NCBI GenBank assembly: GCA_963719875.1
Contig: CAVRDJ010000001.1
Coordinates: 186-64,185 of the forward strand
Direction: 5' to 3'
DNA: 64,000 nt
Source: an uncultured Acidobacteriota bacterium
GTDB lineage: Bacteria; Acidobacteriota; Terriglobia; Acidiferrales; UBA7541
Below the pieces are notes generated by a model. The model was given only the letters and a program-made list of their open reading frames with translations. It searched no databases and was not told where the DNA came from. The translations under genes were made by a program, and so were the position numbers. This document shows, one piece after another, positions 1-64,000 of this stretch (its first letter is position 1; every line of letters starts with the position of its first letter).

Positions 1-179
1 AACCGCGATGCGCTTCCTCGGGTAAGGGTCCGCGGCGCTGATTTTGGCTTCCTGGGCTGGCAAAAGGCTATTTGAGAATTCTGATACAATCGCGAAGGCC
101 GGCAAACGGATCAGGAGCTTATTGGCGTCCCGTCGTGAGAAGCTCTTTGCTGACATGGACTACCCCCTGTCGATAGGTT

Positions 180-791
180 TCAAACAAGGTGATTTGCCGA
201 TTCTTGCGCTTCCGTTCCATGAATCGACATTGCTCCCGCCGGAATCGCGGAAACTTCGCCATGCGGCTCAATGCTCCAGCTCTTAGCCATGCGGTTACCG
301 CCCGCCGTCAGACAAAAAAATGCGGACAGCTCGATAATTTCGGCGTTGCTGTAGTATTTCTTCAGCTCTTCATAGACTTGCTCGTCTCGACCATCGTCGA
401 GTGTGAGCGTCCGCGCGTAGTGCAGAGCTGCGCGCGTCTTGGGGTCTGGATGCTCCCAGTTCGGCAGCGCGCAGCTTGTTTTCTCTTCCTCGGTGATGGA
501 TGCAGCGAGCGGAGAGGTTTGCCGCGCGCAGAATTCGCAGCCGATCATCTGGGCGATCTGGATGCGCGCTAGTTCCTTGATTTCGTGAGGCACAGAGCCG
601 CCGCGGTGGAGCATGTCCCAGTAGCTTGCGAAGGCCTTCGCCACTTCGGGATTGTGACCCATAGTTCGGTACCAAGCCTGCGGCGGGCTCTTCGTTACTG
701 CAGCACCCGCAATGACCCGGCGCAACTCAGGGTCGTCGACGTCCTTGTCGGCAACTTGGGGAACATTCGGCACGTGCTTTAATGCGGTCAT
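180..791 (-). CDS. carboxymuconolactone decarboxylase / AhpD-like family protein
   Basis: 203-aa ORF with a C-E-F-C redox motif (IGCEFCARQ) and overall resemblance to the CMD/AhpD-like family. AAGAGG RBS lies just upstream of the ATG at 791. Confidence 0.8.
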   Translation of the reverse strand: MTALKHVPNVPQVADKDVDDPELRRVIAGAAVTKSPPQAWYRTMGHNPEVAKAFASYWDMLHRGGSVPHEIKELARIQIAQMIGCEFCARQTSPLAASITEEEKTSCALPNWEHPDPKTRAALHYARTLTLDDGRDEQVYEELKKYYSNAEIIELSAFFCLTAGGNRMAKSWSIEPHGEVSAIPAGAMSIHGTEAQESANHLV

Positions 792-1005
792 TTATGACCT
801 CTTTCTATTCTGATCGACAATAATCGGAATTTGATTTCCCCAAACGTTGAGGCACGAGGCGGGCCAAAGCACTGGTCGCTCGGGAGAAAACCGCGCCGTT
901 GATATTAAAAGGTTTAGATGAAGCCCGTCGGAACGTCACACCGTGCAACACGGTCACGACATTTGGGGGTATCGATACGAAGTCTCGTGGAGGCCTCGCT
1001 GCGAA

Positions 1006-2678
1006 TCACGAAATATCGTGGCGCCTGCGGTCAATGCCCAGTTTACTCATTCTGCTGCGGAGTGTGTTCGGGTGGAGATTCAGAATTCTTGCCGCGCCCT
1101 TTGGTCCGTCAATCACTCCCGCAGTTCGATTCAGAGCGGCCAGGATGTGATCGCGTTCCATGTGCTCAAGGCTCGGGAAGAAAGTTTCCGTCGATCGGGC
1201 ACTGTTCTCCGCAATGGGGGGATCAGCTTTTGGAGGTTTGGCAGAGGATGACGTGGCTAAGATCGCCCAACGCGGGGGTTCTGGGTAGAAACGCGGGGTC
1301 AACCGAGAGAACGAGCCCTGATGAGAGTACTACTGCACGCTCGATAATATTCTGAAGCTCGCGGATATTACCCGGCCAGGGATATTCTATCAACAGATCC
1401 ATCGTTTCTTTCTGGACGGAGTCAATTTTCCGGCCAAATTTATTCGCGAACCGTTGTAGAAAGAAACCTACCAGTTGCGGAATGTCGGAGCGACGATTGC
1501 GAAGCGGTGGAAGCTCAAGCGGGAAGACGTTCAAACGGTAGAAGAGATCGGATCGAAACCGGCCCGCCGCCATACATTCCTCGAGGTTACGGTTTGTCGC
1601 CGCGATGATTCGGACATTGACGTGAATTGTCTTGTTGCTCCCGACCGGCTCAAACTCCCCTTCTTGCAGCACGCGCAGCAGCTTAACCTGCGTTTCGAGC
1701 GGCAACTCGCTGACCTCATCCAGGAAAAGAGTTCCGCCATCCGCCAGTTCGAATCGGCCGATATGCCTTTCCAAAGCGCCCGTGAAAGCGCCTCTCATAT
1801 GGCCGAACAGCTCACTCTCTACAAGACCGGCTGAGATGGCGCTGCAGTTCAATTTCACGAGCGGCCGGTTCTTGCGGTTGCTGCAATCATGGATGGCGCG
1901 GGCAATGAGCTCCTTGCCGGTACCCGTCTCTCCGTAAATCAGAACCGTCGAGTCCAAGGGAGGCGACCCGCTCCACGTTTTCGAGCACTTCCCGCAATTT
2001 GGCGCTGCTGCCGACGATCTCTCGGAAGTTGTGCTCCGAACGGATTTCTTCCCGCAGGTACACGTTTTCTTTTTCCAGCTTGGCGTGGAGTGCGCGGATT
2101 TCTTCATATGCCTTCATGTTCTCCACAGCGAGAGCGACCTGGTTGGCTACTTCCTGCAACAGCTCTCCGTCCGCATCCGAGTACTCATCGGCTTTGTTGC
2201 TGGCGAGGTTCAGCGTTCCCATACTCTTGCCGGCGATGATCAGTGGTGCGACACAAATCGAACGAACTCCCTGCTCCGCGAGCAGGCGTTCGGTAGACGA
2301 TTCGCTCTCCCTGTCCAAATTTCGACGAACCAACGGGCGTTGTTGATCAAACGCCCAACCGGCATGGCTATCGCGTCGGTCGAGCTCTCTCCCAATCGAG
2401 AAGAACTCCGAGGCATACTCATCATTCTGGGCGAAGATGCGAAGGGTATCGTGTTCCGGGACGTAGAGAGTGATCGCCGAGCGATTGAAAGGCAGGACGC
2501 CTTCCAAGGCTGCGCAGACGGCACGCAATAACTCGCTCTCACTCAATTTGGTAATGATCGAGTTGTTTACTTGAAGAAGAATCCGGAGGCGCTGCTCCGC
2601 CGACTCAGCAGAACTGGCTTCGCGAGAAACGGTGGGCGTTCTCCCGGATTTCTTATCTCCTCCGTTTCTGGGTCTCAT
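1006..2678 (-). pseudogene. sigma-54-dependent Fis-family transcriptional activator (GAF-AAA+-HTH), disrupted by two frameshifts
   Basis: Three consecutive minus-strand ORFs lie in different frames: 1887-2678 (GAF), 1223-2107 (AAA+ with GETGTGKE and GAFTGA) and 1006-1302 (Fis-type HTH). Together they are collinear with the intact paralog at 54002-56185. Frame changes occur near 1950-1965 and within 1223-1302. Confidence 0.8.
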
Positions 2679-3174
2679 CTCATAAATTCCTATCGCGGCG
2701 ATAAATGGATTCTACATGTCTAGGTCAACCTGAATCCAGGGCCTTGAGCCAATTCGAGTCTATGTGATCCATCGTAGCCCTCAGGCTCCGTATCGAATGC
2801 GGCGGGAGACGTTTTTTCGGCACGGTCCTTTAAAACTGCTTGGGATCACCATCAAGGGTTCGCGCTTCCGGGTATTAAGGATATGACCGGTGTTAACAAT
2901 CCACTTATAATGCCTCAACACAGTTACTACGAGTGGTGGGGTTTGGGGAGTTATTGGACTCATTGTTTGGTTTTATCGTGGCCACATTTGTGGAATGCGC
3001 AGCAATCCTCCAGGCAACGACGAGGTGCTCATGCACGAGTTAGCCGTTGTGATTCGCCAAAATTCCGTCGGCCTGTTAAATCCATAACATACGGAGATCG
3101 TCTCGCGGCACGAGCAGCTATACGTCCAGCCCACATTTGACCTCTTTCGCTTCGGGTTCTGAGCGCACATATTG

Positions 3175-3864
3175 CTAACGATCGGCATAGACGACTGAAC
3201 AATTTAATTGCGGTCTGTCTCCATGCAGCTCTTGGCGTAGCCGCATGCGAGCCTTGTGTAACTGCGACTTCGAATTGCCGACTGAGCAACCCAAGATCTC
3301 CGCAATTTCATTGTGCTCATAGCCTTGGACGTCGTGGAGGACGAAGACCGACCTATAACCCAATGGTAGCTGCCCAAGGGCACGGTGTATATTTAACCGA
3401 TCCAGTAGCCCAGAAAGTCGGAGGTCGGGTCCTCCGAAATCTTTGGGTGGCTTACCAATTTCTTCATTCGGGCCGATGACCTCCTCTAACGAGGTCTGCA
3501 CAGGTTTCTTCTTGCGCAGGCGCATCAGGACGATATTGAAAGCCAGTCGGTGCAACCATGTTGAAAAGGCCGCTTCGCCGCGGAACGTGTGGATCTTACG
3601 GAACACTTGCAAGAAGATATCTTGGGTCAGGTCTTCGGCTTCGGTTGCGTTTCCAACCATTCTCAAGCACAAGTTATACGCGCGCCTGCTGTGCAACCGA
3701 TATATGCATTCGAACGCCGAGGCGTCACCCTGTTGGGCCAATCGAATCGCCTCTGCCTCAGGCAAATCGATGGTCTCGGATTGTCTCAGGTCTGGCAACG
3801 CATCAGCTTGCACAATTTTATTCACGACATCGTCCGTTCCTTGCCCTCGATTGCTACTTTCCAA
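3175..3864 (-). CDS. ECF-type RNA polymerase sigma-70 family factor
   Basis: 229-aa ORF with sigma region 2 ([33 protein letters not shown]) and region 4 ([37 protein letters not shown]). No recognisable anti-sigma gene is adjacent. Confidence 0.85.
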
Positions 3865-4241
3865 AGATGCTGCCGATTTGTGTATCCCCTTTCTGATTCC
3901 GTGACCAAGAGAAAGTTACAAAATGCACCCCTACCGGTCGAGCGACTTCTCACCCACCAATTCAGAAAGCTGCGCCGAAACCAAGGCGTGTTCAACGGTG
4001 TAACGTTTTCGGTGGCGGCGTATCTGACACTTTGGGGCAAATCTCTATGGTTAGTCCTTGAATGAGGGCATCTCGTCTCGAGCTTTCGCGATATTGGAAA
4101 TCGAAAAAAGGGCGCAAGTCTGCCATATGGCGTCCAATATTTCCAAGGAACGAGAGACTCTCCAACACTTTTAGCAAACCGGGGGACTTATTCCTATTAG
4201 TTCGATGCAACAGGTGAGGCACTCTATTGAGACAATCTTAT

Positions 4242-5219
4242 ATGAAGAAGAAATGCCTTTTATTAAGCCTGCGATCTTTGACACTGGCCGCTTGTGCTCT
4301 GTTCGGGCTTCCCGCCCTGGCACAGGTCGCCGGCCCTCTGACGCCCACCGGCCCTCCCGAGCAAGCAAAGTTCGCCGGCGAGGCCATTCGAACGGAGGTG
4401 GCGCTTGCGCTCGTCAATGTCACGGCGACAGATCCCTACGGTCGGCTGGTGACAGGCCTCGAGAGGGAAAACTTCCGTGTCTTTGAGGATGGGATCGAAC
4501 AGGAGATCATCGCGTTCTCGAGCGAAGATGTGCCGGTTTCCATAGGCCTTATCTTCGACATGAGCGGCAGCATGTCGGATAAATTGGAGAAAGCGCGGCA
4601 AGCGGCAGTTCAGTTCCTGCAAACCGCCAATCCGCGGGATGAATTCTTTCTGGTGAGTTTTGGTGATCGAGCGGAGCTGACCCGCCCCTTTACTTCCAAT
4701 ATCGAAGATCTGCAGAACGGGATCTTATACACCACCGCGCGAGGCCGCACGGCACTTTTCGACGCGATTTACCTCGGTCTGAGCCAAATGAGGGGCGCAC
4801 GAAACAGCAAACGCGCGTTACTCATCATATCGGATGGTGGCGATAATCATAGCCGGTTTACAGAGTCAGACGTTCGAAATTTTGTGAAGGAGGCTGATTG
4901 CCAGTTGTACTCTATCGGCTTGTTCGATGCCAACGATCGGGGACGAACCCCGGAGGAACTCTATGGTCCTACGCTGCTCTCCGAAATCACTGAGCTTACC
5001 GGCGGACGCGTCTTTGCCGTGACGAGCCTAAATGAGCTGCCGGATATCGCCGCCAAAATTGGATTGGAGCTGCGTAATCAGTATGTCCTAGGATACAAAC
5101 CGGGCAACGTCCGGCACAATGGCGCTTGGCGAAAAATCAAGGTTAAACTGGCACCTCCCAAGGGTTTGCCGCCTCTCAGCATCTACGCCAAGACCGGATA
5201 CTACGCCCCCAATCGGTAG
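4242..5219 (+). CDS. VWA domain protein (VWFA-related acidobacterial type), secreted
   Basis: Signal peptide MKKKCLLLSLRSLTLAACALFGLPALAQ and MIDAS-like motif IFDMSGSM. Overall layout matches the VWFA-related acidobacterial domain family (TIGR03436 from memory). An alternative start is at 4227. Confidence 0.8.
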   Translation: MKKKCLLLSLRSLTLAACALFGLPALAQVAGPLTPTGPPEQAKFAGEAIRTEVALALVNVTATDPYGRLVTGLERENFRVFEDGIEQEIIAFSSEDVPVSIGLIFDMSGSMSDKLEKARQAAVQFLQTANPRDEFFLVSFGDRAELTRPFTSNIEDLQNGILYTTARGRTALFDAIYLGLSQMRGARNSKRALLIISDGGDNHSRFTESDVRNFVKEADCQLYSIGLFDANDRGRTPEELYGPTLLSEITELTGGRVFAVTSLNELPDIAAKIGLELRNQYVLGYKPGNVRHNGAWRKIKVKLAPPKGLPPLSIYAKTGYYAPNR

Positions 5220-5477
5220 CCTTCAGGTTGCACCGAGTCACGGACTGTACTTCGCACGAAACTACTTCTGCTTGTGACGGTCGCCGAGTTCGCTACGTTC
5301 GTCATTTACGTTTGCCTTCAGGCTGCGTTGCGGGAGAGGTCATTGGGCCGGTCTCCCAATAGCCTGTGTGAGCCACTCTTTCAGTGAAACTTTCTCGCGT
5401 TTGCGGTATCAGAGGATTGACGCCCATCTTCGGACCTATGAATCGAAGTCGTTGGGCGGATACATCGGGGAATAAAT

Positions 5478-6197
5478 ATGCCTGATCTCCCGAACCCGCA
5501 AAAGCCCAGATCATTGAATCGCCGCGAGCTGCTGAAGCTATCGCCACTGCTGGTTGTGGGTGCTTTCGCGATTCCGAAGGTTCGCGCACCCCTGCTGGCG
5601 GCTGGTGTCAATTTCACCGACTGGGCATCCGCAAAATGGTTTCGGCGCGATCATCTGGCACCCACGTTCGCCGATAGCGAACTGGCCCCCATGGAAAAGT
5701 TTTACGTCAACACGTACGACGTGGATGACCCCGAAGTGGATCTCGAAAAGTGGACTCTCACGGTCAGCGGCGATGTCAAACGACCTGGAGAGTACACACT
5801 GGCGCAAATCCAGTCTCTGTCGAAACTGACGCAGAACACGCGGCACATTTGCGTGGAAGGCTGGGACGTAATTGGAAGATTTGGCGGAGCGCGTATCTCC
5901 GACTTCCTGCAGTTCGTCGGCGCAAAGCCAGACGCAAAATTCCTTTATGTCGAATGCGCTGACGATTACTACGAATCCCTGGACATGGCTTCTGCTCTCC
6001 ATCCGCAATCGCTTCTGTGCTACGAGATGTACGATCAGCCGCTGACACGAGAACACGGCGCGCCTCTCAGGCTGCGCGTGCCAACCAAGATTGGTTACAA
6101 GCAGGCTAAATATTTGACGAGCCTGCGCGTTACGGATGTCGTTCCGAAAACTGGCTACTGGGAGGACCAAGGCTACCCCGCTTACTACGGGCTCTAG
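5478..6197 (+). CDS. molybdopterin-dependent oxidoreductase (sulfite-oxidase / MsrP-like catalytic subunit)
   Basis: 239 aa with a Tat-like signal (NRRELLKLSPLLVVGAFA). It shows YedY/MsrP-like sequence (HICVEGWD, GAPLRLRVPTKIGYKQAKYL). Confidence 0.8.
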   Translation: MPDLPNPQKPRSLNRRELLKLSPLLVVGAFAIPKVRAPLLAAGVNFTDWASAKWFRRDHLAPTFADSELAPMEKFYVNTYDVDDPEVDLEKWTLTVSGDVKRPGEYTLAQIQSLSKLTQNTRHICVEGWDVIGRFGGARISDFLQFVGAKPDAKFLYVECADDYYESLDMASALHPQSLLCYEMYDQPLTREHGAPLRLRVPTKIGYKQAKYLTSLRVTDVVPKTGYWEDQGYPAYYGL

Positions 6198-6212
6198 GCC
6201 TCGCACATTTCA

Positions 6213-6917
6213 ATGGCATCATCAAACTCCACACCCATTCCGATCGCCGCTGTCGAGGCCGCAGAAAGCCATGTCCGAACAGCCTACGAGCATCCCTGGG
6301 CTGTGCGTTTCTGCCACTGGCTGAACGCTGTGTCGCTCTTTGTGATGGCTGGAAGCGGCCTGCAAATCTTCCGGGCCTTTCCGAGCTTTGGCTCGAAGAT
6401 CCCTCAGCGCGACTTACTGCATGTTCCAAAATCTCTGGCCCTGGGCGGCTGGCTCGGCGGCGCGCTGCAATGGCACATGACGTTCGCCTGGATCTACGTG
6501 GCTACAGGTGCTTTCTACGTAGCGTACCAGATCTTCTCCGGAAATTACCGTCAGTCTCTGATTGTGCCTAGTGATCGGGCCGGGGTGTGGCCGATGATCC
6601 GCCATTACTTCTTTTTCGGGCGTAAGCCAGCGCAAACCGAGGTATACAACCCGCTTCAAAAGATAGCTTACACCTCGGCGATAGTGCTTGGACTGCTGTC
6701 CGTGCTAACGGGAATCGTCCTCTACAATCCTGTGCAATTTTCCCTCCTGGCTTCGCTGATGGGCGGATTTCATTGGGCCCGGGTTTGGCATTTTTGTGTT
6801 CTGTGCGCATTGCTCCTGTTCGTTTTGGGGCACCTGATCATGGTGATCCTCCATGGATGGAACAATTTCACATCCATGCTGACGGGTTGGAAGCGCAACC
6901 CGGAATACACGCCCTAA
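6213..6917 (+). CDS. membrane b-type cytochrome (cytochrome b561 / Ni-Fe hydrogenase CYTB-like)
   Basis: 234 aa with four or more hydrophobic helices and conserved His positions (FCHWLNA, HMTFAW, HLIMVILHGW). It starts 16 nt after the molybdoenzyme gene, so it is probably the electron-transfer partner. Confidence 0.75.
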   Translation: MASSNSTPIPIAAVEAAESHVRTAYEHPWAVRFCHWLNAVSLFVMAGSGLQIFRAFPSFGSKIPQRDLLHVPKSLALGGWLGGALQWHMTFAWIYVATGAFYVAYQIFSGNYRQSLIVPSDRAGVWPMIRHYFFFGRKPAQTEVYNPLQKIAYTSAIVLGLLSVLTGIVLYNPVQFSLLASLMGGFHWARVWHFCVLCALLLFVLGHLIMVILHGWNNFTSMLTGWKRNPEYTP

Positions 6918-6930
6918 CGATTGTTCACTC

Positions 6931-7623
6931 TTGACAGAAGCGATGCAAAATCGGGACAGGTCCGAAGCTGAGGTGACAATTGCGCCTCGGTCTGACCCCG
7001 CCCAAGAACACGAAGCCGTTTTGATCGGGCGCATCCGGAGCGGTGAAACGGAGTTGTTTTACGAACTGATTCGGCCTTACGAGAGACGCGTCTTCGTGAT
7101 CGCGTTCACAATCTTGCGAAACGAGGAGGACGCAGAAGATGCTGCGCAGGACGCTTTCCTTAAAGCGTTTAAGCATCTCGGGCAATTCCGGTCAGAATCG
7201 CGATTCAGCACCTGGCTGATCCAGGTTGCCATCAATGAAGCTCGACTGCGGCAGAGGAAGAGTCATCTCCAGATTATGCGACCCATCGAGGATAGGGAAA
7301 ACGAAGACGGCAGCTATACGCCGCACGACTTCACCGATTGGCGCGAGATTCCTTCGGAAGCCCTGGAACGAAAGGAAATCCGCGAAAAGCTGGTTGCGGC
7401 GCTCGCCTCGCTGGCCCAGAAGTATCGCGAGGTGTTTGTCCTGAGGGACGTTGAGCACATGAGTATTGAAGACACGGCGCAGGCGCTCGGAATATCAGCA
7501 GGCGCCGTCAAGACGCGCCTCTTGCGCGCTCGATTGATGCTGCGAGATCTTCTCTCACCGGGATTGGAAGGAATCTGGGCGAGCCATTCGCAGATTCCGA
7601 AGGGGACAAAACCATGGTCGTAA
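6931..7623 (+). CDS. ECF-type sigma factor
   Basis: Region 2 (DAEDAAQDAFLKAFKHLGQFRSESRFSTWLIQVAINEA) and region 4 (YREVFVLRDVEHMSIEDTAQALGISAGAVKTRLLRAR) are present. It is a paralog of 14311-14955. The TTG at 6931 or the ATG at 6943 could be the start. Confidence 0.85.
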   Translation: MTEAMQNRDRSEAEVTIAPRSDPAQEHEAVLIGRIRSGETELFYELIRPYERRVFVIAFTILRNEEDAEDAAQDAFLKAFKHLGQFRSESRFSTWLIQVAINEARLRQRKSHLQIMRPIEDRENEDGSYTPHDFTDWREIPSEALERKEIREKLVAALASLAQKYREVFVLRDVEHMSIEDTAQALGISAGAVKTRLLRARLMLRDLLSPGLEGIWASHSQIPKGTKPWS

Positions 7624-8207
7624 AATGCGAGGATGTTTGGCGCGAAATTTCAAACTACTTCGACGGAGATCTAGATCCCGCCCCGAAGCAGGCGTTGGAG
7701 GAGCATTTGGCGCAATGCGCGCACTGCCAGTCCGTGCGCGATGGCATGCGCAATGTCGTTGAGCTTTATGGCGACAAAGCGATGTTCCACTTGCCTGCAG
7801 GCTTCCACCCGCGGCTGCGCGAGCGTCTCGCCGATCAAGTCGAGGGCCGCAAAATTTCGCGGAGGGCGTGGCTCGTGAGTGTCGGGGTCACCGGCGCGCT
7901 TGCTGCCTCGGCCGTCTTGGCGGCCGCGCTCGATCACTTCGTGCCGCAGCCCCTCTCCGAGATGAGCCAGCCCGCTCGGCGATTGCCGCAACGTCTTGTG
8001 GCGGTTGTTGACAGCGGCAAATTGTTTCATGTACCGGGCTGCCCTTTCATGCACGGAAAGTATCACATGGTAACGCCAGAAGAGGCGGTTCGTGAGGGTT
8101 ACGCCCCATGCACCCGTTGCATGCCTGAAGCGCTTCGGAGTGCTGGGAAAGTTACACCTGACTTTCAGGGCGAGGAAATCGTAAGTAGTGAGACTGAGGG
8201 GCAATGA
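7614..8207 (+). CDS. anti-sigma factor (zf-HC2), single TM helix, C-terminal Ada-like metal-binding domain
   Basis: It overlaps the sigma gene stop by 10 nt. N-terminal HxxxCxxC motif (HLAQCAHCQSV), TM segment AWLVSVGVTGALAASAVLAAAL, and C-terminus LFHVPGCPFMHGKYHMVTPEEAVREGYAPCTRCMP. Confidence 0.75.
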   Translation: MVVKCEDVWREISNYFDGDLDPAPKQALEEHLAQCAHCQSVRDGMRNVVELYGDKAMFHLPAGFHPRLRERLADQVEGRKISRRAWLVSVGVTGALAASAVLAAALDHFVPQPLSEMSQPARRLPQRLVAVVDSGKLFHVPGCPFMHGKYHMVTPEEAVREGYAPCTRCMPEALRSAGKVTPDFQGEEIVSSETEGQ

Positions 8208-8277
8208 CGGAACGCTGAGCGGCTGCGCGAAGTATGCGACTCCCTGAGCAACCCGGTGTCCAATAATCGAGCCGGCT

Positions 8278-8415
8278 CTAGTTCTTGGGCACGCCCTTCG
8301 ACATGTCGTCGTGCTTCACGCCGTCGTCCTTTTTATGATGGCGTATGTTTTCATCTGGTCTTGCTGGCCTTGGTCCTGCCGTGCTGTAGCGAAGCTCGAT
8401 GCGGTCAGTCCCATG
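8278..8415 (-). pseudogene. 3-prime remnant of a pentapeptide MXKDX-repeat protein paralog
   Basis: DNA aligns with the 3-prime part and the signal-peptide end of 13343-13630 (ctagttcttggg...cgacatgtcgtcgtgcttca...catctggtcttgctgg). It translates to MGLTASSFATARQDQGQQDQM and then goes out of frame. It has no start context of its own. Confidence 0.6.
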
Positions 8416-8502
8416 TGGGAACCTAACATCCGTTCCAATCAGCTAAGCAGAACGCTCCGCCATTTCTTGCCAATGAAGCGGGTAGCACCCCCATTTTTAA
8501 GA

Positions 8503-9042
8503 TCAGATCAGGCCGGTGGCCTTTCCTTGTTGCGGGTTGGTAATAATCTGGTCCATCAATCCAGCACTGACAAACTGCTTGCCCTGAAGCACAGCTTCCA
8601 CAGCAACTAAGAGATCGCTTGCGGCATTTGATTTAGCAATATAACCATTCGCTCCAGAACTGAGAGCACCTCGCACCACATCTTTAGATGATTCTAGGCT
8701 CAGGAAGATGATCTTGGACTTGGGGGCGAGCTTGCAGATTCGTTTGGCCGCTTCGATCCCATTCAGACTTGGGAGCCCGATGCCCAACAGTATCAAGTCC
8801 GGTTGCAGTTCTTCAGATTTCTGAACTGCTTCAAGTCCGTCTGAGGCCACGCCAACGATCCGCAAATCTTCTCTCCTTTCCAGGGTGGAACGTATAAAAT
8901 GCCGAAACGGCTCACTATCATCGACGACCAGAATCCGCACCTGTGAAACACTTTGCTTTTCTCCGATGCGGACGATACCCATAGTCACTTCGGAGTCTCC
9001 TAGGATTTGGCGCGCATCCCTCGTGATGAGTGCCTTCTTCAT
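8503..9042 (-). CDS. receiver-only response regulator (CheY-like/NarL-type REC, no output domain), atypical
   Basis: REC fold: VRILVVDDSEPF...DLILLGIGLPSLNG...IIFLSLES...GYIAKS. The position of the phospho-acceptor Asp is Gly (LLGIGLP). A GGAG RBS precedes the ATG at 9042. Confidence 0.8.
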   Translation of the reverse strand: MKKALITRDARQILGDSEVTMGIVRIGEKQSVSQVRILVVDDSEPFRHFIRSTLERREDLRIVGVASDGLEAVQKSEELQPDLILLGIGLPSLNGIEAAKRICKLAPKSKIIFLSLESSKDVVRGALSSGANGYIAKSNAASDLLVAVEAVLQGKQFVSAGLMDQIITNPQQGKATGLI

Positions 9043-9190
9043 GTCCTCTCCTTGTCCGATCGGAATAGTTTACAGACCGCGCACGTGGCCTCGGTGGCGC
9101 TTCTGATACGTAAATCCGATCAATGTTACGGGCGGCGAGGTGATTGCGGAGGACGTGCTGCAATCAGGAATTTGCAGCTCCACTGGGAAA
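9019..9190 (-). repeat. duplicated leader/RBS/first 8 codons shared with the MXKDX gene (partner 13607-13790)
   Basis: By-eye alignment: catgtcYtctccttgtccgatc(g)gaatagt...cagaccgc...ttctgatacg...gttac...gcgga...ctgcaa...gaaatttgc are shared. The coding part ATGAARAAR..ACTCATCACG is also shared. Confidence 0.7.
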
Positions 9191-9213
9191 TCCGCCGGAT
9201 CAACCGCACGTCT

Positions 9214-9260
9214 GAAAGAAAAACGGCCGGTGCGAGGGCTCAATCCCTTCGCACCGGCCG
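9214..9260 (-). terminator. rho-independent terminator of the TBDR gene 9282-13028
   Basis: On the minus strand: CGGCCGGTGCGAAGGG-attgag-CCCTCGCACCGGCCG followed by TTTTTCTTTC. It begins about 20 nt after the stop codon. Confidence 0.75.
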
Positions 9261-9281
9261 GATGGATCTGGTCGCAACAGG

Positions 9282-12200
9282 CTAGAAGGTTACCTTCACA
9301 CCAACTTGCAAGTCACGTGCAGCGCCTGAACCGATGACTGGGTTCCCGGCATTGACGTCGGGAGTTCCAACTGTTCCGCCAAACTGATTGGGGGAAGAGG
9401 GGTCATTCTGTCCGCCGCTCGTATTGGCAGATGCGCCGTACGGATTGGCGAAGATGGGATGGTTGAATAGATTGAACAACTCGGCCCGCAACTGGATTCC
9501 ATACTGCTCCCGTATCTTAAAGTTCTTGAATACGGAGAAATCCACGTTCTTAAAGCCCGAGTCCCGGAAGATGTTCCGGCCCAGAGTCCCAAATGTTCCA
9601 AGAGTTTGGGGAGCTAGGACCGAATTTCCGGAGACAAAGCACCCGCCGGCTGCAAGCGTTCTCGGATCGGGGGCCACGGCGGCGCATTTTGCCGCGAGTG
9701 AACTGGGAAGGGTGGTGAGGACGTTGCCGCCAGACTGGCTGGCTGCTTGAGTGCAACTGGCACCACTTGAGTTGAGAGTTCCGTCGGTGTTAACAGAAAA
9801 ACCGGAGCAGTAAGGGATGCTGAAATTACTGCCCTTGAAATCGGAGGGGTTTCCGAAGAAATCCCACCGATCGGCAGTATCTCCGGTTCCGCTGAAGCCA
9901 GTGACTCCTCGACTATTGTAGTCGTTAACGATCCACGGCTGTCCGCTCTGAAGGGTCACGATCCCGTTGACCTGCCAGCCTTCCAGCAATTGGGCAAAGC
10001 CCTTGATTCCTGGAATATTGTAAGTCGTGGTGAACGTGAAATGGTGCCGAACATCGAAATCGGCGTTGCCGTATTCCGCTCCGGGATTGGCGCTGTTTTG
10101 GGGAATCAGCCCGAAACGATTCAGGGAACCGTTGTCGAGGCTGTGAGCGAACGTGTACCCGGCGATGAAAGACACCCCGTGAGACAACCGCTTGGTCAGT
10201 GTTACCTGCAAGCTGTTGTAGTTGGAACGGACATCGTTTGTCTGTTCGTTGATGTAACCGAAATACGGAAATTTCGAGAAATATGGAGCGCCCTCAAACG
10301 CGGCCTGCTGATTGAATTTAGTTAAGGGACCGGATTTGCACGCATCGGCCAACTGTGCCGCCGTTAGGGTGCCTAGACAAAATCCGGCGCCTGGGTTTGG
10401 TTGATTAATGTCGCTAAAGCCGGTCAGTCTTGCGCCATGGGTGCCCACATAACCAACCTCCAAAGAGAGGTCGTTCCCGAAGGAGTGCTGGATACCCAAG
10501 CTGTAGTTGATGACGTAAGGGGTTTGAAGATTCGGGTCCACCGCCAAGAGACTGCACTGGCTTGGATCCGAACCTCGGCCGTCGCCGCATTGGATGCCAC
10601 CCGAAGAGCTGCCGGGAAACACCACATGATTCCAATCGAAATTGGAGGGCGTCGGATTGGAAGCTCCGAGCGCGATATTGCCGTTGCCGGAGGTGGTAAC
10701 GCCATTCACCACAAATTGTGCTCCAGTCGGGTTGGCGTTGAGGCTAACAGCAGAGTTGTTCTGCAACGCATTCTGGCTGATCCATTCGACTGCGCTGAAC
10801 GATGAGTAGATGATGCTGAATCCGCCCCGGACTACGGTCGTCCCTTTGCCGGTGACGTCATAGGCGAAGCCCAAGCGCGGCGAGAAGTCCTTGGTTTCCG
10901 GCTTCCACAGCGAACTGACTCCCGGTGAACCCTGCTGAACGAGTCCAGTCGGTGAATTGGGATCGAAGTTGGCCCAAAGATTGTTGGCCTCCTTGAGCGG
11001 TGCATTGTAGGTGTAGCGGAGGCCCAGATTGAACGTAAATCTCGGGGCAATGCGCCAGTCATCCTGAACGAATCCCGAGTTCGAAGTCCAGATCACTTTG
11101 CGCGTCGCGTCACCTGTAAGAATTCTTCCGCCTGATGGATTGCCGTCGAAGAAGTCCTCAAGTGCCGTGGAGCCAGGAACAGTTGTAACTCCGTTTACCA
11201 CAACACTGGGAAACGTAACTCCGCCCGAGAAATTAATCCGGCCCCGGCCATTATCTGGAACATTGGCATCGGCCTCGATGTGGGCATATTCCCAGCCAAA
11301 CTTCAGCGTGTGCTTGCCCGCCAGATACGACACGCTTTCTTGAGCGTCGTAGTACGGGTTGGGAGTGTTGGATTGGGGACGGTTGTGCTGAGTGCCAAAC
11401 TGAGTAAAGTTGCCGATGTTAATGTCCGGAAGCCCTGCCACGCCTGCGCCCGTATTAAAGCCAGGCACCGTGACTCCTGCGTCGTTGTTCGCTTGAACGA
11501 GACCCCAGCGGTTGTAGCCAAATCGTACTTCATTTACCAGGTTGGAATTCGGGGTATAGTCCCAAGTTCCAGACACTGTATACGCTTTGATCAGAAAATC
11601 GTCGGTGAAGACCTTATTGATGAAAGCATGATCTTCTCCACTTCCGACGTAGTTGCCGATAATTGTTTCGCCATGGAGACTGTTCTTGTCGTTGATGTGG
11701 GCGTCAATCTTACCTACCCCGTTGTAACTCAAATTGCTGTTTGGGAAGGTGCTGATAAATGTCCCGTCCGGCGACACTGGAAATAAGCCGCCCGCGCAGG
11801 AATACGACCCTACAGTTGACGGGGTTCCTGTGCAACCTGCCAAATTAAGGCTCGGCGTGCTCAGACAATTAGCGGTTACCGTGGATGAGCACAGTTGTGT
11901 AGCTCCGCGCTGCTGCAGCGCATTGATGGCCGCGGCAAAGTTATTCGTTACGTCTCCGTTAGAAATTCCGGTTTCGGGAACTCCGTTCGAAGTTAGGGCG
12001 TTGCCAATCAAGTCGTTCTGGCCTTCAAAGGCGCCGAAGAAGAAGACTTTGTCCTTCTTGATCGGGCCTCCCACCGTGGCACCGTATTGTTTCAATTGGG
12101 TTGGCAGTTTGTCGCAAAGGGTAAGTGCTCCCAGTACGCAGCTTCCTCCGGACGGCGCGGGGTTGAAATAGTTGCGTGCATCCCAGGCAGCGCTGCGGTA

Positions 12201-13028
12201 AAACCCGTACGCTGATCCGTGAATTTGGTTGGTCCCTGATTTGAGTCCCACATTCACCACGGCACCGGGCTTCCAGCCGTATTCGGCCTTGGGGTTTTCC
12301 TCGAGATTGAATTCCTGAATAGCGTCAATTGGCAAGATGGTTGCCGCATCGGTGATCGGACTCGGTGAGCCGGCGATAGGGCGGAAGTCATAGAATTCGG
12401 TATTGATGACGCCTTCGACCAGCCAGGCAGATTCATCGGGACGGACGCCGTTGCTGCTTTGCGTCCAGGGTCCGCCGCCAGGCTGGAGATACACGCCTGG
12501 TCGCAGGCCCAACAGGTTTTGGTAGTTGCGGCCATTCAAGGGCAAATCGTTGATTTCCGCGTTGTTAAGCGTTCCGCCCAAGGTGGCGTTGGTGGTCTCC
12601 ACCAGAGGGGGGGCTTCGTTGACCGTGACGGTCTGGTCTTGCGAGCCGGGCAAAACCGTCAAGTCGACTCGAATTTCCTGGCCTACTTCAATGGTAATGT
12701 TCGGCCGCTCCAGCTTCTCGAACCCTTTGGCCTCGGCGCGAACTGTATAGTTGCCCGGAGTCAGGTTAGGAGCGTTATAGAGTCCTGCATCGTCCGTGGT
12801 CAAAGCTCGGGAAATACCCCTCGCTGTGTCAATGACGGTTACCGTGGCACCCGCTACGACGCCGCCACTTTGATCCGTGACGGTTCCGAGAATCCGGCCG
12901 TTGCTGCCTTGTGAGAAGACCGGAAGACAACTTAATAAGAGGACAGCAATCACGCCACCCAACAATTGCGCGGTATTCCTGCCCCATCCACTCCGACGTA
13001 TTTCACAGATTGATGCTACTGAATTCAT
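9282..13028 (-). CDS. TonB-dependent receptor with N-terminal carboxypeptidase-regulatory-like domain
   Basis: 1248 aa with a signal peptide and CarboxypepD_reg signature (GRILGTVTDQSGGVVAGATVTV...GNYTVRAEAKGF). Plug region (INDLPLNGRNYQNLL) and C-terminal beta-barrel ending VGVKVTF. Confidence 0.9.
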   Translation of the reverse strand: MNSVASICEIRRSGWGRNTAQLLGGVIAVLLLSCLPVFSQGSNGRILGTVTDQSGGVVAGATVTVIDTARGISRALTTDDAGLYNAPNLTPGNYTVRAEAKGFEKLERPNITIEVGQEIRVDLTVLPGSQDQTVTVNEAPPLVETTNATLGGTLNNAEINDLPLNGRNYQNLLGLRPGVYLQPGGGPWTQSSNGVRPDESAWLVEGVINTEFYDFRPIAGSPSPITDAATILPIDAIQEFNLEENPKAEYGWKPGAVVNVGLKSGTNQIHGSAYGFYRSAAWDARNYFNPAPSGGSCVLGALTLCDKLPTQLKQYGATVGGPIKKDKVFFFGAFEGQNDLIGNALTSNGVPETGISNGDVTNNFAAAINALQQRGATQLCSSTVTANCLSTPSLNLAGCTGTPSTVGSYSCAGGLFPVSPDGTFISTFPNSNLSYNGVGKIDAHINDKNSLHGETIIGNYVGSGEDHAFINKVFTDDFLIKAYTVSGTWDYTPNSNLVNEVRFGYNRWGLVQANNDAGVTVPGFNTGAGVAGLPDINIGNFTQFGTQHNRPQSNTPNPYYDAQESVSYLAGKHTLKFGWEYAHIEADANVPDNGRGRINFSGGVTFPSVVVNGVTTVPGSTALEDFFDGNPSGGRILTGDATRKVIWTSNSGFVQDDWRIAPRFTFNLGLRYTYNAPLKEANNLWANFDPNSPTGLVQQGSPGVSSLWKPETKDFSPRLGFAYDVTGKGTTVVRGGFSIIYSSFSAVEWISQNALQNNSAVSLNANPTGAQFVVNGVTTSGNGNIALGASNPTPSNFDWNHVVFPGSSSGGIQCGDGRGSDPSQCSLLAVDPNLQTPYVINYSLGIQHSFGNDLSLEVGYVGTHGARLTGFSDINQPNPGAGFCLGTLTAAQLADACKSGPLTKFNQQAAFEGAPYFSKFPYFGYINEQTNDVRSNYNSLQVTLTKRLSHGVSFIAGYTFAHSLDNGSLNRFGLIPQNSANPGAEYGNADFDVRHHFTFTTTYNIPGIKGFAQLLEGWQVNGIVTLQSGQPWIVNDYNSRGVTGFSGTGDTADRWDFFGNPSDFKGSNFSIPYCSGFSVNTDGTLNSSGASCTQAASQSGGNVLTTLPSSLAAKCAAVAPDPRTLAAGGCFVSGNSVLAPQTLGTFGTLGRNIFRDSGFKNVDFSVFKNFKIREQYGIQLRAELFNLFNHPIFANPYGASANTSGGQNDPSSPNQFGGTVGTPDVNAGNPVIGSGAARDLQVGVKVTF

Positions 13029-13342
13029 ATGTGGACCTCCCTGTCCAAGACATTAGTCCAATGAATCTTTTCTCAATCTGGCCCCGTACCTCACCGGTGT
13101 TCTAGTTCCCTCCTCTGCAGCCAATGGAAAAACAAAAAATGAGCTTTGGCGTTTCCGATTTGCGGCTCCGCGAATTCCGACGCGGTCCGCTGCGACGTCC
13201 TGATTGTTCGGGATGAGAAAAGCAAATAGCCCTGGCACACACCCCCGCACAGCGGCCCCGAATGGACCACGCTGATCGCCGCTCTACTGAATCGCCGACC
13301 AGCTTCAACAGATACTTTCAAGGTTGGATAAGCGGGCTAGCT

Positions 13343-13630
13343 CTAGTTCTTGGGAGCGTCCTTCGACATGTCGTCGTGCTTCATGCCATCGTCTTTCTTC
13401 ATGGCGTCGTCCTTCTTCATGGCGTCTTTCTTCATCTTTTTCTTGGATTTGCTGTCTTTCGCCATGCTGTCCTTGCTCATGTCGTCGTGCTTCATGCCAT
13501 CGTCTTTCTTCATGGCGTCGTCCTTTTTCATCTGGTCTTGCTGGGCCTGGTCCTGCCGCAGTGAAGCAAAGCTCGGTATGGCCAGTCCCATGAAACATAG
13601 TGCAAACCCCGTGATGAGTAGTTTTTTCAT
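13343..13630 (-). CDS. secreted pentapeptide MXKDX-repeat protein (K/D/M-rich)
   Basis: GGAG RBS plus ATG at 13630 and signal peptide MKKLLITGFALCFMGLAIPSFA. The mature part consists of MKKDD/MKHDD/MSKDS/MAKDS pentads. The longer ORF-track start at 13810 is unlikely. Confidence 0.75.
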   Translation of the reverse strand: MKKLLITGFALCFMGLAIPSFASLRQDQAQQDQMKKDDAMKKDDGMKHDDMSKDSMAKDSKSKKKMKKDAMKKDDAMKKDDGMKHDDMSKDAPKN

Positions 13631-13790
13631 GTCTTCTCCTTGTCCGATCGAATAGTCCGCAGACCGCTTATGCGGTCTCGACATGTTCTTCTGATACGCA
13701 AGGCCAATGAAAGTTACAAACCGACGAAAGAATGGCGGATTACGTCCTGCAACGTGAAATTTGCCCGTTCGCAGTGGCCTGCACTCGAAT
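13607..13790 (-). repeat. leader/RBS/5-prime codons duplicated at 9019-9190
   Basis: See the feature at 9019-9190. Confidence 0.7.
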
Positions 13791-13895
13791 TGACATGAAG
13801 CCAATGACAAACCGGATACTCGGGACGCGCGGGAGGTGCGATTTGTAAATATCGCTAAATGAGCTGCTGAATCTTTTGAACGGTTTGCGTATCTG

Positions 13896-14255
13896 ATGTT
13901 GGTAGCGTTCGAGTCAATGCATCAGTGGAGGATCGTCACGTTTTCGAATTGTGCAAACCCGGAGTGCGCGGCTTCTTTTGACGATTATCGAAAGGGGCGT
14001 TTGTTCCGCTTTCGGCAAAGTCATCTGGAAGGCAAAGCGCCTGCAAACATGCACTCCGTGCGGCACTTCTGGCTTTGCAACCGGTGCTCTGAAACTTACA
14101 CACTTGAGTACCCGAGGGGCCAGCTTATGCTGATGATTCGCGGCCACAACGGGCGCTCCGATGGAAATCGGAACTCGTTTTTTGAGGACGGCTTGGAGTC
14201 GAATCAGATATCTGTCCTTTGCGAAATGCCGCATGTAAAGGACTCGCCCGATTAG
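13896..14255 (+). CDS. hypothetical small Cys4 protein
   Basis: 119-aa ORF with CANPEC...28 aa...(HFWL)CNRC spacing, suggestive of a zinc ribbon. It lies directly upstream of an ECF sigma gene. The start is uncertain (13896 or the ATG at 13917). Confidence 0.45.
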   Translation: MLVAFESMHQWRIVTFSNCANPECAASFDDYRKGRLFRFRQSHLEGKAPANMHSVRHFWLCNRCSETYTLEYPRGQLMLMIRGHNGRSDGNRNSFFEDGLESNQISVLCEMPHVKDSPD

Positions 14256-14310
14256 AGAGCTTGGTGCACGATCAAGACCGGTCGAGCTAGTCAGGCACAG
14301 ACGAGAAGAC

Positions 14311-14955
14311 ATGGGTGCAAGTACACCGCATTTCGAACCAACGGAAGCCGAGCTAATTCAGCGAGCGTGTCAGGGCGACAAAGAAGCCTTCTACAACCTG
14401 GTCCGCCCGTGTGAGCGGGCGGTCTATACTGCTGCAATGTCGATCCTCAAGAATCCCGAGGATGCCGAGGATGTCGCACAGGAAGCTGTGCTAAAGGCGC
14501 TTTCGCACCTGGCGGACTTTCGAGCGGAGGCCAAGTTCAGCACTTGGCTCATTCAGATCACCATTAACGAAGCGCTGCTGAAGTTGAGAAAGGCTCGCCG
14601 TCATCTATATGAATCCGTCGATGAGCCGCGGTCGGATGAGGACGGTGAGTACTTTCCGAAGGACTTCGCCGACTGGCGCGAGATACCTTCTGAATCGCTC
14701 CAACGGATGGAGCTGAGAGAAGGACTAAACCGCGCTATCGCTTCTCTATCACTTAAGTACAGGGAAGTGCTTATACTGAGGGACGTCCAACAACTGAGAA
14801 TCGAAGAAGTGTCTCGGATTCTTGGGATCACCGCGGGGAGCGTGAAAACCCGTCTCTTGCGGGCTCGCCTGCAAATGCGAGAAGCGCTAGCTCCTGGGAT
14901 AGACGGCAGCTGGAGCATGGGCAAGCCGGGATATCAAAAGGTACGGCCGTGGTAG
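14311..14955 (+). CDS. ECF-type sigma factor (paralog of 6931-7623)
   Basis: Region 2 (DAEDVAQEAVLKALSHLADFRAEAKFSTWLIQITINEA) and region 4 (YREVLILRDVQQLRIEEVSRILGITAGSVKTRLLRAR). Confidence 0.85.
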   Translation: MGASTPHFEPTEAELIQRACQGDKEAFYNLVRPCERAVYTAAMSILKNPEDAEDVAQEAVLKALSHLADFRAEAKFSTWLIQITINEALLKLRKARRHLYESVDEPRSDEDGEYFPKDFADWREIPSESLQRMELREGLNRAIASLSLKYREVLILRDVQQLRIEEVSRILGITAGSVKTRLLRARLQMREALAPGIDGSWSMGKPGYQKVRPW

Positions 14956-14994
14956 GAATCGGCGGGCTAAGAGTTTGAAACAAATTGGTAACTG

Positions 14995-15240
14995 GTGCAT
15001 CGCATGAGAGTGATTGAAATCAGCTGCTTAGAGGTCTGGCGAGAGATCTCCAATTACATTGACGACGACGTCGATGCCGAATTGCGCGCGAGGATGGAGG
15101 CTCACTTCAAAGTGTGCGCCCACTGCAAGGCCGTTCTCGATGGAACGAGGAATGTTGTGAAGCTAATAGGGGACGGCGTTGAATATCAAATGCCTGACGG
15201 TTTCAGCCAGCGGCTTTACGATAGGATTAAGAATGCATAG
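14995..15240 (+). CDS. short soluble anti-sigma factor (zf-HC2 only)
   Basis: CLEVWREISNYIDDDVD...HFKVCAHCKAVLDGTRNV matches the N-terminus of 7614-8207. It has no TM segment. The start may be the ATG at 15004. Confidence 0.7.
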   Translation: MHRMRVIEISCLEVWREISNYIDDDVDAELRARMEAHFKVCAHCKAVLDGTRNVVKLIGDGVEYQMPDGFSQRLYDRIKNA

Positions 15241-15279
15241 GAAATGCGCGATTTAGTTAGCTGCATCACCCGTCGTCTT

Positions 15280-15756
15280 CTAGGATCCCATCGATCCTCC
15301 GCCGGTTTCAGATCGTTCCTCACTGAGGAACCAATGGCTGACCTGACCCAACCGTTCCTCAGGAACGTCCAGGTTGTTGATGAAGAAACAAATCTTCCAA
15401 TCGCCGGATGAGTTTTTCTTCCACAATTCAAGATACCGATGCCTTTTGCGGATCGTCTTTCCCGCGTTCTTGGGAGTAAGAGTGAACTCGTGCCAGCCAA
15501 AATCGTACGCAGTATTGCCGAAAACAGCAATCTCGCCGACGATAACCGCTAGTCTTACTGAAAACTCCGCGAACAACTTAGTCGAATTTTCGCGAAGTCC
15601 TTCCCTAGCGGCCCCATCAGAGCGGGTTGGTCCCCCCTCGGACATATCCATAATGTTTTCTTCCCCGAAGACGGAGAGTAGCTGGTCCACATCTCCACAG
15701 TTGTAGGCTTCTCGAAATTCGGTCTTTGCAACGTTGATACGGTAGACATCGTCCAT
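15280..15756 (-). CDS. SnoaL-like / DUF4440 (NTF2-fold) protein
   Basis: 158 aa with the pattern ...EFREAYNCGDVDQLLSVF...GNTAYDFGWHEFTLTPK...RYLELWKKNSSGDWKI, typical of the NTF2-like DUF4440 family. Confidence 0.7.
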   Translation of the reverse strand: MDDVYRINVAKTEFREAYNCGDVDQLLSVFGEENIMDMSEGGPTRSDGAAREGLRENSTKLFAEFSVRLAVIVGEIAVFGNTAYDFGWHEFTLTPKNAGKTIRKRHRYLELWKKNSSGDWKICFFINNLDVPEERLGQVSHWFLSEERSETGGGSMGS

Positions 15757-16188
15757 CCTCGTCGGCCTCCATCAAGCGTCCTCGTTGAGGACCCATTTTA
15801 AGCATGGATAGTATTCACACTTCGAGTACAACGCAAGAGGAGGGCGGTGATGCCAAGCTTTACGAGGAGTGCTGGACCCGCGAATGTCTCCGTCTCGGAT
15901 GGAACCTCGAGGGAAAGACCGCTGGATCACGATCCTTAACCACTGATTCGCGACCGCTGGCATAGCGGAGCACCCTGAAGTACATCTTTGAGGACGCTGC
16001 AAGGATGTAACATTCCTTACAATCGAAATTGGTCTTGAAACCTTTTCTCTGATTGACTATCGAACTAACATGAGAAAGCGAGCCAAATCCGTTTTGGCGC
16101 CGCTCGCGGCCACGATTGCCATCTTCACCGAAAATTCGATGGCAATCGCAGCGACCGCGCGGGGTTAGCGGACGTAAGCGCTACCAAT

Positions 16189-16515
16189 CTAGCCGAAGGT
16201 GAATGTCTCCCCCTCAGCGATCAAGATCAATGGAGTTCCACCGGTCGAGATCTTGGCAGCGTGCGCCAGGGTCTCCTGTGCACCCAGGGTCGCTGCGCAC
16301 GCCTCCAAGGCTGATTGTGAAGGAAAATGGACCTCTACGATTCTGTAGAAAGGCGGTACGCCTTGGGGAGAACCCAAAATCTTGGTGGCCACGATCTTTG
16401 TCTTTCCGGACAGTCTCTCAACTGCCATTGGAACATGTTCCGTCAAGTAAATATTTTCGAAAGACTCAATATCCTTCGGACGGGGATAGATTACGACAAG
16501 CTTCGCTTCAGGCAC
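16189..16515 (-). CDS. EthD family reductase
   Basis: 108 aa with KLVVIYPRPKDIESFENIYLTEHVPMA...YRIVEVHFPS, matching the EthD (TIGR02118-like) pattern. Confidence 0.75.
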   Translation of the reverse strand: MPEAKLVVIYPRPKDIESFENIYLTEHVPMAVERLSGKTKIVATKILGSPQGVPPFYRIVEVHFPSQSALEACAATLGAQETLAHAAKISTGGTPLILIAEGETFTFG

Positions 16516-16619
16516 TTGTTCCTCCTATTTTCGCGATTACTCTGCACTCGAAACTTATTAGGCATGCCCAGCCTGCATAAACATCCTACCCGAGTGGTGC
16601 GTTCCAGAGTAGGGTACCT

Positions 16620-16838
16620 TTAGGCTGACAGATGCTTCGCCGCCAGCTCTCGTTCTGCCTGTAGCCAGTCATCCAGGTCTCGACCGTGTGCGCAACCTCT
16701 CTCGAGGTGTAATTCATATGCTCGCAGCCGGATTTCCTCCAGACTTGCAGCGTTTGCGAGCTGCACTTGCGTTTTCTCAGATTCGACCGCCTCGTGCTTA
16801 GTGTCTCCCATACCTGCCGCTACGGCTTTTGATTTCAT
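16620..16838 (-). CDS. DUF2934 domain protein
   Basis: 72 aa with IRLRAYELHLERGCAHGRDLDDWLQAEREL, the DUF2934 signature. A second member is at 57704-57991. Confidence 0.7.
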   Translation of the reverse strand: MKSKAVAAGMGDTKHEAVESEKTQVQLANAASLEEIRLRAYELHLERGCAHGRDLDDWLQAERELAAKHLSA

Positions 16839-16982
16839 ATCTTGTGTACCCCCTCTGAATTCGTCCTAACGATATTCTTCTAGCTCTTACCGCATGCCGA
16901 GCGATCGGCCGAACACTGCGAGTTTCACACCCTGCATTAATTCAGCCCTTTCACTTGAAACAATCGATTGACAAGCACGTGG

Positions 16983-18296
16983 TCAATCGGCCCTGTCTTG
17001 GCGCGCCTGCACGGCGGTTCCTGCGATTCGTGCTGCCGCGATCTTGGGTTGCTTTGGCGGATCGGTCTCGCGGCGTGAAATCATTGGCGCGCGAATTTCC
17101 AGAAACTGAACGAGATCCTTTGAAAAAATCAGGTCGAGCGTCCAGTCGAAAGCAACGCGCAATTTCTTCTCGAACCGCGGAAGCTTGCTCAGATAAATCG
17201 TCCGCCAGAGCCACCAGGCGATAAACCCCGAAAAGTTGATCCCCAGGATGTTGGCAACACCGGTCCGCCGGCCGATCGCAGCGAGCTGTGCGATTACCGA
17301 ATACTGAAACTGCTTCTGGTCGATCCCACGAACCACTGCGATCACGTTGTGCGCTACGATCCTGCCCTGACGAAAGGCATGCTGTGCGGTGGGCGGATGA
17401 AATCCACCCTTCTGCCGATCAGGTATCGCGGAGCAATCGCCCAAAGCCCAGACGCCCGGCCAATCCTGAAGTTCGAGACATTCAGTGACAAGCAGACGGC
17501 CGCGCTCCTTTGCGCAAGGTACGGTTTCGAGCAAAGGATTCGGAGAAGTTCCGGCGGTCCAAACGAGCGTGTTCGTTTCGATCGCGGTGCCATCACTCAA
17601 TCGGACCATCTGGCCAGAAAAGCTTTCCACCTTTTTGTTCAAGTGAATTTCCACTTTGCGTCCAGAAAGTTTTCGCTCGGCGTAATTGCCTAGCGTCTCC
17701 TCCAATTCTGGCAAGATGACTGGCCCAGAATGGATAAGGACGACTCGCAACATGTTTTCCGTTAGGTTGGGGTACGAGCGCAGTGCTCCGCGAACAAGAT
17801 CGTTGATACCCGCGACTGTCTCGACCCCCGCAAAACCGCCCCCCGCAACCACGAACGTCAACAGTGGCTCTTTCACTTTGCAGCAATCGCTATCCGCCTC
17901 CTCCAAGTGAGCGATGAGATGGTTCCGCAGGCGCATGGCGTCACCCAAAGATTTCATTGTTAATGCAGATTCCTGCAACCCGGGAAGCCCATAAAAGTTC
18001 GTAACCGAACCCAAGCCGAGGACCAGGAAATCAAACTCAAGCGTGTGGTGATGATGGTCGAAACCGTGGGAAACGACGACTTTCCTTTGCTTGATATCGA
18101 TCTGCTCGACCTCCCCTGCAAAAAAATGTGCACTCCGGAGCAACTTGCGGACAGGATTTACGATTGTTGTGAGATCCAAGTCGCTGGCCGCGACCTCGTG
18201 AAGCATGGGCGTGAATAAGAAAAAGTTCTCACGATTAACGAGTGTCACTTCGACGCTCGCATCCCGACCGAGTCCCTTTTCCAACTCCATGGCCAC
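16983..18296 (-). CDS. type II NADH dehydrogenase-like FAD/NAD(P) oxidoreductase (start problematic)
   Basis: 437 aa from the GTG at 18296 with NDH-2-like sequence (second dinucleotide fold VVAGGGFAGVE, GDCS motif). The first GxGxxG (RKRVLILGSGFGGLT) is encoded in frame upstream of 18296, where no ATG/GTG/TTG exists before the stop at 18366-18368. Confidence 0.75.
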   Translation of the reverse strand: MAMELEKGLGRDASVEVTLVNRENFFLFTPMLHEVAASDLDLTTIVNPVRKLLRSAHFFAGEVEQIDIKQRKVVVSHGFDHHHHTLEFDFLVLGLGSVTNFYGLPGLQESALTMKSLGDAMRLRNHLIAHLEEADSDCCKVKEPLLTFVVAGGGFAGVETVAGINDLVRGALRSYPNLTENMLRVVLIHSGPVILPELEETLGNYAERKLSGRKVEIHLNKKVESFSGQMVRLSDGTAIETNTLVWTAGTSPNPLLETVPCAKERGRLLVTECLELQDWPGVWALGDCSAIPDRQKGGFHPPTAQHAFRQGRIVAHNVIAVVRGIDQKQFQYSVIAQLAAIGRRTGVANILGINFSGFIAWWLWRTIYLSKLPRFEKKLRVAFDWTLDLIFSKDLVQFLEIRAPMISRRETDPPKQPKIAAARIAGTAVQARQDRAD

Positions 18297-18429
18297 CGTA
18301 AGGCCGCCGAAGCCGCTGCCGAGAATGAGTACCCGCTTCCTCCGTGGCGAATTTTCCGTGCCCCCTCAATTCAAGATAAAATGATGTCTCTTCAGCAGTG
18401 GAGATGCCAAATACCTTAAGTATGCGGAT

Positions 18430-19263
18430 CTAATTCGAAAGTTGTGCCGATCCTACTCCCAGGACTCTACCGAGACCCGTTTCCTGCACGATCGCTATGA
18501 TCCTCAAGTTCCGCTGATCCGCGTTTCCGATACTGACTGTGACATCCTTGGAGAACGTGCCGCCGTCGTCGATGGTTCCCACCCGGGCCAAGTTTCGCGC
18601 GACCGCCACGTGTTTGAGAATTCTTCCCGAGTTCTCTCCGCCCCTGACACTCGATTGATCGCTGTTGTCAGCTAACGCGATCAAGACTTGTGCCGGCGCC
18701 CGCCGTCCTGAGGAAACGAACGGACCAGTCTCGATGTGCACTGCAAGCGTGTTGTTGCCCTCGCGGTGAATTGAAGACAAGGCTACCGGCAGCTTGACAG
18801 TTTTGATGCTGTTCTCGATAACCCGAATGGCCCGCCGCTCATCACTGCCGACCAATTCCATCTCTCCGTCAACAACCATCTGAGGCGTGTAAGGACTATC
18901 GAGACGAAAACGATGCGCGTAATCGCCTTGACGAACGCTGAACTCATGAGATGAATACGGATCCTTCCATCCGATGTCATCCCAATAGTCGACATGTTCG
19001 CTAAGGACAATTAGATCAGCGTCGCGTACCGGCTGAGAGCGACCCAATCTTTCGAGAAGCGCGTCTGCGGGAGGGCAGTCCGAACAGCCCTCGGAAGTGA
19101 ACAGTTCGACTAGCACAGGGGTACGTGTATTGTTGGCGCTACTATTTGTCTCGGCCGCATTCGTGGCCAGAGGATGTTGGAGGGTGAGTATCGTTAAACA
19201 AGAGATCGCAATGAAGGCAAGAATTAGAAACCAGCGACGCATCATGGTGGCCATCCTTGTCAA
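18430..19263 (-). CDS. DUF1223 thioredoxin-fold protein, secreted
   Basis: Signal/TM segment, then PVLVELFTSEGCSDCPPADALL, typical of DUF1223. TTG start at 19263, with an alternative ATG at 19254. Confidence 0.75.
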   Translation of the reverse strand: MTRMATMMRRWFLILAFIAISCLTILTLQHPLATNAAETNSSANNTRTPVLVELFTSEGCSDCPPADALLERLGRSQPVRDADLIVLSEHVDYWDDIGWKDPYSSHEFSVRQGDYAHRFRLDSPYTPQMVVDGEMELVGSDERRAIRVIENSIKTVKLPVALSSIHREGNNTLAVHIETGPFVSSGRRAPAQVLIALADNSDQSSVRGGENSGRILKHVAVARNLARVGTIDDGGTFSKDVTVSIGNADQRNLRIIAIVQETGLGRVLGVGSAQLSN

Positions 19264-19578
19264 ACTAGATTCAAACTGAACTTCATGGAGCCATTCGTTT
19301 GACTTACGGTTAAGAATAAAGTTTCACATTTTCCGGAGCCTGAGATTTATTCAATCCGGCAGGCCGGAGCGTCACGGAGATGCGCGTAAGGAGCGACGAC
19401 GGACCTGGCCACATGTCAGTCCCGCCGTCACACCTTGCTGAGATTTACCAGATAGCCCTCAAAGAAAGCTGAATTCCACGCGGATTGTTTGACACAGTAT
19501 CCAGCGCGCCCGCATTGGGAATTGGGGCCCCACTCAACGTGAACGGGGCTTGGTTCGCGTAGCCCGACGTGCAACCGT

Positions 19579-20064
19579 TTATTTGGCACGTGCTGGTCGG
19601 AGGGCTTCACCTGCGCTCCAAATGGCAGCGCCAAGCAAGAAGACATCCTTCATAATGAAACCCTGAGTGCCAGAGTCCAAGCCAGGCGTTGTCACAAGAA
19701 AACTTAGAGTCGTAAGAAACATGAGGATGGCGCCGGCACTGCCTACAGCGCACAGCTTCGGCGACCAGTGGCGGATAGCGATCAATAATCCGATTACCAA
19801 CTCCACGATGCCAATTAATTCCGAACCCCTCTGGATGTTCATGACTTGGTAGATCCATGACAGGAAGGGGCTGTGCGCTACCAGAGGGTGGATGCCTTCA
19901 GCTTCGGCTGCCGTCCATTTTTGGGCGCCGAAGAACAGCAACGTCAGCACGAGGCCGTAGCGCAGAATTAGAGTTCCTGTAATTTCGAGTCTCGTCGCGA
20001 TTGTTAAACCCTTCTCCGCGCTGCTGCTGGGGAAGGGCCTTGTTGCAGTAATGAGTTCCTCCAT
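19579..20064 (-). CDS. DUF417 (YkgB-like) membrane protein
   Basis: LRYGLVLTLLFFGAQKWTAAEAEGIHPLVAHSPFLSW...GIVELVIGLLIAIR. I prefer the ATG at 20064 with an AAAGGAA RBS over the GTG at 20109. Confidence 0.75.
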   Translation of the reverse strand: MEELITATRPFPSSSAEKGLTIATRLEITGTLILRYGLVLTLLFFGAQKWTAAEAEGIHPLVAHSPFLSWIYQVMNIQRGSELIGIVELVIGLLIAIRHWSPKLCAVGSAGAILMFLTTLSFLVTTPGLDSGTQGFIMKDVFLLGAAIWSAGEALRPARAK

Positions 20065-20246
20065 CGAAGTGTTCCTTTCTGGTTTGCTCAGTTCGTACGT
20101 TTCGCGCACCCATCAAAACGAGCATCAGTACTTTTCTAGGATGAACACGGCTGCGAAAGGTTTCACCATCGCTGAAACATTTCTTGCGATCGGAATCGGA
20201 TTGAAACCTTTTCATGCGTCGGCTATCGAACGGGCAGGAGGAACTT

Positions 20247-20723
20247 ATGAAAACTAGAAAGACCATCAGCATCCTTGGTTTGTTGCTTGCACTCGCAATC
20301 ATCCTGCCTACTACTGCACGAGCAGATGAATACGATCAGGCCTCTCAACTCACCTTCAGCCAGCCCGTCCAGATTCCTGGACGCGTTCTGCCAGCGGGAA
20401 CCTACTGGTTCGTGCTGGCCAACACGTCGATTGGTAACCGGAACTTCATTCAAATCTTCAATTCCGATCGATCAACACTGTACGCGACAATCGGCACCAT
20501 AACTGCCGAACGCGTCCAGCCACTCGACCACACTGCGCTCACTTTCGCGGAGCGAGACTCGATGCAACCTAGCGCCATCGTGACCTGGTTCTATCCGGGG
20601 CGTAAGACCGGCCATGAATTTATATACCCCCCGCAGGACGAGAGGGAGCTTGCATCGGCCAAACACGAGACCGTAGTGGCCCGAGCACCTGCCACGCACC
20701 AAACAGCAGTGGCTGCGGACTAA
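20247..20723 (+). CDS. hypothetical secreted protein (paralog of 35991-36467)
   Basis: AGGAGG RBS and signal peptide MKTRKTISILGLLLALAIILPTTARA. I recognise no family. Confidence 0.7.
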   Translation: MKTRKTISILGLLLALAIILPTTARADEYDQASQLTFSQPVQIPGRVLPAGTYWFVLANTSIGNRNFIQIFNSDRSTLYATIGTITAERVQPLDHTALTFAERDSMQPSAIVTWFYPGRKTGHEFIYPPQDERELASAKHETVVARAPATHQTAVAAD

Positions 20724-20755
20724 TTCATATCCACCACATTCCAATCGTCCAGTTG

Positions 20756-20793
20756 CTGGCGGTGGCGAAGTGCCACCGCCGGCGAGCGTTTTT
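20756..20793 (+). terminator. rho-independent terminator
   Basis: CTGGCGGTGGC-gaagt-GCCACCGCCGG, then a T-run (cgagcgttttt). Confidence 0.65.
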
Positions 20794-20890
20794 AGCGACA
20801 CACCGCTATTTTCGCTGGAACATCCTTTTGAGCTATGCATCCGATTTGAAACTTTTACTCGAGCCAGCTATCCAAAGGGCATAAGACACC

Positions 20891-20953
20891 TCGCCAGAAC
20901 CCTTCCACCAACGGTCGCGGTCGCGGTGGTCGTCGCCTGTGCGATGGCACTCC
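20891..20953 (+). pseudogene. 5-prime remnant of a DUF255/thioredoxin-like gene (paralog of 36630-37217)
   Basis: It aligns with the first 21 codons of 36630-37217, but the start is ATA instead of ATG. Similarity stops at 20953 and resumes at 24169-24233. Confidence 0.55.
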
Positions 20954-21448
20954 CGGGACTTCGCGTCATATGCTTCCTGCGCTTGTCCAGGCGCGGGTTT
21001 GTAATGAAAACGGACGCTCCGGACCTTTTCATGATGAGGGATAGGCCGCCGGCGCCGGTGGCGTTCGCGCCGCGAATGGCGGCTCTCCGGTCGCCTTCGG
21101 CTCCCTGCGATCCGTCATTCGCAAACCCCCTTCCGTCGGAGGTTGTGCTATAAACTGTGTCACACACCGTGGTACAAAAACTCCATCAGGTCAGGTCGGC
21201 GGCTCTCTAACAGTAGACCGAATCACCAGATAAGTCCTGTCTGGGGCTGTGGTGTGCCCCATTGCTTCTGTAACACCAACGTAAAAATTAGTGAAGTTGT
21301 GTAACCTTTTCTGCTTTGAACGCTCCAATGTGTGGCCGCGTTACCTGATGGCTTCGCGTTCTGTCGCTGGTCGGTCTTCTCTTGCGGAAGGTGAGTGAGA
21401 GTGTATCTGCGGCAAATCCAGGATTGTCCGAACAAAGGAGAAAACTTC

Positions 21449-22054
21449 ATGGAACTGAAACAGATACTGAATGGGTCCGCACGATGGTCGCGGCTGTTCG
21501 TGGCTGTGGTAGCTATTGCACTCGCCGCGAGCGTGTCGCTGGCCGGACTCCCGCAAGTACTACGCGCGCAGAACTCGAACTCGTTCCAGAACCCAAGCGT
21601 CGTCTTGCCGCTCATTCACTGTTGGTACAAGGGCAAGGTGGCCTACTACATTCAAACTGAAGCATCGGATGAGGCTCTCGCACAACAGCAAAACGTCAAT
21701 TATGTTCCTCGGCTCTCAAATGCAATTGCGGCCGGCGCGGTGGATGACATCTATCACGTCACAAATTTCAATCAAGGAAACGTGATCCCTTCGGCCCCAA
21801 TCCCTGCGGGCCCAACCAACACTGATCCCAATTACACGCCGATTTGGCAGCTCAGCTTGGTCACCTGGAAATCCGGAACCGCTCCGCACGTGCTCAAATC
21901 CGAAGAAGAGGTATTGAACGCTCAGTCTCAGAATTTGCTCGACATTGTGAAGACCAACATCGTTATCAACTGCCCTGTGATTTATACGCCGGCAGGTGGT
22001 CTCCTTCCAACTGCCAAGATCATTGGCGACTACGAAAACCAGAGCAACCGATAA
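21449..22054 (+). CDS. hypothetical secreted protein
   Basis: AAAGGAG RBS and ATG at 21449 with a signal-like segment (LFVAVVAIALAASVSLAG). I recognise no family. Confidence 0.6.
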   Translation: MELKQILNGSARWSRLFVAVVAIALAASVSLAGLPQVLRAQNSNSFQNPSVVLPLIHCWYKGKVAYYIQTEASDEALAQQQNVNYVPRLSNAIAAGAVDDIYHVTNFNQGNVIPSAPIPAGPTNTDPNYTPIWQLSLVTWKSGTAPHVLKSEEEVLNAQSQNLLDIVKTNIVINCPVIYTPAGGLLPTAKIIGDYENQSNR

Positions 22055-22060
22055 GCGAAC

Positions 22061-22107
22061 GAAGTGCGGCCCGGTGCAGAACCTAGGAGGTTTCCGGGTC
22101 GCACTTC
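22061..22107 (+). terminator. possible terminator hairpin
   Basis: GAAGTGCGGCCCGG-19 nt-CCGGGTCGCACTTC followed by ttcatttc. The loop is large, so the call is weak. Confidence 0.45.
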
Positions 22108-22497
22108 TTCATTTCAGATGTCAACGCCTTTGACGCTCGAGCCGCGGAGCTCAAGGCCTTGCGCAAAAGTCATGCGCTCGACTGCGAGCAGCCCTTCGAC
22201 GCAGGCTGCTTCCGCAGCGAAGTCATCGCCCGGCACCCGCGTAGTTATCCGCGCGAGGAACTGAACGACCCTCGGCTATGCGCCCGCCAACCACCGAAAG
22301 CGAAGATACGAGCGGTATCCTGATTTCGATGACGACGATTCCAAAAACGTTCAATATCGAAAACCCTCTCTGGTGATCTAGAAAATGAACCCATTCAGAC
22401 TGTTTAGATGGAATGCCCAAAACACCCCTTAATTGCCATTTGCGCTTTTGGAGGATCAAGCTGGACCAGTATCGCTGATTTACACTAGTTGGAGAGT

Positions 22498-23835
22498 CTA
22501 TTTGTGGCGGATGTCCATCGGTGCGCGGATGCGATCGAACGGCAGAATTCGGAGTTGCCACTTGACCGGGACAGAAGCCGGCAAGTAACAGATCGTTTTG
22601 TCACATGCCTGGTACTCGAGCTTCCCCGAGATGGTGACCACCTTGCCTTCTTTTCCAAGTACACCCAAGGCGCCCCCCGTGCTTACCTTGGCAATCTGGC
22701 TAATACGGAATGTACCCTCAAACACGGCCACCTTCTCCTTGATTGCCGGAAGATAAAGAACTTGCGACGCCGGGTAAACCGCCGGGTCGAAATCCAGTTC
22801 CGGGATACGGTCGAGCACGAGCCGAATCGGCTTATATCCCTGAGCGCCCGGCGCATAGACGTGCACATCCGGGGGTAGACGGACTTCGGCCACCAGGGTA
22901 ATGTTCGTACCAGAGATGCCTTCGGGATCCGACTGTTCGAGCGCCACTTGAAGATGCGGCGCCTCGACGATTCCCGTGACTTCCTCGCCCAACTGCGGGA
23001 ACAGTTTCAAAACAAGGCTGTTTCCGGTGAGCCTTTCCCGGTACTTGGGGTCGAAAAACTTTTCTCGTATGATCCCGTTGGGATCGATAAAGAAATATCC
23101 TGGGCGAGCGTAGCCCGTCTGCATGCCAAAAGCTTCTTCATTCAGAACGCCGTAAGCGCGGATCGTTTTCGAGTCCAGGTCCCCGAGCAACGGATATGTG
23201 ATCTTTTCTCGTCCGGAGTAAAACTTCAGGATATCCAGGGAGTCGTAGCTGATCGCGGCGAGCTTGACTCCTTCCTTCTCGAATCGCGGGATTGCGCTTT
23301 GCAACTGGACCAGCTGCTCTTTGCAGAACGGTCACCAATCCGCCGAACGGAAAAAGAGCAGGACAGTGCCCTTTGGTCCCTTCAGCGTGTCCAGAGTTTG
23401 CATGTGGCCGAATTGGTCGGGAATCGAAAACGCGGGAGCTTTCTGGCCCACCGCCAAGCCGATTGACATCGGTCCGACGACGGCCTTCTGAATCACATCG
23501 CCATTGAGGATGCCCTTGACGGTCACCGCATCTCCCAAATGAGCGGCAACGGGCCCCTGCGGGTCAACTTCGTACATGACGCGGGTCGTATCGTCCAGCA
23601 AAGACAGCTTCGCGCCGGGCTGGTCCTTATAGCAGTCGGGAATTTCCATGAACGCTTCATCAGCGTTGCAGGCGCTGGACACAAGGATCCCGGACCACAC
23701 TCCGGGACTAGTTGTATTTCCCTGCGCCGCTATGGCTAGGGCAGCCGCAAAATGCAGTGCGGTCGTGGCAACGAGAATGCGTTTTGTGAACGAATTAAGC
23801 CGACGCATTATTCTTGGGCTCCACTTCGTTTGCAA
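22498..23835 (-). CDS. candidate selenoprotein: secreted peroxiredoxin-like (AhpC/TSA-redoxin, U-P-F-C) fused to a DsbD-N/DsbC-like domain
   Basis: ORFs 23332-23835 and 22498-23304 share one frame and are joined by a TGA (23332-23334) plus 9 sense codons. Read-through gives LLFFRSADW-U-PFCKEQLVQLQ...VKLAAISYDS. The C-terminal part carries KLEYQACDKTICYLP. A signal peptide is at the N-terminus. Confidence 0.6.
23301..23317 (-). promoter_or_regulatory. SECIS-like hairpin downstream of the in-frame UGA
   Basis: mRNA positions +18 to +34, counting the U of UGA as 1, read GCAGCUG-GUC-CAGUUGC. This is a 6-7 bp stem with one G-U pair and a GGUC-containing apical loop. UGC (+10 to +12) and GCA (+40 to +42) can extend the base. 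Confidence 0.4.
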
Positions 23836-24168
23836 GCTGGCAGCAATTTACGCCTGACGCTCTAGTGAGGCAAGGATTTTGTTCGTGCTGGCGCTAAACC
23901 TAAAGAGCCACTCACTTCAGTTTCGCCGCAAGCTTGGTGATTCCAGCCATTGCACATTGTTCGTCAGCGCTTCTGCTTCTGGTCAAAACGCCTGAGTCCT
24001 TGCCCGGTGGCGGTTCCGCAGACCCACTCACACCGACGGCTCCGACACGTTCTTTCCCAGCCCAGATCCGGACCCCACCGGGTAGTCCGACGGTTCCTGC
24101 AACGGTGAACGCGGGCAGTGGAAGAAAGGCCGAATAGCGTGTCTGCTCAGCGGACGTGCGCCTGTAGC

Positions 24169-24233
24169 CAGAATCATCTGCCCGCTGCTCAATCTGCTTA
24201 TCTGGACAGCACTCAGAGAGAGCGAGTCGATTC
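24169..24233 (+). pseudogene. second remnant of the split DUF255-like paralog
   Basis: cagaatcatctgcccgctg..c..tc.gcttatct.gacagc.ctcaga.agag.gagt.gatt aligns with 36729-36796, which encodes QNHLPAGQSAYLDSAQKERVDW. The sequence diverges afterwards. Confidence 0.55.
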
Positions 24234-24748
24234 GTGTAGTTCGCATTTCCCGGACTATACGCGAGCGCCTTCAGCGGATTCGAACTTGTTGCTTGTCAGG
24301 CTGGGAATCGATCGCAAGGGCTACGAAATCTCGTGATCGACATCGTGGATCTCCACGAAATTTCGTGCCTTCTTCCGGAATTTCGGGTTGGTGCAGTTCG
24401 GGCTCGTCATTGCTGCTTGTAAACACCTCAAAATCAACATCGGCTTAACACCGCAGTAGCCCAGCACTTTGGCGTATGTCTTGCTCCTATACTACAAAAG
24501 ATTCGGCGTGGAGAGGATCCACAGTGATTGTGCAGACCCACGCCCATGACGTGACTATCGTCTGGAGGGTCTCAGGTCAAAGGCGCTATCTAAGGTCCAA
24601 AGCAAAAACGAGTGCAATCTATAGTGTGCGGTTTCGAATTGAAGGCTGGAGCGCTGAATAAATCTGAGTCATGTTCCCGCGAGGGCTGATCCCAATCCGA
24701 TGGCATCACAGTCCGAAATCGATCAGAAAATCCATGTTCAAGCAGTGA

Positions 24749-25543
24749 ATGGGAATGATCATGCCCCCTCCTGGTGATGAGTTTTATTATGCGCGCATCG
24801 TTGAGCGGAGGGACATTTCAGAAGGTCTATTGGTGGTGCAAGTGGATCCAGGCGGGGATTTTTCGTTCGTGCCAGGTCAATACGCGACACTTGGCGTCTT
24901 TGCTCCCGGAAAACATTATGAACGCGCGTATTCGATTGTTTCCGCACCACACGAAAGGTTCATGGAATTCTTCATCGAATTAGTGCCGCACGGCGACCTA
25001 ACGCCGCGGCTTTTCTCGCGCCGCGTCGGCGAAGAGCTCACTCTTCGGAAGAACGCCAAAGGTCGCTTCACACTCGATGCCACCAGCAGCCGAACGAACC
25101 ATCTTCTGGTTGCAACCGTAACAGGAGTGGCCCCCTTTGTCAGTTATGTGCGATCTCTTTATCGACAGTGGAAGGATGGAAGCTTTGCCGGCGAGCACAA
25201 ACTGTTCTTGCTCGAGGGCGCCAGCCGTTCCTGGGAGCTAGGCTACAGCGAGGAACTGCAACGGCTGAGCAATGAAGTCCCATGGTTTTTTTTCTCGCCG
25301 ACGATTAGCCGCCCTTGGGACGATGTTGATTGGAAGGGCGAACGAGGACGAGTCGACGAAGTGGTCCGAAAGTACGCCGATCATTGGGAATTGGCTCCCG
25401 AAAACACGACCGCGTATCTCTGTGGCCACCCTACCATGGTTGACAATGTCAGGGGCATTTTGCACCGCAGAGGATGGCAAAAAAACAGCATCAAGGAGGA
25501 GCTCTACTTTATCTCGGCCAAGAAGGCTGCACGCACCGGCTAA
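24749..25543 (+). CDS. ferredoxin-NADP reductase-like FAD/NAD(P)-binding oxidoreductase
   Basis: 264 aa with an RAYSIVS FAD-binding motif, GVAPFVS NAD(P) motif and C-terminal YLCGHPTM, the plant-type FNR-fold pattern. Confidence 0.75.
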   Translation: MGMIMPPPGDEFYYARIVERRDISEGLLVVQVDPGGDFSFVPGQYATLGVFAPGKHYERAYSIVSAPHERFMEFFIELVPHGDLTPRLFSRRVGEELTLRKNAKGRFTLDATSSRTNHLLVATVTGVAPFVSYVRSLYRQWKDGSFAGEHKLFLLEGASRSWELGYSEELQRLSNEVPWFFFSPTISRPWDDVDWKGERGRVDEVVRKYADHWELAPENTTAYLCGHPTMVDNVRGILHRRGWQKNSIKEELYFISAKKAARTG

Positions 25544-25760
25544 GCCGTCCTGTCGATGGGGCGCTTGGCGCCTCCCGGATTGACAGCCTCCGGAGCGTTC
25601 GGAACACCTTGCTGGCAGCTACCCGAATATCTGGTCGACCGCCTTTACCTCGTGTTTTCGTTTTTGGAAATCTATCAGTATCCGACAGGTTGAGAGGCAG
25701 CCTGCGCCTCAACCGTATTCGGAAGGCTGAACGCTGATTCGGTCAATAGGAGAGCGTCGC

Positions 25761-26687
25761 GTGAATAATGTGATCATTATCGGCAGCGGCTGCGCGGGAA
25801 TGACGGCTGCCATTTACGCTGGGCGCGCCAATCTGAAACCTGTGGTGATCGACGGGCTGGAACCCGGCGGCCAGCTTGCGCTAACGACAATGGTTGAGAA
25901 TTGTCCCGGATTTCCCGACGGCATTCTGGGCCCGGACCTGATTGAAAATATGCGCAAGCAGGCGCTGCGCTTCGGCGCGGAATTCAAATCCGGCGCGATC
26001 TCGGACGTCGATCTCAGCAAGCGGCCGTTCAAGATCACCGCGGGTAAACAGACTTATGAAACTCAGGCGCTGATTATTGCCGCCGGCGCGACCGCGCGCC
26101 TCATGGGGCTGGAGTCCGAGCGTAAATTAATCGGCTACGGCGTTTCGACGTGCGCCACGTGTGATGGCTATTTCTTCCGCGGCAAGGATATTGCCGTGGT
26201 GGGCGGCGGCGATTCGGCCATGGAAGAAGCGAATTTTCTTTCGCGGTTTGCCAGCAAAGTGTATCTGGTTCACCGGCGCAGGGAATTTCGCGCCTCTAAA
26301 ATCATGGTGGACCGCGCGCGCGCCAACGAAAAAATTCAATTCGTGACTCCTGTGATCGTCGAAGACATTTCAGACGTGACCAAGGGCGGCGTGGAAAACA
26401 TGACCCTGCGCAACGCGGAGACGAATCAGGCCTCAACGCTTCCGGTGTCGGGAATCTTTATCGCCATCGGCCACGTTCCGAACACCAAGGTGTTTCGGGG
26501 CAAGTTGGACATGGACGAAAACGGTTACCTCATCACACATCACGGCAGCCAGACCAAGATTCCCGGCGTTTTCGCCGCCGGCGACGTGCAGGACCACCAC
26601 TACAAGCAGGCGGTCACCGCGGCAGGCTCGGGTTGCATGGCCGCGATCGACGCGGAGAAATTTCTCGAGATGCGCGCGGACGTCTGA
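25761..26687 (+). CDS. trxB: thioredoxin-disulfide reductase
   Basis: 308 aa from a GTG start with GSGCAGMTAAIYAGRA, the redox-active CATCDG, VVGGGDSAMEEA and GVFAAGDV. Confidence 0.9.
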   Translation: MNNVIIIGSGCAGMTAAIYAGRANLKPVVIDGLEPGGQLALTTMVENCPGFPDGILGPDLIENMRKQALRFGAEFKSGAISDVDLSKRPFKITAGKQTYETQALIIAAGATARLMGLESERKLIGYGVSTCATCDGYFFRGKDIAVVGGGDSAMEEANFLSRFASKVYLVHRRREFRASKIMVDRARANEKIQFVTPVIVEDISDVTKGGVENMTLRNAETNQASTLPVSGIFIAIGHVPNTKVFRGKLDMDENGYLITHHGSQTKIPGVFAAGDVQDHHYKQAVTAAGSGCMAAIDAEKFLEMRADV

Positions 26688-26989
26688 ACTGGCGCACGCT
26701 CTCTGGCAGATAAATCTATAGGGGGGAGCTGTCCATGTCAGGAATGAAAAAGCGTGCTTTGTCATCGCCTTGGCTCATGTCGAGATGCACCGGCCAAATC
26801 GCCCCTGAAAGGGCAGGCGACCCACAAAAACACAAACCAAGCAGAAATTAAATGTGACTCTGTAACTTAGCGTTCCGAGTATCTCGACGCGAGGGTGCTT
26901 GCCGAACCTTCCAGCATTCGTCGATTGGAAAGTCGTTATTTGTAACGGCTTCTTTTGGGGTGGAGTTTCGATCGAACTAAGGAGGCAGG

Positions 26990-29900
26990 ATGAAAAATGG
27001 AGATTTGTGTCCGTACATTGATATTACTCGTCACGATCAAAATGACGAAAAGGTTTACTGCCCACAGGGAGCCTGTAGACCGGTGAAGGTGTGCGACGCA
27101 AGCTTAAGCAAAGCGAGCGTCTTGCTTTTCCTGCTTCTAGTCCTTGCGATCGTTGCACCGACCACGGCTCTTCACGCGCAAGTGTCTGGAGCGACCTTAG
27201 CCGGCACGGTCACAGATCCCTCGGGCGCCGTCATACCAAACGCCGAGTTGTCGATCCAGAACGTGTCCACGGGAGTAACGCGGAAACTGACCACGGATTC
27301 GGCCGGTTTTTACTCGGCTCCCAATTTAATGCCAGCGACGTACGAAGTTATGGTTACGGCGGCTGGCTTCGAGACGACAATTCGAAAGGGAATAACACTG
27401 ACAGTGGGCGCGCAGCAAGTAATGAATATCTCCATGAAAATTGGCGGCTCGACTCAGCAAGTCGAGGTCACGACTGGAGTTTTGGGCGTCGAATTGGCTT
27501 CGTCCGAGATTAGCGGAGTCGTTACTCAGAAGACCGTCGTGGATCTGCCCTTGAACGGGCGCGACTGGACCCAACTTGCCACTTTACAAGCTGGCGTCGA
27601 TTCGCTCGGTTCGGTGCAGACGGATGCCGGCACGAAGGACCGTGCGCGCAGAGGGTATGGCGTGGAACTTTCGATCTCCGGCAGCCGCCCGTCGCAACAA
27701 AACTATCGCATCGACGGCATCAGCGTGAACGATTACGCCAACACCAGCCCGGGAAGCGTTGAAGGCGCAACCCTGGGCGTGGACGCCGTGCAGGAGTTTT
27801 CCGTTCTGACCAACAATTACGCCGCCGAGTACGGACGGACGTCCGGCGGGGTAGTTAACGCCGTTACCAAGTCCGGCGCGAACGATTTCCATGGAAACGT
27901 GTTTGAGTTCTTGCGCAACAGCGCTCTCGACGCCGCCAATTTCATCGATAACGCCAACGGTAACCCCAAGCCTAACTTCGTGAAAAACCAATTCGGCGGT
28001 TCCATTGGCGGTCCGATCAAGAAGGACCGCACCTTCTTCTACGCGGATTATGAGTCGCTTCGCCAAAGCGAGGGAATCACCACGCAGACTTTCGTCCCCT
28101 CGGCCGCTATTCGCGGGATCGGCACTGGCCCGGGAGGTGGACCGGGGCCTTCGACGGTGTGCAGCATCCCGCAGCCGACCTGCACGACCATGACGCTCGG
28201 CCAGTTCGTGGCAAATAATGGGGAGAGGATCCTGCATCCCGACCCTGTAACGGGTATCGACTCATCGGTCGTACCCTACCTCGGCCTATGGCAACTCCCC
28301 AACGCGGGGCTCGTTGGCAACGGCGACCAAGGAATTTACGCCTTTACTGCGGGCGTGTTGACCATAGAAAACTTCGGGAACATCCGAATCGATCACAAGT
28401 TTTCCGAAAAGGATAGTGTGACCGGCACCTACCAGAACGATCAAGCCATCGCGACGCAGCCGGACGCAAACAATGACGTCCTGGCAAACAACCTGACGAA
28501 CCGCCAGCTCATTTCGATTGAAGAGACCCACATCTTCAGCCCGCAATTGATTAACACTGCCCGATTTGGCTTGAACCGCTCCGTGCACACCGGAGGGGGC
28601 ATATCCGCCATCAATCCCCTGGCCGCAAATCTGGCCCTCGGGGAAAGCGCAGGGTCCGATAACCCCCAAATTGACATATTGGCAGGCGGATATAACTCCA
28701 TTCAACCGGGTGTGAATCAGGTAGAAGTCGTGAACTTCTTCCAGAATTCATGGCAAGGCTACGATGACCTGTTTCTGTCCAAGGGAATTCACAGCCTGAA
28801 ATTTGGGTTTGCCGTGGAGAACATCATTACGCTTACCGCCAACCCGGCCCCTGCGGGCGATGTCCAATTTGCGTCGCTGTACGAGGATACGCAACACGGC
28901 GGGTTGCTTCTTAACAGTCCCTTGAGCCTGAATGGCCCGGTAAACACTGTTTTTCCGCAACTCGATTTTCACACGACAATTTTCGGTGGTTACGTCCAGG
29001 ACGACGTTCGCCTGCGACCCACGCTGACGCTGAATCTGGGATTGCGTTACGAAACATCCACCGTGCCGAATGAGGTCAATGGCAGGCTCTCCGCCCTTTC
29101 GTCTCCCTTTAACCAGACCGTGCCGTTTATCGGCCATACGGTTTTCCAGAATCCCACGCGTCGCAACTTTGAACCGCGCGTGGGCTTCGCCTGGGATCCA
29201 TTCGGCAACGGCAAGACTTCTGTCCGGAGCGGCTTCGGATTGTTTGACGTCCTCCCTCTGGCGTATGAATTCGGGCAGTTTGCCACCAACGCCGCGCCTT
29301 TTATTCAGAACGGCTTTATTTCGACCACCTCCGCGACGAACCCATTAGTGCAGGGAGATTTTCCGACCATCGCATTCAACAAATTGGCCGCCAATGTGGC
29401 CCAGGGCCTCAGCGAGCGGTTTCCGTACGTTGAAAATAAGCCGAAGCGCAGCTATGTGTTGCAATGGAACCTCTCCATTCAGCGAGAGCTTTTGCCGGAT
29501 TTAACCGCGACGATTGCGTACGTGGGTTCCCGGGGCATTCACCAGCTGTTCCGGGCCGACGACATCAACGTCCCGCTGCCCACTCTGACGTCTGCCGGTT
29601 ACCTTTTTCCCGCGAGTGGCGCTCCGAAACTGAGCCCCAATGTTGGACAGATCGATACGCTACAGTGGGGCAACGATTCGTTCTACCATGGCTTGGAATT
29701 GCAAGTTACCAAGAAGCTGAGCCAGGGCTTTCAAGTTGGCGGCAGCTACACGTGGAGCAGGGCGATTGACGGAGGCGATGGGTCGATCGCTAGCGACTCT
29801 TTCGTTAACTCAATTCCGAATCTCCTCTTCTTTGCTCCCTCGACCCGGCGCGGGCCTTCCGACTTCAACATAACCCAAAACGTGACCATAAATTTCCTGT

Positions 29901-30481
29901 GGCTCGTGCCCAGCCCGTTTCACGGTGTGGGCGGTAAATTGACGCACGGCTGGCAGGTGGGCGGGATTTTCACCGGTCGGACTGGACTGCCGTTCACTCC
30001 TCTAATCGGTGGCGATCCTCTTGGCCAAGGCAACGCGGGACCGTTTGATTATCCGAATCGGTTGGGGGGCCCAGGTTGCGCTTCCTTGGTCAATCCCGGC
30101 AACAGGGAAAACTATATCAAGACACAGTGTTTCGCGTTGCCGCAGAGCACGCCCGCGATCGCCTCCCAATGCAATCTATTTGGGAACATACCGGGCACCT
30201 GCGCGAATCTGCTGGGTAATGCGGGCCGGAATGTTATCAATGGTCCCGGACAGGCGGATTTTGATTTTTCCCTGGTTAAACAAATAAAGATCAACGATCG
30301 CTTTGGCTTGGAGTTTCGCTCGGAGTTTTTCAATGTAATCAATCACCCGAACTTTAACGCCCCCATCGCCAACAGCGCAATTTTCAATGCGGACGGAACC
30401 ATTCCGGCAAGCCCAGGACAAATTCTCTCCACCTCCACCACGGCGAGAGAGATTCAGTTTGGGTTGAAATTGGCCTTTTGA
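26990..30481 (+). CDS. TonB-dependent receptor with carboxypeptidase-regulatory-like domain
   Basis: 1163 aa with an AAGGAGG RBS. CarboxypepD_reg (ATLAGTVTDPSGAVIPNAELSIQN...ATYEVMVTAAGF), plug (VVDLPLNGRDWTQL) and barrel ending FGLKLAF. Confidence 0.9.
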   Translation: MKNGDLCPYIDITRHDQNDEKVYCPQGACRPVKVCDASLSKASVLLFLLLVLAIVAPTTALHAQVSGATLAGTVTDPSGAVIPNAELSIQNVSTGVTRKLTTDSAGFYSAPNLMPATYEVMVTAAGFETTIRKGITLTVGAQQVMNISMKIGGSTQQVEVTTGVLGVELASSEISGVVTQKTVVDLPLNGRDWTQLATLQAGVDSLGSVQTDAGTKDRARRGYGVELSISGSRPSQQNYRIDGISVNDYANTSPGSVEGATLGVDAVQEFSVLTNNYAAEYGRTSGGVVNAVTKSGANDFHGNVFEFLRNSALDAANFIDNANGNPKPNFVKNQFGGSIGGPIKKDRTFFYADYESLRQSEGITTQTFVPSAAIRGIGTGPGGGPGPSTVCSIPQPTCTTMTLGQFVANNGERILHPDPVTGIDSSVVPYLGLWQLPNAGLVGNGDQGIYAFTAGVLTIENFGNIRIDHKFSEKDSVTGTYQNDQAIATQPDANNDVLANNLTNRQLISIEETHIFSPQLINTARFGLNRSVHTGGGISAINPLAANLALGESAGSDNPQIDILAGGYNSIQPGVNQVEVVNFFQNSWQGYDDLFLSKGIHSLKFGFAVENIITLTANPAPAGDVQFASLYEDTQHGGLLLNSPLSLNGPVNTVFPQLDFHTTIFGGYVQDDVRLRPTLTLNLGLRYETSTVPNEVNGRLSALSSPFNQTVPFIGHTVFQNPTRRNFEPRVGFAWDPFGNGKTSVRSGFGLFDVLPLAYEFGQFATNAAPFIQNGFISTTSATNPLVQGDFPTIAFNKLAANVAQGLSERFPYVENKPKRSYVLQWNLSIQRELLPDLTATIAYVGSRGIHQLFRADDINVPLPTLTSAGYLFPASGAPKLSPNVGQIDTLQWGNDSFYHGLELQVTKKLSQGFQVGGSYTWSRAIDGGDGSIASDSFVNSIPNLLFFAPSTRRGPSDFNITQNVTINFLWLVPSPFHGVGGKLTHGWQVGGIFTGRTGLPFTPLIGGDPLGQGNAGPFDYPNRLGGPGCASLVNPGNRENYIKTQCFALPQSTPAIASQCNLFGNIPGTCANLLGNAGRNVINGPGQADFDFSLVKQIKINDRFGLEFRSEFFNVINHPNFNAPIANSAIFNADGTIPASPGQILSTSTTAREIQFGLKLAF

Positions 30482-30646
30482 GAAACGAGTCGATCAACGC
30501 ACGAGTCCGTGTGCTAGTTGATTAAGATCTGGAGCGATTGCGCGAAGCAGGCATGGCGTGGTCACGGCGGCTAAATAGGCTTCTCCAGGGATTGATTTGT
30601 CGGGAAGAGTACTTGACGACCGTTAAAAATGCCGTAGGGAGAGGAC

Positions 30647-32734
30647 ATGACGAGAAAAAATCGGACCCAGGTTGTGGTCCTCTGCACTGCAATCGCTCTC
30701 ACGCTCGCTGGAGCCGCGGGGTGGTCCCCTGCGTCTCCGGCGAACGCACGTAGTTCTCAAACTGCGTTGGGTCAGTCAGCGCCGGAAATACCCACGGACG
30801 ATCTACAGCGATCGATTAGAATCGACAGTTACACGGAGGTGGCTGACAGCGGGCCACGAAGAGGAGAAAATCTATACTTTTTTAAGTGCTGGATGTGCCA
30901 CAACCAGTATGCGCAGGCAGGGCCTTACTTGAAGGATGTTTACAGTCGCGCGACTCTAATGTCCGGCAAGCCTGTCAGCGATGAAACAGTAAGGGAGCAG
31001 ATCAAGAACGGCGGGCCTTGGATGCCGGCTTTTGGAACGACCTTATCCGATCCCGACATAGCGGATCTGCTAGCTTACATTAAAGAAGGTAAATGCTGCA
31101 TCGAAGGAGAGGAGCTTCCGCCGAATCCCTGGTATCGGGCCGTCGCACACAGGTGGCCGGTCCAGACCGCCGTTGCGGGTGGCGCGAAGGGAATCATACG
31201 CATTTCAAGCGGAGATTCGCCAGAAGGGATCGGTGTGCAGTTGATCGCCCCGAATGGCGTCAGAACTACTGTCTACACCGACGTCGAGGGAAAATACGAA
31301 TTCCCCGAGATGCAGGCAGGTACGTACACTTTGCGGATTCCAACGCCACTGACCTTTAAGCCTTATCGTCGAGATTCGGTCCGAATTGACGGCGCGACGA
31401 AACTCAACGAGATTGTCCTGGATCGAGTTTCCAAAACGGACAGCCTGCCCGCAACCGCTCAGATCAGATCTCAGCTAAGCGGTGCGGAGCTGTTGTGGAA
31501 CCTGCCCGGCACAGGGGAGGAAAAGGCAACTTTCCAAAAAGTATGTTCGCCCTGCCATGAATGGCAACAGATTTTGCGGAACCATTACGATGAGCGTAGC
31601 TGGACGGCAATCGTAGACCGGATGACTCATTACTACAGCGCTCCTCTCGTCGTTCGAATTAAAGGGGCGGCAGTCCTGGGATCGAATGATCAAGACGACG
31701 ACGTCATTGTGAAATGGCTGTCGAGAGTCCGGGGCCCTCAGTCGCAAGACGCACCGTTACGCGCGTTTCCTCGTCCAAGCGGAACCTCCAGTCGGGCTGT
31801 CGTCACCGAATATGAAATGCCTCAATCACTCCTTACACCTCATGATGTCGCAGGCGACTCGAAGGGCAACATCTGGTTTACCAGCCATAAGTCACGATTC
31901 ATCGGCAAGCTCGATCCTCTGACGGGCATCGTGACCGAATACACGGTTCCTCTGACGCCCGGCGCGATGCCTGGGACTCACCGCATCACGGTGGACAAGA
32001 GCGATATTGTTTGGTTTTCAGAACCCTGGGCACACGTTTTAGATAGGCTTGATCCGCGAACGGGGAAAATCACGCGCTTGCCCATAGAAGTTCCCGAGCC
32101 TCTTAATGTTGCGGGATTTAGCAATTTCGCCTTGGCGCCGGACGGTTTCATCTGGGATAACCAGGACAATCAGGTCCGAAAGATTGATTCCGAAACAGGC
32201 AAAATCTTGCGGGAATACCCAAACCAAGTCAAATTCAGTTACGACAACCTGATTTCCGCGGATGGGAAGTATTGGGCGGGGGGCGGGCCCCCTGGATACG
32301 GGAATACAGTGGAGCGCTTAGATCTTCAGACAGGCAAATTGACAGGACTGAACACGGGCAACCATATGGCAACCGCAAAGAGAGGTGGATTTGACCCCTC
32401 GGACAATGCGTGGTTCGGTGGCGGTGACGGCGCGCTCATCGAGCTGAATGGAAATACGGGCCGTATTGTTGAGCATTGGCCTCCGACTCCACCTAGCCCG
32501 CTTACCGATTTCTATGAGGCTATGCCGGACAAGAATGGAGACGTGTGGGCTGCGGTATTACACGGACGCCAGTTTGTGAGGTTTAGTCCCCGAACGTCTC
32601 GGTGGACCGTCTACCAGCTACCGGAGCCGTTTGCGTATGACCGAAGAACTTGGATCGATAATTCCACGGTTCCAGTAACAGTCTGGTACGTAGACTATGA
32701 TGGATATTTGGTCCGCCTCCAACCTTTGGAATAG
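30647..32734 (+). CDS. secreted cytochrome c (two CxxCH motifs) / CarboxypepD_reg-like / Vgb-like beta-propeller fusion protein
   Basis: 695 aa with a signal peptide. Heme motifs CWMCH (with GGPWMPAFG downstream) and CSPCH. A middle Ig-like segment (GVQLIAPNGVRTTVYTDVEGKYEFPEMQAGTYTLRI). Six to seven repeats of the type GNIWFTSHKSRFIGKLDPLTGIVTEY. Confidence 0.8.
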   Translation: MTRKNRTQVVVLCTAIALTLAGAAGWSPASPANARSSQTALGQSAPEIPTDDLQRSIRIDSYTEVADSGPRRGENLYFFKCWMCHNQYAQAGPYLKDVYSRATLMSGKPVSDETVREQIKNGGPWMPAFGTTLSDPDIADLLAYIKEGKCCIEGEELPPNPWYRAVAHRWPVQTAVAGGAKGIIRISSGDSPEGIGVQLIAPNGVRTTVYTDVEGKYEFPEMQAGTYTLRIPTPLTFKPYRRDSVRIDGATKLNEIVLDRVSKTDSLPATAQIRSQLSGAELLWNLPGTGEEKATFQKVCSPCHEWQQILRNHYDERSWTAIVDRMTHYYSAPLVVRIKGAAVLGSNDQDDDVIVKWLSRVRGPQSQDAPLRAFPRPSGTSSRAVVTEYEMPQSLLTPHDVAGDSKGNIWFTSHKSRFIGKLDPLTGIVTEYTVPLTPGAMPGTHRITVDKSDIVWFSEPWAHVLDRLDPRTGKITRLPIEVPEPLNVAGFSNFALAPDGFIWDNQDNQVRKIDSETGKILREYPNQVKFSYDNLISADGKYWAGGGPPGYGNTVERLDLQTGKLTGLNTGNHMATAKRGGFDPSDNAWFGGGDGALIELNGNTGRIVEHWPPTPPSPLTDFYEAMPDKNGDVWAAVLHGRQFVRFSPRTSRWTVYQLPEPFAYDRRTWIDNSTVPVTVWYVDYDGYLVRLQPLE

Positions 32735-32857
32735 TTGGCAAAATGATGATCTCCCGCAATGAGAATGGCAAGCCCTTCTCTGAGGAGAGAGTTGTTGGAT
32801 GTTTTGGATGGCGTGTGCCGCGAGCTAGGGAAATGCTTTGGTTAAACGGGGGCTATT

Positions 32858-34966
32858 GTGCAGAGACGAAGGCATAGTTTTTCGCAGTCCGCAATTCTAT
32901 TTTCTCTGACCATCGTATTCGCTCTGATTGCAGTGGGGGCGGTAAACAGTAGGTCGGCTCGCGGGAACGCGACGCCGCCAGACTCTCAGTCCTCTTCACC
33001 AATATCCACCCCGGGCGACGATCTAAAGCGCTCCTATAGGACCGACCACTACCTCGAAGTCGCGGAAAGCGGGGCGGACCGCGGGGAAAATATTTATTGG
33101 CATAAGTGCTGGGCCTGCCACAACCAATATCAACAGGCAGCGCCTCAGCTGGAAGGCCTTTTCAAGCGCGCCGCTCTGATCACCGGAGTTCCCGTCAACG
33201 AGGAAAATGTAGCCGCGCATATCAAAAAGGGCGGGCCGGGAATGCCCTCGTTTGGCACGACCCTCGCCAACGCCGATGTAGCCGATGTGGTTAACTATCT
33301 GCACAGTGACAAATGTTGCGTTGAGGGAGAATCGCTTCCGGCCAATCCGTGGTACCGATCGCAAACGAATAAATGGACCGTGCAGAGCGGCCTCTCCGGC
33401 GGAGCCACAGGGGTAGTGCGCGTGACCAGCGGTGATTCGCCCGAGGGCGTGATGGTGCAACTCATCGCGCCAAACGGTGTGCGCACCACCGTCTACACCA
33501 ATGAAGACGGAAAATATGAATTCCCAAAAATGCGGTCCGGTGCTTACACGCTGCGGATCGCGAATCCGCTGGAATTCAAACCCTACCGGCGGGATGCCGT
33601 GCAAATCGACGGCTCCGTCAAATTAGAAGACATTGTGCTGGAGCGAATTACCAAGACACGCGCGCTGCCAGCCACGCCGGAAGTGGAATCGCAGCTGAGC
33701 GGCGAGGAAATTCTGTGGAATCTTCCGGGCACAGTGGAGGAAAAAGAGGCGCTGCACGCCACTTGCGCCCTGGGCTGCCATTCCTTCCAGCAGATTTTCA
33801 AGAATCGCTATGACGAGCGCAGCTGGGGCGTGCTGGTGGCACGCATGTTGCATCGCGGAGGCGGTCCGCTGATCAACGATCCGCTGGAGCCGGTGATTGA
33901 GTCGCAGCAGGCCACCGACAGAATGCTCACCAAGTGGCTGGCGCGAGTGCGCGGGCCGGAATCGGTGGATGAGCCGATGTACGCGTTTCCTCGGCTGACT
34001 GGAGAATCCAATCGCGTGGTGGTCACCGAATTCGAGTTGCCGCGGGCGCTGCAAAGCGCGCACGATGTTTACGGAGACGGTAATGGAACTATTTGGTACA
34101 CAAGCCACCTGAGCCGCTTCTTCGGAAAGCTCGATACACGCACGGGCATCGTGACCGAATACCAGACTCCTCTGACCCCAGGCGCGCAGCCGGGCACGCA
34201 TCACGTCTACGTGGAGAAGAATGGCGAAGTGCTCATTTCCGAGCCGTGGTCGCATAAGTTGCTGAAGCTCGATCCGCGAAACGGCGAAATGGCCGAAGTG
34301 CCCGTGGCGGCGCCCTTCCCGATCAACTCGGCGGGCATGGCCGATTTCGATTTGACGCCGGACGGATATGTGTGGGCCAGCATGGGCGGAGGATACGCCG
34401 CCGAAAAGATCGATCCAAAAACAGGGAAGACGGTGCAGAAATTTCCGATGAAGGTTCCCTTCAGCTATGACGGCATCATTTCCCAGGACGGAAATTTCTG
34501 GGCTGGTGGCGCGATTTCCGGGACAACGGGAAACTCCGCCGAGCTGCTGGACATTCGAACGGGTCAAATGCTCAATTTGAATTCCGGAGACCGGCGGTCG
34601 GCCGGGCGCAGGGGCGGATTCGATCCGTTCGGGAATGCCTGGTTCGGCGGCGAGAACGGAACTTTGGTGGAACTGGACGCCGCCGCCAAGCGTATCCGGG
34701 AATTTTATCCTCCCGGGCCAGTCGATCCCTACACAGATCTGTATTCCGTGGAACCGGATAAGAACGGCGAAGTGTGGGGCGGCGAATTGCACGGGCGAGA
34801 ATTTCTGCGATTCAACCCGAAAACGGGCCATTGGACCGAGTACGCCATGCCGGAGCCGTATTCACATTCGCGTGCGGTTTGGGTGGACAAGTCCACGACG
34901 CCGACCACCGTTTGGTACGCTGATTACAGCACCGGGCGCATCGTTCGCATTCAGCCATTAGAGTAG
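32858..34966 (+). CDS. paralogous cytochrome c (two CxxCH motifs) / CarboxypepD_reg-like / beta-propeller fusion protein
   Basis: 702 aa from a GTG start with the same architecture (CWACH, GGPGMPSFG, CALGCH, propeller repeats). It is collinear with 30647-32734 over the full length. Confidence 0.8.
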   Translation: MQRRRHSFSQSAILFSLTIVFALIAVGAVNSRSARGNATPPDSQSSSPISTPGDDLKRSYRTDHYLEVAESGADRGENIYWHKCWACHNQYQQAAPQLEGLFKRAALITGVPVNEENVAAHIKKGGPGMPSFGTTLANADVADVVNYLHSDKCCVEGESLPANPWYRSQTNKWTVQSGLSGGATGVVRVTSGDSPEGVMVQLIAPNGVRTTVYTNEDGKYEFPKMRSGAYTLRIANPLEFKPYRRDAVQIDGSVKLEDIVLERITKTRALPATPEVESQLSGEEILWNLPGTVEEKEALHATCALGCHSFQQIFKNRYDERSWGVLVARMLHRGGGPLINDPLEPVIESQQATDRMLTKWLARVRGPESVDEPMYAFPRLTGESNRVVVTEFELPRALQSAHDVYGDGNGTIWYTSHLSRFFGKLDTRTGIVTEYQTPLTPGAQPGTHHVYVEKNGEVLISEPWSHKLLKLDPRNGEMAEVPVAAPFPINSAGMADFDLTPDGYVWASMGGGYAAEKIDPKTGKTVQKFPMKVPFSYDGIISQDGNFWAGGAISGTTGNSAELLDIRTGQMLNLNSGDRRSAGRRGGFDPFGNAWFGGENGTLVELDAAAKRIREFYPPGPVDPYTDLYSVEPDKNGEVWGGELHGREFLRFNPKTGHWTEYAMPEPYSHSRAVWVDKSTTPTTVWYADYSTGRIVRIQPLE

Positions 34967-34974
34967 GTCATCGT

Positions 34975-35700
34975 CGCCTGGGCCATGCTCGAGCCTTGCC
35001 GTCGTGTAGTTCTGAGCGAACTGGTGCACGGGCGAAGAGACGAACAATCCTGTATCGCCGTTCACGGAATTGGGCAAATTGGGCAGCGGGAAAAACGCAA
35101 GATACGCCAAGACCGATGTACCTCAGTGTGTCGTTAGGTCCGGATTCGGAGCTGCAATAGGACCGCTGACCGGAAATGGGGACCCGTTCACTATGGCGAC
35201 GGGACGGCCGGGTGTACACTGTTCAGCTCCTGAACCTGACGGATGGTTTCGAAATCCCCAAAAACAAACGTCTTGTCCTTTTGAATCGGGCCTCCAGCGT
35301 ACCCGTCGAATTGATTGCGATAGAACGGTGATTTCTGCGGAGCAAAGACGCTGGTGGCATCTAAACCCTCGTCGCGGAGAAACCAGTACGCCGTCCCGTG
35401 AGAATCATTGGTGCCCGGTCTGATGAAGGTATTGATCGCTCCGGTCGATGTCCTTCGGAATTCTGCCGTATAGTTGGCGGTCAGCACTGAAACTTCTTGA
35501 ATCGCGTCCACGCCGAGTTGATCTCCCTGCACGCTACCGAGTGATCCGTTTGAATAGTCTATTACGCTGATTCTGTTGACGCGATAATTGTTCTCCGTGG
35601 GACGGTGGCCGGTAATTGAAAATTGATTTCTGAAGCCGCGATTGCCGCGATTGACTGTGCCGGCGGTCCTGATCTGAGTACAGATACCGATCGTCCCGGG
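34975..35700 (-). pseudogene. internal fragment of a TonB-dependent receptor (plug and early barrel), frameshifted
   Basis: Translation ...RGNRGFRNQFSITGHRPTENNYRVNRISVIDYSNGSLGSVQGDQLGVDAIQEVSVLTANYTAEFRRTSTGAINTFIRPGTNDSHG...NQFDGYAGGPIQKDKTFVFGDFETIRQ is collinear with residues about 210-360 of 26990-30481. A further piece (VLAYLAFFPLPNLPNSVNGDTGLFV) lies in another frame. There is no N-terminal domain and no barrel end. Confidence 0.65.
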
Positions 35701-35808
35701 CTAGCGCAGAATGTGAGTTCCGGTAATTTTGAATCGCGCTGGAATCGCAGAAGCTGTGTCCACGCTGCCACTGGGGGAGAGCCTCGCTACCGTTAAGACA
35801 TCTGTCAT
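35701..35808 (-). pseudogene. 5-prime remnant of a DUF417 gene (35 codons, premature TAG)
   Basis: MTDVLTVARLSPSGSVDTASAIPARFKITGTHILR-stop aligns with MEELITATRPFPSSSAEKGLTIATRLEITGTLILRY of 19579-20064. Confidence 0.55.
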
Positions 35809-35990
35809 GGGGGTGTTTCTTTCTTGTTTGCAAAGTCCATGTGTTTCGAGCACCCATCAAGACGACCATCGGTGCTTTTCTAAGATGAACAGGGATGCGA
35901 AGGGTTTCACCACCGCTGAAACATTTCTTGCAATCGAAATCGGATTGAAACCTTTTCATGCGTCGGCTATCGAAGAGGCAGGAGGAAATT

Positions 35991-36467
35991 ATGAAAACTA
36001 GAAAGACCATCAGCATCCTTGGTTTGTTGCTTGCACTCGCATTCATCCTGCCTATTGCTGCACGAGCAGATGAATACAATCAGGCCACTCAGCTCACCTT
36101 CAGCCAACCCGTCCAGATTCCTGGACATGTCCTGCCAGCGGGAACCTACTGGTTCGTGCTGGCCGATTCGTCGATTGGTGACCGGAACATCATTCAAATC
36201 TTCAACTCCGATCGATCAATGCTGTACGCGACCGTCGGTACCATAAGTGCCGAACGCGCCCAGCTATCCGACCACACGGCGTTCACTTTTGCGGAGCGAG
36301 AATCGACGCAGCCTAGTGCCATCGTGACCTGGTTCTATCCGGGGCGTAAGACCGGCCATGAATTCATATACTCCAGGCAGGACGAGAGGGAGCTTGCCTC
36401 GGCCAAACACGAGACTGTCGTGGCCCGAGCGCCTGCCACGCACCAAACAGCAGTGGCTGCGGACTAA
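35991..36467 (+). CDS. hypothetical secreted protein (paralog of 20247-20723)
   Basis: Same RBS, signal peptide and length as the copy A gene. About 21 substitutions in 158 aa. Confidence 0.7.
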   Translation: MKTRKTISILGLLLALAFILPIAARADEYNQATQLTFSQPVQIPGHVLPAGTYWFVLADSSIGDRNIIQIFNSDRSMLYATVGTISAERAQLSDHTAFTFAERESTQPSAIVTWFYPGRKTGHEFIYSRQDERELASAKHETVVARAPATHQTAVAAD

Positions 36468-36503
36468 TTCATATCCACCTAATTCCAATCCAATCGTCAA
36501 ATC

Positions 36504-36543
36504 GCTGGCGGTGGCGAAGTGCCACCGCCAGCATCCGCTTTTG
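36504..36543 (+). terminator. rho-independent terminator
   Basis: Perfect 11-bp stem CTGGCGGTGGC-gaagt-GCCACCGCCAG, followed by catccgctttt. Confidence 0.65.
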
Positions 36544-36629
36544 GGGACACACCGCTATTTTCTCTGGAACATCGTTCTGAGTTATTCATCCGATTTGAAA
36601 CTTTTTCTCGAGCCGGCTATCCAAAGAGC

Positions 36630-37217
36630 ATGAGACATCTCGCCAGAGCCCTTCCACCACCGGTCGCGGTCGTGATGGTCGTCGCCTGTGCGATGGCACT
36701 CGCGGCCGCGGCGCAAGGTAGGGCAAGGCAGAATCATCTGCCCGCTGGCCAGTCGGCTTATCTCGACAGCGCTCAGAAAGAGAGAGTTGATTGGTATCCT
36801 TGGGACAAGGAAGCATTTCGGAAGGCGCGAGAGCGAAATCAGCCCATAATGGTAGACCTTGGTGCAACTTGGTGTCCTTGGTGCAAGCTGATGGAACGAG
36901 ATAGCTACAACGATCCAGAAACCGCTGCCTTCATCGACAGCCACTTTGTCGCGGTTAAAGTTGACTTTGACGCAGATCCAAAACTATCTGCAGAGTTTGA
37001 ACGCGCGCAGGCCTTTGCCAACCTCCCCGCGGGCCTTCCACTGACCGCATTTGTTACACCGGACGGAAGGCTCTACTTCGGCGGAGGCTATTTCCCCAAG
37101 GCAGCAACCGCAGAAAAACCTGCGTTCCGGCAAACACTGGAAGAGGCAAGTCGCATGTTTCGCGATCGGCGAGCAACAATCGAACGCGAAGGCTTCCAAA
37201 TGAAAATCGGAGAATGA
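36630..37217 (+). CDS. secreted thioredoxin-like protein (DUF255 / YyaL N-terminal-like), WCPWC motif
   Basis: ATG at 36630 and signal-like MRHLARALPPPVAVVMVVACAMALAAAAQG. Thioredoxin fold IMVDLGATWCPWCKLMERDSYNDPETAAFIDSHFVAVKVD. Confidence 0.75.
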   Translation: MRHLARALPPPVAVVMVVACAMALAAAAQGRARQNHLPAGQSAYLDSAQKERVDWYPWDKEAFRKARERNQPIMVDLGATWCPWCKLMERDSYNDPETAAFIDSHFVAVKVDFDADPKLSAEFERAQAFANLPAGLPLTAFVTPDGRLYFGGGYFPKAATAEKPAFRQTLEEASRMFRDRRATIEREGFQMKIGE

Positions 37218-37266
37218 ACAATGAAAACGAAGATCGGAATGTTGGCTGCAATTGGTATTCTGACAC

Positions 37267-38389
37267 TAGTGTTCTGTTACATAAATAAGTGACACACGAG
37301 CTTTGGTATGGTACAAGGGCTTATGTTCACTGCGAAAGAGCCGTTTCGATTGCTTGCCGAGGAGCAGACCCATTTGCAGCAACTGCTTCGATCCACGCGG
37401 GTTTCGGCGGGACTGGCCCGCCGCGCTCGGACCCTGTTGCTGTTGGCCGACGGTGTGTCGCTGCGTTATATCCAGACGCAGACCGGCATGAGTCCTCGCC
37501 GCACGTTGCACTGGAAGAAACGCTGGCGGGAAAAGGGACTCGACGGACTGCTGGATGCGCCGCGTGCCGGACGTCCCCGGAAGATGACCGGGGCCAAGGA
37601 GGCCGCCATCGTGGCGGCTACCCAAGCGTCTCCGCCGGGGCCGATCTCTCACTGGTCCACTCGCCGTCTGGCGCGGCGCTGGGGCGTAAGCCACGTCACG
37701 GTCATGCGGGTCTGGCACAAGGTCGGGCTGCAACCGCACCGCCTGAAGCACTACATGGCCAGTCCCGATCCTGATTTTGAGGCCAAGGCGAAAGACATTC
37801 TTGGTCTGTACCTGCATCCTCCGGAAAAAGCAGCGGTTTTCTGCATCGACGAGAAGACCGCCATTCAAGCGCTGGACCGCACGCAGCCCGCCTTGCCCCT
37901 GCGACCGGGACACCCGGAACGACACACCGTCGAGTATGTGCGCCACGGAACGGTCTCGCTGTTCGCGGCCTTGGAGGTGCACAGCGGGAAGGTCCTCGGC
38001 CGTTGCGCGCCCCGCCACACCAGCCAAGCCTTCGTTCAGTTTCTGGATGAAACGGTGGCCACGCATCGACGCAAAACGATCCATGTGATCCTCGACAACC
38101 TCGCGGTTCATAAAACCCCAGCGGTGAAAGCTTGGGCGGCGGCACACCCCAAGGTCCAATTCCACTTCACGCCCACCTACTCCTCCTGGCTGAATCAGGT
38201 GGAAATCTGGCTGGGCATGATCACCCGCGACTGCATCCGCCGCGGCATCTTTCACTCCGTCCCGGACCTGAGCCACCAAATCATGAACTACATCCGGCTC
38301 TACAACCGAACCGCCCAGCCCTTTCGCTGGACCTATTCCAACCCGAAGAAACGCATCCGTGTGTCACCTTCTTCGGTAACGCGACACTA
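37267..38389 (+). mobile_element. IS630-family insertion sequence with TA target duplication
   Basis: Imperfect terminal inverted repeats of about 32 bp: left TAGTGTTCTGTTACATAAATAAGTGACACACG, right (reverse complement) TAGTGTCGCGTTACCGAAGAAGGTGACACACG. TA is present at both ends. It carries a single DDE transposase ORF. Confidence 0.85.
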
Positions 38390-38390
38390 G
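37308..38390 (+). CDS. IS630-family DDE transposase
   Basis: 360 aa with N-terminal HTH/winged-helix regions and a DDE region (FCIDEKTAIQA ... HVILDNLAVHK ... SWLNQVEIW). The stop codon overlaps the right inverted repeat. Confidence 0.9.
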   Translation: MVQGLMFTAKEPFRLLAEEQTHLQQLLRSTRVSAGLARRARTLLLLADGVSLRYIQTQTGMSPRRTLHWKKRWREKGLDGLLDAPRAGRPRKMTGAKEAAIVAATQASPPGPISHWSTRRLARRWGVSHVTVMRVWHKVGLQPHRLKHYMASPDPDFEAKAKDILGLYLHPPEKAAVFCIDEKTAIQALDRTQPALPLRPGHPERHTVEYVRHGTVSLFAALEVHSGKVLGRCAPRHTSQAFVQFLDETVATHRRKTIHVILDNLAVHKTPAVKAWAAAHPKVQFHFTPTYSSWLNQVEIWLGMITRDCIRRGIFHSVPDLSHQIMNYIRLYNRTAQPFRWTYSNPKKRIRVSPSSVTRH

Positions 38391-39245
38391 TTGCGGGTGC
38401 GCAGGCGGGTGAAAATCTACGCCTGAATTCTCATCTGGACTATTCATCGGACAGCGAAGATGGACCGCTGATCACTGGTGACCACATGAACGAAGGCGCT
38501 GTACCTGGTAAGCCGAACTACGTCATTATCTATGGAGAGGGTTGTTTCAATTCGAAGCGGCAGGCACGGCGCACCGTGAGCCTCTACGAGAAGTACAAGG
38601 ACCGCGTGAATTTCGTTGTCGTGGACCTCGATCAGAAACGTTCACCCACGCAACAGCAGCTCGTGAAGCAATATTACCAGGGCTATATACCGCACGTCGT
38701 GGTTCTCGACAAGTCTGGCAAGGCTGTTTACAACTCATCAGGAGAAGTGGACGAATCATCGCTATCAACATTGCTGGACCGTGCATTGGAGTAGCGAGAG
38801 TGGTGGCCTGATTTGGGCCAACTACCTCCCGTAGTTCGGTAGTGCCCCTGCTCACGAGGCAGGTGCGTCCCCCCTCCTATCCCTGCAAAGTGTAACTTTG
38901 GCGACTGTCTCAGATTGGAGTTCACTACACCGGAATCTCTGGCAGTACACCTGCTTTGCAAGCACGTTCAGCCTGCTCGAGAAGCAGCGGCACTCACTGT
39001 CTCTTAAAACCTAGTTCCCCATCCTATTATTCTAAGACAGTTTTTGAGCGCACTTTTCCTATTGGCCATTCAGATAATCGTCCTCGCGTCTTTGGGTCTT
39101 GGCCGTCGTGAGCCCTTGGTCGCAATGTCCATATCGCTCCATCAGTATTACGATTTCAATTCCCCTGCTAGAATGGCCTGAATGATCGCTTGTCCGGTCA
39201 TTCCGCTCACATCTTCACTTATTCCCAACCGATTCGAGAGTGCAG

Positions 39246-40145
39246 TTATTTGCCCGATGTGGCCGCGTGGCGCATGACGTCGAGAACTTCGGAGGTCTGC
39301 CACTCGTTTCCGGGCCACATGTTCGCCACGGTTCCATCCGCGGCCAGCAAGATCGTATTCAAGCTATGTGTGATCTGGTCATTCTGCTCGGAATAGGAGA
39401 GACCAAAACTGCCGGTTAGTTTTTGCAGGTCCGCGGGAGTTGTGGAAACAAAATCCCAGTGCTCGAAACCTTTGGGGTCATGCTCCAGGTACGACAGTCC
39501 ATACTCCCTTAGGACCGGCGGTTTGTCGTATTTCGGATCCAAACTAACGCTGATCAAATGAGTTTTTTCGTAATCCTCGGGATTTTTTGCTAGCTCTTTA
39601 TGGATGGTGGCAAATTCTCTGCTCAGTAGAGGACAATAGTCGGGAAAGGGACACCTTGTGTATATGAGCATGAGAAGAACAATCTTGCCTTTGAATTGGG
39701 CGAAATGCAGAGTCTTGCCATCCTGATTGACCAGTGGCACGTCAGGAACCTTGTCGCCAACCATGAGTACCTGTGGGGTTGGGCCTTCGGCAGGGGCACG
39801 AACGGCTGCTTTGCCGATTACGGTCAAGTGTTCCAACCAAAACTTGCCCGGCTGGTCCACAATTACATCCGCACGGATGACATCCGCTGGCTGAACCAGT
39901 TGAAACCCATCCGGATCCTTCACCGCGTAGGGCATGGTCATCGCTGCCATAAATCCAGGGATGTCGTCATTGTCGATTATGAGTTGCTGGGTGGCGGGTT
40001 GTTTACCGATGACCCGTCCCGTCAAAGTATAGGTTGTCGGCGAATCCTTGCAGCCTAAAAGGAGCAAGGAGAGGCACGTCATGAAGATCAATCTGGGAAA
40101 GCGGAATTTAGATAATTTGTTCATCATTCGGTTGTCGAAGTTCAT
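39246..40145 (-). CDS. lipoprotein: CusF-like copper-binding domain fused to an SCO1/SenC thioredoxin-fold domain
   Basis: Lipobox LLLLGC. The N-terminal domain has the GFMAAMTMPY motif (CusF-like MxMTM). The C-terminal domain has LIYTRCPFPDYCP and the conserved His (QITHSLNT) of Sco proteins. Confidence 0.8.
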   Translation of the reverse strand: MNFDNRMMNKLSKFRFPRLIFMTCLSLLLLGCKDSPTTYTLTGRVIGKQPATQQLIIDNDDIPGFMAAMTMPYAVKDPDGFQLVQPADVIRADVIVDQPGKFWLEHLTVIGKAAVRAPAEGPTPQVLMVGDKVPDVPLVNQDGKTLHFAQFKGKIVLLMLIYTRCPFPDYCPLLSREFATIHKELAKNPEDYEKTHLISVSLDPKYDKPPVLREYGLSYLEHDPKGFEHWDFVSTTPADLQKLTGSFGLSYSEQNDQITHSLNTILLAADGTVANMWPGNEWQTSEVLDVMRHAATSGK

Positions 40146-40225
40146 TTCAGTAATCTTCCTAAGAAGGTGATCTTCGGAAACTCTCGCCCACTTGTAACGC
40201 CAAAGTTCCCGAATTCAGTCCAGCC

Positions 40226-42562
40226 TCAGTAATGGAAGCGGTAACGGAGCTCCGCGAATATCTCGCGTGGGTTATTGAAATGGAATCCGCCAAAGGTCAA
40301 ACTGTCATCCAACATCACACTGCGATTCCCCACGTTTAGCCCGGTGACAGAGAGGGAGAAATTTTCACCGAAGTCCTTGCCGAGCGAAAGATCGACCGTT
40401 GTATGCGCGGGCAAGTAGTCCAAAGCAGAGCAACAGGGAGCGAGTCCCAATACCGCCGGACCGTTGCCATTGCTGAAGCCCGATCCGTAGTAGACATTGA
40501 CGGAGGCAAATGTTCTCAAGGGAAGCGTGGTTTGAGCTCCCACGTTGAGAGTATTCCTCTGGTCATGATCCAATTGGCCGTAATCCGGGGACGGGGTGTT
40601 GTCTGTGGGGATCAACCCGCCTGTGATGTTTCCCCGCGATTCGCCGATCTGATTTGAATAGGCAAGGTGTAGTTGCGCCCTACGCCACAGCCGAGGGGAG
40701 CGCAGGGTCGCCTCCCAACCGCGGATCAACGCCTCGGTGAGCGTTACGGGAATAAAGATATTTGATTCGCCTAAATTATTGTGGTCGAAAAAATTGTGCG
40801 ACAGAGTATGAAAGGAATCAAAGTCCAGGTTCCAGCCTTTGTATGGAATCGTCACTCCGTATTGGTACTCTTCATCTCGTTCGCCATTTAGGGGACCGAA
40901 GCTGTAACCCTGACCGTTGGCCGCGTTCACAAGCGCAGGCCCCGAGAAGGTAAGCAACGGAGGGGCCTGGTAAAAGTCCCCGTAGAACCCATGGAAAACG
41001 ATGTTTGTCTTAGGAATCCGTACTGAAATTCCGGCGCGCGGACTCGTGGCATTTTCAGAGATTGTGCCGCTGAAGTGAGATTGCCGCACGCCGCCGCTCA
41101 GGGTAAGCCATGAGGTTGCCTTGATTTTATCTTCAAACCAGAACTCCTCCAGTCCTCCGTTGACGATCTCACGGTCCGAGAAATTTGTGGCGCTTGCGTC
41201 ATTGAACAGGACGCCGAACAGTTGATTGTCATGCTGGTAGAAACCATAGAACCCGGCGCTTATTGAGTTTCTGGCGATCGTCCCGCCAAGCGTGAACTGC
41301 CCTCCCGCATAAGTGGAGGCCCGGTCGTCGGTCGTCGCGGTTGGCAGGTCGTTTGGGTTGCTGCTGTAATTTGCGCTGTTGTAATGAAAGAACGGAGAAA
41401 CCGTCAGAAGGAAGTCGCGGCTGAGTGTTCGCACCCAGGAGAAGTTGACGAACGTGTCGGCTTCCTGCTCGCCATCCATTTGAAAAAAGGTTCCCGGAGG
41501 GTACGGAGTTAGATAGATGACGCCCGGCTGACCGTATATTTCATTGATTTGGCCGTCAGAATTAGGGATTTGGTAATAGTCTCTGCGTGAAGAGATCACG
41601 AACCGAATTTGGTCTTTCGGGTCCATGTTGAATACCAGCGTTCCGAATCCGCCGAAGCCGTTTTCCGCGTCATGAATCACTTGCGGCGTCGGAGGCTGGA
41701 GACCGAGGTTGCTTCGGTTTCCATTCAGGCTGCCGTAGTAGGCGAATCGCTGCGTGTGCCCGCCGCAACTGATTTGGTCGTTCGTTTGATAGAAATTTCC
41801 AAAACTCGTAACGAGATCACACTCTTTGTCTCGCTCAAAACCTGTCCGGGGAACAACGTTGAAAACGCCATAAGTTCGATCGCCGTAATCCGCGTCATAA
41901 CTACCCCGCTGGACTTCCAAATAATCGACGTCCTTGGGATCGAATTGTGGTCCCACATTGCTAGCGATATTCGTGTTGGGGACTGGTACTCCGTCAACCA
42001 GCCAACTCACTTGGTGCCCACCGCGTATATGAAGTTGATCGTGGGTAACGTATGAACCGGGAACATAGTCCGTAATTATCGCCAGACTATTCGTCCGGTC
42101 TGCCCCGGGGGTTTCCTGCACATCCTGGCGGTTTAGAAGCGTTGTCGGAGTGACCGAATCCATCGTTGCAATGACCGGTTCTCCGGTAACAACTGTCTTT
42201 TCGCTCACGCTAGCCAACACCAGTTGAAAATGGAGTACAGGGCTCGTTCCAGAACCGACAATGACATTCTGCTGCGCCTGTTGGAAGTTGGTCACAGTAG
42301 CAATGACTGTGTATTCGCCCAATGGCACGGCGCTGAAGTCGAATTCTCCTTCCCCATTCGTTTTTTGGTGTTGTACCCAATCGGAGTGTTGCGCCTTCAG
42401 ATCGACTGCTGCGTCCTGAATGGGTCGGTGCTGGGGATCATGAACGATCCCATGTACGGTCCCGAATATTTCTCCTTCTGCGGGCGCAGAACCAATGGTA
42501 AGTGCACATACGACAAGAACCAAAACCAATGCTGTAACCCCGAAACGCATATTGAAACTCAT
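40226..42562 (-). CDS. TonB-dependent receptor (CarboxypepD_reg N-terminus)
   Basis: 778 aa with a signal peptide and an Ig-like domain (GTVHGIVHDPQHRPIQDAAVDL...GEYTVIATVTNF). Plug (HIRGGHQVSWLVDGVPV) and barrel ending AELRYRFHY. Confidence 0.9.
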   Translation of the reverse strand: MSFNMRFGVTALVLVLVVCALTIGSAPAEGEIFGTVHGIVHDPQHRPIQDAAVDLKAQHSDWVQHQKTNGEGEFDFSAVPLGEYTVIATVTNFQQAQQNVIVGSGTSPVLHFQLVLASVSEKTVVTGEPVIATMDSVTPTTLLNRQDVQETPGADRTNSLAIITDYVPGSYVTHDQLHIRGGHQVSWLVDGVPVPNTNIASNVGPQFDPKDVDYLEVQRGSYDADYGDRTYGVFNVVPRTGFERDKECDLVTSFGNFYQTNDQISCGGHTQRFAYYGSLNGNRSNLGLQPPTPQVIHDAENGFGGFGTLVFNMDPKDQIRFVISSRRDYYQIPNSDGQINEIYGQPGVIYLTPYPPGTFFQMDGEQEADTFVNFSWVRTLSRDFLLTVSPFFHYNSANYSSNPNDLPTATTDDRASTYAGGQFTLGGTIARNSISAGFYGFYQHDNQLFGVLFNDASATNFSDREIVNGGLEEFWFEDKIKATSWLTLSGGVRQSHFSGTISENATSPRAGISVRIPKTNIVFHGFYGDFYQAPPLLTFSGPALVNAANGQGYSFGPLNGERDEEYQYGVTIPYKGWNLDFDSFHTLSHNFFDHNNLGESNIFIPVTLTEALIRGWEATLRSPRLWRRAQLHLAYSNQIGESRGNITGGLIPTDNTPSPDYGQLDHDQRNTLNVGAQTTLPLRTFASVNVYYGSGFSNGNGPAVLGLAPCCSALDYLPAHTTVDLSLGKDFGENFSLSVTGLNVGNRSVMLDDSLTFGGFHFNNPREIFAELRYRFHY

Positions 42563-42655
42563 TTGCTCCCTCGCTTTTGGCTAAGAATCAGAGCCTCGCC
42601 GCATAGAAGAAACATCTACACGGCGAATTTCATCTTTTGAATGGAGATGATTTAG

Positions 42656-43057
42656 TTAGCTCGGAAGCGTGCGAGGGGGCGGTGTGGAGGGGAGACTGGC
42701 TACAAATGGAACGAAACTAGACAACCAGAGCGGGGCGGCCTGCACCGTTGCTTCGTAAGAGATTGTAATGGGCGCTGCCAGAGTGAATAGAGCTGTTCCC
42801 ACAGCCAGTTTAGGTGCGGGGTCGCAAGCTCGCATCGAACAATCGGCCGAACCGGCCTTGCCGTGCGCACCACAATCACTCTTGTCCGTCTGCATATCGC
42901 GGCCTTGGCGATGATGCATGGGACAATAGGCAGCGTTGCAGCAGGCGGGCAAATCAGAAGCGGAAAGCGACTCGGCGAGCGCCGGCGTATTCGCTGCCAA
43001 CAACGCAAGAAGCGCCGCCACTGCCAAGAGCTTTCGCGGAATGTCTCTCAGTTTCAT
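42656..43057 (-). CDS. secreted Cys/His-rich protein, putative metal-binding (DUF2946-reminiscent)
   Basis: I prefer the start MKLRDIPRKLLAVAALLALLAANTPALA (signal peptide). The mature part reads SDLPACCNAAYCPMHHRQG...CGAHGKAGSADCSMRAC. It lies directly upstream of the TBDR. The start is uncertain; the ORF track extends to 43186. Confidence 0.5.
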   Translation of the reverse strand: MKLRDIPRKLLAVAALLALLAANTPALAESLSASDLPACCNAAYCPMHHRQGRDMQTDKSDCGAHGKAGSADCSMRACDPAPKLAVGTALFTLAAPITISYEATVQAAPLWLSSFVPFVASLPSTPPPRTLPS

Positions 43058-43440
43058 GCGGTGACAATCCTCTAGAGCATACACTCTTCTCATGGCAAGA
43101 TTCAACGGCCAGCATGAAATAGTACCCCATGCGGCTCGACAAAACTCTTCCCAGACCCAATTCCACTTAACTTTCAGGTAAGACATTGTTTATTTCTCCT
43201 CTTTTTTTGCCCCGTTTTCTTCGGTTACCCAAAAGCGAACGACTGCTTTATGGGAAGTAATCGGGCTGTTCGGGAGGAAGCGCGCAAGCAGAAGCCGAGA
43301 AGCTGCTCGGCGCAAGAAATTGTCCGTGGCAGTGCCCGAGAAAATAGACGGCGGAAAAGGTGGACGTACCGGCAATCAGCGATTCCAATGGTCGATTACA
43401 GGAGCGAAAGCCCTCGGAAGAGCATCGGCATGTTTTTCGC

Positions 43441-45417
43441 CTAACCTGTGGTTGCGGGTGGATGGGAGAGAAGTCCACGAACTAGCTTGTGGGCCGATGA
43501 CACGCGCGGAAGCAGCCGAGCGGAATTTAAAATGAAAGTCATTTCGGAAGAGACGTGAATAAAAGCTGCCAAAAGCGGATTGAGGAATCCAAAAGCCGCC
43601 AAGCCGACACCGATACTGTCTACGACCAACGTTCCGACGAAGTTCTGCATGATCGTGCGATGGCAGCGCCGTGCAATGCGCACGGTTTCGACGAACTTGG
43701 CGAGGTCTGACCCGATCAAAACGATATCGGAACTCTCGCGCGCAACGTCGGTCCCCGAGCCCATCGCCACGCCGACAGTGGCTTGAGCAATCGCTGGTGC
43801 GTCGTTGACCCCATCACCCACCATGACAACCTTCTTGCCCTGAGCCATCAGCTCTTGTACGCGTTGAAGCTTTTGTTCGGGCAGCAATTCGGCAGAGATT
43901 TCGTCCACTCCCAGCCCCTTACCGACAGCCTGAGCAACTACTTTTGAATCGCCGGTCAATAGGATGGTTTTGAGACCCATTGATTTGAGACTCTGAATCG
44001 CAGCCTTTGCTTCGGGGCGGAGCAGGTCAGCCACGTGGATTGATCCGAGTAAATGTCCGGCTCGCGTCACAAGCACAGCCCCATCGGAAGTTCCCTGCAG
44101 AGCATCTGCGCCTTGGATTCTTTCGTCTCGGAAGTGCATCCAATTACCAACAGTTATTTCTTCGCCTTCGATCTCGGCGACAATCCCTCTCCCTGGCGTG
44201 TATTCGAACTTGTCGGGATGACGAATACGAATCCCCATCTGAGAGGCCTTATCCATAATCGCCTTCGCAACAGGATGCTCGGATTGGCATTCCGCAATCG
44301 CTGCGGACTCGAGTAAATACGCCTCACTTACGCCGCTGGCCGGTCGAATCTCCATAACCTCGGGTGTTCCGTAGGTCAGCGTACCCGTCTTGTCGAGAAG
44401 GATCGTATCGACCTCGGCAAGCTTTTCGAGGTACAGTCCGCCCTTAATGATTGCGCCGTCTTGCGCGGCCCTGCCAATTGCACCGAGGATCGCGAGCGGG
44501 GTCCCTGCCGCAATCCCGCATGCTCCCGCTACGATTACAACCGAGATGGTCGAACGCATGTTGTGCGTGATCAAGAATGTGACAGCGGCGGCGGCCAACG
44601 CGAAGTACACCAGATAGCCCGAAAGCCGATCCGCAATTCCTTGAATCGGGGCACGTGATTTCTCCGCCCGTTCGACTGCCTCGATGATTTTGCCAAACGT
44701 TGTATCGCGACCGAGGCGTTCCACGCGAATCTCAAGCGCTCCCGACTGATTGATCGTGCCAGCGTAAACCACGGAATCCGCGCTCTTCTCAACTGGCATG
44801 GATTCACCCGTGATCGGCGCTTGGTCAACAAAGGAATGCCCGCCGATAACCTTGCCGTCAACCGCGATCCGCGCCCCTGGACGAGCAAGAACATCATCGC
44901 CAGTGGCGATTTCAAGGATGGGAACGTCCTTCCATTCCCCTTGTCGGCGTACTGTTGCACTGCTCGGAAGCAGATCAACCAGGCGTTGAATCGCTTTCCT
45001 GCCTCGACCGACGGTCAGCCTCTCCAGAATCTCCGCTGCTAAGACGAAAAGCGTGATGATGAGAGCGGTAAAGATTTCACGAATGGCAAGAGCCGCTACA
45101 ATGGCAATGGCCATCGAGAGTTCCATCGTCATGCGGCGCTGAATGATGTTCTCGTATGCTTCGTGAAAGATCGGAAAGCCGCCAACAAGAGTGCATGCGA
45201 CACCGAGGGCAGTGATATAGGGATTCAAAGCGCCGTGAAGAAACCAGATGGCTCCCGCTGCCGCAGCGACGAACAATACGCGGTTGATCTCCCGCCAATT
45301 CAGGGCATGCCCATGGTCGTGATGTTCGTCGTCGTCCGCGTGATCGGAGGGCACATTGTTACTGTTCATTCCCAGAATCTTTTCTGAATCCGAGTCTTCC
45401 TGATTAGGACTATTCAT
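43441..45417 (-). CDS. P1B-type heavy-metal-translocating ATPase, atypical
   Basis: DKTGTLT, GDGVNDAPA and the TGES-like ITGESMPV are present. The N-terminus has a His/Asp-rich stretch (HADDDEHHDHGH) and no CxxC HMA domain. The CPx position reads VAGACGIAAGTP. I prefer the ATG at 45417 with a GAGGTGAGG RBS; the ORF-track TTG is at 45453. Confidence 0.9.
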   Translation of the reverse strand: MNSPNQEDSDSEKILGMNSNNVPSDHADDDEHHDHGHALNWREINRVLFVAAAAGAIWFLHGALNPYITALGVACTLVGGFPIFHEAYENIIQRRMTMELSMAIAIVAALAIREIFTALIITLFVLAAEILERLTVGRGRKAIQRLVDLLPSSATVRRQGEWKDVPILEIATGDDVLARPGARIAVDGKVIGGHSFVDQAPITGESMPVEKSADSVVYAGTINQSGALEIRVERLGRDTTFGKIIEAVERAEKSRAPIQGIADRLSGYLVYFALAAAAVTFLITHNMRSTISVVIVAGACGIAAGTPLAILGAIGRAAQDGAIIKGGLYLEKLAEVDTILLDKTGTLTYGTPEVMEIRPASGVSEAYLLESAAIAECQSEHPVAKAIMDKASQMGIRIRHPDKFEYTPGRGIVAEIEGEEITVGNWMHFRDERIQGADALQGTSDGAVLVTRAGHLLGSIHVADLLRPEAKAAIQSLKSMGLKTILLTGDSKVVAQAVGKGLGVDEISAELLPEQKLQRVQELMAQGKKVVMVGDGVNDAPAIAQATVGVAMGSGTDVARESSDIVLIGSDLAKFVETVRIARRCHRTIMQNFVGTLVVDSIGVGLAAFGFLNPLLAAFIHVSSEMTFILNSARLLPRVSSAHKLVRGLLSHPPATTG

Positions 45418-45493
45418 GTGCCTCACCTCTTGCGGAGTTCCGGAATTGTGCAACGTTATTCCGAATCTGAATCAAATGTGCATGAAGGAGACA

Positions 45494-45985
45494 TCACATC
45501 GAACGAACTTTCGGAAAAACTGCGTGTTCTCCGACAGCTAGATGGGATTTGAAATTATTTGGTTTTGGGGATAACCACGTGTGCTCGTGCCATCTCCACC
45601 CTAAGCTTGCGAGCAAGTACTTCACATGATCGAAAGAATAGCGCACTCGGAAGCGGTGCCAGATCAAGAGGGCGACGCGTTCTGAGGTCCACACGGGTGT
45701 CTCAAAGCCATGGGATAGCGGCCCTCGCGCCAATAGGCCGGGGAGCTGAGCTAGTTTTTCACGACCAAGTTTAGGATGGGGCCCGGACTTCGGGATTCGA
45801 CGCAACCCTTCGTTTCCGTGCAAGCGATAGTTTCGGGCCCATCGTTGAACCGACTGGATGCACACGCCCAGGGAACGGGCGATTTTTGAGGTGGATTCGC
45901 CGCGCTCCAACCGGGCCATAGCCGCTATTCGGCGGGCCTCTAACTTTTCTGCATCGCGCCGCTTATATCCTAGTGGGCGTGGCAT
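45494..45985 (-). pseudogene. IS630-family transposase fragment (HTH/winged-helix part only, no DDE domain)
   Basis: MPRPLGYKRRDAEKLEARRIAAMARLERGESTSKIARSLGVCIQSVQRWARNY...FETPVWTSERVALLIWHRFRVRYSFDHVKYLL resembles the N-terminal 130 aa of IS630/Tc1-like transposases. It ends 40 nt before the ATPase start. Confidence 0.6.
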
Positions 45986-46044
45986 GGTCCAGCGCTCCTG
46001 GCGGGGAAGCCATCTCTTCGCGTGCAAACCTCATTTGCGAACAG

Positions 46045-46404
46045 CTAATGATTTTCTTGTTCCATATTCAATTTCAGATCGATCATCACTTCCGGAGATT
46101 TTTGAGAACCCGAGATAATCACTTTCTCTGACACCAGATCGTCTTGCTCTGCATAAACTTCGTAGTCCAATCGGGCGTCAAGACCCACGAGGCTAAAATG
46201 ACCGTCGCGGTCCACTGGCTTGATTCTTAGAAAATGTGCATGCGTATCTTTCACGTAGACCCGTCCCCAGTGAATTGGGCGTCCGTTCCCGTCAAGCACT
46301 CTTCCTACGACCTTGAACCACGATATGTGCGCCTTCTGAGGCCGCGCCAAACTAACAGAAGCACTCAAGGCCACCAGCATCGCCATAACCAGTGCGTTTC
46401 TCAC
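46045..46404 (-). CDS. small secreted carboxypeptidase-regulatory-like domain protein
   Basis: Signal peptide MRNALVMAMLVALSASVSLA, then FKVVGRVLDGNGRPIHWGRVYVKD...DGHFSLVGLDARLDYEVYA, the CarboxypepD_reg pattern. Confidence 0.6.
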   Translation of the reverse strand: MRNALVMAMLVALSASVSLARPQKAHISWFKVVGRVLDGNGRPIHWGRVYVKDTHAHFLRIKPVDRDGHFSLVGLDARLDYEVYAEQDDLVSEKVIISGSQKSPEVMIDLKLNMEQENH

Positions 46405-46542
46405 GTCCAGTACCTTCTCTGCGGGTCCTTGCTCATACAGATCACTCAGCGTGTGACAGGGAGCCTTCCAGTTACCATGGAAGGGAATTTGCCGTGGTGC
46501 GGGCCGTCTCTTTTGAAACCGCCCGCATCACGGCCAGACCAC

Positions 46543-49248
46543 TTAGAAGTGGAATCCAAGTTCAGCGGTCATCGCGCGCGGCGTAACGTAGTGGGTTCCG
46601 CTGAAGGTGGAAAGGAAATTGTAGAGGGCGACTTTGTTTGTCACGTTGATGGCCGTTAGGCGCAGACTCCACTTGTAGCGTTCCTTGTTGTTGAAGAGAT
46701 TGTCGTCCCCCAAGCTGATATCAAATAGATTGCGTGGAGCGATCCGCGACGGATTGTGGTCGTCATCCGAAGTTCCCGGCGCGGGTATCTTGATGCGCGT
46801 CGAGCCGTACTGGGAAGCAGGGCAATCGATCAGAGGGGTCGTGAACGTGGGAACTGCCGACCCGCAAAATATACCTGCCTGGAGTTGTTGGTCCCCGGTC
46901 AAGCCGCTGAGGTCCACGAAGGGAACGCTGCCGATGAGGAACCCGCCGCAAACGGTATTGGGATTCGTGAGATTGAAACACGGCGCGGGGCCAGCGACGA
47001 GGCCGTTGTCGTACCGCCAGTTGAACGCAATCCAAGGCAGATTCTTAAACGGTTGATACTGGATGTGCGTGGTTTGTTGAAACCTTTGGTCGTGGTCGAT
47101 GCGGAACGACCCGGTCGTTGTGAAATCTGTCCCCAGGCCGCCGACTTGCGGATGAAAAAAGCGCGACGCGACGCTGCTGGCGGTGAAAAATGCCGTCAGC
47201 CCATGAAAGTTCGGCAGGCTCACCCGGACCGATGGCCCATGAATCTTGGAACGGCCCCAGGCAACCGGGAAGAAAATGGGCGTGTTCAGGAAATCGGTGA
47301 AGTCATATCCGTTATGTGTGTATTTCCAAAGGTAGTCGGCATCTACCACGAGGAACTTCCCAAAGGCTTGCTGGAAGCCCGCGTGAAATTCATTACGCTG
47401 CCCGGGAAGGACCGGTGCCGTCGCCCCAAAGAGGGCCGTAGCCACGGGATTACCCGCAGTGGTGGCGAGAATCAGGTTCTCGTTGAACGGGGTCTCGATT
47501 ACGCGCGCGTAAGAGATCCGCAGAACGGTGTTGGTCCGTTTGATGTTGTAGGCAATTCCGGCGCGAGGTTCCGCTTGGTTCGTGCTATTGGAGATTCCCC
47601 GATAAAGATCGCCGCGAATCCCGATGTTGAAGGACCAACTGCCCTTCGTAATTGTGTCTTGCAGAAAGAGTCCGAGTTCCTTGATGTCCCCGTGTCCGTG
47701 GAACTGAAACAGTCCGCGCGTGCCGGTGCAAGTGGCAACCCTGGTTAAGTCGATGCAGCCGAGCACAGGATCAAAGGCACCAACAGATGCAAGGGGGTCT
47801 GAGCCATCGTTGGGGATTAAACCCGCTGCTGGACATCCCGTTGGGTCGCTGACATTCGTTTCTCCGGCTGGGCCATCAGAACTATTCGGGTTTGGAAGGT
47901 TTCCAGCGGCCAGGCAAGGGTCATTGAAGGTGGGGTCCGTGACGCCGGCAGTGAAGTTTTCCGTCAGGAGGGTGTGCTGAAATGTCCCGCCAATCTTCAC
48001 ATTGTGCGCACCCTTCACGTAGGAGACATCCGCATGGATGCCCGCGTTTGTGAGGATACGATCCTGGCTCGTGGTATCGGATATGTCCGCAAGGGGATTG
48101 GCGCTGGGGTAATAATTGAAATGGTCGCGCCGCACGAAGGCTCCGACGGTTAGAAGTGTGGTTGCGCTGAACAGATGGGTCCAGCTGGGAGCCACATTCA
48201 ACGATTGCACTTGCGCGCGCTGGTCCTGTCCTGAGGCCTGCGCATCGAGCGAATTCGGTTCCTGGAACCAGGAACGCGTGAAGCTAAAATTCAGGTGGAC
48301 GGAGTCGGCCATCGTGGGCTGAAAGTCGAAGCGGTCGAACGCGTTCTCTTCATTTCCCTTGGAGTGGATGACCACGAATTCCGGAGGATCGAGAAAGCGC
48401 CCCGTGTTCAAGCCGTTCAGGGAGACGAAGTTCCCCCACTTCGAGCCGCCAACGGCGAGATTTCCGCCGACGGTCGCGGAACCGAACGAGCCGTAGGACG
48501 TGGTCACACTTCCAGTGGGCTGCGTTTGGCCGAGGCCCGAGCGAGTTGTGACCTTCACGACGAGGCTCGTCTTGTCACCATACTCCGCGGGAGGCGCTCC
48601 CGCGATGACCTCCATCGACTGGATCGAATCTACGGGCAATTGGTTGGAGAAAACCTTGCTCTGCTGGTCGGTGATCGCCTGGCCGTCCACAGAAAAAGAA
48701 TTCTCTGCGTGGTCGCCCAGGCCGTGGAACAAGCCGTTGGAGTCTGCGACAACACCGGGGGAAGCCAGCGTCACGAGCGAACTTAGCGACGAAGACGCGC
48801 TTTCAAGCGGCAACTTGTCGAAAAGGTCGCGGTCGATGTCGGTGTGAGGAGTCGACTCGGTTTCCACGAGATCCGCTCCAGTCGCTTCCACGGTAATATT
48901 TTCCGAGGTGGTTCCAACCTTCAGACTGGCTTCAAGCGTGGCCGGAACGCTGGAGCGAACATCCACGTCTTGGGTGTAGTTCGCAAATCCCGGCGCCTTC
49001 GCCACCAGGTGATACGTATTGAATGGCACATTCGTAAAACGAAAATCGCCAGCCATCCCGGTCGTCGTGTCCCGATGATAGCCGCTCACCACATCGGAGA
49101 TTTCGACTGACGCATTAGTCAGCACGCCACCCGTAGCATCCTTCACAACGCCTGTTATGGTCCCGGACGATTGCGCCCAGCTGGAAGTCGCAAAGAAAAA
49201 TGTGCAGAAAACAAACACTACTAAAAGTGCAGGCTTGCGGAAATTCAT
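46543..49248 (-). CDS. TonB-dependent receptor (CarboxypepD_reg N-terminus)
   Basis: AGGAG RBS plus ATG at 49248 (MNFRKPALLVVFVFCTFFFATSSWA). ITGVVKDATGGVLTNASVEI...NTYHLVAKAPGF, and barrel ending AELGFHF. Confidence 0.9.
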   Translation of the reverse strand: MNFRKPALLVVFVFCTFFFATSSWAQSSGTITGVVKDATGGVLTNASVEISDVVSGYHRDTTTGMAGDFRFTNVPFNTYHLVAKAPGFANYTQDVDVRSSVPATLEASLKVGTTSENITVEATGADLVETESTPHTDIDRDLFDKLPLESASSSLSSLVTLASPGVVADSNGLFHGLGDHAENSFSVDGQAITDQQSKVFSNQLPVDSIQSMEVIAGAPPAEYGDKTSLVVKVTTRSGLGQTQPTGSVTTSYGSFGSATVGGNLAVGGSKWGNFVSLNGLNTGRFLDPPEFVVIHSKGNEENAFDRFDFQPTMADSVHLNFSFTRSWFQEPNSLDAQASGQDQRAQVQSLNVAPSWTHLFSATTLLTVGAFVRRDHFNYYPSANPLADISDTTSQDRILTNAGIHADVSYVKGAHNVKIGGTFQHTLLTENFTAGVTDPTFNDPCLAAGNLPNPNSSDGPAGETNVSDPTGCPAAGLIPNDGSDPLASVGAFDPVLGCIDLTRVATCTGTRGLFQFHGHGDIKELGLFLQDTITKGSWSFNIGIRGDLYRGISNSTNQAEPRAGIAYNIKRTNTVLRISYARVIETPFNENLILATTAGNPVATALFGATAPVLPGQRNEFHAGFQQAFGKFLVVDADYLWKYTHNGYDFTDFLNTPIFFPVAWGRSKIHGPSVRVSLPNFHGLTAFFTASSVASRFFHPQVGGLGTDFTTTGSFRIDHDQRFQQTTHIQYQPFKNLPWIAFNWRYDNGLVAGPAPCFNLTNPNTVCGGFLIGSVPFVDLSGLTGDQQLQAGIFCGSAVPTFTTPLIDCPASQYGSTRIKIPAPGTSDDDHNPSRIAPRNLFDISLGDDNLFNNKERYKWSLRLTAINVTNKVALYNFLSTFSGTHYVTPRAMTAELGFHF

Positions 49249-49380
49249 ATGTGTTTCTCCTCTTCCCCCGTGGGGAACGTGCAGTCGTAGAGCGGAAGGT
49301 CGCCGCCGCAAAATGGGCGGGTACGCCGAACCCTACTTCCGGGCCGGCGCATCAAGTTGTAAATCTAGGCAGAGGATTGT

Positions 49381-49665
49381 CTAAGCGATGGGAGGTGCGC
49401 GAGGGGCCGTTTGGGAAAATATGGGGCCAAAAGCAAGGGCTACAAATTCCGGCAAAGGCAGAAAGGCAATCGGCTTCAGCAGCGACACTGACGGCGCGAC
49501 TTCCAATCCCGCCGGAGTCTGATGGCCCAGGTGGCAATACGGACAATGCGCGTCATCGCTCGGGCCCTGGTGATGCCAATCGCTGACGACGCCGGTCGCG
49601 AAGACCAGCAGCACGAATAACGCTAGCGAAACCCCGAGTAGGCGAATTATGCTTCGCGCAGTCAT
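49381..49665 (-). CDS. small membrane-anchored Cys/His protein (DUF2946-reminiscent)
   Basis: 94 aa with the TM helix IIRLLGVSLALFVLLVFATGVV, then DWHHQGPSDDAHCPYCHLGHQ. It lies directly upstream of TBDR 46543-49248. Confidence 0.5.
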   Translation of the reverse strand: MTARSIIRLLGVSLALFVLLVFATGVVSDWHHQGPSDDAHCPYCHLGHQTPAGLEVAPSVSLLKPIAFLPLPEFVALAFGPIFSQTAPRAPPIA

Positions 49666-49969
49666 TGTGGTCGATCCGGGCTAGGACACTGAAGCCCTGA
49701 TAACAGTACCCCTGATGTCGGCCACATGTAAAGAGTTGTCTGGTAGGCGGCCTCTCAAATCAGCAACTTCGTTCAATACTTGTACAGAGTCCGGTCGAAG
49801 TTTCGTCTAAAGAGAGTCGAAGTCCCAATGTACCGACAGGCGACAAGGCATATCGACAACTGCAAGATGAAGGATGGAAACCCTACAGTTCTTTTGAACC
49901 GTGGTGAATGCAGCGGTCAATTCTAGCCCGAAGTAATTCGGTAGATAGCCCCATCTCACGATCACAATG

Positions 49970-52900
49970 TCAGAATTCCAGCCGCATCTGGAATGCGATC
50001 ATGCGTGGCGTGCTATCACCGCCCAAACCAACGCCGAGTAGGCCGGTCGGCGGAGAGGTCGAGTAAGTAATCGCTCCAAACCCGGTCTGGGTAAAAGGCT
50101 TTTCCGGAATGCCAGCCAGCACCATGCTCGGAAGTCCAAAATTCGGATGATTGAAAAGATTGAAGAACTGAACGTCGAACCGCAGCTTCACCAGCTCGGT
50201 CAAGGGGAACCATTTCGACAGATAGAAGTCACTCCAGGTAAAATTGGGCCCGCGTAGCGCGTTACGACCGAGGTTCCCGAATTGACAATTCTTCGGACTG
50301 TTGCCACCAAAGCACGCCCCGGTACTCGGGTCCACGGTCGAGACAAAAGCATCGGGATTGAGCCACTGAACCGTCCCCGGCTGTGTCACACCCGGAATCG
50401 GATTGTGGTCATAGAGCGGCACGCCCGGAACGACGCTCGCGAATTGCGGCCCACTTCCGTTCACAACTCCATTTCCATCTGCTGAATAAGGCGTGCTCAG
50501 GACAGAGAATGGAATCCCGCTGTGCCAAAGCACGGTTCCCGACACCTGCCAGCCGTTCAGCGCGTAGCCAAGAGCCCGATTTCGCACCTTGACCGGCAAT
50601 TGATAAACATATTGTGCGGTGAAATTGTGCCGGATGTCGTAGTCGCAAGGACCGTAATCCCGCGCCAAATCTCCCGGCAGCGGGGACAGAATTCCTCCTG
50701 CCGAGAACTGTAGGAATCCGCCATTGGAGACGGTATCCATGCAACGGCTCCAAGTATAGTTAATTTGCCCCATTAGGCCGTGTCCAATACGTTTCATCGC
50801 CGTCAATTGCAAGCCGTTGTAGTGGCTGTTCGCACCGATCGAAAATTGCGTCACTGCCCCAAATCGAGGGTCCGTAGAGTGGGCGTATGGAAAGGGCGCA
50901 AAACACCCGTCACAGACCGTCTGATAGCCGTTCACTTGTGTCAAGTACGGTTGATTTACGGCGCGGGTGCCAACGTACTGCGCGTGGATACTTCCCGTCG
51001 TTCCCAATTCGAGTTCTATCCCGAGACTCCACTCCATGAAATAGGGTGCATGAAGTTTTCCATCAGGTACCGCCGTCATAGCGACCGGAGGAAGACAAGT
51101 TGCGGGATTCGCTTGCGCAGATGCGCAGGAAAGCTGGCCCTCCGTGAATCCTGAACTGAACGTTTGATTGGCGACGACGGTTGCATCAACTGCACTGTTT
51201 GGAACTCCCGGTGCGATTGCTGTGCCGCCGACAGTCCCGAGAAGGCCGCCCTGGAAAGTTTTGACATTGGGTGGGTTGACGCCGACGACATCGGCGATGC
51301 TGCCCGGCAAAATATCGCTGAAAACACCGAAGCCAGCCCGCAACACGGACTTAGACTGGAATTGCCATGCAATCGCTGTTCGCGGTTGAAGGATTGCAAG
51401 AGGCGTCGAGGAAAACACGTTACCGAGGCCGGTCTGAATAGCAGCGTTCAGCGGCTGATTCACATCATGCGAGATGGAACCAAAAGAACCGCGAAGACGA
51501 GCAATTTGCCCATGAGGATTTAATGGGTTGGAATTGAATGTGTCTCGAATGCCGAAAGTCCACGTCAACTTCTTGGTCACTTTCCAAGTATCCTGGGCGT
51601 AAAAATCGAGATTCAGGAAGTTGAAAGGTTCGTTTGCCGACGTCGGAAAAGTCTCTGTTGCCGTAGATGCGACCCCATAAATGTATTGCGGCAGGTCAGT
51701 GTAAATAACCGTCGGAACGGTTCCCTGCCCGAAGTCATAATCATTCAGCCGTAAGATACGCATATTGGTTCCAAAGCGGAGTTCGTGCGCGCCATGGCTC
51801 CAAGCCAGGTTGTCATTGATAAAGAACCGGGAGGCGCGTCTTCCCTGAACCCAGGTGTTATCGAGTCCACCGAGCGTGGTGAAAGGGGCGTTCGCGCCGC
51901 TTCCCTGCAACACAATCGGGAATGCGGAGAGTGTCTTTTGAAAATCATCGGGACCGAATAGGCTCCCGTACCAGGAAAACGCCGGGTTGAAATAGTTCAC
52001 AAGACTCTGCGAAAAGACGTGCGTATATCCCGCTGCAAACGAGTATAGAGGTTGTGGGGAAAGCGCGTTGAACAAAGGGTTGATGGGATCTGTGTAAGCA
52101 GCTTGAAGTCCGTTGTCCGTTTGAAAGCGGAACCATGTGGTGTTCTTCTCATTGATGTTGTAATCGATTCGAACCGTCTGCACCTGTTCATGATCGTCAC
52201 TCGAATGCGAAATACTCTGGCGATTGGCGCAACCGTTTCCGTCATCCGCAATGGCCGGGGTGAATCCTCCCACATCGAACGGACATCCAAGTACTGTGAG
52301 GGGTGTTCCGCCCGTACTTCCGTAGAGTGAAAACATCTTCCGATAGAACGGCACCAACTGCGGTGCTGGTGAATAGATCGAACCTGTAAGGGAATCAGTG
52401 CCACCTAAAGGGAGTTGCTGCAAAACGTATTTCTGAAACGCCGGGGTTGGAACGGTAGTAGCTGTGACGATGGGTAGTGCAATCCGAACCCATTCGCTGT
52501 CAAAGAAGAAGAACAGCTTGTCCCGAATGATCGGCCCTCCAACACTCCCGCCGAAGTGGTTCACCGTCGAGCGCGGTTTGTGACTTCCTGGAGTCGCATT
52601 CGTAAAATAGTTGGCAGCGTTGAACCTAGAACCATTCCACAGCTCGTAGAGATTTCCGTGAAACTGGTTCGAACCTGATTTCGTAACGTAGTTAACCTGC
52701 GACGCCCCATACCGCCCCTGATCGACGGCATAGGAAAGCGTGTTGACCGTCACTTCCGATATCGAGTTCAGTCCCAGAACGAGGTTTGTCGAGAGTCCGC
52801 TGTTAAGATTTGTCAGCGGGTCATTCGTTTCTAAGCCGTCAACGATATAGCCGTTTGAGAGAGCGGGCAGTCCGTTGAATTCCACATTGCCGTACCCATT

Positions 52901-53440
52901 CGTTCCCCCAACGAAGTCATTGCCGCTGCCTGCTGTGTTCACGAGCGCCCCAGCGGCAAACTGCAGAGGGTACGTTAAATCACCGCCCGGATTGGGAAGA
53001 TTCTCCAACGCTGGCGAATTCAGATTCGTGGATGTATTTGCATCTCCTGGGTTGATCAGTAGGGCTTGGCCACTAACCTCAACGGTCTGCTCCGATTGCG
53101 CCAGCTTGAGTGTGAAATCGACCGTCTGTTTCTGGCCCAGACCCGAGAATACACTGTCATTCTGCTGCGGCGCGAATCCCGCCGCCTCCGCTCTTACGGT
53201 ATACGTGCCTGGCTTTAGTTGTGGGAAATTGAAGTGGCCCGTGTCGTCGGTCTTGGCAATACGTTTCAGGCCGATCTCTTGATTCGTGATCGTCACCGTG
53301 GCTCCCGGCACAGCGGCATCCGTCGGATCATTCACTTGCCCAAGGATCGCACTGGTGGTTTCTCCCTGCGCTTTAGTGCTGACGGGAATTACAAAACACG
53401 TAGTTGTTAACAACACGCCTATGAGAATGAACCGCGCCAT
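49970..53440 (-). CDS. TonB-dependent receptor with carboxypeptidase-regulatory-like domain
   Basis: 1156 aa with a signal peptide. AILGQVNDPTDAAVPGATVTITN...GTYTVRAEAAGF, and barrel ending AFQMRLEF. Confidence 0.9.
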   Translation of the reverse strand: MARFILIGVLLTTTCFVIPVSTKAQGETTSAILGQVNDPTDAAVPGATVTITNQEIGLKRIAKTDDTGHFNFPQLKPGTYTVRAEAAGFAPQQNDSVFSGLGQKQTVDFTLKLAQSEQTVEVSGQALLINPGDANTSTNLNSPALENLPNPGGDLTYPLQFAAGALVNTAGSGNDFVGGTNGYGNVEFNGLPALSNGYIVDGLETNDPLTNLNSGLSTNLVLGLNSISEVTVNTLSYAVDQGRYGASQVNYVTKSGSNQFHGNLYELWNGSRFNAANYFTNATPGSHKPRSTVNHFGGSVGGPIIRDKLFFFFDSEWVRIALPIVTATTVPTPAFQKYVLQQLPLGGTDSLTGSIYSPAPQLVPFYRKMFSLYGSTGGTPLTVLGCPFDVGGFTPAIADDGNGCANRQSISHSSDDHEQVQTVRIDYNINEKNTTWFRFQTDNGLQAAYTDPINPLFNALSPQPLYSFAAGYTHVFSQSLVNYFNPAFSWYGSLFGPDDFQKTLSAFPIVLQGSGANAPFTTLGGLDNTWVQGRRASRFFINDNLAWSHGAHELRFGTNMRILRLNDYDFGQGTVPTVIYTDLPQYIYGVASTATETFPTSANEPFNFLNLDFYAQDTWKVTKKLTWTFGIRDTFNSNPLNPHGQIARLRGSFGSISHDVNQPLNAAIQTGLGNVFSSTPLAILQPRTAIAWQFQSKSVLRAGFGVFSDILPGSIADVVGVNPPNVKTFQGGLLGTVGGTAIAPGVPNSAVDATVVANQTFSSGFTEGQLSCASAQANPATCLPPVAMTAVPDGKLHAPYFMEWSLGIELELGTTGSIHAQYVGTRAVNQPYLTQVNGYQTVCDGCFAPFPYAHSTDPRFGAVTQFSIGANSHYNGLQLTAMKRIGHGLMGQINYTWSRCMDTVSNGGFLQFSAGGILSPLPGDLARDYGPCDYDIRHNFTAQYVYQLPVKVRNRALGYALNGWQVSGTVLWHSGIPFSVLSTPYSADGNGVVNGSGPQFASVVPGVPLYDHNPIPGVTQPGTVQWLNPDAFVSTVDPSTGACFGGNSPKNCQFGNLGRNALRGPNFTWSDFYLSKWFPLTELVKLRFDVQFFNLFNHPNFGLPSMVLAGIPEKPFTQTGFGAITYSTSPPTGLLGVGLGGDSTPRMIAFQMRLEF

Positions 53441-54001
53441 AGATCCAAGACCTCGATCATGGAAGTGCGATATTAACCTCAGTTAATATAGAAAGTAAAC
53501 TGAAATAAACACAATTGTGCTTGGCGAGAAGATGCTGCATCGGTGCGGCACAATCGTCACTAGCGAATTGAAGCGGCAGCGGGCGCGACGCTGCCCGCTG
53601 CCGTAGGCGGCACGGTTCTAGGCGGGCGGCGCGGAGGAACCCTCCGCGCCGATAGCATTGAGGATTCGAGTAGCGGTTTGCTGGATGTACTCCAATCTCT
53701 CGGACAGCAGTTTGGCGTCACCCTCGTAAAGCTGGATGTAGTCTTGCGCTGCCGAGCCAGTCTCAAGGCCGACTGACCTGATCGAGTTTTTGTACCGCGG
53801 CGGGCGAAGAGTAACATGCCAGTAATTTATCGCGATTCGGATACCAAGCCCCACGCCTGCTCACGAGGCAGGTGCTTCCCTCCGAGCTATCTACCCCAAA
53901 GGCCTGAAGCCGGAGACGCAGTGAGTTCGGTGACCTTTTCGCCCTTAACAGTGTGGACGAGCCATCACGAAACGGCCGTCTAGGACTCTGTCGACCGCGG
54001 T

Positions 54002-56185
54002 GTGACGGAGATGCATATTGGAAGAACCCAACGCCTAGCCTCCAGCATCGAATCGTGCATGACGGGAGTGGCCCAACTGCGTCTGGCGCCGGTCGAACGA
54101 TCAGTGGCTGCGCGCTACAAGGCGCTTATTCGCGTTTCGCAGGCTGTGAGTGCCCACCGGGAGCCGAGAAAGCTCTTCGAGGTCCTTGTCGACGAATTGC
54201 ACCGTGTCATCGAATTTGATGGGATCGGGATCGCGCAATACGACGAATCAACGGACGCCATTGAGTGGCACGTCTCGATTCATTGTGAAGAGCCAAATCC
54301 GGTTCTGAGGGACAAGTGCGTACCAAATGAAACGATGACCTGTTGGGTGTTTCGGAATCAGCAGCCGCTCGTGATTCCTTTTGTCAGGGACGAAACACGG
54401 TTCCCGGATACGATGGAGTTCTTGAAAAAGCACAAAATGCAGTCGGTTTGCATGCTTCCGTTGACCACGGTGCATCGCCGAATCGGGAGCATGTTTATTG
54501 CCAGTGGACACCCGAACGCGTATGCCGCAGATGAAGTGCGTTTTCTGGGTCTGGTCGCGGACCAAATCGCTCTTGCGATCGACGACGCATTGAATTTCGA
54601 GGCATCGCGCACCGCCCAAGAGCAGCTGAAACTTCTTCTGGCCCTGACCAACAGTGTTGTTTCTACTCTAGACTTGCGAGAGTTATTGCGAAGTGTTTCT
54701 GGAAACCTTCGTCGCGTAATGAGCTGTGATCTCGCAGGGGTTGGTGTGCCGGACCCAGAAAACGACAAGTACCTGCGCGTATATGCGCTGGACTTTCCCG
54801 ACAGTAAGGGCTTTATAAGGGAAGAAGTCCTAATCCCGATCGAAGGGACTCCCCCAGGAACGGCCTTCAGGACCGGCGAACCCATCGTAGGAATGGTAAG
54901 AGATTTATGTAATATGATTTCGGATTCGCCGCCGATCGCCGAGGGCATGAAAACGGGTTGTGTCCTACCGCTGGTGAGCCGTGGGCGGACACACGGAGTC
55001 TTGCTTCTCGGCCGCCGTGATGAAAAGAGCTTCAGCCGGGAAAACATCGAATTTCTGATGCAAGTGGCGGGTCAAGTGGCTATCGCGGTGGAGAATGCGC
55101 TCGCCTACAAGAAAATCGCCGAGCTAAAAGAGAAACTTACGCACGAGAAGCTCTATCTTGAAGATGAAATCCGCACTGAGTTGAATTTCGAGGAGATCGT
55201 CGGAAAAAGCGCCGCATTGCGACGCGTCCTCCAGCAAGTGGCTACTGTGGCGCCGACAGACTCAACAGTTTTGATCTGCGGCGAAACGGGAACGGGCAAG
55301 GAATTAATTGCTCGCGCCATTCACAATTTGAGTTCACGCCAGTCAAACGCGTTCGTAAAACTGAATTGCGCCGCGATCCCTATGGGATTGCTCGAGAGCG
55401 AGCTGTTCGGCCACGAAAAGGGAGCGTTTACTGGCGCCATCGCGCAGCGCATCGGTCGCTTCGAGCTTGCTAACGGTGGGACGGTATTCCTCGATGAAGT
55501 CGGCGAGATTCCTCTGGAATTGCAGCCCAAACTCCTCCGCGTGTTGCAGGAGCGCGAATTCGAACGGCTAGGGAGCACATGCACCCTCAAGACGGACGCT
55601 CGGCTAATCGCGGCGACAAATCGCGACCTGGCTTCCATGGTGGACGGGCAGAAGTTTCGTTCCGACTTGTTTTATCGCTTGAACGTTTTTCCGGTTCGCC
55701 TGCCGTCATTGCGAGAACGGCCGGAAGATATTCCACTGCTGGTCCGGCATTTTGCCGAGCAGTGCGCCCGGCGCATGAATAAGAAGATTGAGACCATTTC
55801 CAGTGAAACGCTTAAGCAGATGCGGCAATACCATTGGCCGGGAAACATTCGAGAGCTTCAGAACGTAATTGAGCGCGCGGTGATCCTTTCAGTGGGCCCG
55901 GTCCTGAAAGTTCCGCTAGGCGAAATCCAATCACGACCCTCGCCAACGGCCGTGAATCGGGACGGGGACTTGGACAAAGAGCCTGGGTCCACAATGCGCC
56001 AGGATATTCGGGACGTCCTGGAAGAAACCGAACGCAAACACATTCTGAGCGTCTTGGCGCAGACGAACTGGGTCGTCGCCGGACCGAACGGTGCTGCAAC
56101 CCGACTGGGAATGAAACGCTCCACTCTTCAATTACGCATGCGAAAACTGGGACTCTCCCGCGAAAACGCCCAACCTATCTCGTGA
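54002..56185 (+). CDS. sigma-54-dependent Fis-family transcriptional activator (2x GAF - AAA+ - HTH)
   Basis: 727 aa with two GAF-like regions. AAA+ carries GETGTGKE, the GAFTGA loop (EKGAFTGA) and an R-finger region. C-terminal HTH (AATRLGMKRSTLQLRMRKLGL). The start is uncertain (GTG at 54002 or the ATG at 54011). Confidence 0.9.
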   Translation: MTEMHIGRTQRLASSIESCMTGVAQLRLAPVERSVAARYKALIRVSQAVSAHREPRKLFEVLVDELHRVIEFDGIGIAQYDESTDAIEWHVSIHCEEPNPVLRDKCVPNETMTCWVFRNQQPLVIPFVRDETRFPDTMEFLKKHKMQSVCMLPLTTVHRRIGSMFIASGHPNAYAADEVRFLGLVADQIALAIDDALNFEASRTAQEQLKLLLALTNSVVSTLDLRELLRSVSGNLRRVMSCDLAGVGVPDPENDKYLRVYALDFPDSKGFIREEVLIPIEGTPPGTAFRTGEPIVGMVRDLCNMISDSPPIAEGMKTGCVLPLVSRGRTHGVLLLGRRDEKSFSRENIEFLMQVAGQVAIAVENALAYKKIAELKEKLTHEKLYLEDEIRTELNFEEIVGKSAALRRVLQQVATVAPTDSTVLICGETGTGKELIARAIHNLSSRQSNAFVKLNCAAIPMGLLESELFGHEKGAFTGAIAQRIGRFELANGGTVFLDEVGEIPLELQPKLLRVLQEREFERLGSTCTLKTDARLIAATNRDLASMVDGQKFRSDLFYRLNVFPVRLPSLRERPEDIPLLVRHFAEQCARRMNKKIETISSETLKQMRQYHWPGNIRELQNVIERAVILSVGPVLKVPLGEIQSRPSPTAVNRDGDLDKEPGSTMRQDIRDVLEETERKHILSVLAQTNWVVAGPNGAATRLGMKRSTLQLRMRKLGLSRENAQPIS

Positions 56186-56239
56186 TCTCCTGCCGCAATT
56201 AGATTTCGGTTTCTCCAACTCGATTCACAAGTTTCGCAG

Positions 56240-56274
56240 TGCCATGAAACTGGCAGATTGCCATGAAGCTGGTA
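56240..56274 (+). promoter_or_regulatory. candidate enhancer (UAS): two tandem TGCCA-N6-TGGYA inverted repeats
   Basis: TGCCATGAAACTGGCA (56240-56255) and TGCCATGAAGCTGGTA (56259-56274), centred about 115 bp upstream of the -24 element at 56372. Confidence 0.4.
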
Positions 56275-56370
56275 GTGGCACTGCTACCGCCAGTCCCTCG
56301 GCCTGATTCCTTTTTCCTCTATCTCGTGAACTGCCTTGACTTTCGGGAATTTCGTTTCCGAATTTGAGAA

Positions 56371-56386
56371 TGGCATGGCGCGTGCA
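56371..56386 (+). promoter_or_regulatory. sigma-54 (-24/-12) promoter
   Basis: TGGCATGGCGCGTGCA has GG and GC exactly 12 nt apart, as in the consensus TGGCAC-N5-TTGCW. It lies 27 nt upstream of the GTG at 56413, with the GGAGAAAG RBS in between. Confidence 0.6.
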
Positions 56387-56412
56387 ATTTCACTCTGCGA
56401 ACGGAGAAAGCA

Positions 56413-56721
56413 GTGTTGAGAACAACGATCCTCGAAGAGTCCACGGAGCAACGATGGACGCTGCAAGGGCGGCTTTCAGGGCCGTGGGTTGCGCACCTCA
56501 AATCGGATTGGCAGAAATCCCATTGTAGGAGTGGAAAACGCAAATGCGTGGTGGACGTAAGCGGTGTGACGTTCGTGGATCTGGAGGGAGAGCGCGTTCT
56601 CGCAGCGATGATAAACGATGGCGCGGAGTTCATCGCCTCAGGCGTATACACCAGGCACATGTTGGAAATGCTGGAGAGACGGCGCCAGCGCTGGATTCGC
56701 AAATTTATGGGGTGTTCTTAG
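56413..56721 (+). CDS. STAS-domain protein (anti-sigma-factor-antagonist-like)
   Basis: 102 aa from a GTG start with WTLQGRLSGPWVAHL...KCVVDVSGVTFVDLEGERVLAAM, a SpoIIAA/STAS-like pattern. Confidence 0.6.
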   Translation: MLRTTILEESTEQRWTLQGRLSGPWVAHLKSDWQKSHCRSGKRKCVVDVSGVTFVDLEGERVLAAMINDGAEFIASGVYTRHMLEMLERRRQRWIRKFMGCS

Positions 56722-56945
56722 CAAAGCCGTTCTGCGCCGCATTCGCATTTTTATAGGCATCGCGAATTGAGCTGAGAAAGCAGGAGTGTTTAGTTATGAC
56801 GATGTACGCGCTCATGTTTGTATTGGCGGTCGATCTCCTTCTCGTGGTGATGGGAGACGGAACAACTCAATCGAAGTGAGCGGCCGAGCAGGACTGACTT
56901 CAGTGGTTGTCGTTCATAGATGCAAATCGAAGGGGGATATTCACA

Positions 56946-57566
56946 ATGACAAAAGAGATATTGGCCTCAGGACTTCTTGGAGCGTTGCTTCTACTAGCTT
57001 CATCCGCAAGAGCGCAAGAAGACGGATTCATGCGTAACGAGGTCGCCGTGCAAGGGACCGGATTCTTTACCAAGGACTCGCAGCAAAACGGAACACTCGA
57101 ACATGCCACAAATACAGGCGGCTTCCTGGTGAACTACCGCTTTCATATCAACGGCTGGCTCGCTGCTGAGGCAAGCTATGGCTACGATCGAAACACGCAG
57201 GAGAGTTTCACTCCCGGTGGAAACATCGGCATTCAGGCGAACGTGCATCAAGCAACGGGCGCACTGGTCGTTAACCTTCCCGTTTCCGTTCACAGGGTGA
57301 GACCCTACGTGCTCGCAGGAGCCGGAGCGCTTGTGTTCGATCCGACGGGAAACGCCGGAGGAATTGTTTCCGGAGTGCAGCGGCAGGCCCGCCCGGCATT
57401 CGTCTATGGCGGGGGCTTGGACTACAGGCTCGTACGACATGTCGCGCTTCGATTGGAGTATCGCGGATTTGTCTACGACCGCCCTGACTTCGGAATAGCC
57501 GCCCTTAGCTCGAACATCACCACCCACAGCGCGGAACCGTCCGCCGGACTCGTGTTCCATTTCTAA
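56946..57566 (+). CDS. outer-membrane beta-barrel protein (OmpA-like/OmpW-type porin family)
   Basis: Signal peptide MTKEILASGLLGALLLLASSARA, alternating amphipathic strands, and C-terminal ...PSAGLVFHF. Confidence 0.75.
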   Translation: MTKEILASGLLGALLLLASSARAQEDGFMRNEVAVQGTGFFTKDSQQNGTLEHATNTGGFLVNYRFHINGWLAAEASYGYDRNTQESFTPGGNIGIQANVHQATGALVVNLPVSVHRVRPYVLAGAGALVFDPTGNAGGIVSGVQRQARPAFVYGGGLDYRLVRHVALRLEYRGFVYDRPDFGIAALSSNITTHSAEPSAGLVFHF

Positions 57567-57703
57567 CAAACACGCCACCGAGCTTGGGGCCAGCGCACGC
57601 GGACTCTGAGGCGCTGCCCCCGAACCCTCGACACAGTCCATTGCAGGAAAACGGCGTGGAGAAAGCGCGGCAGAAGTGAACGCCGAAGAGAGGCCACTTT
57701 ATC

Positions 57704-57991
57704 ATGCATTTGGATAGCAAAGTCGCAGAGCGAATTGAATTGGAAGATGGAATCTTCAGCGAAGATGCAGTCAGCGAAGGCCTGCACATTGAAGAAATCT
57801 TGCACCGCGCTCACCAGATCCATCGCACCCGGGGCGGGCTGATTGGATACGACCTCGAAGATTGGCTGCAGGCGGAACGGGAATGGCTCGGAGAAATCAG
57901 CCAGCCTATTTCCAGATCGAAAGAACGGGGCTCGGAACCGCGCTCGTTGGAAATTCGTACTCCTGATTTCAAACGAGGAGAATCCTCTTGA
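57704..57991 (+). CDS. DUF2934 domain protein
   Basis: EEILHRAHQIHRTRGGLIGYDLEDWLQAERE signature. Its stop overlaps the next gene's start (TTGA). Confidence 0.65.
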   Translation: MHLDSKVAERIELEDGIFSEDAVSEGLHIEEILHRAHQIHRTRGGLIGYDLEDWLQAEREWLGEISQPISRSKERGSEPRSLEIRTPDFKRGESS

Positions 57992-60600
57992 AGCGACGCA
58001 CTCCATTTCTGATCGAACCCAGATTCATTCGTGACCGTGGATGCAAGATCGCGTTGCATTTTCTAGGAGGCCTGGTGTTATGCCTCTCGCTAACACGTGT
58101 GGCGTTTGGATTACCACAAAAGACAAGAACCGATGACGCACCAAACACCGCCTCGTCGATCACCGGAAACGTAAGCGTAATCAATGGTCAAGGCCAGGCC
58201 AACAGTCTCACCGGTGTCAGCGCGAAGATAAGCGAGCCGAATACGGGATCCACGCTTCAATCGACGCTGACCGACGAGAGTGGTCGTTTCCAATTTACGC
58301 ACCTGACGGCCGGGACCTACACGCTCGAAGTCAGCGCAGACGGCTTCAAGCCGTGGGCCAAGACGATCGAATTGGCACAGAGCCAAACCGCGGTGGAGGA
58401 CGTCAGACTCGAGATCAACTCCGTTGTCGAACAAATTGAAGTTCAAGGCGAGAACATCGAAATTTCCACAAATAACGCGGAGACCACCGCGACCATCAGC
58501 GACCGGCAGCTCGAGACATTGCCTCTTGCGGAACAGAAATTCACAGAGGCGTTGCCTCTCACCCCCGGCGTAATCCGCACGCCCGAAGGGAAGCTGAACT
58601 TTAACGGCCAGGCCGAGAATCAGGGAATCCTGCTGGTCGATTCGACGGAGACTGTCGATCCCGTGACCGGGAGCTTCGCAGTTCCCGTGCCTGTTGATGT
58701 CATTCAGTCGATGAAGGTGCACAGCTCTCCGGACACGGCCGAGTTCGGCGGGTTTTCTGGGGGCTTGACGCAGATCGAGACCAGACCGCCATTCGACGCG
58801 TGGAATTTCAAACTGCATGATTTGACGCCCAGCTTCCGAGGGAAAAACGACCACCTTGTCGGCATCGGCCAATTCACACCGCGGCTTTTGTTCGGCGGTC
58901 CATTGATCCGAGGCAAGCTCAATTTTACGGAAGAAATGACCTACGAGGTAAATAACCTTGAGGTGCGCGGCCTGCCCTGGCCTTTCAACGAAACAAAGAC
59001 CAGGAGCGTCACCTCGTTTACGCAATTCCAGTTTATTTTGTCTCCGCGTCACCTCCTCGACGTTGATCTTAATATCTTTCCGCGGCGAACGCAGTTTGCA
59101 AATATTAACGCATTGGTGCCGCAAAGCGCGTCGTCCAACTATGGACAGAATGGCGTGTCGGTTGGAATTTCGGACAGCTACCAATTTGGTTCAGGCAGCC
59201 TGCTGAACACGGTCGTTCGTTACACTCGATTTGACAGCCACGCGCACGGTCAAGGGGCCGAAGATATGTTGGTTACCCCTGACGGTTGGGGCGGCAATTT
59301 CTTCAATTCGTGGTTGAGAAATGCCAACGAATTGGAGTTTCGGCCTGCGCTCCGGTTTGCAGAAAAATCCTGGCACGGCCGTCATGAATTGAAAATCGGT
59401 TTGGATGTGTCCCGCCGATCTTTTGACGGAACCAGCGAATCTCGTCCCGTCCAAATCCTGAGACAGGACGGCACCGTCGCCGAGCAGATTGCCTTCCAAG
59501 GCCCTGGCCTACTGAGCGCGGCGTCCACCGAGGCGGGAGAATTTATCGAGGACCACTGGGTCCTCGATCCTCGTCTGGCAATCGACGTAGGGGCTCGCCT
59601 ATCGAGCCAATCGATTGGCCGAAGCGCAGCCGTCGGGCCTCACATCGGCTTCGCCTACTCCCCCGCTCGAAGCGGGAGAACCGTGATTCGCGGCGGCGCT
59701 GGTTCAGTCTATGGACATGTCCCGTTGCTCGCCGCCAGTTTCCTGGACAATCCCACGCGCATGATCAGCTCCTTTGACCCGTCTGGAACGATGATCCGCG
59801 AATCCATTGCATTTCAGAACGCCTACCTGCAATTTGACGGTGGATCCGTTCCGCAAATCAGCTCCCGGATTCCGCGGACTAGCCCGCGCACTTTCACGTG
59901 GAGCATCGAGGTCGAGCGCGAACTTCGTCGAAATATCAGCGTGAAGGTGGGCTACCTGGACAGCCAAACTCGAAATCTGTTCGTCGTGGATCCGCTGATC
60001 CACGCGACGGGCAGCAACTCCGTTCTTGCTCTCGCGAATACGGGCGCGACTCGCTACCGCCGTGTCGAAGTTAGCGTCCACGCGCGACCTTTCGAGCACG
60101 GCGATTTGAATGTTTCCTACATTTGGAGTCGCTCGCGCGGCGACTTGAACACGCTCTCGGACACCTTTATGCCGTTCGAGCAGCCTGTGATCCGGCCGAA
60201 CATGGCTGGAATTCTGCCGTCCGATGTACCCAACCGTCTGGTGACCTCGGGGCTTTTCGAGCTTCCCTTCAAATTGACGCTGAGCCCGGTGGTCGACGTG
60301 CGCACCGGGCTGCCCTATTCGAATGTGAACGTGCTCCAAAATTACGTTGGCGTGCCCAACGGTCTGCGATTCCCAACCTATTTTTCGCTCGACGCAAAAA
60401 TCTATCGCGAATTTCCGCTGCACTTACCGTTCATGGAACGTTCGAAGAAGCGAAAGATTCGGTTCGGCGTGTATTCACTCAATCTGACCAACCGCCAGAA
60501 TCCGCACGACGTTTATAACAACATCGCTGCGCCTCGGTTTGGGCAATTTGCGGGTTTCGACCGCCGCATTGATGGGCTTGTGATCGATGTCGTGGATTGA
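57988..60600 (+). CDS. TonB-dependent-receptor-like outer membrane protein with CarboxypepD_reg domain
   Basis: 870 aa from a TTG start. ITGNVSVINGQGQ...GTYTLEVSADGF, with a plug-like region (LETLPLAEQKFTEALPLTPGV). The C-terminus ends ...LVIDVVD, with no terminal aromatic residue, unlike the other TBDRs here. Confidence 0.8.
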   Translation: MKRRTPFLIEPRFIRDRGCKIALHFLGGLVLCLSLTRVAFGLPQKTRTDDAPNTASSITGNVSVINGQGQANSLTGVSAKISEPNTGSTLQSTLTDESGRFQFTHLTAGTYTLEVSADGFKPWAKTIELAQSQTAVEDVRLEINSVVEQIEVQGENIEISTNNAETTATISDRQLETLPLAEQKFTEALPLTPGVIRTPEGKLNFNGQAENQGILLVDSTETVDPVTGSFAVPVPVDVIQSMKVHSSPDTAEFGGFSGGLTQIETRPPFDAWNFKLHDLTPSFRGKNDHLVGIGQFTPRLLFGGPLIRGKLNFTEEMTYEVNNLEVRGLPWPFNETKTRSVTSFTQFQFILSPRHLLDVDLNIFPRRTQFANINALVPQSASSNYGQNGVSVGISDSYQFGSGSLLNTVVRYTRFDSHAHGQGAEDMLVTPDGWGGNFFNSWLRNANELEFRPALRFAEKSWHGRHELKIGLDVSRRSFDGTSESRPVQILRQDGTVAEQIAFQGPGLLSAASTEAGEFIEDHWVLDPRLAIDVGARLSSQSIGRSAAVGPHIGFAYSPARSGRTVIRGGAGSVYGHVPLLAASFLDNPTRMISSFDPSGTMIRESIAFQNAYLQFDGGSVPQISSRIPRTSPRTFTWSIEVERELRRNISVKVGYLDSQTRNLFVVDPLIHATGSNSVLALANTGATRYRRVEVSVHARPFEHGDLNVSYIWSRSRGDLNTLSDTFMPFEQPVIRPNMAGILPSDVPNRLVTSGLFELPFKLTLSPVVDVRTGLPYSNVNVLQNYVGVPNGLRFPTYFSLDAKIYREFPLHLPFMERSKKRKIRFGVYSLNLTNRQNPHDVYNNIAAPRFGQFAGFDRRIDGLVIDVVD

Positions 60601-60680
60601 ACGGAATCGAGCTCGGCAGTTCTTGGGAGGTTCAGATGTTCAGGTCGCCAGTGGGGATTGGATGCTATTTATCTGGCAAA

Positions 60681-60696
60681 TGCCGGTGCGCTGGCA
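60681..60696 (+). promoter_or_regulatory. candidate enhancer half (TGCCG-N6-TGGCA)
   Basis: TGCCGGTGCGCTGGCA lies about 105 bp upstream of the -24 element at 60792. It has the same architecture as the repeats at 56240-56274. Confidence 0.3.
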
Positions 60697-60790
60697 CTTG
60701 CGTTTCGACGTTTGGGCTTTAGCGCGCCTGCCGGGCTGTCGATCTCTATTTCTCTCAATGACTTCCATATAAGTACGTCCGAACCGAAGT

Positions 60791-60806
60791 TGGCATCGGG
60801 CGTGCA
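60791..60806 (+). promoter_or_regulatory. sigma-54 (-24/-12) promoter
   Basis: TGGCATCGGGCGTGCA followed by ATTTC. The 22-nt stretch TGGCATnnnGCGTGCAATTTC is identical to the 56371 site except for the 3 nt marked n. It lies 25 nt upstream of the ATG at 60831, with the AAAGGAGGG RBS in between. Confidence 0.6.
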
Positions 60807-60830
60807 ATTTCTAATGCAAAGGAGGGATTA

Positions 60831-62216
60831 ATGGCCACCGCTGCAAGATTCCGTATCGACGTTGCAATTCATGATCTCCTGATGAACTCCACCCAAATGC
60901 CGCCACCGCCCGCCGAAGTGAGGGGCTTGACTCTTCCAGAACCTCCATTCCCGCAGTTCCCGGACCGCCTGATGGATCCGGGGCCCGAGACTCCGCCCGA
61001 GAAACGGAAGTGGGGCGCCAAGGATGTTTACCGCTATTCACGCGGATGGCTGGTGCCCTATATTCGTTCGCGCGTTCTGCCCGGAGAGTTTCACCCCATC
61101 ACCGCGTATCTATTTGTCGAGTACAAATGCAATCTCGATTGCTGGTACTGCTGGGCCTACGACAATAAAGTCAAAGGCATGACAGAAGATGTAGCCCGGC
61201 GCTCCATCGACTGGCTGTACGACAATGGATGCCGCGTGCTCGCTTTGATGGGTGGAGAGCCACTGCTGCGGCCGGATTTTGTGCACAAAGTCGTCTACTA
61301 TGCCGCGAAAAAGGGATTCTGGGTCTACATCGCAACAAATGGGCGCCTGCTTCGGCCCGACGTAGCCGATCGGCTAGGCGACGCAGGAGTGTCCGTCTTC
61401 AATTTTGCCATGGATTCTTGGGATCTGCAGCCCAGCCTGCCCAAAGCTCTGGTTCCCGCGCAGAAGAATCTGGAACACATCCTGCGCAAACAATACGTGG
61501 ACGGTTATCTGGTCTTTTTCAACATGAATATCTGCCGCAACAACACGGAGGATATCCGCAAGCTCACGGAATACGCGCACGATCATCGCGTAGCCACCGA
61601 TTACCACATCAACGAGACCCCGATGCTCGAACAAGACGATCACTTCAAGCACCTTTACGACAACCCGACGTATATCCGGCCGGAAGATTGGCGAAATGTG
61701 GATTCTCTGGTGGATTGGCTGATTGAGAAAAATAAATCCGGGTATCAGATGGTGAACTCAGTGCAACGGCTGCAGGAAATCAAGGCGTTCATGCGGATGT
61801 CATCTGGACTCGATCTGAAGGAATATGGCTGGAACGGCGACGGGACAAACGGAAATGGCCACCAGACCGAGTTGCTCGCTTCAATGCCCGGGGTTGTTCA
61901 GGAGGCGAACGGCGAATTGCGTTTTGCCGATTGGAACTGCCGCGCCGGCCAGAATAACGTCATCATTCGAACGGACGGCACCGTGGCGCCCTGCTTTCCG
62001 ATGTACGCCTCGACCTTCGATTGGGGAAACATCGATCGCCCGAAATTCGATCAGAAGCAGCTTTCCCAAATGAAATCGACCTGTCAGCGCCATTGCTTCT
62101 CAACTCTGAACCACAACCTGGCGTACTGCTACAACGACGCGCGCGTGATCAAGTGGCTTTGGTCCAACGCAATAAAGAACAAGTTCCAGGGTGGTGTGCG
62201 CAGCTTCGAGGACTAA
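60831..62216 (+). CDS. radical SAM protein of unknown specificity with a C-terminal Cys-rich (auxiliary-cluster-like) region
   Basis: 461 aa with CX3CX2C (YKCNLDCWYCWAY) at about residues 101-108, LALMGGEPLL, and C-terminal cysteines (NCRAGQNNVIIRTDGTVAPCFP ... CQRHCF ... YC). Confidence 0.85.
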   Translation: MATAARFRIDVAIHDLLMNSTQMPPPPAEVRGLTLPEPPFPQFPDRLMDPGPETPPEKRKWGAKDVYRYSRGWLVPYIRSRVLPGEFHPITAYLFVEYKCNLDCWYCWAYDNKVKGMTEDVARRSIDWLYDNGCRVLALMGGEPLLRPDFVHKVVYYAAKKGFWVYIATNGRLLRPDVADRLGDAGVSVFNFAMDSWDLQPSLPKALVPAQKNLEHILRKQYVDGYLVFFNMNICRNNTEDIRKLTEYAHDHRVATDYHINETPMLEQDDHFKHLYDNPTYIRPEDWRNVDSLVDWLIEKNKSGYQMVNSVQRLQEIKAFMRMSSGLDLKEYGWNGDGTNGNGHQTELLASMPGVVQEANGELRFADWNCRAGQNNVIIRTDGTVAPCFPMYASTFDWGNIDRPKFDQKQLSQMKSTCQRHCFSTLNHNLAYCYNDARVIKWLWSNAIKNKFQGGVRSFED

Positions 62217-62232
62217 GAGGGGAGGCGTGGCG

Positions 62233-63016
62233 ATGTCGATCTTGAGAATTAAGGCTTTTCCGCTAGCCCTAGTTTTCTTTGGGTTGGTGCTGACCATTAG
62301 CAGCGCCAGAGCGCAATTTGGCGGAAGGCAGAACGGCGACGATGTCGCCGCGCCGATCGAGCCGCTGTCGGCAGACATCGATGAAACGCGGCTGTTCACT
62401 GAACTTCTGAGTCACAACGAACTCCGGAACGCCGCTCGCCGGCTACACCGAGCAGCGGACGTACCAAGTGACTGACATGTCTGGAAGGGTGCGCGCCCAG
62501 GAAAGCGGGCAAATGGAGTATCGCGCGCCGGACAAGAAGAGCTTCGCCACGACATTGGAGTCAGGTTCCGCACTCGTGCGCCGCCTCGCCCTCAACCCAC
62601 TGATCGCGAGCGAAATCGACGCAGCCTCCGGCAAACAGCATCACGACAGTGCGATCACTCCCGAGAACTACACGTTGGAACTTCTTGGCGAGCAGCAGGT
62701 TGGGCCGTATCTTTGCATTCTCGCGCGTGCGACGCCAAAACGGACGGACAAATATCTGTTTGAAGGAAAAGTGTGGATTGATACGGAAGACTACGCCGTC
62801 GTCCGAATCGTCGGGCATCCTGCCAAGAAACTCTCATTCTGGATCGAGCGGGTCAACTTCGTACGCAAGTATCAAAAGATTGATGGATTCTGGCTTCCAC
62901 AAAAGGACGAGACACACGTGCAAGTCAGAATGTATGGGCAGAAGGTCCTCACGATCGACCATCAGAACTACATCGTAACCGGAGTAAAAGACCCAATTCA
63001 AAATGCAGAAAACTAA
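62233..63016 (+). pseudogene. LolA-like outer-membrane lipoprotein-sorting-fold protein, one frameshift
   Basis: 62233-62475 holds the signal peptide MSILRIKAFPLALVFFGLVLTISSARA ... HNELRNAA. The frame of 62468-63016, open from 62411, holds LAGYTEQRTYQVTD...KYLFEGKVWIDTEDYAVVRIVGHP...DGFWLP. A single frame change within about 62411-62440 is needed to join them. Confidence 0.6.
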
Positions 63017-63621
63017 GTTCCGTTTTGTTCCTGCTCCCGAAACACCTGCCGGTAGGTCTTGCCGTAGGGATAAAAGTTCTCATGTTCACCGCGTTCCCAT
63101 GCGGCTTTCAGTTCGGCCTTAGAGATGTCCCAGTCCGGACGGCATTTCTTCAGCACGGCACGCAAGTCTTGCCGAAGCTCTTCGATGGTCGGTCGGCCAA
63201 AAAACCAGTAGCCGTTGTAGATCTTGAATAAAACGAGACCGGGTTCGAGCACAATGACATGCGGGATCATCGGATTGTGCTCAGGGTCTGTGTACTCGGC
63301 GATGTCGAGATCCTTCTGAACCTTTCGCCCCGGATCGGATAAAAAGGTCCAATGAGCGCCAACGCCGTCGCGGTACTCATTCGTCAGAAGCATGTTGTCG
63401 GTACTGATGGTGACGAGCCGGGAGTAACCGACCTCCATCTCGTGGTGAAGTTGGACCAGACTCTCGGCCTGGCGCCGATCCTTCGGGCAGTATCCTCCTC
63501 GGCTGAGCACCACGATCATGGGATCTGGCCCCTGTAGATCTGAAAGCTTGCGGTGTTTGCCCGTATGATCGGTCAGCTCATAATCAGGGAATACTGCGCC
63601 AGCTACAATATCCGCTCTCAT
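63013..63621 (-). CDS. peroxiredoxin-like / redoxin family protein
   Basis: FPDYELTDHTGKHRKLSDLQGPDPMIVVLSRGGYCPKDRRQ...LVTISTDN, an AhpC/TSA-like layout with a single Cys. I prefer the ATG at 63621. Confidence 0.7.
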   Translation of the reverse strand: MRADIVAGAVFPDYELTDHTGKHRKLSDLQGPDPMIVVLSRGGYCPKDRRQAESLVQLHHEMEVGYSRLVTISTDNMLLTNEYRDGVGAHWTFLSDPGRKVQKDLDIAEYTDPEHNPMIPHVIVLEPGLVLFKIYNGYWFFGRPTIEELRQDLRAVLKKCRPDWDISKAELKAAWERGEHENFYPYGKTYRQVFREQEQNGT

Positions 63622-63803
63622 GCAGTTCAACCTCCTCTAAAACAATGCTAGGTATCTGCTTCCTTAGCGGGTCACTCGCTTTAGGTCGCGAACTTCTTGC
63701 CCTCCTGAGCCATATTTACCCGATCCGGTATTTCATTCTTTGTGAGCCAGTTCGCAGTGGCTGCCTGACGCAGTGATATTTTTCGCTCCGCAACAGCCTC
63801 GCG

Positions 63804-64000
63804 TCACTCTTTCGCGCCGTTCAAAAAGAACAACATCGTCACCGGCGCTGTACCTTTGTTTCGCCATGCGTGCCGGGTACCATTCTGGACGACGACATCG
63901 CCTTTCTTGAGATGAACAGTCTTGGCGTCATCAAGCTCCAGCCAAATCTCACCTTCGTAAACTACAGCATAGTCAACGGTGTTCGTTTTGTGCATGGCGG
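63804..64000 (-). CDS. cupin domain protein (partial, runs off the window)
   Basis: VDYAVVYEGEIWLELDDAKTVHLKKGDVVVQNGTRHAWRNKG has the cupin motif pattern. The frame stays open to the window edge. Confidence 0.6.
   Translation of the reverse strand, partial: AMHKTNTVDYAVVYEGEIWLELDDAKTVHLKKGDVVVQNGTRHAWRNKGTAPVTMLFFLNGAKE

Follow-up and report, generated by a model that had tools for sequence, protein, structure and literature searches.

On the minus strand of the window, by which we mean the whole 64-kb stretch of DNA that was analyzed, there is a reading frame (22498..23835) with a single internal stop, a TGA at 23334-23332. The mechanical list of open reading frames restarts nine sense codons further on, at a TTG (23304), and 277 uninterrupted codons follow the TGA before a TAG at 22500-22498. 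An earlier note on this DNA had described two ORFs that share one frame and lie one TGA and nine codons apart, and each of the positions it gave was recovered. The product of reading through the stop is, around it, ...GTVLLFFRSADW-[TGA]-PFCKEQLVQLQSAIPRFEKEG.... Taken as a complete selenoprotein gene, the predicted unit runs over 22498..23808 (minus strand; 436 codons plus the TAG), with an ATG at 23808 and the TGA as codon 159. This ATG is probably the true start, giving 436 residues, since a GGAG that by its sequence would be Shine-Dalgarno-like (23819..23822, minus strand) is located 10 nt 5' of it and the homologs align from MRRL.../MxKR.... The same architecture, TGA included, was found across 141 homologous loci. 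The rest of the window was also checked for frames that a lone TGA divides in two, and no further selenoprotein candidate with a redox motif was found among them.

The predicted protein starts with a putative Sec-type signal peptide identified by eye (residues 1 to ~28, 23725..23808, minus strand; MRRLNSFTKRILVATTALHFAAALAIAAQG). At this position the AF2 model, which is that of a natural Cys ortholog (P0016) standing in for the window protein, has an N-terminal helix of low pLDDT (residues 2-19). Next comes a beta-rich domain (residues ~35-112, 23473..23706, minus strand) with strands of pLDDT 78-92 and two cysteines, Cys47, invariant in both alignments, and Cys59, invariant in alignment A1 and conserved in at least 90% in A3. 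No confident Pfam family could be assigned to this domain, and its orthologs carry only a 'faint' match to DUF5818. The central part is an AhpC/TSA domain of the peroxiredoxin (Prx) fold (residues 120-249, 23062..23451, minus strand; PF00578, E 9.9e-30, 103.5 bits for a cutoff of 26), which also has a Redoxin Pfam match (E 7e-16), PDB profile matches to BCP and AhpE and, by Foldseek, a TM of 0.8 with 33-37% identity to M. tuberculosis AhpE. Alignment and homologs locate in it the redox motif U159-P-F-C162 (UxxC; 23323..23334, minus strand), and both the BCP/AhpE alignment and the AF2 model place U159 where the active-site helix begins. In the alignment U159 falls on the Ser/Thr of BCP and AhpE and C162 on their peroxidatic Cys; the catalytic Arg (R235) is invariant. 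The term 'peroxiredoxin-like' used in the earlier note is therefore imprecise as to the redox centre.

The C-terminal part contains a DsbD-alpha-like (DsbD_N) Ig-like domain (residues 299-411, 22576..22914, minus strand). Its match to PF11412 was only just above the gathering score (27.4 bits vs 25), and the AF2 model has here a beta-sandwich of pLDDT 83-93. Together with the AhpC-TSA match at 120-249, this agrees with the proposal that the downstream half encodes the remainder of the Prx fold plus DsbD_N. Cys402 and Cys407, within YQACDKTICYLP (22588..22605, minus strand), are the candidate redox pair of this domain, and neither varies in an alignment of 15 sequences or in one of 107. When compared by hhalign with E. 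coli DsbD-alpha (sequence checked against PDB 1JPE), the segment YQAC-DKTICYLP was matched to YQGCADAGFCYPP, which puts C402/C407 on C103/C109, with a low probability (5.6%) and an E of 0.007. Searched by itself against the PDB sequences, the C-terminal domain gave no meaningful match. Beyond the signal peptide there is no transmembrane domain, and the order of the modules is Prx fold and then alpha-like domain.

The candidate Sec codon (UGA, residue 159, 23332..23334, minus strand) was compared with what homologs carry at the same column, a check that the earlier note had proposed: TGA was present in 141 out of 166 loci and TGC or TGT in 25. About 100 of the 120 full-length proteins among the matches listed have W-C-P-[YF]-C where the window has W-U-P-F-C, so that the stop does sit at the first Cys of the motif, as had been claimed. 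The closest listed homologs have TGA at the DNA level. In all 80 of the best species-representative genomes the TGA was found with both halves open, and 59 of 80 metagenome loci, retrieved with a Cys-form query, had it too. The 141 TGA loci are spread over a large number of distinct assemblies and metagenome samples, keep both halves intact and range from 63 to 97% in protein identity. Single contigs differ at the codon (TCA in L168, GAA in L169), and the tree has at least three switches between Sec and Cys. Downstream of the TGA, the 277 codons are uninterrupted in every locus, the dN/dS values against the three nearest relatives (L002, L004 and L005) were 0.10, 0.21 and 0.16, and invariant columns are numerous in two alignments. 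The absence of decay in the downstream half, one of the arguments of the earlier note, was in this way upheld.

Just past the UGA the mRNA can fold into the hairpin GCAGCUG-GUC-CAGUUGC (23301..23317, minus strand) that had been pointed out before and that we found in the same form. It spans from +18 to +34 (U of UGA = 1) and has a 6-7 bp stem, with one G-U pair, and an apical G-GUC-C. The hairpin lies within the coding sequence and is formed by the self-complementary codons of Q-L-V-Q-L (CAG CUG GUC CAG YUG), the family form being GCAGCUG-GUC-CAGYUGC. Bacterial SECIS elements are described by an apical loop of 3-9 nt with G and then G or U in its first two positions, a stem of 4-16 bp, a distance from UGA to loop of 16-37 nt and an MFE of -7.5 kcal/mol or lower (PMC13188914). 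With a loop GUC (or GGUCC), a stem of 7 bp (or 6) and a spacing of 21 nt (or 20), the hairpin agrees with all four descriptors, the energy being about -11 kcal/mol across the family and borderline in the window copy (-7.4 to -7.6). The latter is weaker than the family consensus, with one G-U pair and GAG replacing GGG. Over 71 nt, the MFE of the window copy was not exceptional when compared with shuffles (z = +0.34), and therefore the energy of one copy is insufficient to prove the hairpin.

The case for it comes from synonymous constraint, compensation and co-occurrence with TGA. In the Sec forms the synonymous entropy was 0.12 at Gly+5, 0.13 at Leu+7 and 0.55 at Leu+10, and in the Cys forms 1.66, 1.49 and 0.91 respectively; the freezing of the synonymous sites of the hairpin at the nucleotide level is restricted to TGA forms. 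The mean fold energy over a 28-nt window was -10.5 kcal/mol for Sec forms vs -5.9 for Cys forms. That the hairpin should go together with the TGA was another proposed check, and the 6-bp stem with a GGU loop was found in 125 of 133 Sec forms vs only 2 of 23 Cys forms (Fisher p = 2e-17). Disregarding the loop, the stem is kept in 9 of the 23 Cys forms because the codons of Q-L-x-Q-L are inherently self-complementary. Regarding compensation, at the pair 30-40 there are 119 sequences with G-C, 6 with A-U and 2 with G-U, and at the pair 31-39 there are 126 with C-G and one with U-A, values reached by none of 500 shuffles; such changes are not numerous and may go back to 3-5 independent events. The SelD genes of the relatives have a TGA of their own, followed by a hairpin with an identical G-GUU-C apex.

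RNAalifold favours another fold, in which the GA of the UGA pairs with the loop and CUGC with GCAG (99% pairable). We prefer the simple hairpin as the probable structure, since five C-A breaks interrupt the alternative, precisely at the positions where the simple hairpin shows compensated changes from G-C to A-U. We also considered by eye, and dropped, a lower helix of UGC paired with GCG, since its 3' columns are variable and show no compensation. The Rfam scan of the 64-kb window gave no matches and is uninformative about the SECIS, given that Rfam has no model for such a hairpin. The comparative data, namely the TGA in 141 loci and a conserved, covarying hairpin, make the observation more than chance.

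In the relatives, the gene often adjoins selB, selA, selD or selC, in differing arrangements. In three loci (L006-L008) a selB-selA-selD-tRNA-Sec cluster is convergent to the ortholog, SelB adjoins the gene in four (L001, L019, L064 and L169) and tRNA-Sec in two (L140 and L162). In relatives, selB, selA and selD score above the NCBIfam cutoffs and tRNA-Sec above the Rfam cutoff. Within the 64-kb window, the Rfam scan and tblastn with SelA, SelB and SelD of L008 detected no selA, selB, selD or tRNA-Sec. This last result would fit a UGA that is read through without selenium, by near-cognate insertion of Trp or Cys or under a reassigned code, and so would the JGI 'peroxiredoxin' calls on short contigs, which have W at this position (TGA translated as Trp in the one checked in DNA). 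We consider it very unlikely. In the window TGA acts as an ordinary terminator, ending 9 of 26 long open frames, and in frame it is limited to one column of this gene. That column is the redox Cys of the homologs, so that a Trp would destroy the CxxC centre, and moreover the sel genes adjoin the gene in relatives and the SECIS-type hairpin is under selection.

As for other neighbours, among all loci long enough no ORF cluster within ~7 kb, apart from the gene itself, was common to more than 12 loci, and therefore no operon partner emerges. Upstream in the window there are FNR-like and TrxB-like genes, a suggestive location, but they are not conserved neighbours.

No full-length Sec-annotated entry was found in public databases. 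Their many C-terminal fragments of 205-268 residues would correspond to a TGA that is a real stop, with a 158-residue fragment and a 268-residue protein re-initiated at the TTG at 23304. Exactly these two ORFs are in the mechanical list, and public gene callers annotate likewise. However, the split would cut the Prx fold after strand beta-1 and before the active-site helix, separating the UxxC motif, and therefore neither half would be foldable. The nine codons from the TGA to the TTG (PFCKEQLVQ) are strongly conserved and include the invariant Cys162, whereas the restart codon is not conserved, being mostly CTG in relatives, in which the called fragments (231 and 209 residues) begin far beyond this point. 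Added to the linkage with the sel genes, this leaves two separate proteins with a slightly smaller chance still than selenium-free reading. A pseudogene, or a sequencing or assembly error in which a TGC/TGT Cys codon mutated or was misread as TGA and the gene is dead or in reality codes for Cys, needs only one substitution at a site where many homologs encode Cys and where the TCA and GAA of two single contigs show that it is changeable or miscalled, but the number and diversity of intact TGA loci, the low downstream dN/dS and the nucleotide-level constraint on the hairpin in TGA forms only leave this reading, in our judgement, effectively refuted.

The sequence comparisons thus support reading the locus as a selenoprotein gene, as the earlier note had suggested, with TGA at a Cys column, selection downstream and a hairpin tied to the TGA. 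The UGA is very probably selenocysteine and therefore both fragments make up one protein, with high probability an exported redox enzyme of 436 residues. Its redox function is inferred, and it could work as follows. The hairpin (23317-23301) would recruit SelB and Sec-tRNA(Sec) to the UGA. Sec159 and Cys162 constitute a thioredoxin-like UxxC centre, with Sec in place of the conserved Prx Thr. Once in the periplasm, Sec159 may be the attacking nucleophile on a disulfide, sulfenate or peroxide and Cys162 may resolve the intermediate to give a selenenylsulfide. The pair Cys402/Cys407 would then exchange electrons with this selenenylsulfide centre and could link it to a membrane electron importer of the DsbD/CcdA/ScsB type.

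The gene is common, with the TGA form in at least 80 GTDB species representatives and in the majority of the hits from soil metagenomes. In public records the protein is found only in two wrong forms, as fragments or 'peroxiredoxin' calls, and its recognition would correct many annotations. With the sel operons next to it, the gene indicates that a major soil phylum makes use of selenocysteine in a redox enzyme that is exported. The joining of a UxxC Prx fold to a DsbD-alpha-like domain points to a compact and testable electron relay of the envelope, and the palindromic codons of Q-L-V-Q-L provide an example of a SECIS that is built from the coding sequence and constrains it. The present understanding of Sec decoding is left intact by this protein, whose catalytic role is a proposed one. 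More speculatively, this protein, rather than formate dehydrogenase, might be what keeps the Sec trait alive in large parts of the soil Acidobacteriota, as a self-contained, uncatalogued and exported selenium-based reductase whose gene came repeatedly to lie next to selB, selA, selD or selC; we regard this as possible but rather doubtful. If true, electrons would pass between the membrane importer and the selenenylsulfide centre by way of the DsbD-alpha module that the protein contains, and public gene calls would therefore be systematically missing an abundant periplasmic selenoenzyme of soils.

Several known systems resemble parts of this arrangement. The SECIS of E. coli fdhF has an apical loop that begins with GGU (GGUC) at about +22. 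Like it, the hairpin described here is inside the ORF just past the UGA and has a loop beginning with GGU, and it agrees with the consensus of bSECISearch as given in PMC13188914. The earlier note had proposed an fdhF-like geometry; compared with fdhF, the window hairpin is shorter, with a perfect stem of 6-7 bp, lacks the bulged U and a supported lower helix, and starts its loop at +24/+25.

By its domain and motif, the predicted protein is a member of the Prx-like thiol:disulfide oxidoreductase (UxxC) selenoproteins, whose prototype is a Geobacter protein (WP_010940744.1). Kryukov and Gladyshev reportedly predicted these selenoproteins in 2004. They are listed with PF00578 and UxxC in Table 1 of PMC13188914, a paper that also has an entry for a 'Redoxin family protein' (HEU0032618.1), and were named 'Prx-like 1' in the GOS survey (PMC2398784). 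In common with them, the window protein has the AhpC/TSA domain, a UxxC motif that starts with Sec, many Cys homologs, a bacterial SECIS directly past the UGA and a frequent exchange of Sec and Cys. It differs in being ~280 residues longer than the bare domain, through the signal peptide, the N-terminal two-Cys domain and the C-terminal DsbD-alpha-like domain with its Cys pair, and also in occurring in soil Acidobacteriota, whereas the family was defined in Deltaproteobacteria and marine sets. We found no entry for a fusion of a UxxC Prx-like domain to DsbD-alpha in the selenoprotein catalogues consulted.

With the BCP/PrxQ and AhpE peroxiredoxins, the window protein shares the fold, the equivalent of the peroxidatic Cys (C162) and the Arg (R235). 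The canonical signature PxxxT/SxxC is, however, absent, being RxxxxUxxC here (Pro to Arg, Thr to Sec). In the selenoprotein Prx (TxxU), Sec takes the place of the peroxidatic Cys, whereas in the window protein it takes that of the Thr. The scores were far below the cutoff for all the NCBIfam Prx equivalogs, and below it for the selenoprotein models PrxU (NF040737, 32.1 vs 270 bits), SelL-related (NF040769, 31.5 vs 120) and WAxxUGC (NF041054, 16.4 vs 300 bits).

The last comparison is with DsbD/ScsB. DsbD proper has a membrane beta domain and a gamma thioredoxin domain, and the window protein has no beta domain; its alpha-like domain is C-terminal to the presumed thioredoxin-fold partner, which would use selenium, and its cysteines are spaced as CX4C instead of the CX5C of E. 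coli DsbD-alpha. The Caulobacter ScsB-TlpA-PprX system is a precedent for reductive pathways of the envelope that handle peroxide and disulfides (PMC3322552). As in DsbD/ScsB (E. coli DsbD alpha, PDB 1JPE and 1L6P), an Ig-like DsbD_N with a candidate redox pair, YQxC...CYxP, is present in the window protein and is combined with a thioredoxin-fold partner in a protein predicted to be exported.

The minus-strand frame at 22498-23835 is split, as the earlier note had described, by a single in-frame TGA (23334-23332), the sole internal stop; the reading around it is ...LLFFRSADW-TGA-PFCKEQLVQLQ.... Between the TGA and the TTG that a mechanical ORF finder takes as a new start lie nine sense codons, after which the frame stays open for 277 codons up to the TAG at 22500-22498. 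Translation likely starts at the ATG at 23808, with GGAG ahead of it, giving a product of 436 residues in which the TGA is codon 159. The interpretation of this gene as a selenoprotein in that note was right in substance, and we consider it very probable. On the comparative evidence, UGA159 is read as Sec, aided by a hairpin inside the ORF, and a single 436-residue protein results.

A protein search found 1587 relatives of about 430 residues each, and the TGA column was read in the 120 listed. Both Cys and TGA occur there among homologs, in agreement with the catalytic Cys position assigned to the TGA in the earlier note. About 100 of the 120 have Cys (W-C-P-[YF]-C) and the 16 closest show a 'W', which in the best match, P0001, the one whose DNA was checked, is a TGA translated by a gene caller that applied a code with TGA as sense. 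JGI calls from short metagenome contigs (P0001, P0003-P0014, P0076, P0087 and P0109) give the gene as a full-length 'peroxiredoxin' with Trp at the Sec codon. On long contigs the gene calls break it into pieces of 205-268 residues, under the names 'hypothetical protein', 'DsbC/AhpC/TSA family' or 'cytochrome c biogenesis DsbD-like protein'. Scanning one genome per GTDB species gave 269 relatives, and the best 80, inspected at the DNA level, all had TGA at the codon and both halves open, so that the decay of the downstream half already doubted in the earlier note was not seen in them. All were Acidobacteriota-type MAGs with 64-96% identity (Acidoferrum, Acidoferrales, Terriglobales, Sulfotelmatobacter). 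Eight MAGs with a typically acidobacterial gene (L006, L012, L018, L022, L041, L043, L065 and L081) carry other labels (Verrucomicrobiia, Cybelea, Limnocylindria, Dormiibacterota, Formivibrio, Methylomirabilota, Udaeobacter, Limnocylindrales). Because both the gene and the flanking sequence resemble those of Acidobacteriota, contaminated bins or wrong labels are the likely causes.

When metagenomes were scanned with a Cys-form protein as query, 59 of 80 loci again had TGA, and the loci total 141 with TGA and 25 with TGC or TGT. The neighbour-joining tree (137 Sec and 115 Cys forms) needed at least three Sec/Cys switches; repeated switching is the usual pattern of redox selenoproteins (PMC1794560). 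Two single contigs that keep the full SECIS hairpin have TCA (Ser; L168:1076-2368) or GAA (Glu; L169:45-1364) at the site, either very recent Sec losses or assembly errors. Downstream of the TGA, the dN/dS was 0.10-0.21 against the three nearest relatives, which come from separate assemblies and share 95-97% identity, and therefore this part is translated in the immediate clade of the window organism.

The hairpin GCAGCUG-GUC-CAGUUGC was found where the earlier note had placed it, at 23317-23301 on the minus strand. Folding of the single copy in the window was unremarkable (z = +0.34), and for this reason the case for a SECIS rests on the comparison with relatives. The bacterial SECIS model (PMC13188914) has an apical loop of 3-9 nt that begins with G and then G or U, a stem of 4-16 bp, a UGA-to-loop distance of 16-37 nt and an MFE of at most -7.5 kcal/mol. 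Here the stem was 6-7 bp, the apex G-GUC-C and the spacing 21 nt. Energies were around -11 kcal/mol for most of the relatives; the window copy, with one G-U pair, gave -7.4 to -7.6. Among 133 distinct TGA forms that were aligned, stem pair 30-40 was G-C in 119, A-U in six and G-U in two, and pair 31-39 was C-G in 126 and U-A in one. Every G-to-A change in the stem was met by a C-to-U change in the partner, which none of 500 shuffles reached. The seventh pair was broken in the 32 sequences with Glu for Gln, and the functional unit is therefore the 6-bp stem capped by a GGUCS loop. Synonymous sites of the hairpin were frozen in the TGA forms only: Gly +5 was GGG in 124 of 126 Sec forms (entropy 0.12, against 1.66 in Cys forms) and Leu +7 was CTG in 131 of 133 (0.13 against 1.49). 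The flanking codons were free to vary, with all four Pro codons in use after the TGA. The earlier note had proposed to check whether hairpin and TGA go together, and they did: 125/133 Sec forms had the complete 6-bp stem and GGU loop, as against 2/23 Cys forms (Fisher p = 2e-17, phylogeny ignored). RNAalifold favoured another fold that engages the UGA itself, but this structure has C-A mismatches at the exact sites of the compensated changes, and we prefer the simple hairpin as the putative SECIS. An internal control was provided by the selD genes adjoining the ortholog in L006-L008 (L008:14754-15860, minus strand), which are selenoprotein genes in their own right, with an in-frame TGA (...LSSCAG-U-ASKLS...). 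Their hairpin, 33 nt past the TGA, has 9 bp and a GUU triloop closed by G-C; this G-GUU-C apex matches that of the study gene, 21 Sec forms of which have GGUUC. In one Cys-form subclade (L098-L103, sharing about 74% identity with P0025) the site reads TGT, but a hairpin of seven pairs stands where the SECIS would be, GCAAUUG-AUC-CAAUUGC, perfect in L098 and L103 and with one or two G-U pairs in L099-L101, its loop being AUC in place of GUC. It may be the relic of a SECIS, or it may simply result from Q-L-I-Q-L codons being self-complementary.

Downstream of the orthologs in L006, L007 and L008 (73-75% identity), in convergent orientation, lie selB (TIGR00475, 321 bits, cutoff 242), selA (TIGR00474, 466 bits, cutoff 268), selD (TIGR00476, 347 bits, cutoff 125) and tRNA-Sec (Rfam RF01852, 57-66 bits, cutoff 47). 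SelB directly adjoins the gene in L001 and in L169, the GAA-bearing copy, and is found 3 kb upstream of it in L019 and L064; tRNA-Sec comes immediately after it in L140 and L162, of the other large Sec clade. The Sec machinery is thus present in the lineage, often adjoining the gene, and the differing neighbourhoods show that the linkage has arisen in several arrangements. None of selA, selB, selD and tRNA-Sec was found within the 64-kb window. Read-through without selenium, or a reassigned code, conflicts with this linkage, with the Cys at the TGA column in homologs and with the normal use of TGA as a stop, which ends 9 of the 26 long open frames elsewhere in the window. If the TGA were a true stop separating two proteins, the fold would be cut at the active site, and the supposed restart codon is not conserved. 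A pseudogene or sequencing error is excluded because the TGA is conserved across relatives and the downstream part is under purifying selection.

The surroundings of the gene in the window were also annotated. Divergently upstream (24749-26687, plus strand) are a ferredoxin-NADP-reductase-like gene (FAD_binding_6/NAD_binding_1) and a 308-residue thioredoxin-reductase-like flavoprotein (Pyr_redox_2), both redox-related but not conserved neighbours in other loci. They are followed at 26990-34966 (plus strand) by a 1163-residue CarboxypepD_reg/OMP beta-barrel (TonB-dependent-like) protein and, after it, two paralogs of about 700 residues, each with a cytochrome c domain, CarboxypepD_reg and Vgb_lyase/DUF6923 beta-propeller-like repeats. 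Downstream, at 16983-20109 (minus strand), there is a cluster of an NDH-2-type Pyr_redox_2/NDH2_C protein (437 aa), DUF1223 (277 aa) and DUF417 (176 aa), with DUF7482 on the opposite strand at 21395-22054.

With Cys placed at codon 159, Pfam detected AhpC-TSA (residues 120-249, E 1e-29), Redoxin (E 7e-16) and DsbD_N (residues 299-411, 27.4 bits, cutoff 25), and none of the NCBIfam models, including the Sec-specific PrxU, SelL-related and WAxxUGC, came near its cutoff. AlphaFold, applied to an ortholog that naturally has Cys (pLDDT 83, pTM 0.75), gave four parts: a helix resembling a signal peptide, a small beta domain in which one Cys is invariant and another nearly so, a Prx fold and a beta-sandwich. 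The central domain was closest to BCP/PrxQ and AhpE peroxiredoxins (profile search E 4e-18; Foldseek TM 0.8, 33-37% identity), and the catalytic Arg R235 is invariant in the alignment. Cys162 aligns with their peroxidatic Cys, whereas Sec159 holds the conserved Thr/Ser position of the T/SxxC motif and the Pro of that motif is Arg here. The result is a UxxC centre of thioredoxin type, built on a Prx scaffold. In the C-terminal domain the invariant YQAC-DKTICYLP aligns locally, with weak statistics, with YQGCADAGFCYPP of E. coli DsbD-alpha, which contains Cys103 and Cys109. We propose a redox relay, on which our confidence is evenly balanced. The protein would be exported, Sec159 would attack a disulfide, sulfenate or peroxide substrate, and Cys162 would resolve the intermediate to a selenenylsulfide. 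The fused DsbD-alpha-like pair C402/C407 might swap electrons with the Sec159/Cys162 centre, tying it to a membrane importer of the DsbD/CcdA/ScsB type on the model of the DsbD relay and of the peroxide pathway formed by ScsB-TlpA-PprX (PMC3322552). No conserved neighbour gene pointing to a partner was found across the loci.

The three-domain exported architecture with its DsbD-alpha-like module, the prevalence in soil Acidobacteriota and the recurrent linkage to sel genes appear to be absent from the 2026 review table, the GOS survey and the public annotations examined. The element itself is of a known kind, an AhpC/TSA-family oxidoreductase with Sec for Cys in a UxxC motif and a bacterial SECIS of conventional type. 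UxxC on a Prx scaffold is what defines the 'Prx-like thiol:disulfide oxidoreductase' selenoproteins, which have been known since 2004 and are plentiful in marine metagenomes (PMC13188914 Table 1; PMC2398784).

Follow-up and report, generated by a model that had tools for sequence, protein, structure and literature searches.

Two adjoining genes in a 64,000-nucleotide stretch of the genome of an uncultured soil Acidobacteriota bacterium, hereafter the window, raise the question of what a periplasmic protein combining c-type haems and a β-propeller in a single chain might do.

Gene pair and domain organization

Paralog 1 (30647..32734, 695 residues) and paralog 2 (32858..34966, 702 residues, GTG start) are exact ORFs on the + strand, at the positions and lengths reported in the first-pass annotation. 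Both reading frames open just 9-12 nt upstream of the starts, which are therefore well defined, and in paralog 1 the start is confirmed and an N-terminal hydrophobic segment is present. BLASTP analysis reports an end-to-end collinear alignment of the two proteins (53% identity, E = 0). The best explanation of their shared architecture is that both are predicted Sec-exported periplasmic dihaem c-type cytochromes, in which a signal peptide, a class-I cytochrome c domain, a Cys-Cys pair, an Ig-like domain and a second haem domain precede a seven-bladed propeller of the fold of virginiamycin B lyase (Vgb). With a pTM of 0.81, the AF2 model of paralog 1 points to Ig, haem-2 and propeller domains that are fixed relative to one another. 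The genes had been called tandem paralogs and they do literally adjoin, but they fall in two distinct old clades whose members are not usually linked, and the pair therefore represents old paralogs lying side by side instead of a recent local duplication.

Haem domains, Cys-Cys pair and Ig-like domain

The N-terminal domain returns Pfam Cytochrome_CBB3 hits above the curated cut-off of 27 bits in paralog 1 (49.3 bits, residues 70-147, 30854..31087) and paralog 2 (39.1 bits, residues 73-150, 33074..33307), and cytochrome c6 structures match that of paralog 1 in a PDB search. The verified haem motifs are CWMCH (residues 81-85, nt 30887-30901) and CWACH (residues 84-88, nt 33107-33121), and the candidate axial ligands are M126 (nt 31022-31024), which is invariant, and M129. 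The signal peptide and Met-ligated class-I cytochrome proposed earlier are thus borne out. The linker following this domain contains a vicinal pair, Cys150-Cys151 (31094..31099, motif GKCC[VI]EGE) in paralog 1 and residues 153-154 (nt 33314-33319) in paralog 2, which the earlier description did not mention. The pair is invariant in alignment A1 and occurs in every long-family ORF with an intact N-terminus (81 loci, with three N-terminally truncated ORFs devoid of the region), while the short subfamily described below lacks it. The ensuing Ig-like β-sandwich, also anticipated in the first-pass annotation, is assigned to CarboxypepD_reg in paralog 1 (34.1 bits, residues 173-258, 31163..31420) and paralog 2 (36.7 bits, residues 176-261, 33383..33640), above the cut-off of 32.3 bits, and AF2 models it as β-strands in paralog 1 with pLDDT values mostly between 79 and 95.

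Next comes a helical domain (residues 265-375, 31439..31771 in paralog 1; 33659..33991 in paralog 2) that returns neither a significant Pfam match nor a PDB fold match (best E = 4.8). It harbors the second haem site, CSPCH (residues 300-304, nt 31544-31558) with Met326 (nt 31622-31624) in paralog 1. A second CxxCH had been reported for both proteins; the site is conserved in both, but the motif of paralog 2, CALGCH (residues 303-308, nt 33764-33781), is of the CxxxCH type, with M330 as candidate ligand. This variant is kept in all 18 other ORFs of the orthologous clade of paralog 2, 76-95% identical to paralog 2. Across 41 sequences sharing 54-96% identity with paralog 1, C81/C84/H85/M126 and C300/C303/H304/M326 never change, and the second set remains invariant in 42 out of 42 sequences down to 24% identity. 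Since the motif residues are invariant across relatives, their chance occurrence is ruled out, and the strict retention of the haem-2 site with its Met makes haem and propeller an obligate pair. As judged from their motifs, both haems look six-coordinate (His/Met), which would suit electron transfer and not catalysis at the haem.

The propeller and its central pocket

The C-terminal region forms the propeller (residues 383-695, 31793..32731 in paralog 1; residues 386-702, 34013..34963 in the collinear paralog 2), an assignment resting on AF2, Foldseek, sequence periodicity and conservation. The AF2 model of paralog 1 displays seven four-stranded blades over residues 384-693, and the sequence repeats every 45 residues. 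The six to seven Vgb-type repeats counted from the sequence are thus confirmed in their fold, with the number of blades being exactly seven. The best Foldseek matches in the PDB are the Vgb structures 2z2n, 2z2o and 2qc5 (target-normalized TM 0.77-0.83, 20-22% identity), and phmmer returns Vgb from the PDB with E = 1.7e-22. With Vgb structures (2z2n, 2z2o, 2z2p, 2qc5) the paralogs share seven blades of roughly 42-45 residues over ~300 residues, the motif G.I.EY.lP....P.gi..d.dG.lWft, and conserved functional residues located where the innermost strand of a blade begins. The profile scores fall short: Pfam Vgb_lyase, whose gathering score is 50, reaches 46.3 bits in paralog 1 and 35.4 bits in paralog 2, the NCBIfam Vgb(A)/Vgb(B) models do not exceed 38 bits against cut-offs of 600, and Vgb-like sequence is kept in blades 1-3 only. 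Other hits are DUF6923 in paralog 2 (32.2 bits) and weak SGL/gluconolactonase matches.

Vgb, a Mg2+-dependent C-O lyase, is cytoplasmic and consists of a single domain, whereas the paralogs are predicted to be exported and comprise five modules with two haem-c sites. The Vgb catalytic set (Y18, H228, E268, H270, E284) is not conserved: collinear mapping matches none of the five positions, and the best blade rotation matches three (H399, H445, E459), of which H445 (19/42 superfamily sequences) and E459 (8/42) are not conserved. As none of the seven rotations reproduces the set, identity with a streptogramin lyase is rejected, and with it the lyase option of the first-pass annotation. At the per-blade position of the Vgb catalytic residues, the family instead has, in paralog 1 numbering, H399 (41/42), Y532 (36/42), R579 (40/42), Y623 (40/42) and R666 (35/42), which together with D400 line what is, from sequence conservation, a candidate pocket distinct from that of Vgb. 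Only one His of the propeller is fully conserved, a multi-His metal site is missing, and the proteins bear no Pfam PQQ, GSDH or haem-d1 signature, which leaves the propeller with no assignable redox cofactor.

A superfamily mostly from soil bacteria

The two proteins belong to a superfamily of at least 5,765 clusters, mostly from soil bacteria. Three parts make up its conserved core: the Ig-like domain of CarboxypepD_reg type, the propeller and, between them, a novel monohaem-c domain, whose CxxCH or CxxxCH motif is followed ~22 residues later by a Met. The Terriglobia subfamily, to which paralogs 1 and 2 belong, has gained a class-I cytochrome c at the N-terminus together with the invariant Cys-Cys pair. 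Short proteins of ~550 residues are true homologues, 24-30% identical over residues 175-695 of paralog 1; they are devoid of the N-terminal cytochrome and keep the haem-2 CxxCH...RM signature and the central propeller residues. They are annotated as "carboxypeptidase regulatory-like domain-containing protein", "hypothetical protein" or, automatically, "virginiamycin B lyase"; paralogs 1 and 2 are not that antibiotic-cleaving enzyme. Searches of Pfam, NCBIfam, PDB sequences and folds, source names and the literature returned no characterized member, in line with the earlier statement. Genomes hold 3-5 dispersed copies of the family, and one superfamily representative carries a fused lactonase propeller.

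Genomic neighbourhood

Directly upstream of paralog 1, on the + strand, a gene (26990..30481) encodes a TonB-dependent-receptor-like outer-membrane protein of 1163 residues (Pfam OMP_b-brl_4 579 bits, CarboxypepD_reg 75.9 bits, weak Plug), and the 165-nt gap between the two contains no terminator-like site on the + strand. We treat this receptor, one of six in the window, as context with a putative functional link to the paralogs. A receptor lies beside the family gene in 14 out of 81 loci of the long family and in about 7 out of 84 of the short family (reported as about 10-17%), a 4-5 fold enrichment over the background of those loci, and mostly on the same strand. The link suggested by the first-pass annotation is therefore real but weak, as most family copies stand alone. 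Neighbourhoods vary and share no conserved partner gene across family loci; with most copies alone, no pathway is implied. The window is also rich in periplasmic thiol-redox and copper-handling genes.

Putative function

We share, with moderate confidence, the earlier proposal of a periplasmic redox enzyme. The best overall explanation, which we put forward tentatively, is that the proteins are oxidoreductases that bind a substrate in the propeller pocket and use the haems as an electron relay. The substrate, a small polar or anionic molecule, would enter the central top-face pocket lined by His399/Asp400 (blade 1), Tyr532 (blade 4), Arg579 (blade 5), Tyr623 (blade 6) and Arg666 (blade 7), kept across the superfamily, where a non-covalently bound cofactor may also reside. 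Haem 2 and then, in the Terriglobia subfamily, haem 1 would carry electrons between pocket and respiratory chain. A substrate pocket coupled to a haem electron path would make the proteins periplasmic dehydrogenases or reductases, not streptogramin lyases. The receptor enrichment, the fusion to a lactonase propeller and the gene cluster at locus L087 described below count for this reading; the missing propeller cofactor, the six-coordinate look of the haems and the variable neighbourhoods count against it.

Such wiring of haem c to a catalytic propeller is found in cytochrome cd1 nitrite reductase (NirS) and in quinohaemoprotein alcohol dehydrogenases. In periplasmic NirS, an N-terminal class-I cytochrome c feeds a catalytic centre in the middle of the propeller. 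The paralogs resemble it in joining a cytochrome c domain to a β-propeller, but NirS has eight blades and binds haem d1, while the paralogs have seven and bear no d1-type signature; they also possess an additional Ig-like domain and a predicted second covalent-haem domain. Quinohaemoprotein alcohol dehydrogenases and six-bladed PQQ dehydrogenases (sGDH/CcPDH-like) are likewise periplasmic propellers wired to c-type cytochromes, with eight or six blades; in the paralogs, the cytochrome is N-terminal and the Cys-Cys pair lies outside the propeller.

The best-surviving alternative, though not a likely one, is a periplasmic electron carrier or adaptor whose haems serve another enzyme. Its propeller and Ig-like domain would then be non-catalytic docking surfaces, possibly for a dehydrogenase or for the CarboxypepD_reg domain that a TonB-dependent receptor has in the periplasm. 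Electron-transfer cytochromes typically have His/Met haem motifs of this kind, and CarboxypepD_reg domains are common to receptors and family. A PQQ dehydrogenase lies downstream of the family gene at locus L001, and at L087 a short-family member clusters with a receptor, a GMC oxidoreductase, a gluconate-2-dehydrogenase subunit 3 (Gluconate_2-dh3) and a polysaccharide deacetylase, no separate cytochrome gene being called among the intervening genes. However, a central polar and charged ring kept down to 24% identity resembles a ligand or active site more than a docking surface, no partner gene is conserved, and substrate diversification accounts better for the many diverged paralogs within a genome.

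A narrower oxidoreductase reading, unlikely in this precise form, is a quinohaemoprotein-like dehydrogenase, in which the pocket Arg, Tyr and His would non-covalently bind PQQ or a different cofactor of organic or tetrapyrrole type. Oxidation of a sugar, alcohol or aldehyde would take place there, and the electrons would leave via the haems. Residues of the Arg/Tyr/His/Asp type bind the PQQ carboxylates and act as base in PQQ propellers, and all four kinds are present in the pocket; 8-bladed PQQ dehydrogenases also possess a vicinal Cys-Cys pair beside PQQ. The lactonase-propeller fusion and the carbohydrate-type gene cluster point the same way. Against it stand the seven blades, the missing PQQ and GSDH matches, and the Cys pair itself, which lies in the linker that follows the first cytochrome domain and is missing in the short subfamily. 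Soil bacteria, Acidobacteria among them, commonly possess six-bladed PQQ propellers onto which c-type cytochromes dock, sometimes encoded within carbohydrate-utilization loci, and in fungi the partner is a b-type cytochrome (bioRxiv 10.64898/2026.07.10.737718); their abundance in soil bacteria also favors this version.

It is improbable that the propeller is a non-redox lyase or hydrolase of Vgb-like or lactonase-like chemistry with only structural or regulatory haems. Vgb is its best sequence and structure match, the SGL/gluconolactonase hits and the three-position rotation lean this way, and the fold supports varied chemistry: the C-terminal propeller of CylK, which performs the cylindrocyclophane alkylation, is Vgb-like and seven-bladed, has the Vgb polar catalytic residues replaced, and reuses the fold for a different reaction at a domain interface (PMC8916777). 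CylK, likened to the paralogs by its described fold and not by sequence, differs in lacking haem and in having an N-terminal domain that binds Ca2+. The failed collinear mapping, the two unconserved rotation residues and the low NCBIfam scores weigh against a lyase or hydrolase, and absolute conservation of the haem site together with the gain of a second cytochrome places electron transfer at the centre. Least probable of all is a periplasmic reductase that would use electrons from the haems to free metal from receptor-imported chelates, such as ferric siderophores, bound in the pocket, an analogy drawn from the enriched receptor adjacency, the Tyr, His and Arg typical of siderophore binding and the thiol-redox and copper-handling genes of the window, since most copies lack a neighbouring receptor, no cargo has been assigned to acidobacterial receptors of this type, and no iron-regulation or siderophore genes lie near the family genes.

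Returning to the periplasmic oxidoreductase, the many diverged copies per genome and the variable second-shell residues of the pocket suggest that the paralogs would be specialized for different substrates, some of which may be delivered by the adjoining TonB-dependent receptors.

Domain architecture of the two proteins

The ORFs 30647-32734 (+) and 32858-34966 (+) are intact and encode proteins of 695 and 702 residues, hereafter paralog 1 and paralog 2. The former starts with ATG and the latter with GTG, the frames being open for just 9-12 nt upstream, and the two proteins align end to end with 53% identity. Both begin with a basic and then hydrophobic segment, visible by eye and in a hydropathy scan, which we read as a putative Sec-type signal; covalent attachment of haem c requires export. 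Pfam analysis reports a Cytochrome_CBB3/Cytochrom_C domain above the curated cut-off (residues 70-147, paralog 1 numbering being used throughout; PF13442, 49.3 and 39.1 bits in paralogs 1 and 2 against a cut-off of 27), which matches cytochrome c6 in the PDB. Its haem motif is CWMCH in paralog 1 and CWACH in paralog 2, and M126 is invariant within a GGPxMP motif. With a CxxCH motif, a candidate distal methionine and a profile score above the cut-off, this domain is predicted to be a class-I c-type cytochrome. It is followed by a CarboxypepD_reg domain (residues 181-250; PF13620, 34.1 and 36.7 bits against a cut-off of 32.3), modelled by AF2 as an Ig-like fold of seven strands (residues 173-258, pLDDT mostly 79-95). 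The signal peptide, class-I-like cytochrome c and Ig-like segment proposed in the first-pass annotation are thus borne out, the two domains by Pfam and the signal by inspection and hydropathy.

The C-terminal half displays a plain periodicity of ~45 residues. The Pfam profile of virginiamycin B lyase (Vgb), PF24684, returns 46.3 and 35.4 bits, under its cut-off of 50, and phmmer against the PDB reports virginiamycin B lyase with E = 1.7e-22 through four repeat-wise alignments. The AF2 model, computed on a 41-sequence alignment (pTM 0.81, mean pLDDT 77), comprises an N-terminal cytochrome domain of low confidence, built without haem, the confident β-sandwich at residues 173-258, a helical domain (residues 271-361), and seven four-stranded blades (residues 384-693). 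In a Foldseek comparison with the PDB, the best matches are the structures of Vgb (2z2n, 2z2o, 2qc5, and 2z2p; target-normalised TM 0.77-0.83, 20-22% identity), followed by generic WD40 propellers, and no solved structure extends beyond the propeller. The C-terminal region is therefore a Vgb-type propeller as first suggested, and the earlier count of six to seven repeats can be narrowed to seven blades.

Haem-c sites and a vicinal cysteine pair

C81, C84, H85, and M126 (haem 1) as well as C300, C303, H304, and M326 (haem 2) are invariant in the 41-sequence alignment, as are many propeller residues, confirming that the haem motifs are conserved among homologues. When the alignment is widened to 42 sequences, down to 24% identity, only C300, C303, H304, and M326 are invariant besides glycines and threonines. 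The first-pass annotation assigned two CxxCH motifs to each protein, which is correct for paralog 1 and for haem 1 of paralog 2; the second motif of paralog 2, CALGCH, is a CxxxCH. Decay of this motif can be rejected: the 18 other ORFs of the paralog 2 clade (76-95% identical to paralog 2) all carry CALGCH or CGLGCH, and other subclades exhibit CASGCH, CGSGCH, CATGCH, and similar motifs, so that CxxxCH is a maintained variant.

The haem-2 domain alone returns nothing above cut-off in a Pfam scan, the best hits being DUF1924 (E = 0.005) and Cytochrome_CBB3 (E = 0.11). Its model, an apo form of moderate confidence (pLDDT 73) with which this negative should be read, yields nothing better than E = 4.8 by Foldseek against the PDB. 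Having neither a significant Pfam match nor a PDB fold match, this domain, conserved throughout the superfamily, appears to be uncatalogued and new to both databases. An NCBIfam match to SorB at residues 290-334 (E = 2e-4, 21 bits against a cut-off of 93) falls far below threshold, and we take it as generic cytochrome similarity. At L085, a homologous locus, a second short-family paralog (14294-15943) lies ~4.5 kb from the queried one and has a weak precomputed match to PF09098, the haem-binding domain of quinohaemoprotein amine dehydrogenase; the domain-only Pfam scan of the haem-2 domains of the window returned no PF09098 match.

A feature overlooked by the first-pass annotation is the vicinal pair C150-C151 within the motif GKCC[VI]EGE (window positions 31094-31099 and 33314-33319), which is invariant in the 41-sequence alignment and throughout the long subfamily, and which the short subfamily lacks. 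It could form a strained redox-active disulfide, or a site for a metal or a thiol-bound substrate.

The propeller centre and comparison with known enzymes

Vgb, which linearises streptogramin B via C-O elimination, shares with both paralogs a seven-bladed propeller of ~300 residues. It is a cytoplasmic, single-domain protein, whereas the paralogs possess an N-terminal signal-type segment and four further modules, and neither of them reaches the Vgb profile cut-offs (50 bits in Pfam; 600 bits in NCBIfam, where the Vgb(A)/Vgb(B) scores are at most 37.6). For residue comparison, a Vgb(A) sequence was taken from an Enterococcus plasmid. We take its catalytic and Mg2+-site residues to be Y18, H228, E268, H270, and E284, in blades 1, 6, and 7, a list reportedly originating from Korczynska et al. 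in 2007. All five are found at the expected positions of the recovered sequence; three of them share one per-blade position, after a proline at the start of the innermost strand (GPYGI, RPHAI, EPHGI), and H270A is named as an inactive variant in a PDB title. Substrate and Mg2+ are bound by polar side chains of blades 6 and 7 (PMC8916777).

In hhalign global and HMMER profile alignments the repeats lost their register, family blades 1-4 being paired with Vgb blades 4-7; equivalent positions were therefore tabulated for all seven blade rotations. None of the five Vgb residues is matched in the collinear mapping, and the best rotation matches three (H399, H445, and E459), of which H445 is kept in 19 and E459 in 8 of the 42 superfamily sequences. 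The Vgb catalytic set is thus not reproduced under any rotation, which argues against the lyase option of the first-pass annotation. The central positions are instead occupied by H399 (41/42, together with D400), Y532 (36/42), R579 (40/42), Y623 (40/42), and R666 (35/42). The fold is Vgb-like, and the active site is not: the centre has a different polar, cationic pocket. A precedent for the reuse of the Vgb fold in other chemistry is CylK (PMC8916777). A multi-histidine copper site of the N2O-reductase or thiocyanate-dehydrogenase type is rejected, because H399 is the only propeller histidine conserved across the superfamily.

While Vgb is nearest in fold and set apart by its catalytic residues, the nearest enzymes in function are cytochrome cd1 nitrite reductase and the quinohaemoprotein/PQQ dehydrogenases, which connect haem c to an active site in a propeller. 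The cd1 enzyme carries an eight-bladed haem-d1 propeller after its cytochrome c, and the PQQ-dependent dehydrogenases are either eight-bladed quinohaemoproteins or six-bladed proteins of the sGDH/CcPDH type, as opposed to the seven blades of the paralogs. Pfam and NCBIfam analyses report no cd1-type match in the paralogs, and the Pfam scans gave no match to the PQQ and GSDH profiles (PF01011, PF13360, and PF07995). The paralogs are hence assigned to neither the Vgb, the cd1, nor the PQQ class, on catalytic residues for the first and on blade number and profiles for the others.

A large family with misleading labels

A search of 5.8 billion proteins returned hundreds of full-length homologues with 60-96% identity, named c-type cytochrome at NCBI and, automatically at JGI, virginiamycin B lyase, streptogramin lyase, or mono-dihaem cytochrome c. 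The full scan of 1.84 billion representatives (50% identity) reports 9,666 hits at E ≤ 0.001 and 229 at E ≤ 1e-30. Many proteins of 540-610 residues match only residues ~175-695, with ~30% identity; they consist of the Ig-like domain, the haem-2 domain, and the propeller, and are devoid of the N-terminal cytochrome. All short relatives inspected in full keep the CxxCH, an RM ~22 residues downstream, and the propeller motifs PHD, PRRG, and PYD. A short-form profile search finds at least 5,765 clusters (90% identity) at E ≤ 1e-10, all of which are named either carboxypeptidase regulatory-like domain-containing protein, hypothetical protein, or, automatically, virginiamycin B lyase. As these relatives lack the N-terminal cytochrome and retain the rest, the superfamily core consists of the Ig-like domain, one haem, and the propeller, to which the subfamily of the window appears to have added the class-I cytochrome c and the Cys-Cys pair. 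Haem 2, invariant in the 42-sequence alignment, and the propeller accordingly make up an obligate pair.

Two distant relatives, P0181 and P0255, exceed the PF24684 cut-off (86.5 and 78 bits). In a single representative, P0122 (1060 residues), a seven-bladed lactonase propeller (PF10282, 83.6 bits) is fused N-terminally to a full-length long-family protein; this fusion may hint at lactone or sugar-acid metabolism, or be an artefact of assembly or gene calling. NCBIfam holds no family for the long or the short form, and a full-text literature search found no paper on either. Neither these sources nor the homologue names provide a characterised member, in agreement with the first-pass annotation, and the family is visible in databases yet uncharacterised and partly mislabelled.

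Genomic context

A scan with one genome per species identified 79 loci, nearly all in MAGs of Acidobacteriota/Terriglobia, and single genomes often hold 3-5 family copies on different contigs. Ten loci in SMAG-series MAGs labelled Verrucomicrobiia, Saccharimonadales, Patescibacteria, or Rugosimonospora (L017, L022, L024, L036, L038, L045, L063, L066, L072, and L081) carry copies that are 52-65% identical to paralog 1 and resemble those of Acidobacteriota MAGs; these contigs are probably mis-binned or mislabelled.

One homologous locus, L005, is 94% identical in nucleotides to the window over a collinear block of 10.85 kb (24314-35156) that spans the FNR-like gene, TrxB, the receptor, and both paralogs; the genome of the window is accordingly closely related to this Acidobacteriota MAG. 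L005 is the only locus with two family genes in tandem, and L009 the only one with a receptor between two family genes. The paralogs are adjacent and collinear, as noted in the first pass. A recent local duplication is nevertheless rejected in view of their identity of just 53% and of the orthologues of paralog 2, which are normally single genes unlinked to paralog 1-type genes; the pair thus represents two old paralogs side by side. Just downstream, 35191-35532 (-) encodes a truncated receptor fragment, 46% identical to residues 257-365 of the intact receptor, and is followed by an IS630-type DDE_3 transposase gene (37308-38390, +). Positions 37270-38383, nearly all of this gene, have no counterpart in L005, whose flanks are also rearranged, suggesting that the border of the shared block has recently undergone insertion and rearrangement.

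The upstream receptor (26990-30481, +) is a TonB-dependent-receptor-like protein of the acidobacterial type (OMP_b-brl_4, 579 bits; CarboxypepD_reg; weak Plug). Of 81 long-family loci, 14 have a receptor-like gene no more than 1 kb away, on the same strand in 12 of them, and receptors occupy 8.6% of the adjacent slots against 1.7% of the other flank slots. Among 84 short-family metagenome loci, a receptor occupies ~7 of the 108 sides that could be observed, and again it mostly shares the strand of the family gene. The receptor link drawn at first therefore stands as an enrichment that is real but modest, the loci being phylogenetically related and most copies having no adjacent receptor. Moreover, the window holds six receptor-like genes with an N-terminal CarboxypepD_reg domain in 64 kb (9282-13028, -; 26990-30481, +; 40226-42562, -; 46543-49311, -; 49970-53440, -; 57988-60600, +), so that chance adjacency is likely in this genome. 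A promoter and terminator scan of 26500-36000 gave counts equal to the shuffle expectation, with none in the two intergenic gaps, and is uninformative on co-transcription.

Beyond receptors and second family copies, the recurrent neighbours in the 81 long- and 84 short-family loci reflect just synteny among related genomes (among them AhpD-like, DinB-like, peroxiredoxin, MBL-rhodanese fusion, and HD-domain proteins for the long family; Zn ABC transporter genes for the short). An NHL/SGL-like propeller protein of ~360 residues, in some cases with a GCC motif of its own, is encoded near family genes in 12 long- and 5 short-family loci (e.g. L004 7782-8897, L020 11505-13046, and L157 8899-9975); its side and strand relative to the family gene vary. 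At L087 (140-10650), a short-family gene is co-directional with genes for a receptor, a TPR protein, a GMC oxidoreductase, Gluconate_2-dh3, a polysaccharide deacetylase, and an MBL-fold hydrolase, and its product might replace the cytochrome subunit of a gluconate-2-dehydrogenase-like complex. Together with the P0122 fusion, this cluster gives weak hints of sugar or lactone metabolism.

In the window, periplasmic thiol-redox and copper-handling genes flank the paralogs on both sides (18430-26687 and 36519-45453): DUF1223 (18430-19263), an AhpC/TSA-DsbD_N fusion (22498-23304), an FNR-like reductase (24749-25543), and a thioredoxin reductase-like protein (25761-26687) upstream, and a DsbH-like thioredoxin (36519-37217), an SCO1/SenC-CusF fusion (39246-40145), and a P-type ATPase (43441-45453) downstream. 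Further away are a sigma-54-dependent transcriptional activator with two GAF sensor domains (54002-56185, +) and, adjoining a receptor-like gene, a radical SAM/SPASM-domain protein of 461 residues (60831-62216, +) that may be a peptide-modifying maturase.

Proposed function and significance

The analysis establishes the modular layout, an export signal at the sequence level, two conserved His/Met-type haem-c sites, the obligate pairing of haem 2 and propeller, a conserved central pocket unlike that of Vgb, and the multi-copy nature of the family. We propose that a polar or anionic substrate, alone or together with a cofactor, occupies the propeller pocket, and that electrons would be relayed between this pocket and the periplasmic electron-transfer chain through haem 2 and then haem 1. 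The paralogs would then act as periplasmic oxidoreductases, each on substrates of its own, some of which the adjacent receptors perhaps import. Of the periplasmic redox or lyase enzyme acting on an imported substrate first suggested, only the redox part is retained, as a tentative reading whose likelihood we place slightly short of even.

Its weak points are that no redox cofactor can be assigned to the propeller and that both haems look six-coordinate. The main rival is a specialised electron carrier or adaptor in which the propeller only docks partners. The oxidoreductase reading also has two possible versions that are more specific. A quinohaemoprotein-like enzyme that binds an organic cofactor is supported by the kinds of pocket residues, by the Cys-Cys pair, and by a soil precedent of PQQ propellers with cytochrome partners (bioRxiv 10.64898/2026.07.10.737718); the other version is a metal-chelate reductase acting on receptor cargo. 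A haem-decorated lyase or hydrolase is the least likely, given the catalytic residues.

Extending the oxidoreductase reading to the whole superfamily is more doubtful, and we consider it rather unlikely in full. The superfamily would be an unrecognised class of periplasmic oxidoreductases in which a new monohaem-c domain, for which neither Pfam nor the PDB offers a match, is joined to a seven-bladed Vgb-fold propeller bearing a His/Asp-Tyr-Arg-Tyr-Arg active site. Present as several paralogs per genome in abundant soil bacteria, these enzymes would oxidise or reduce varied imported small molecules, and in the Terriglobia branch a second cytochrome would have been acquired, along with a Cys-Cys pair that is redox-active or handles a metal.

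The family is large, ecologically prominent, and of unusual architecture, and does not overturn existing knowledge. The virginiamycin B lyase label is wrong, and surveys of soil metagenomes can overcount antibiotic-resistance genes because of it. Many soils are dominated by Acidobacteriota and their neighbours, much of whose periplasmic biochemistry is unassigned. If these proteins are haem-wired propeller enzymes, they would constitute a new catalytic module beside cd1 nitrite reductase and the quinohaemoproteins, and would point to an unknown route by which electrons from periplasmic substrates enter the respiration of soil bacteria.
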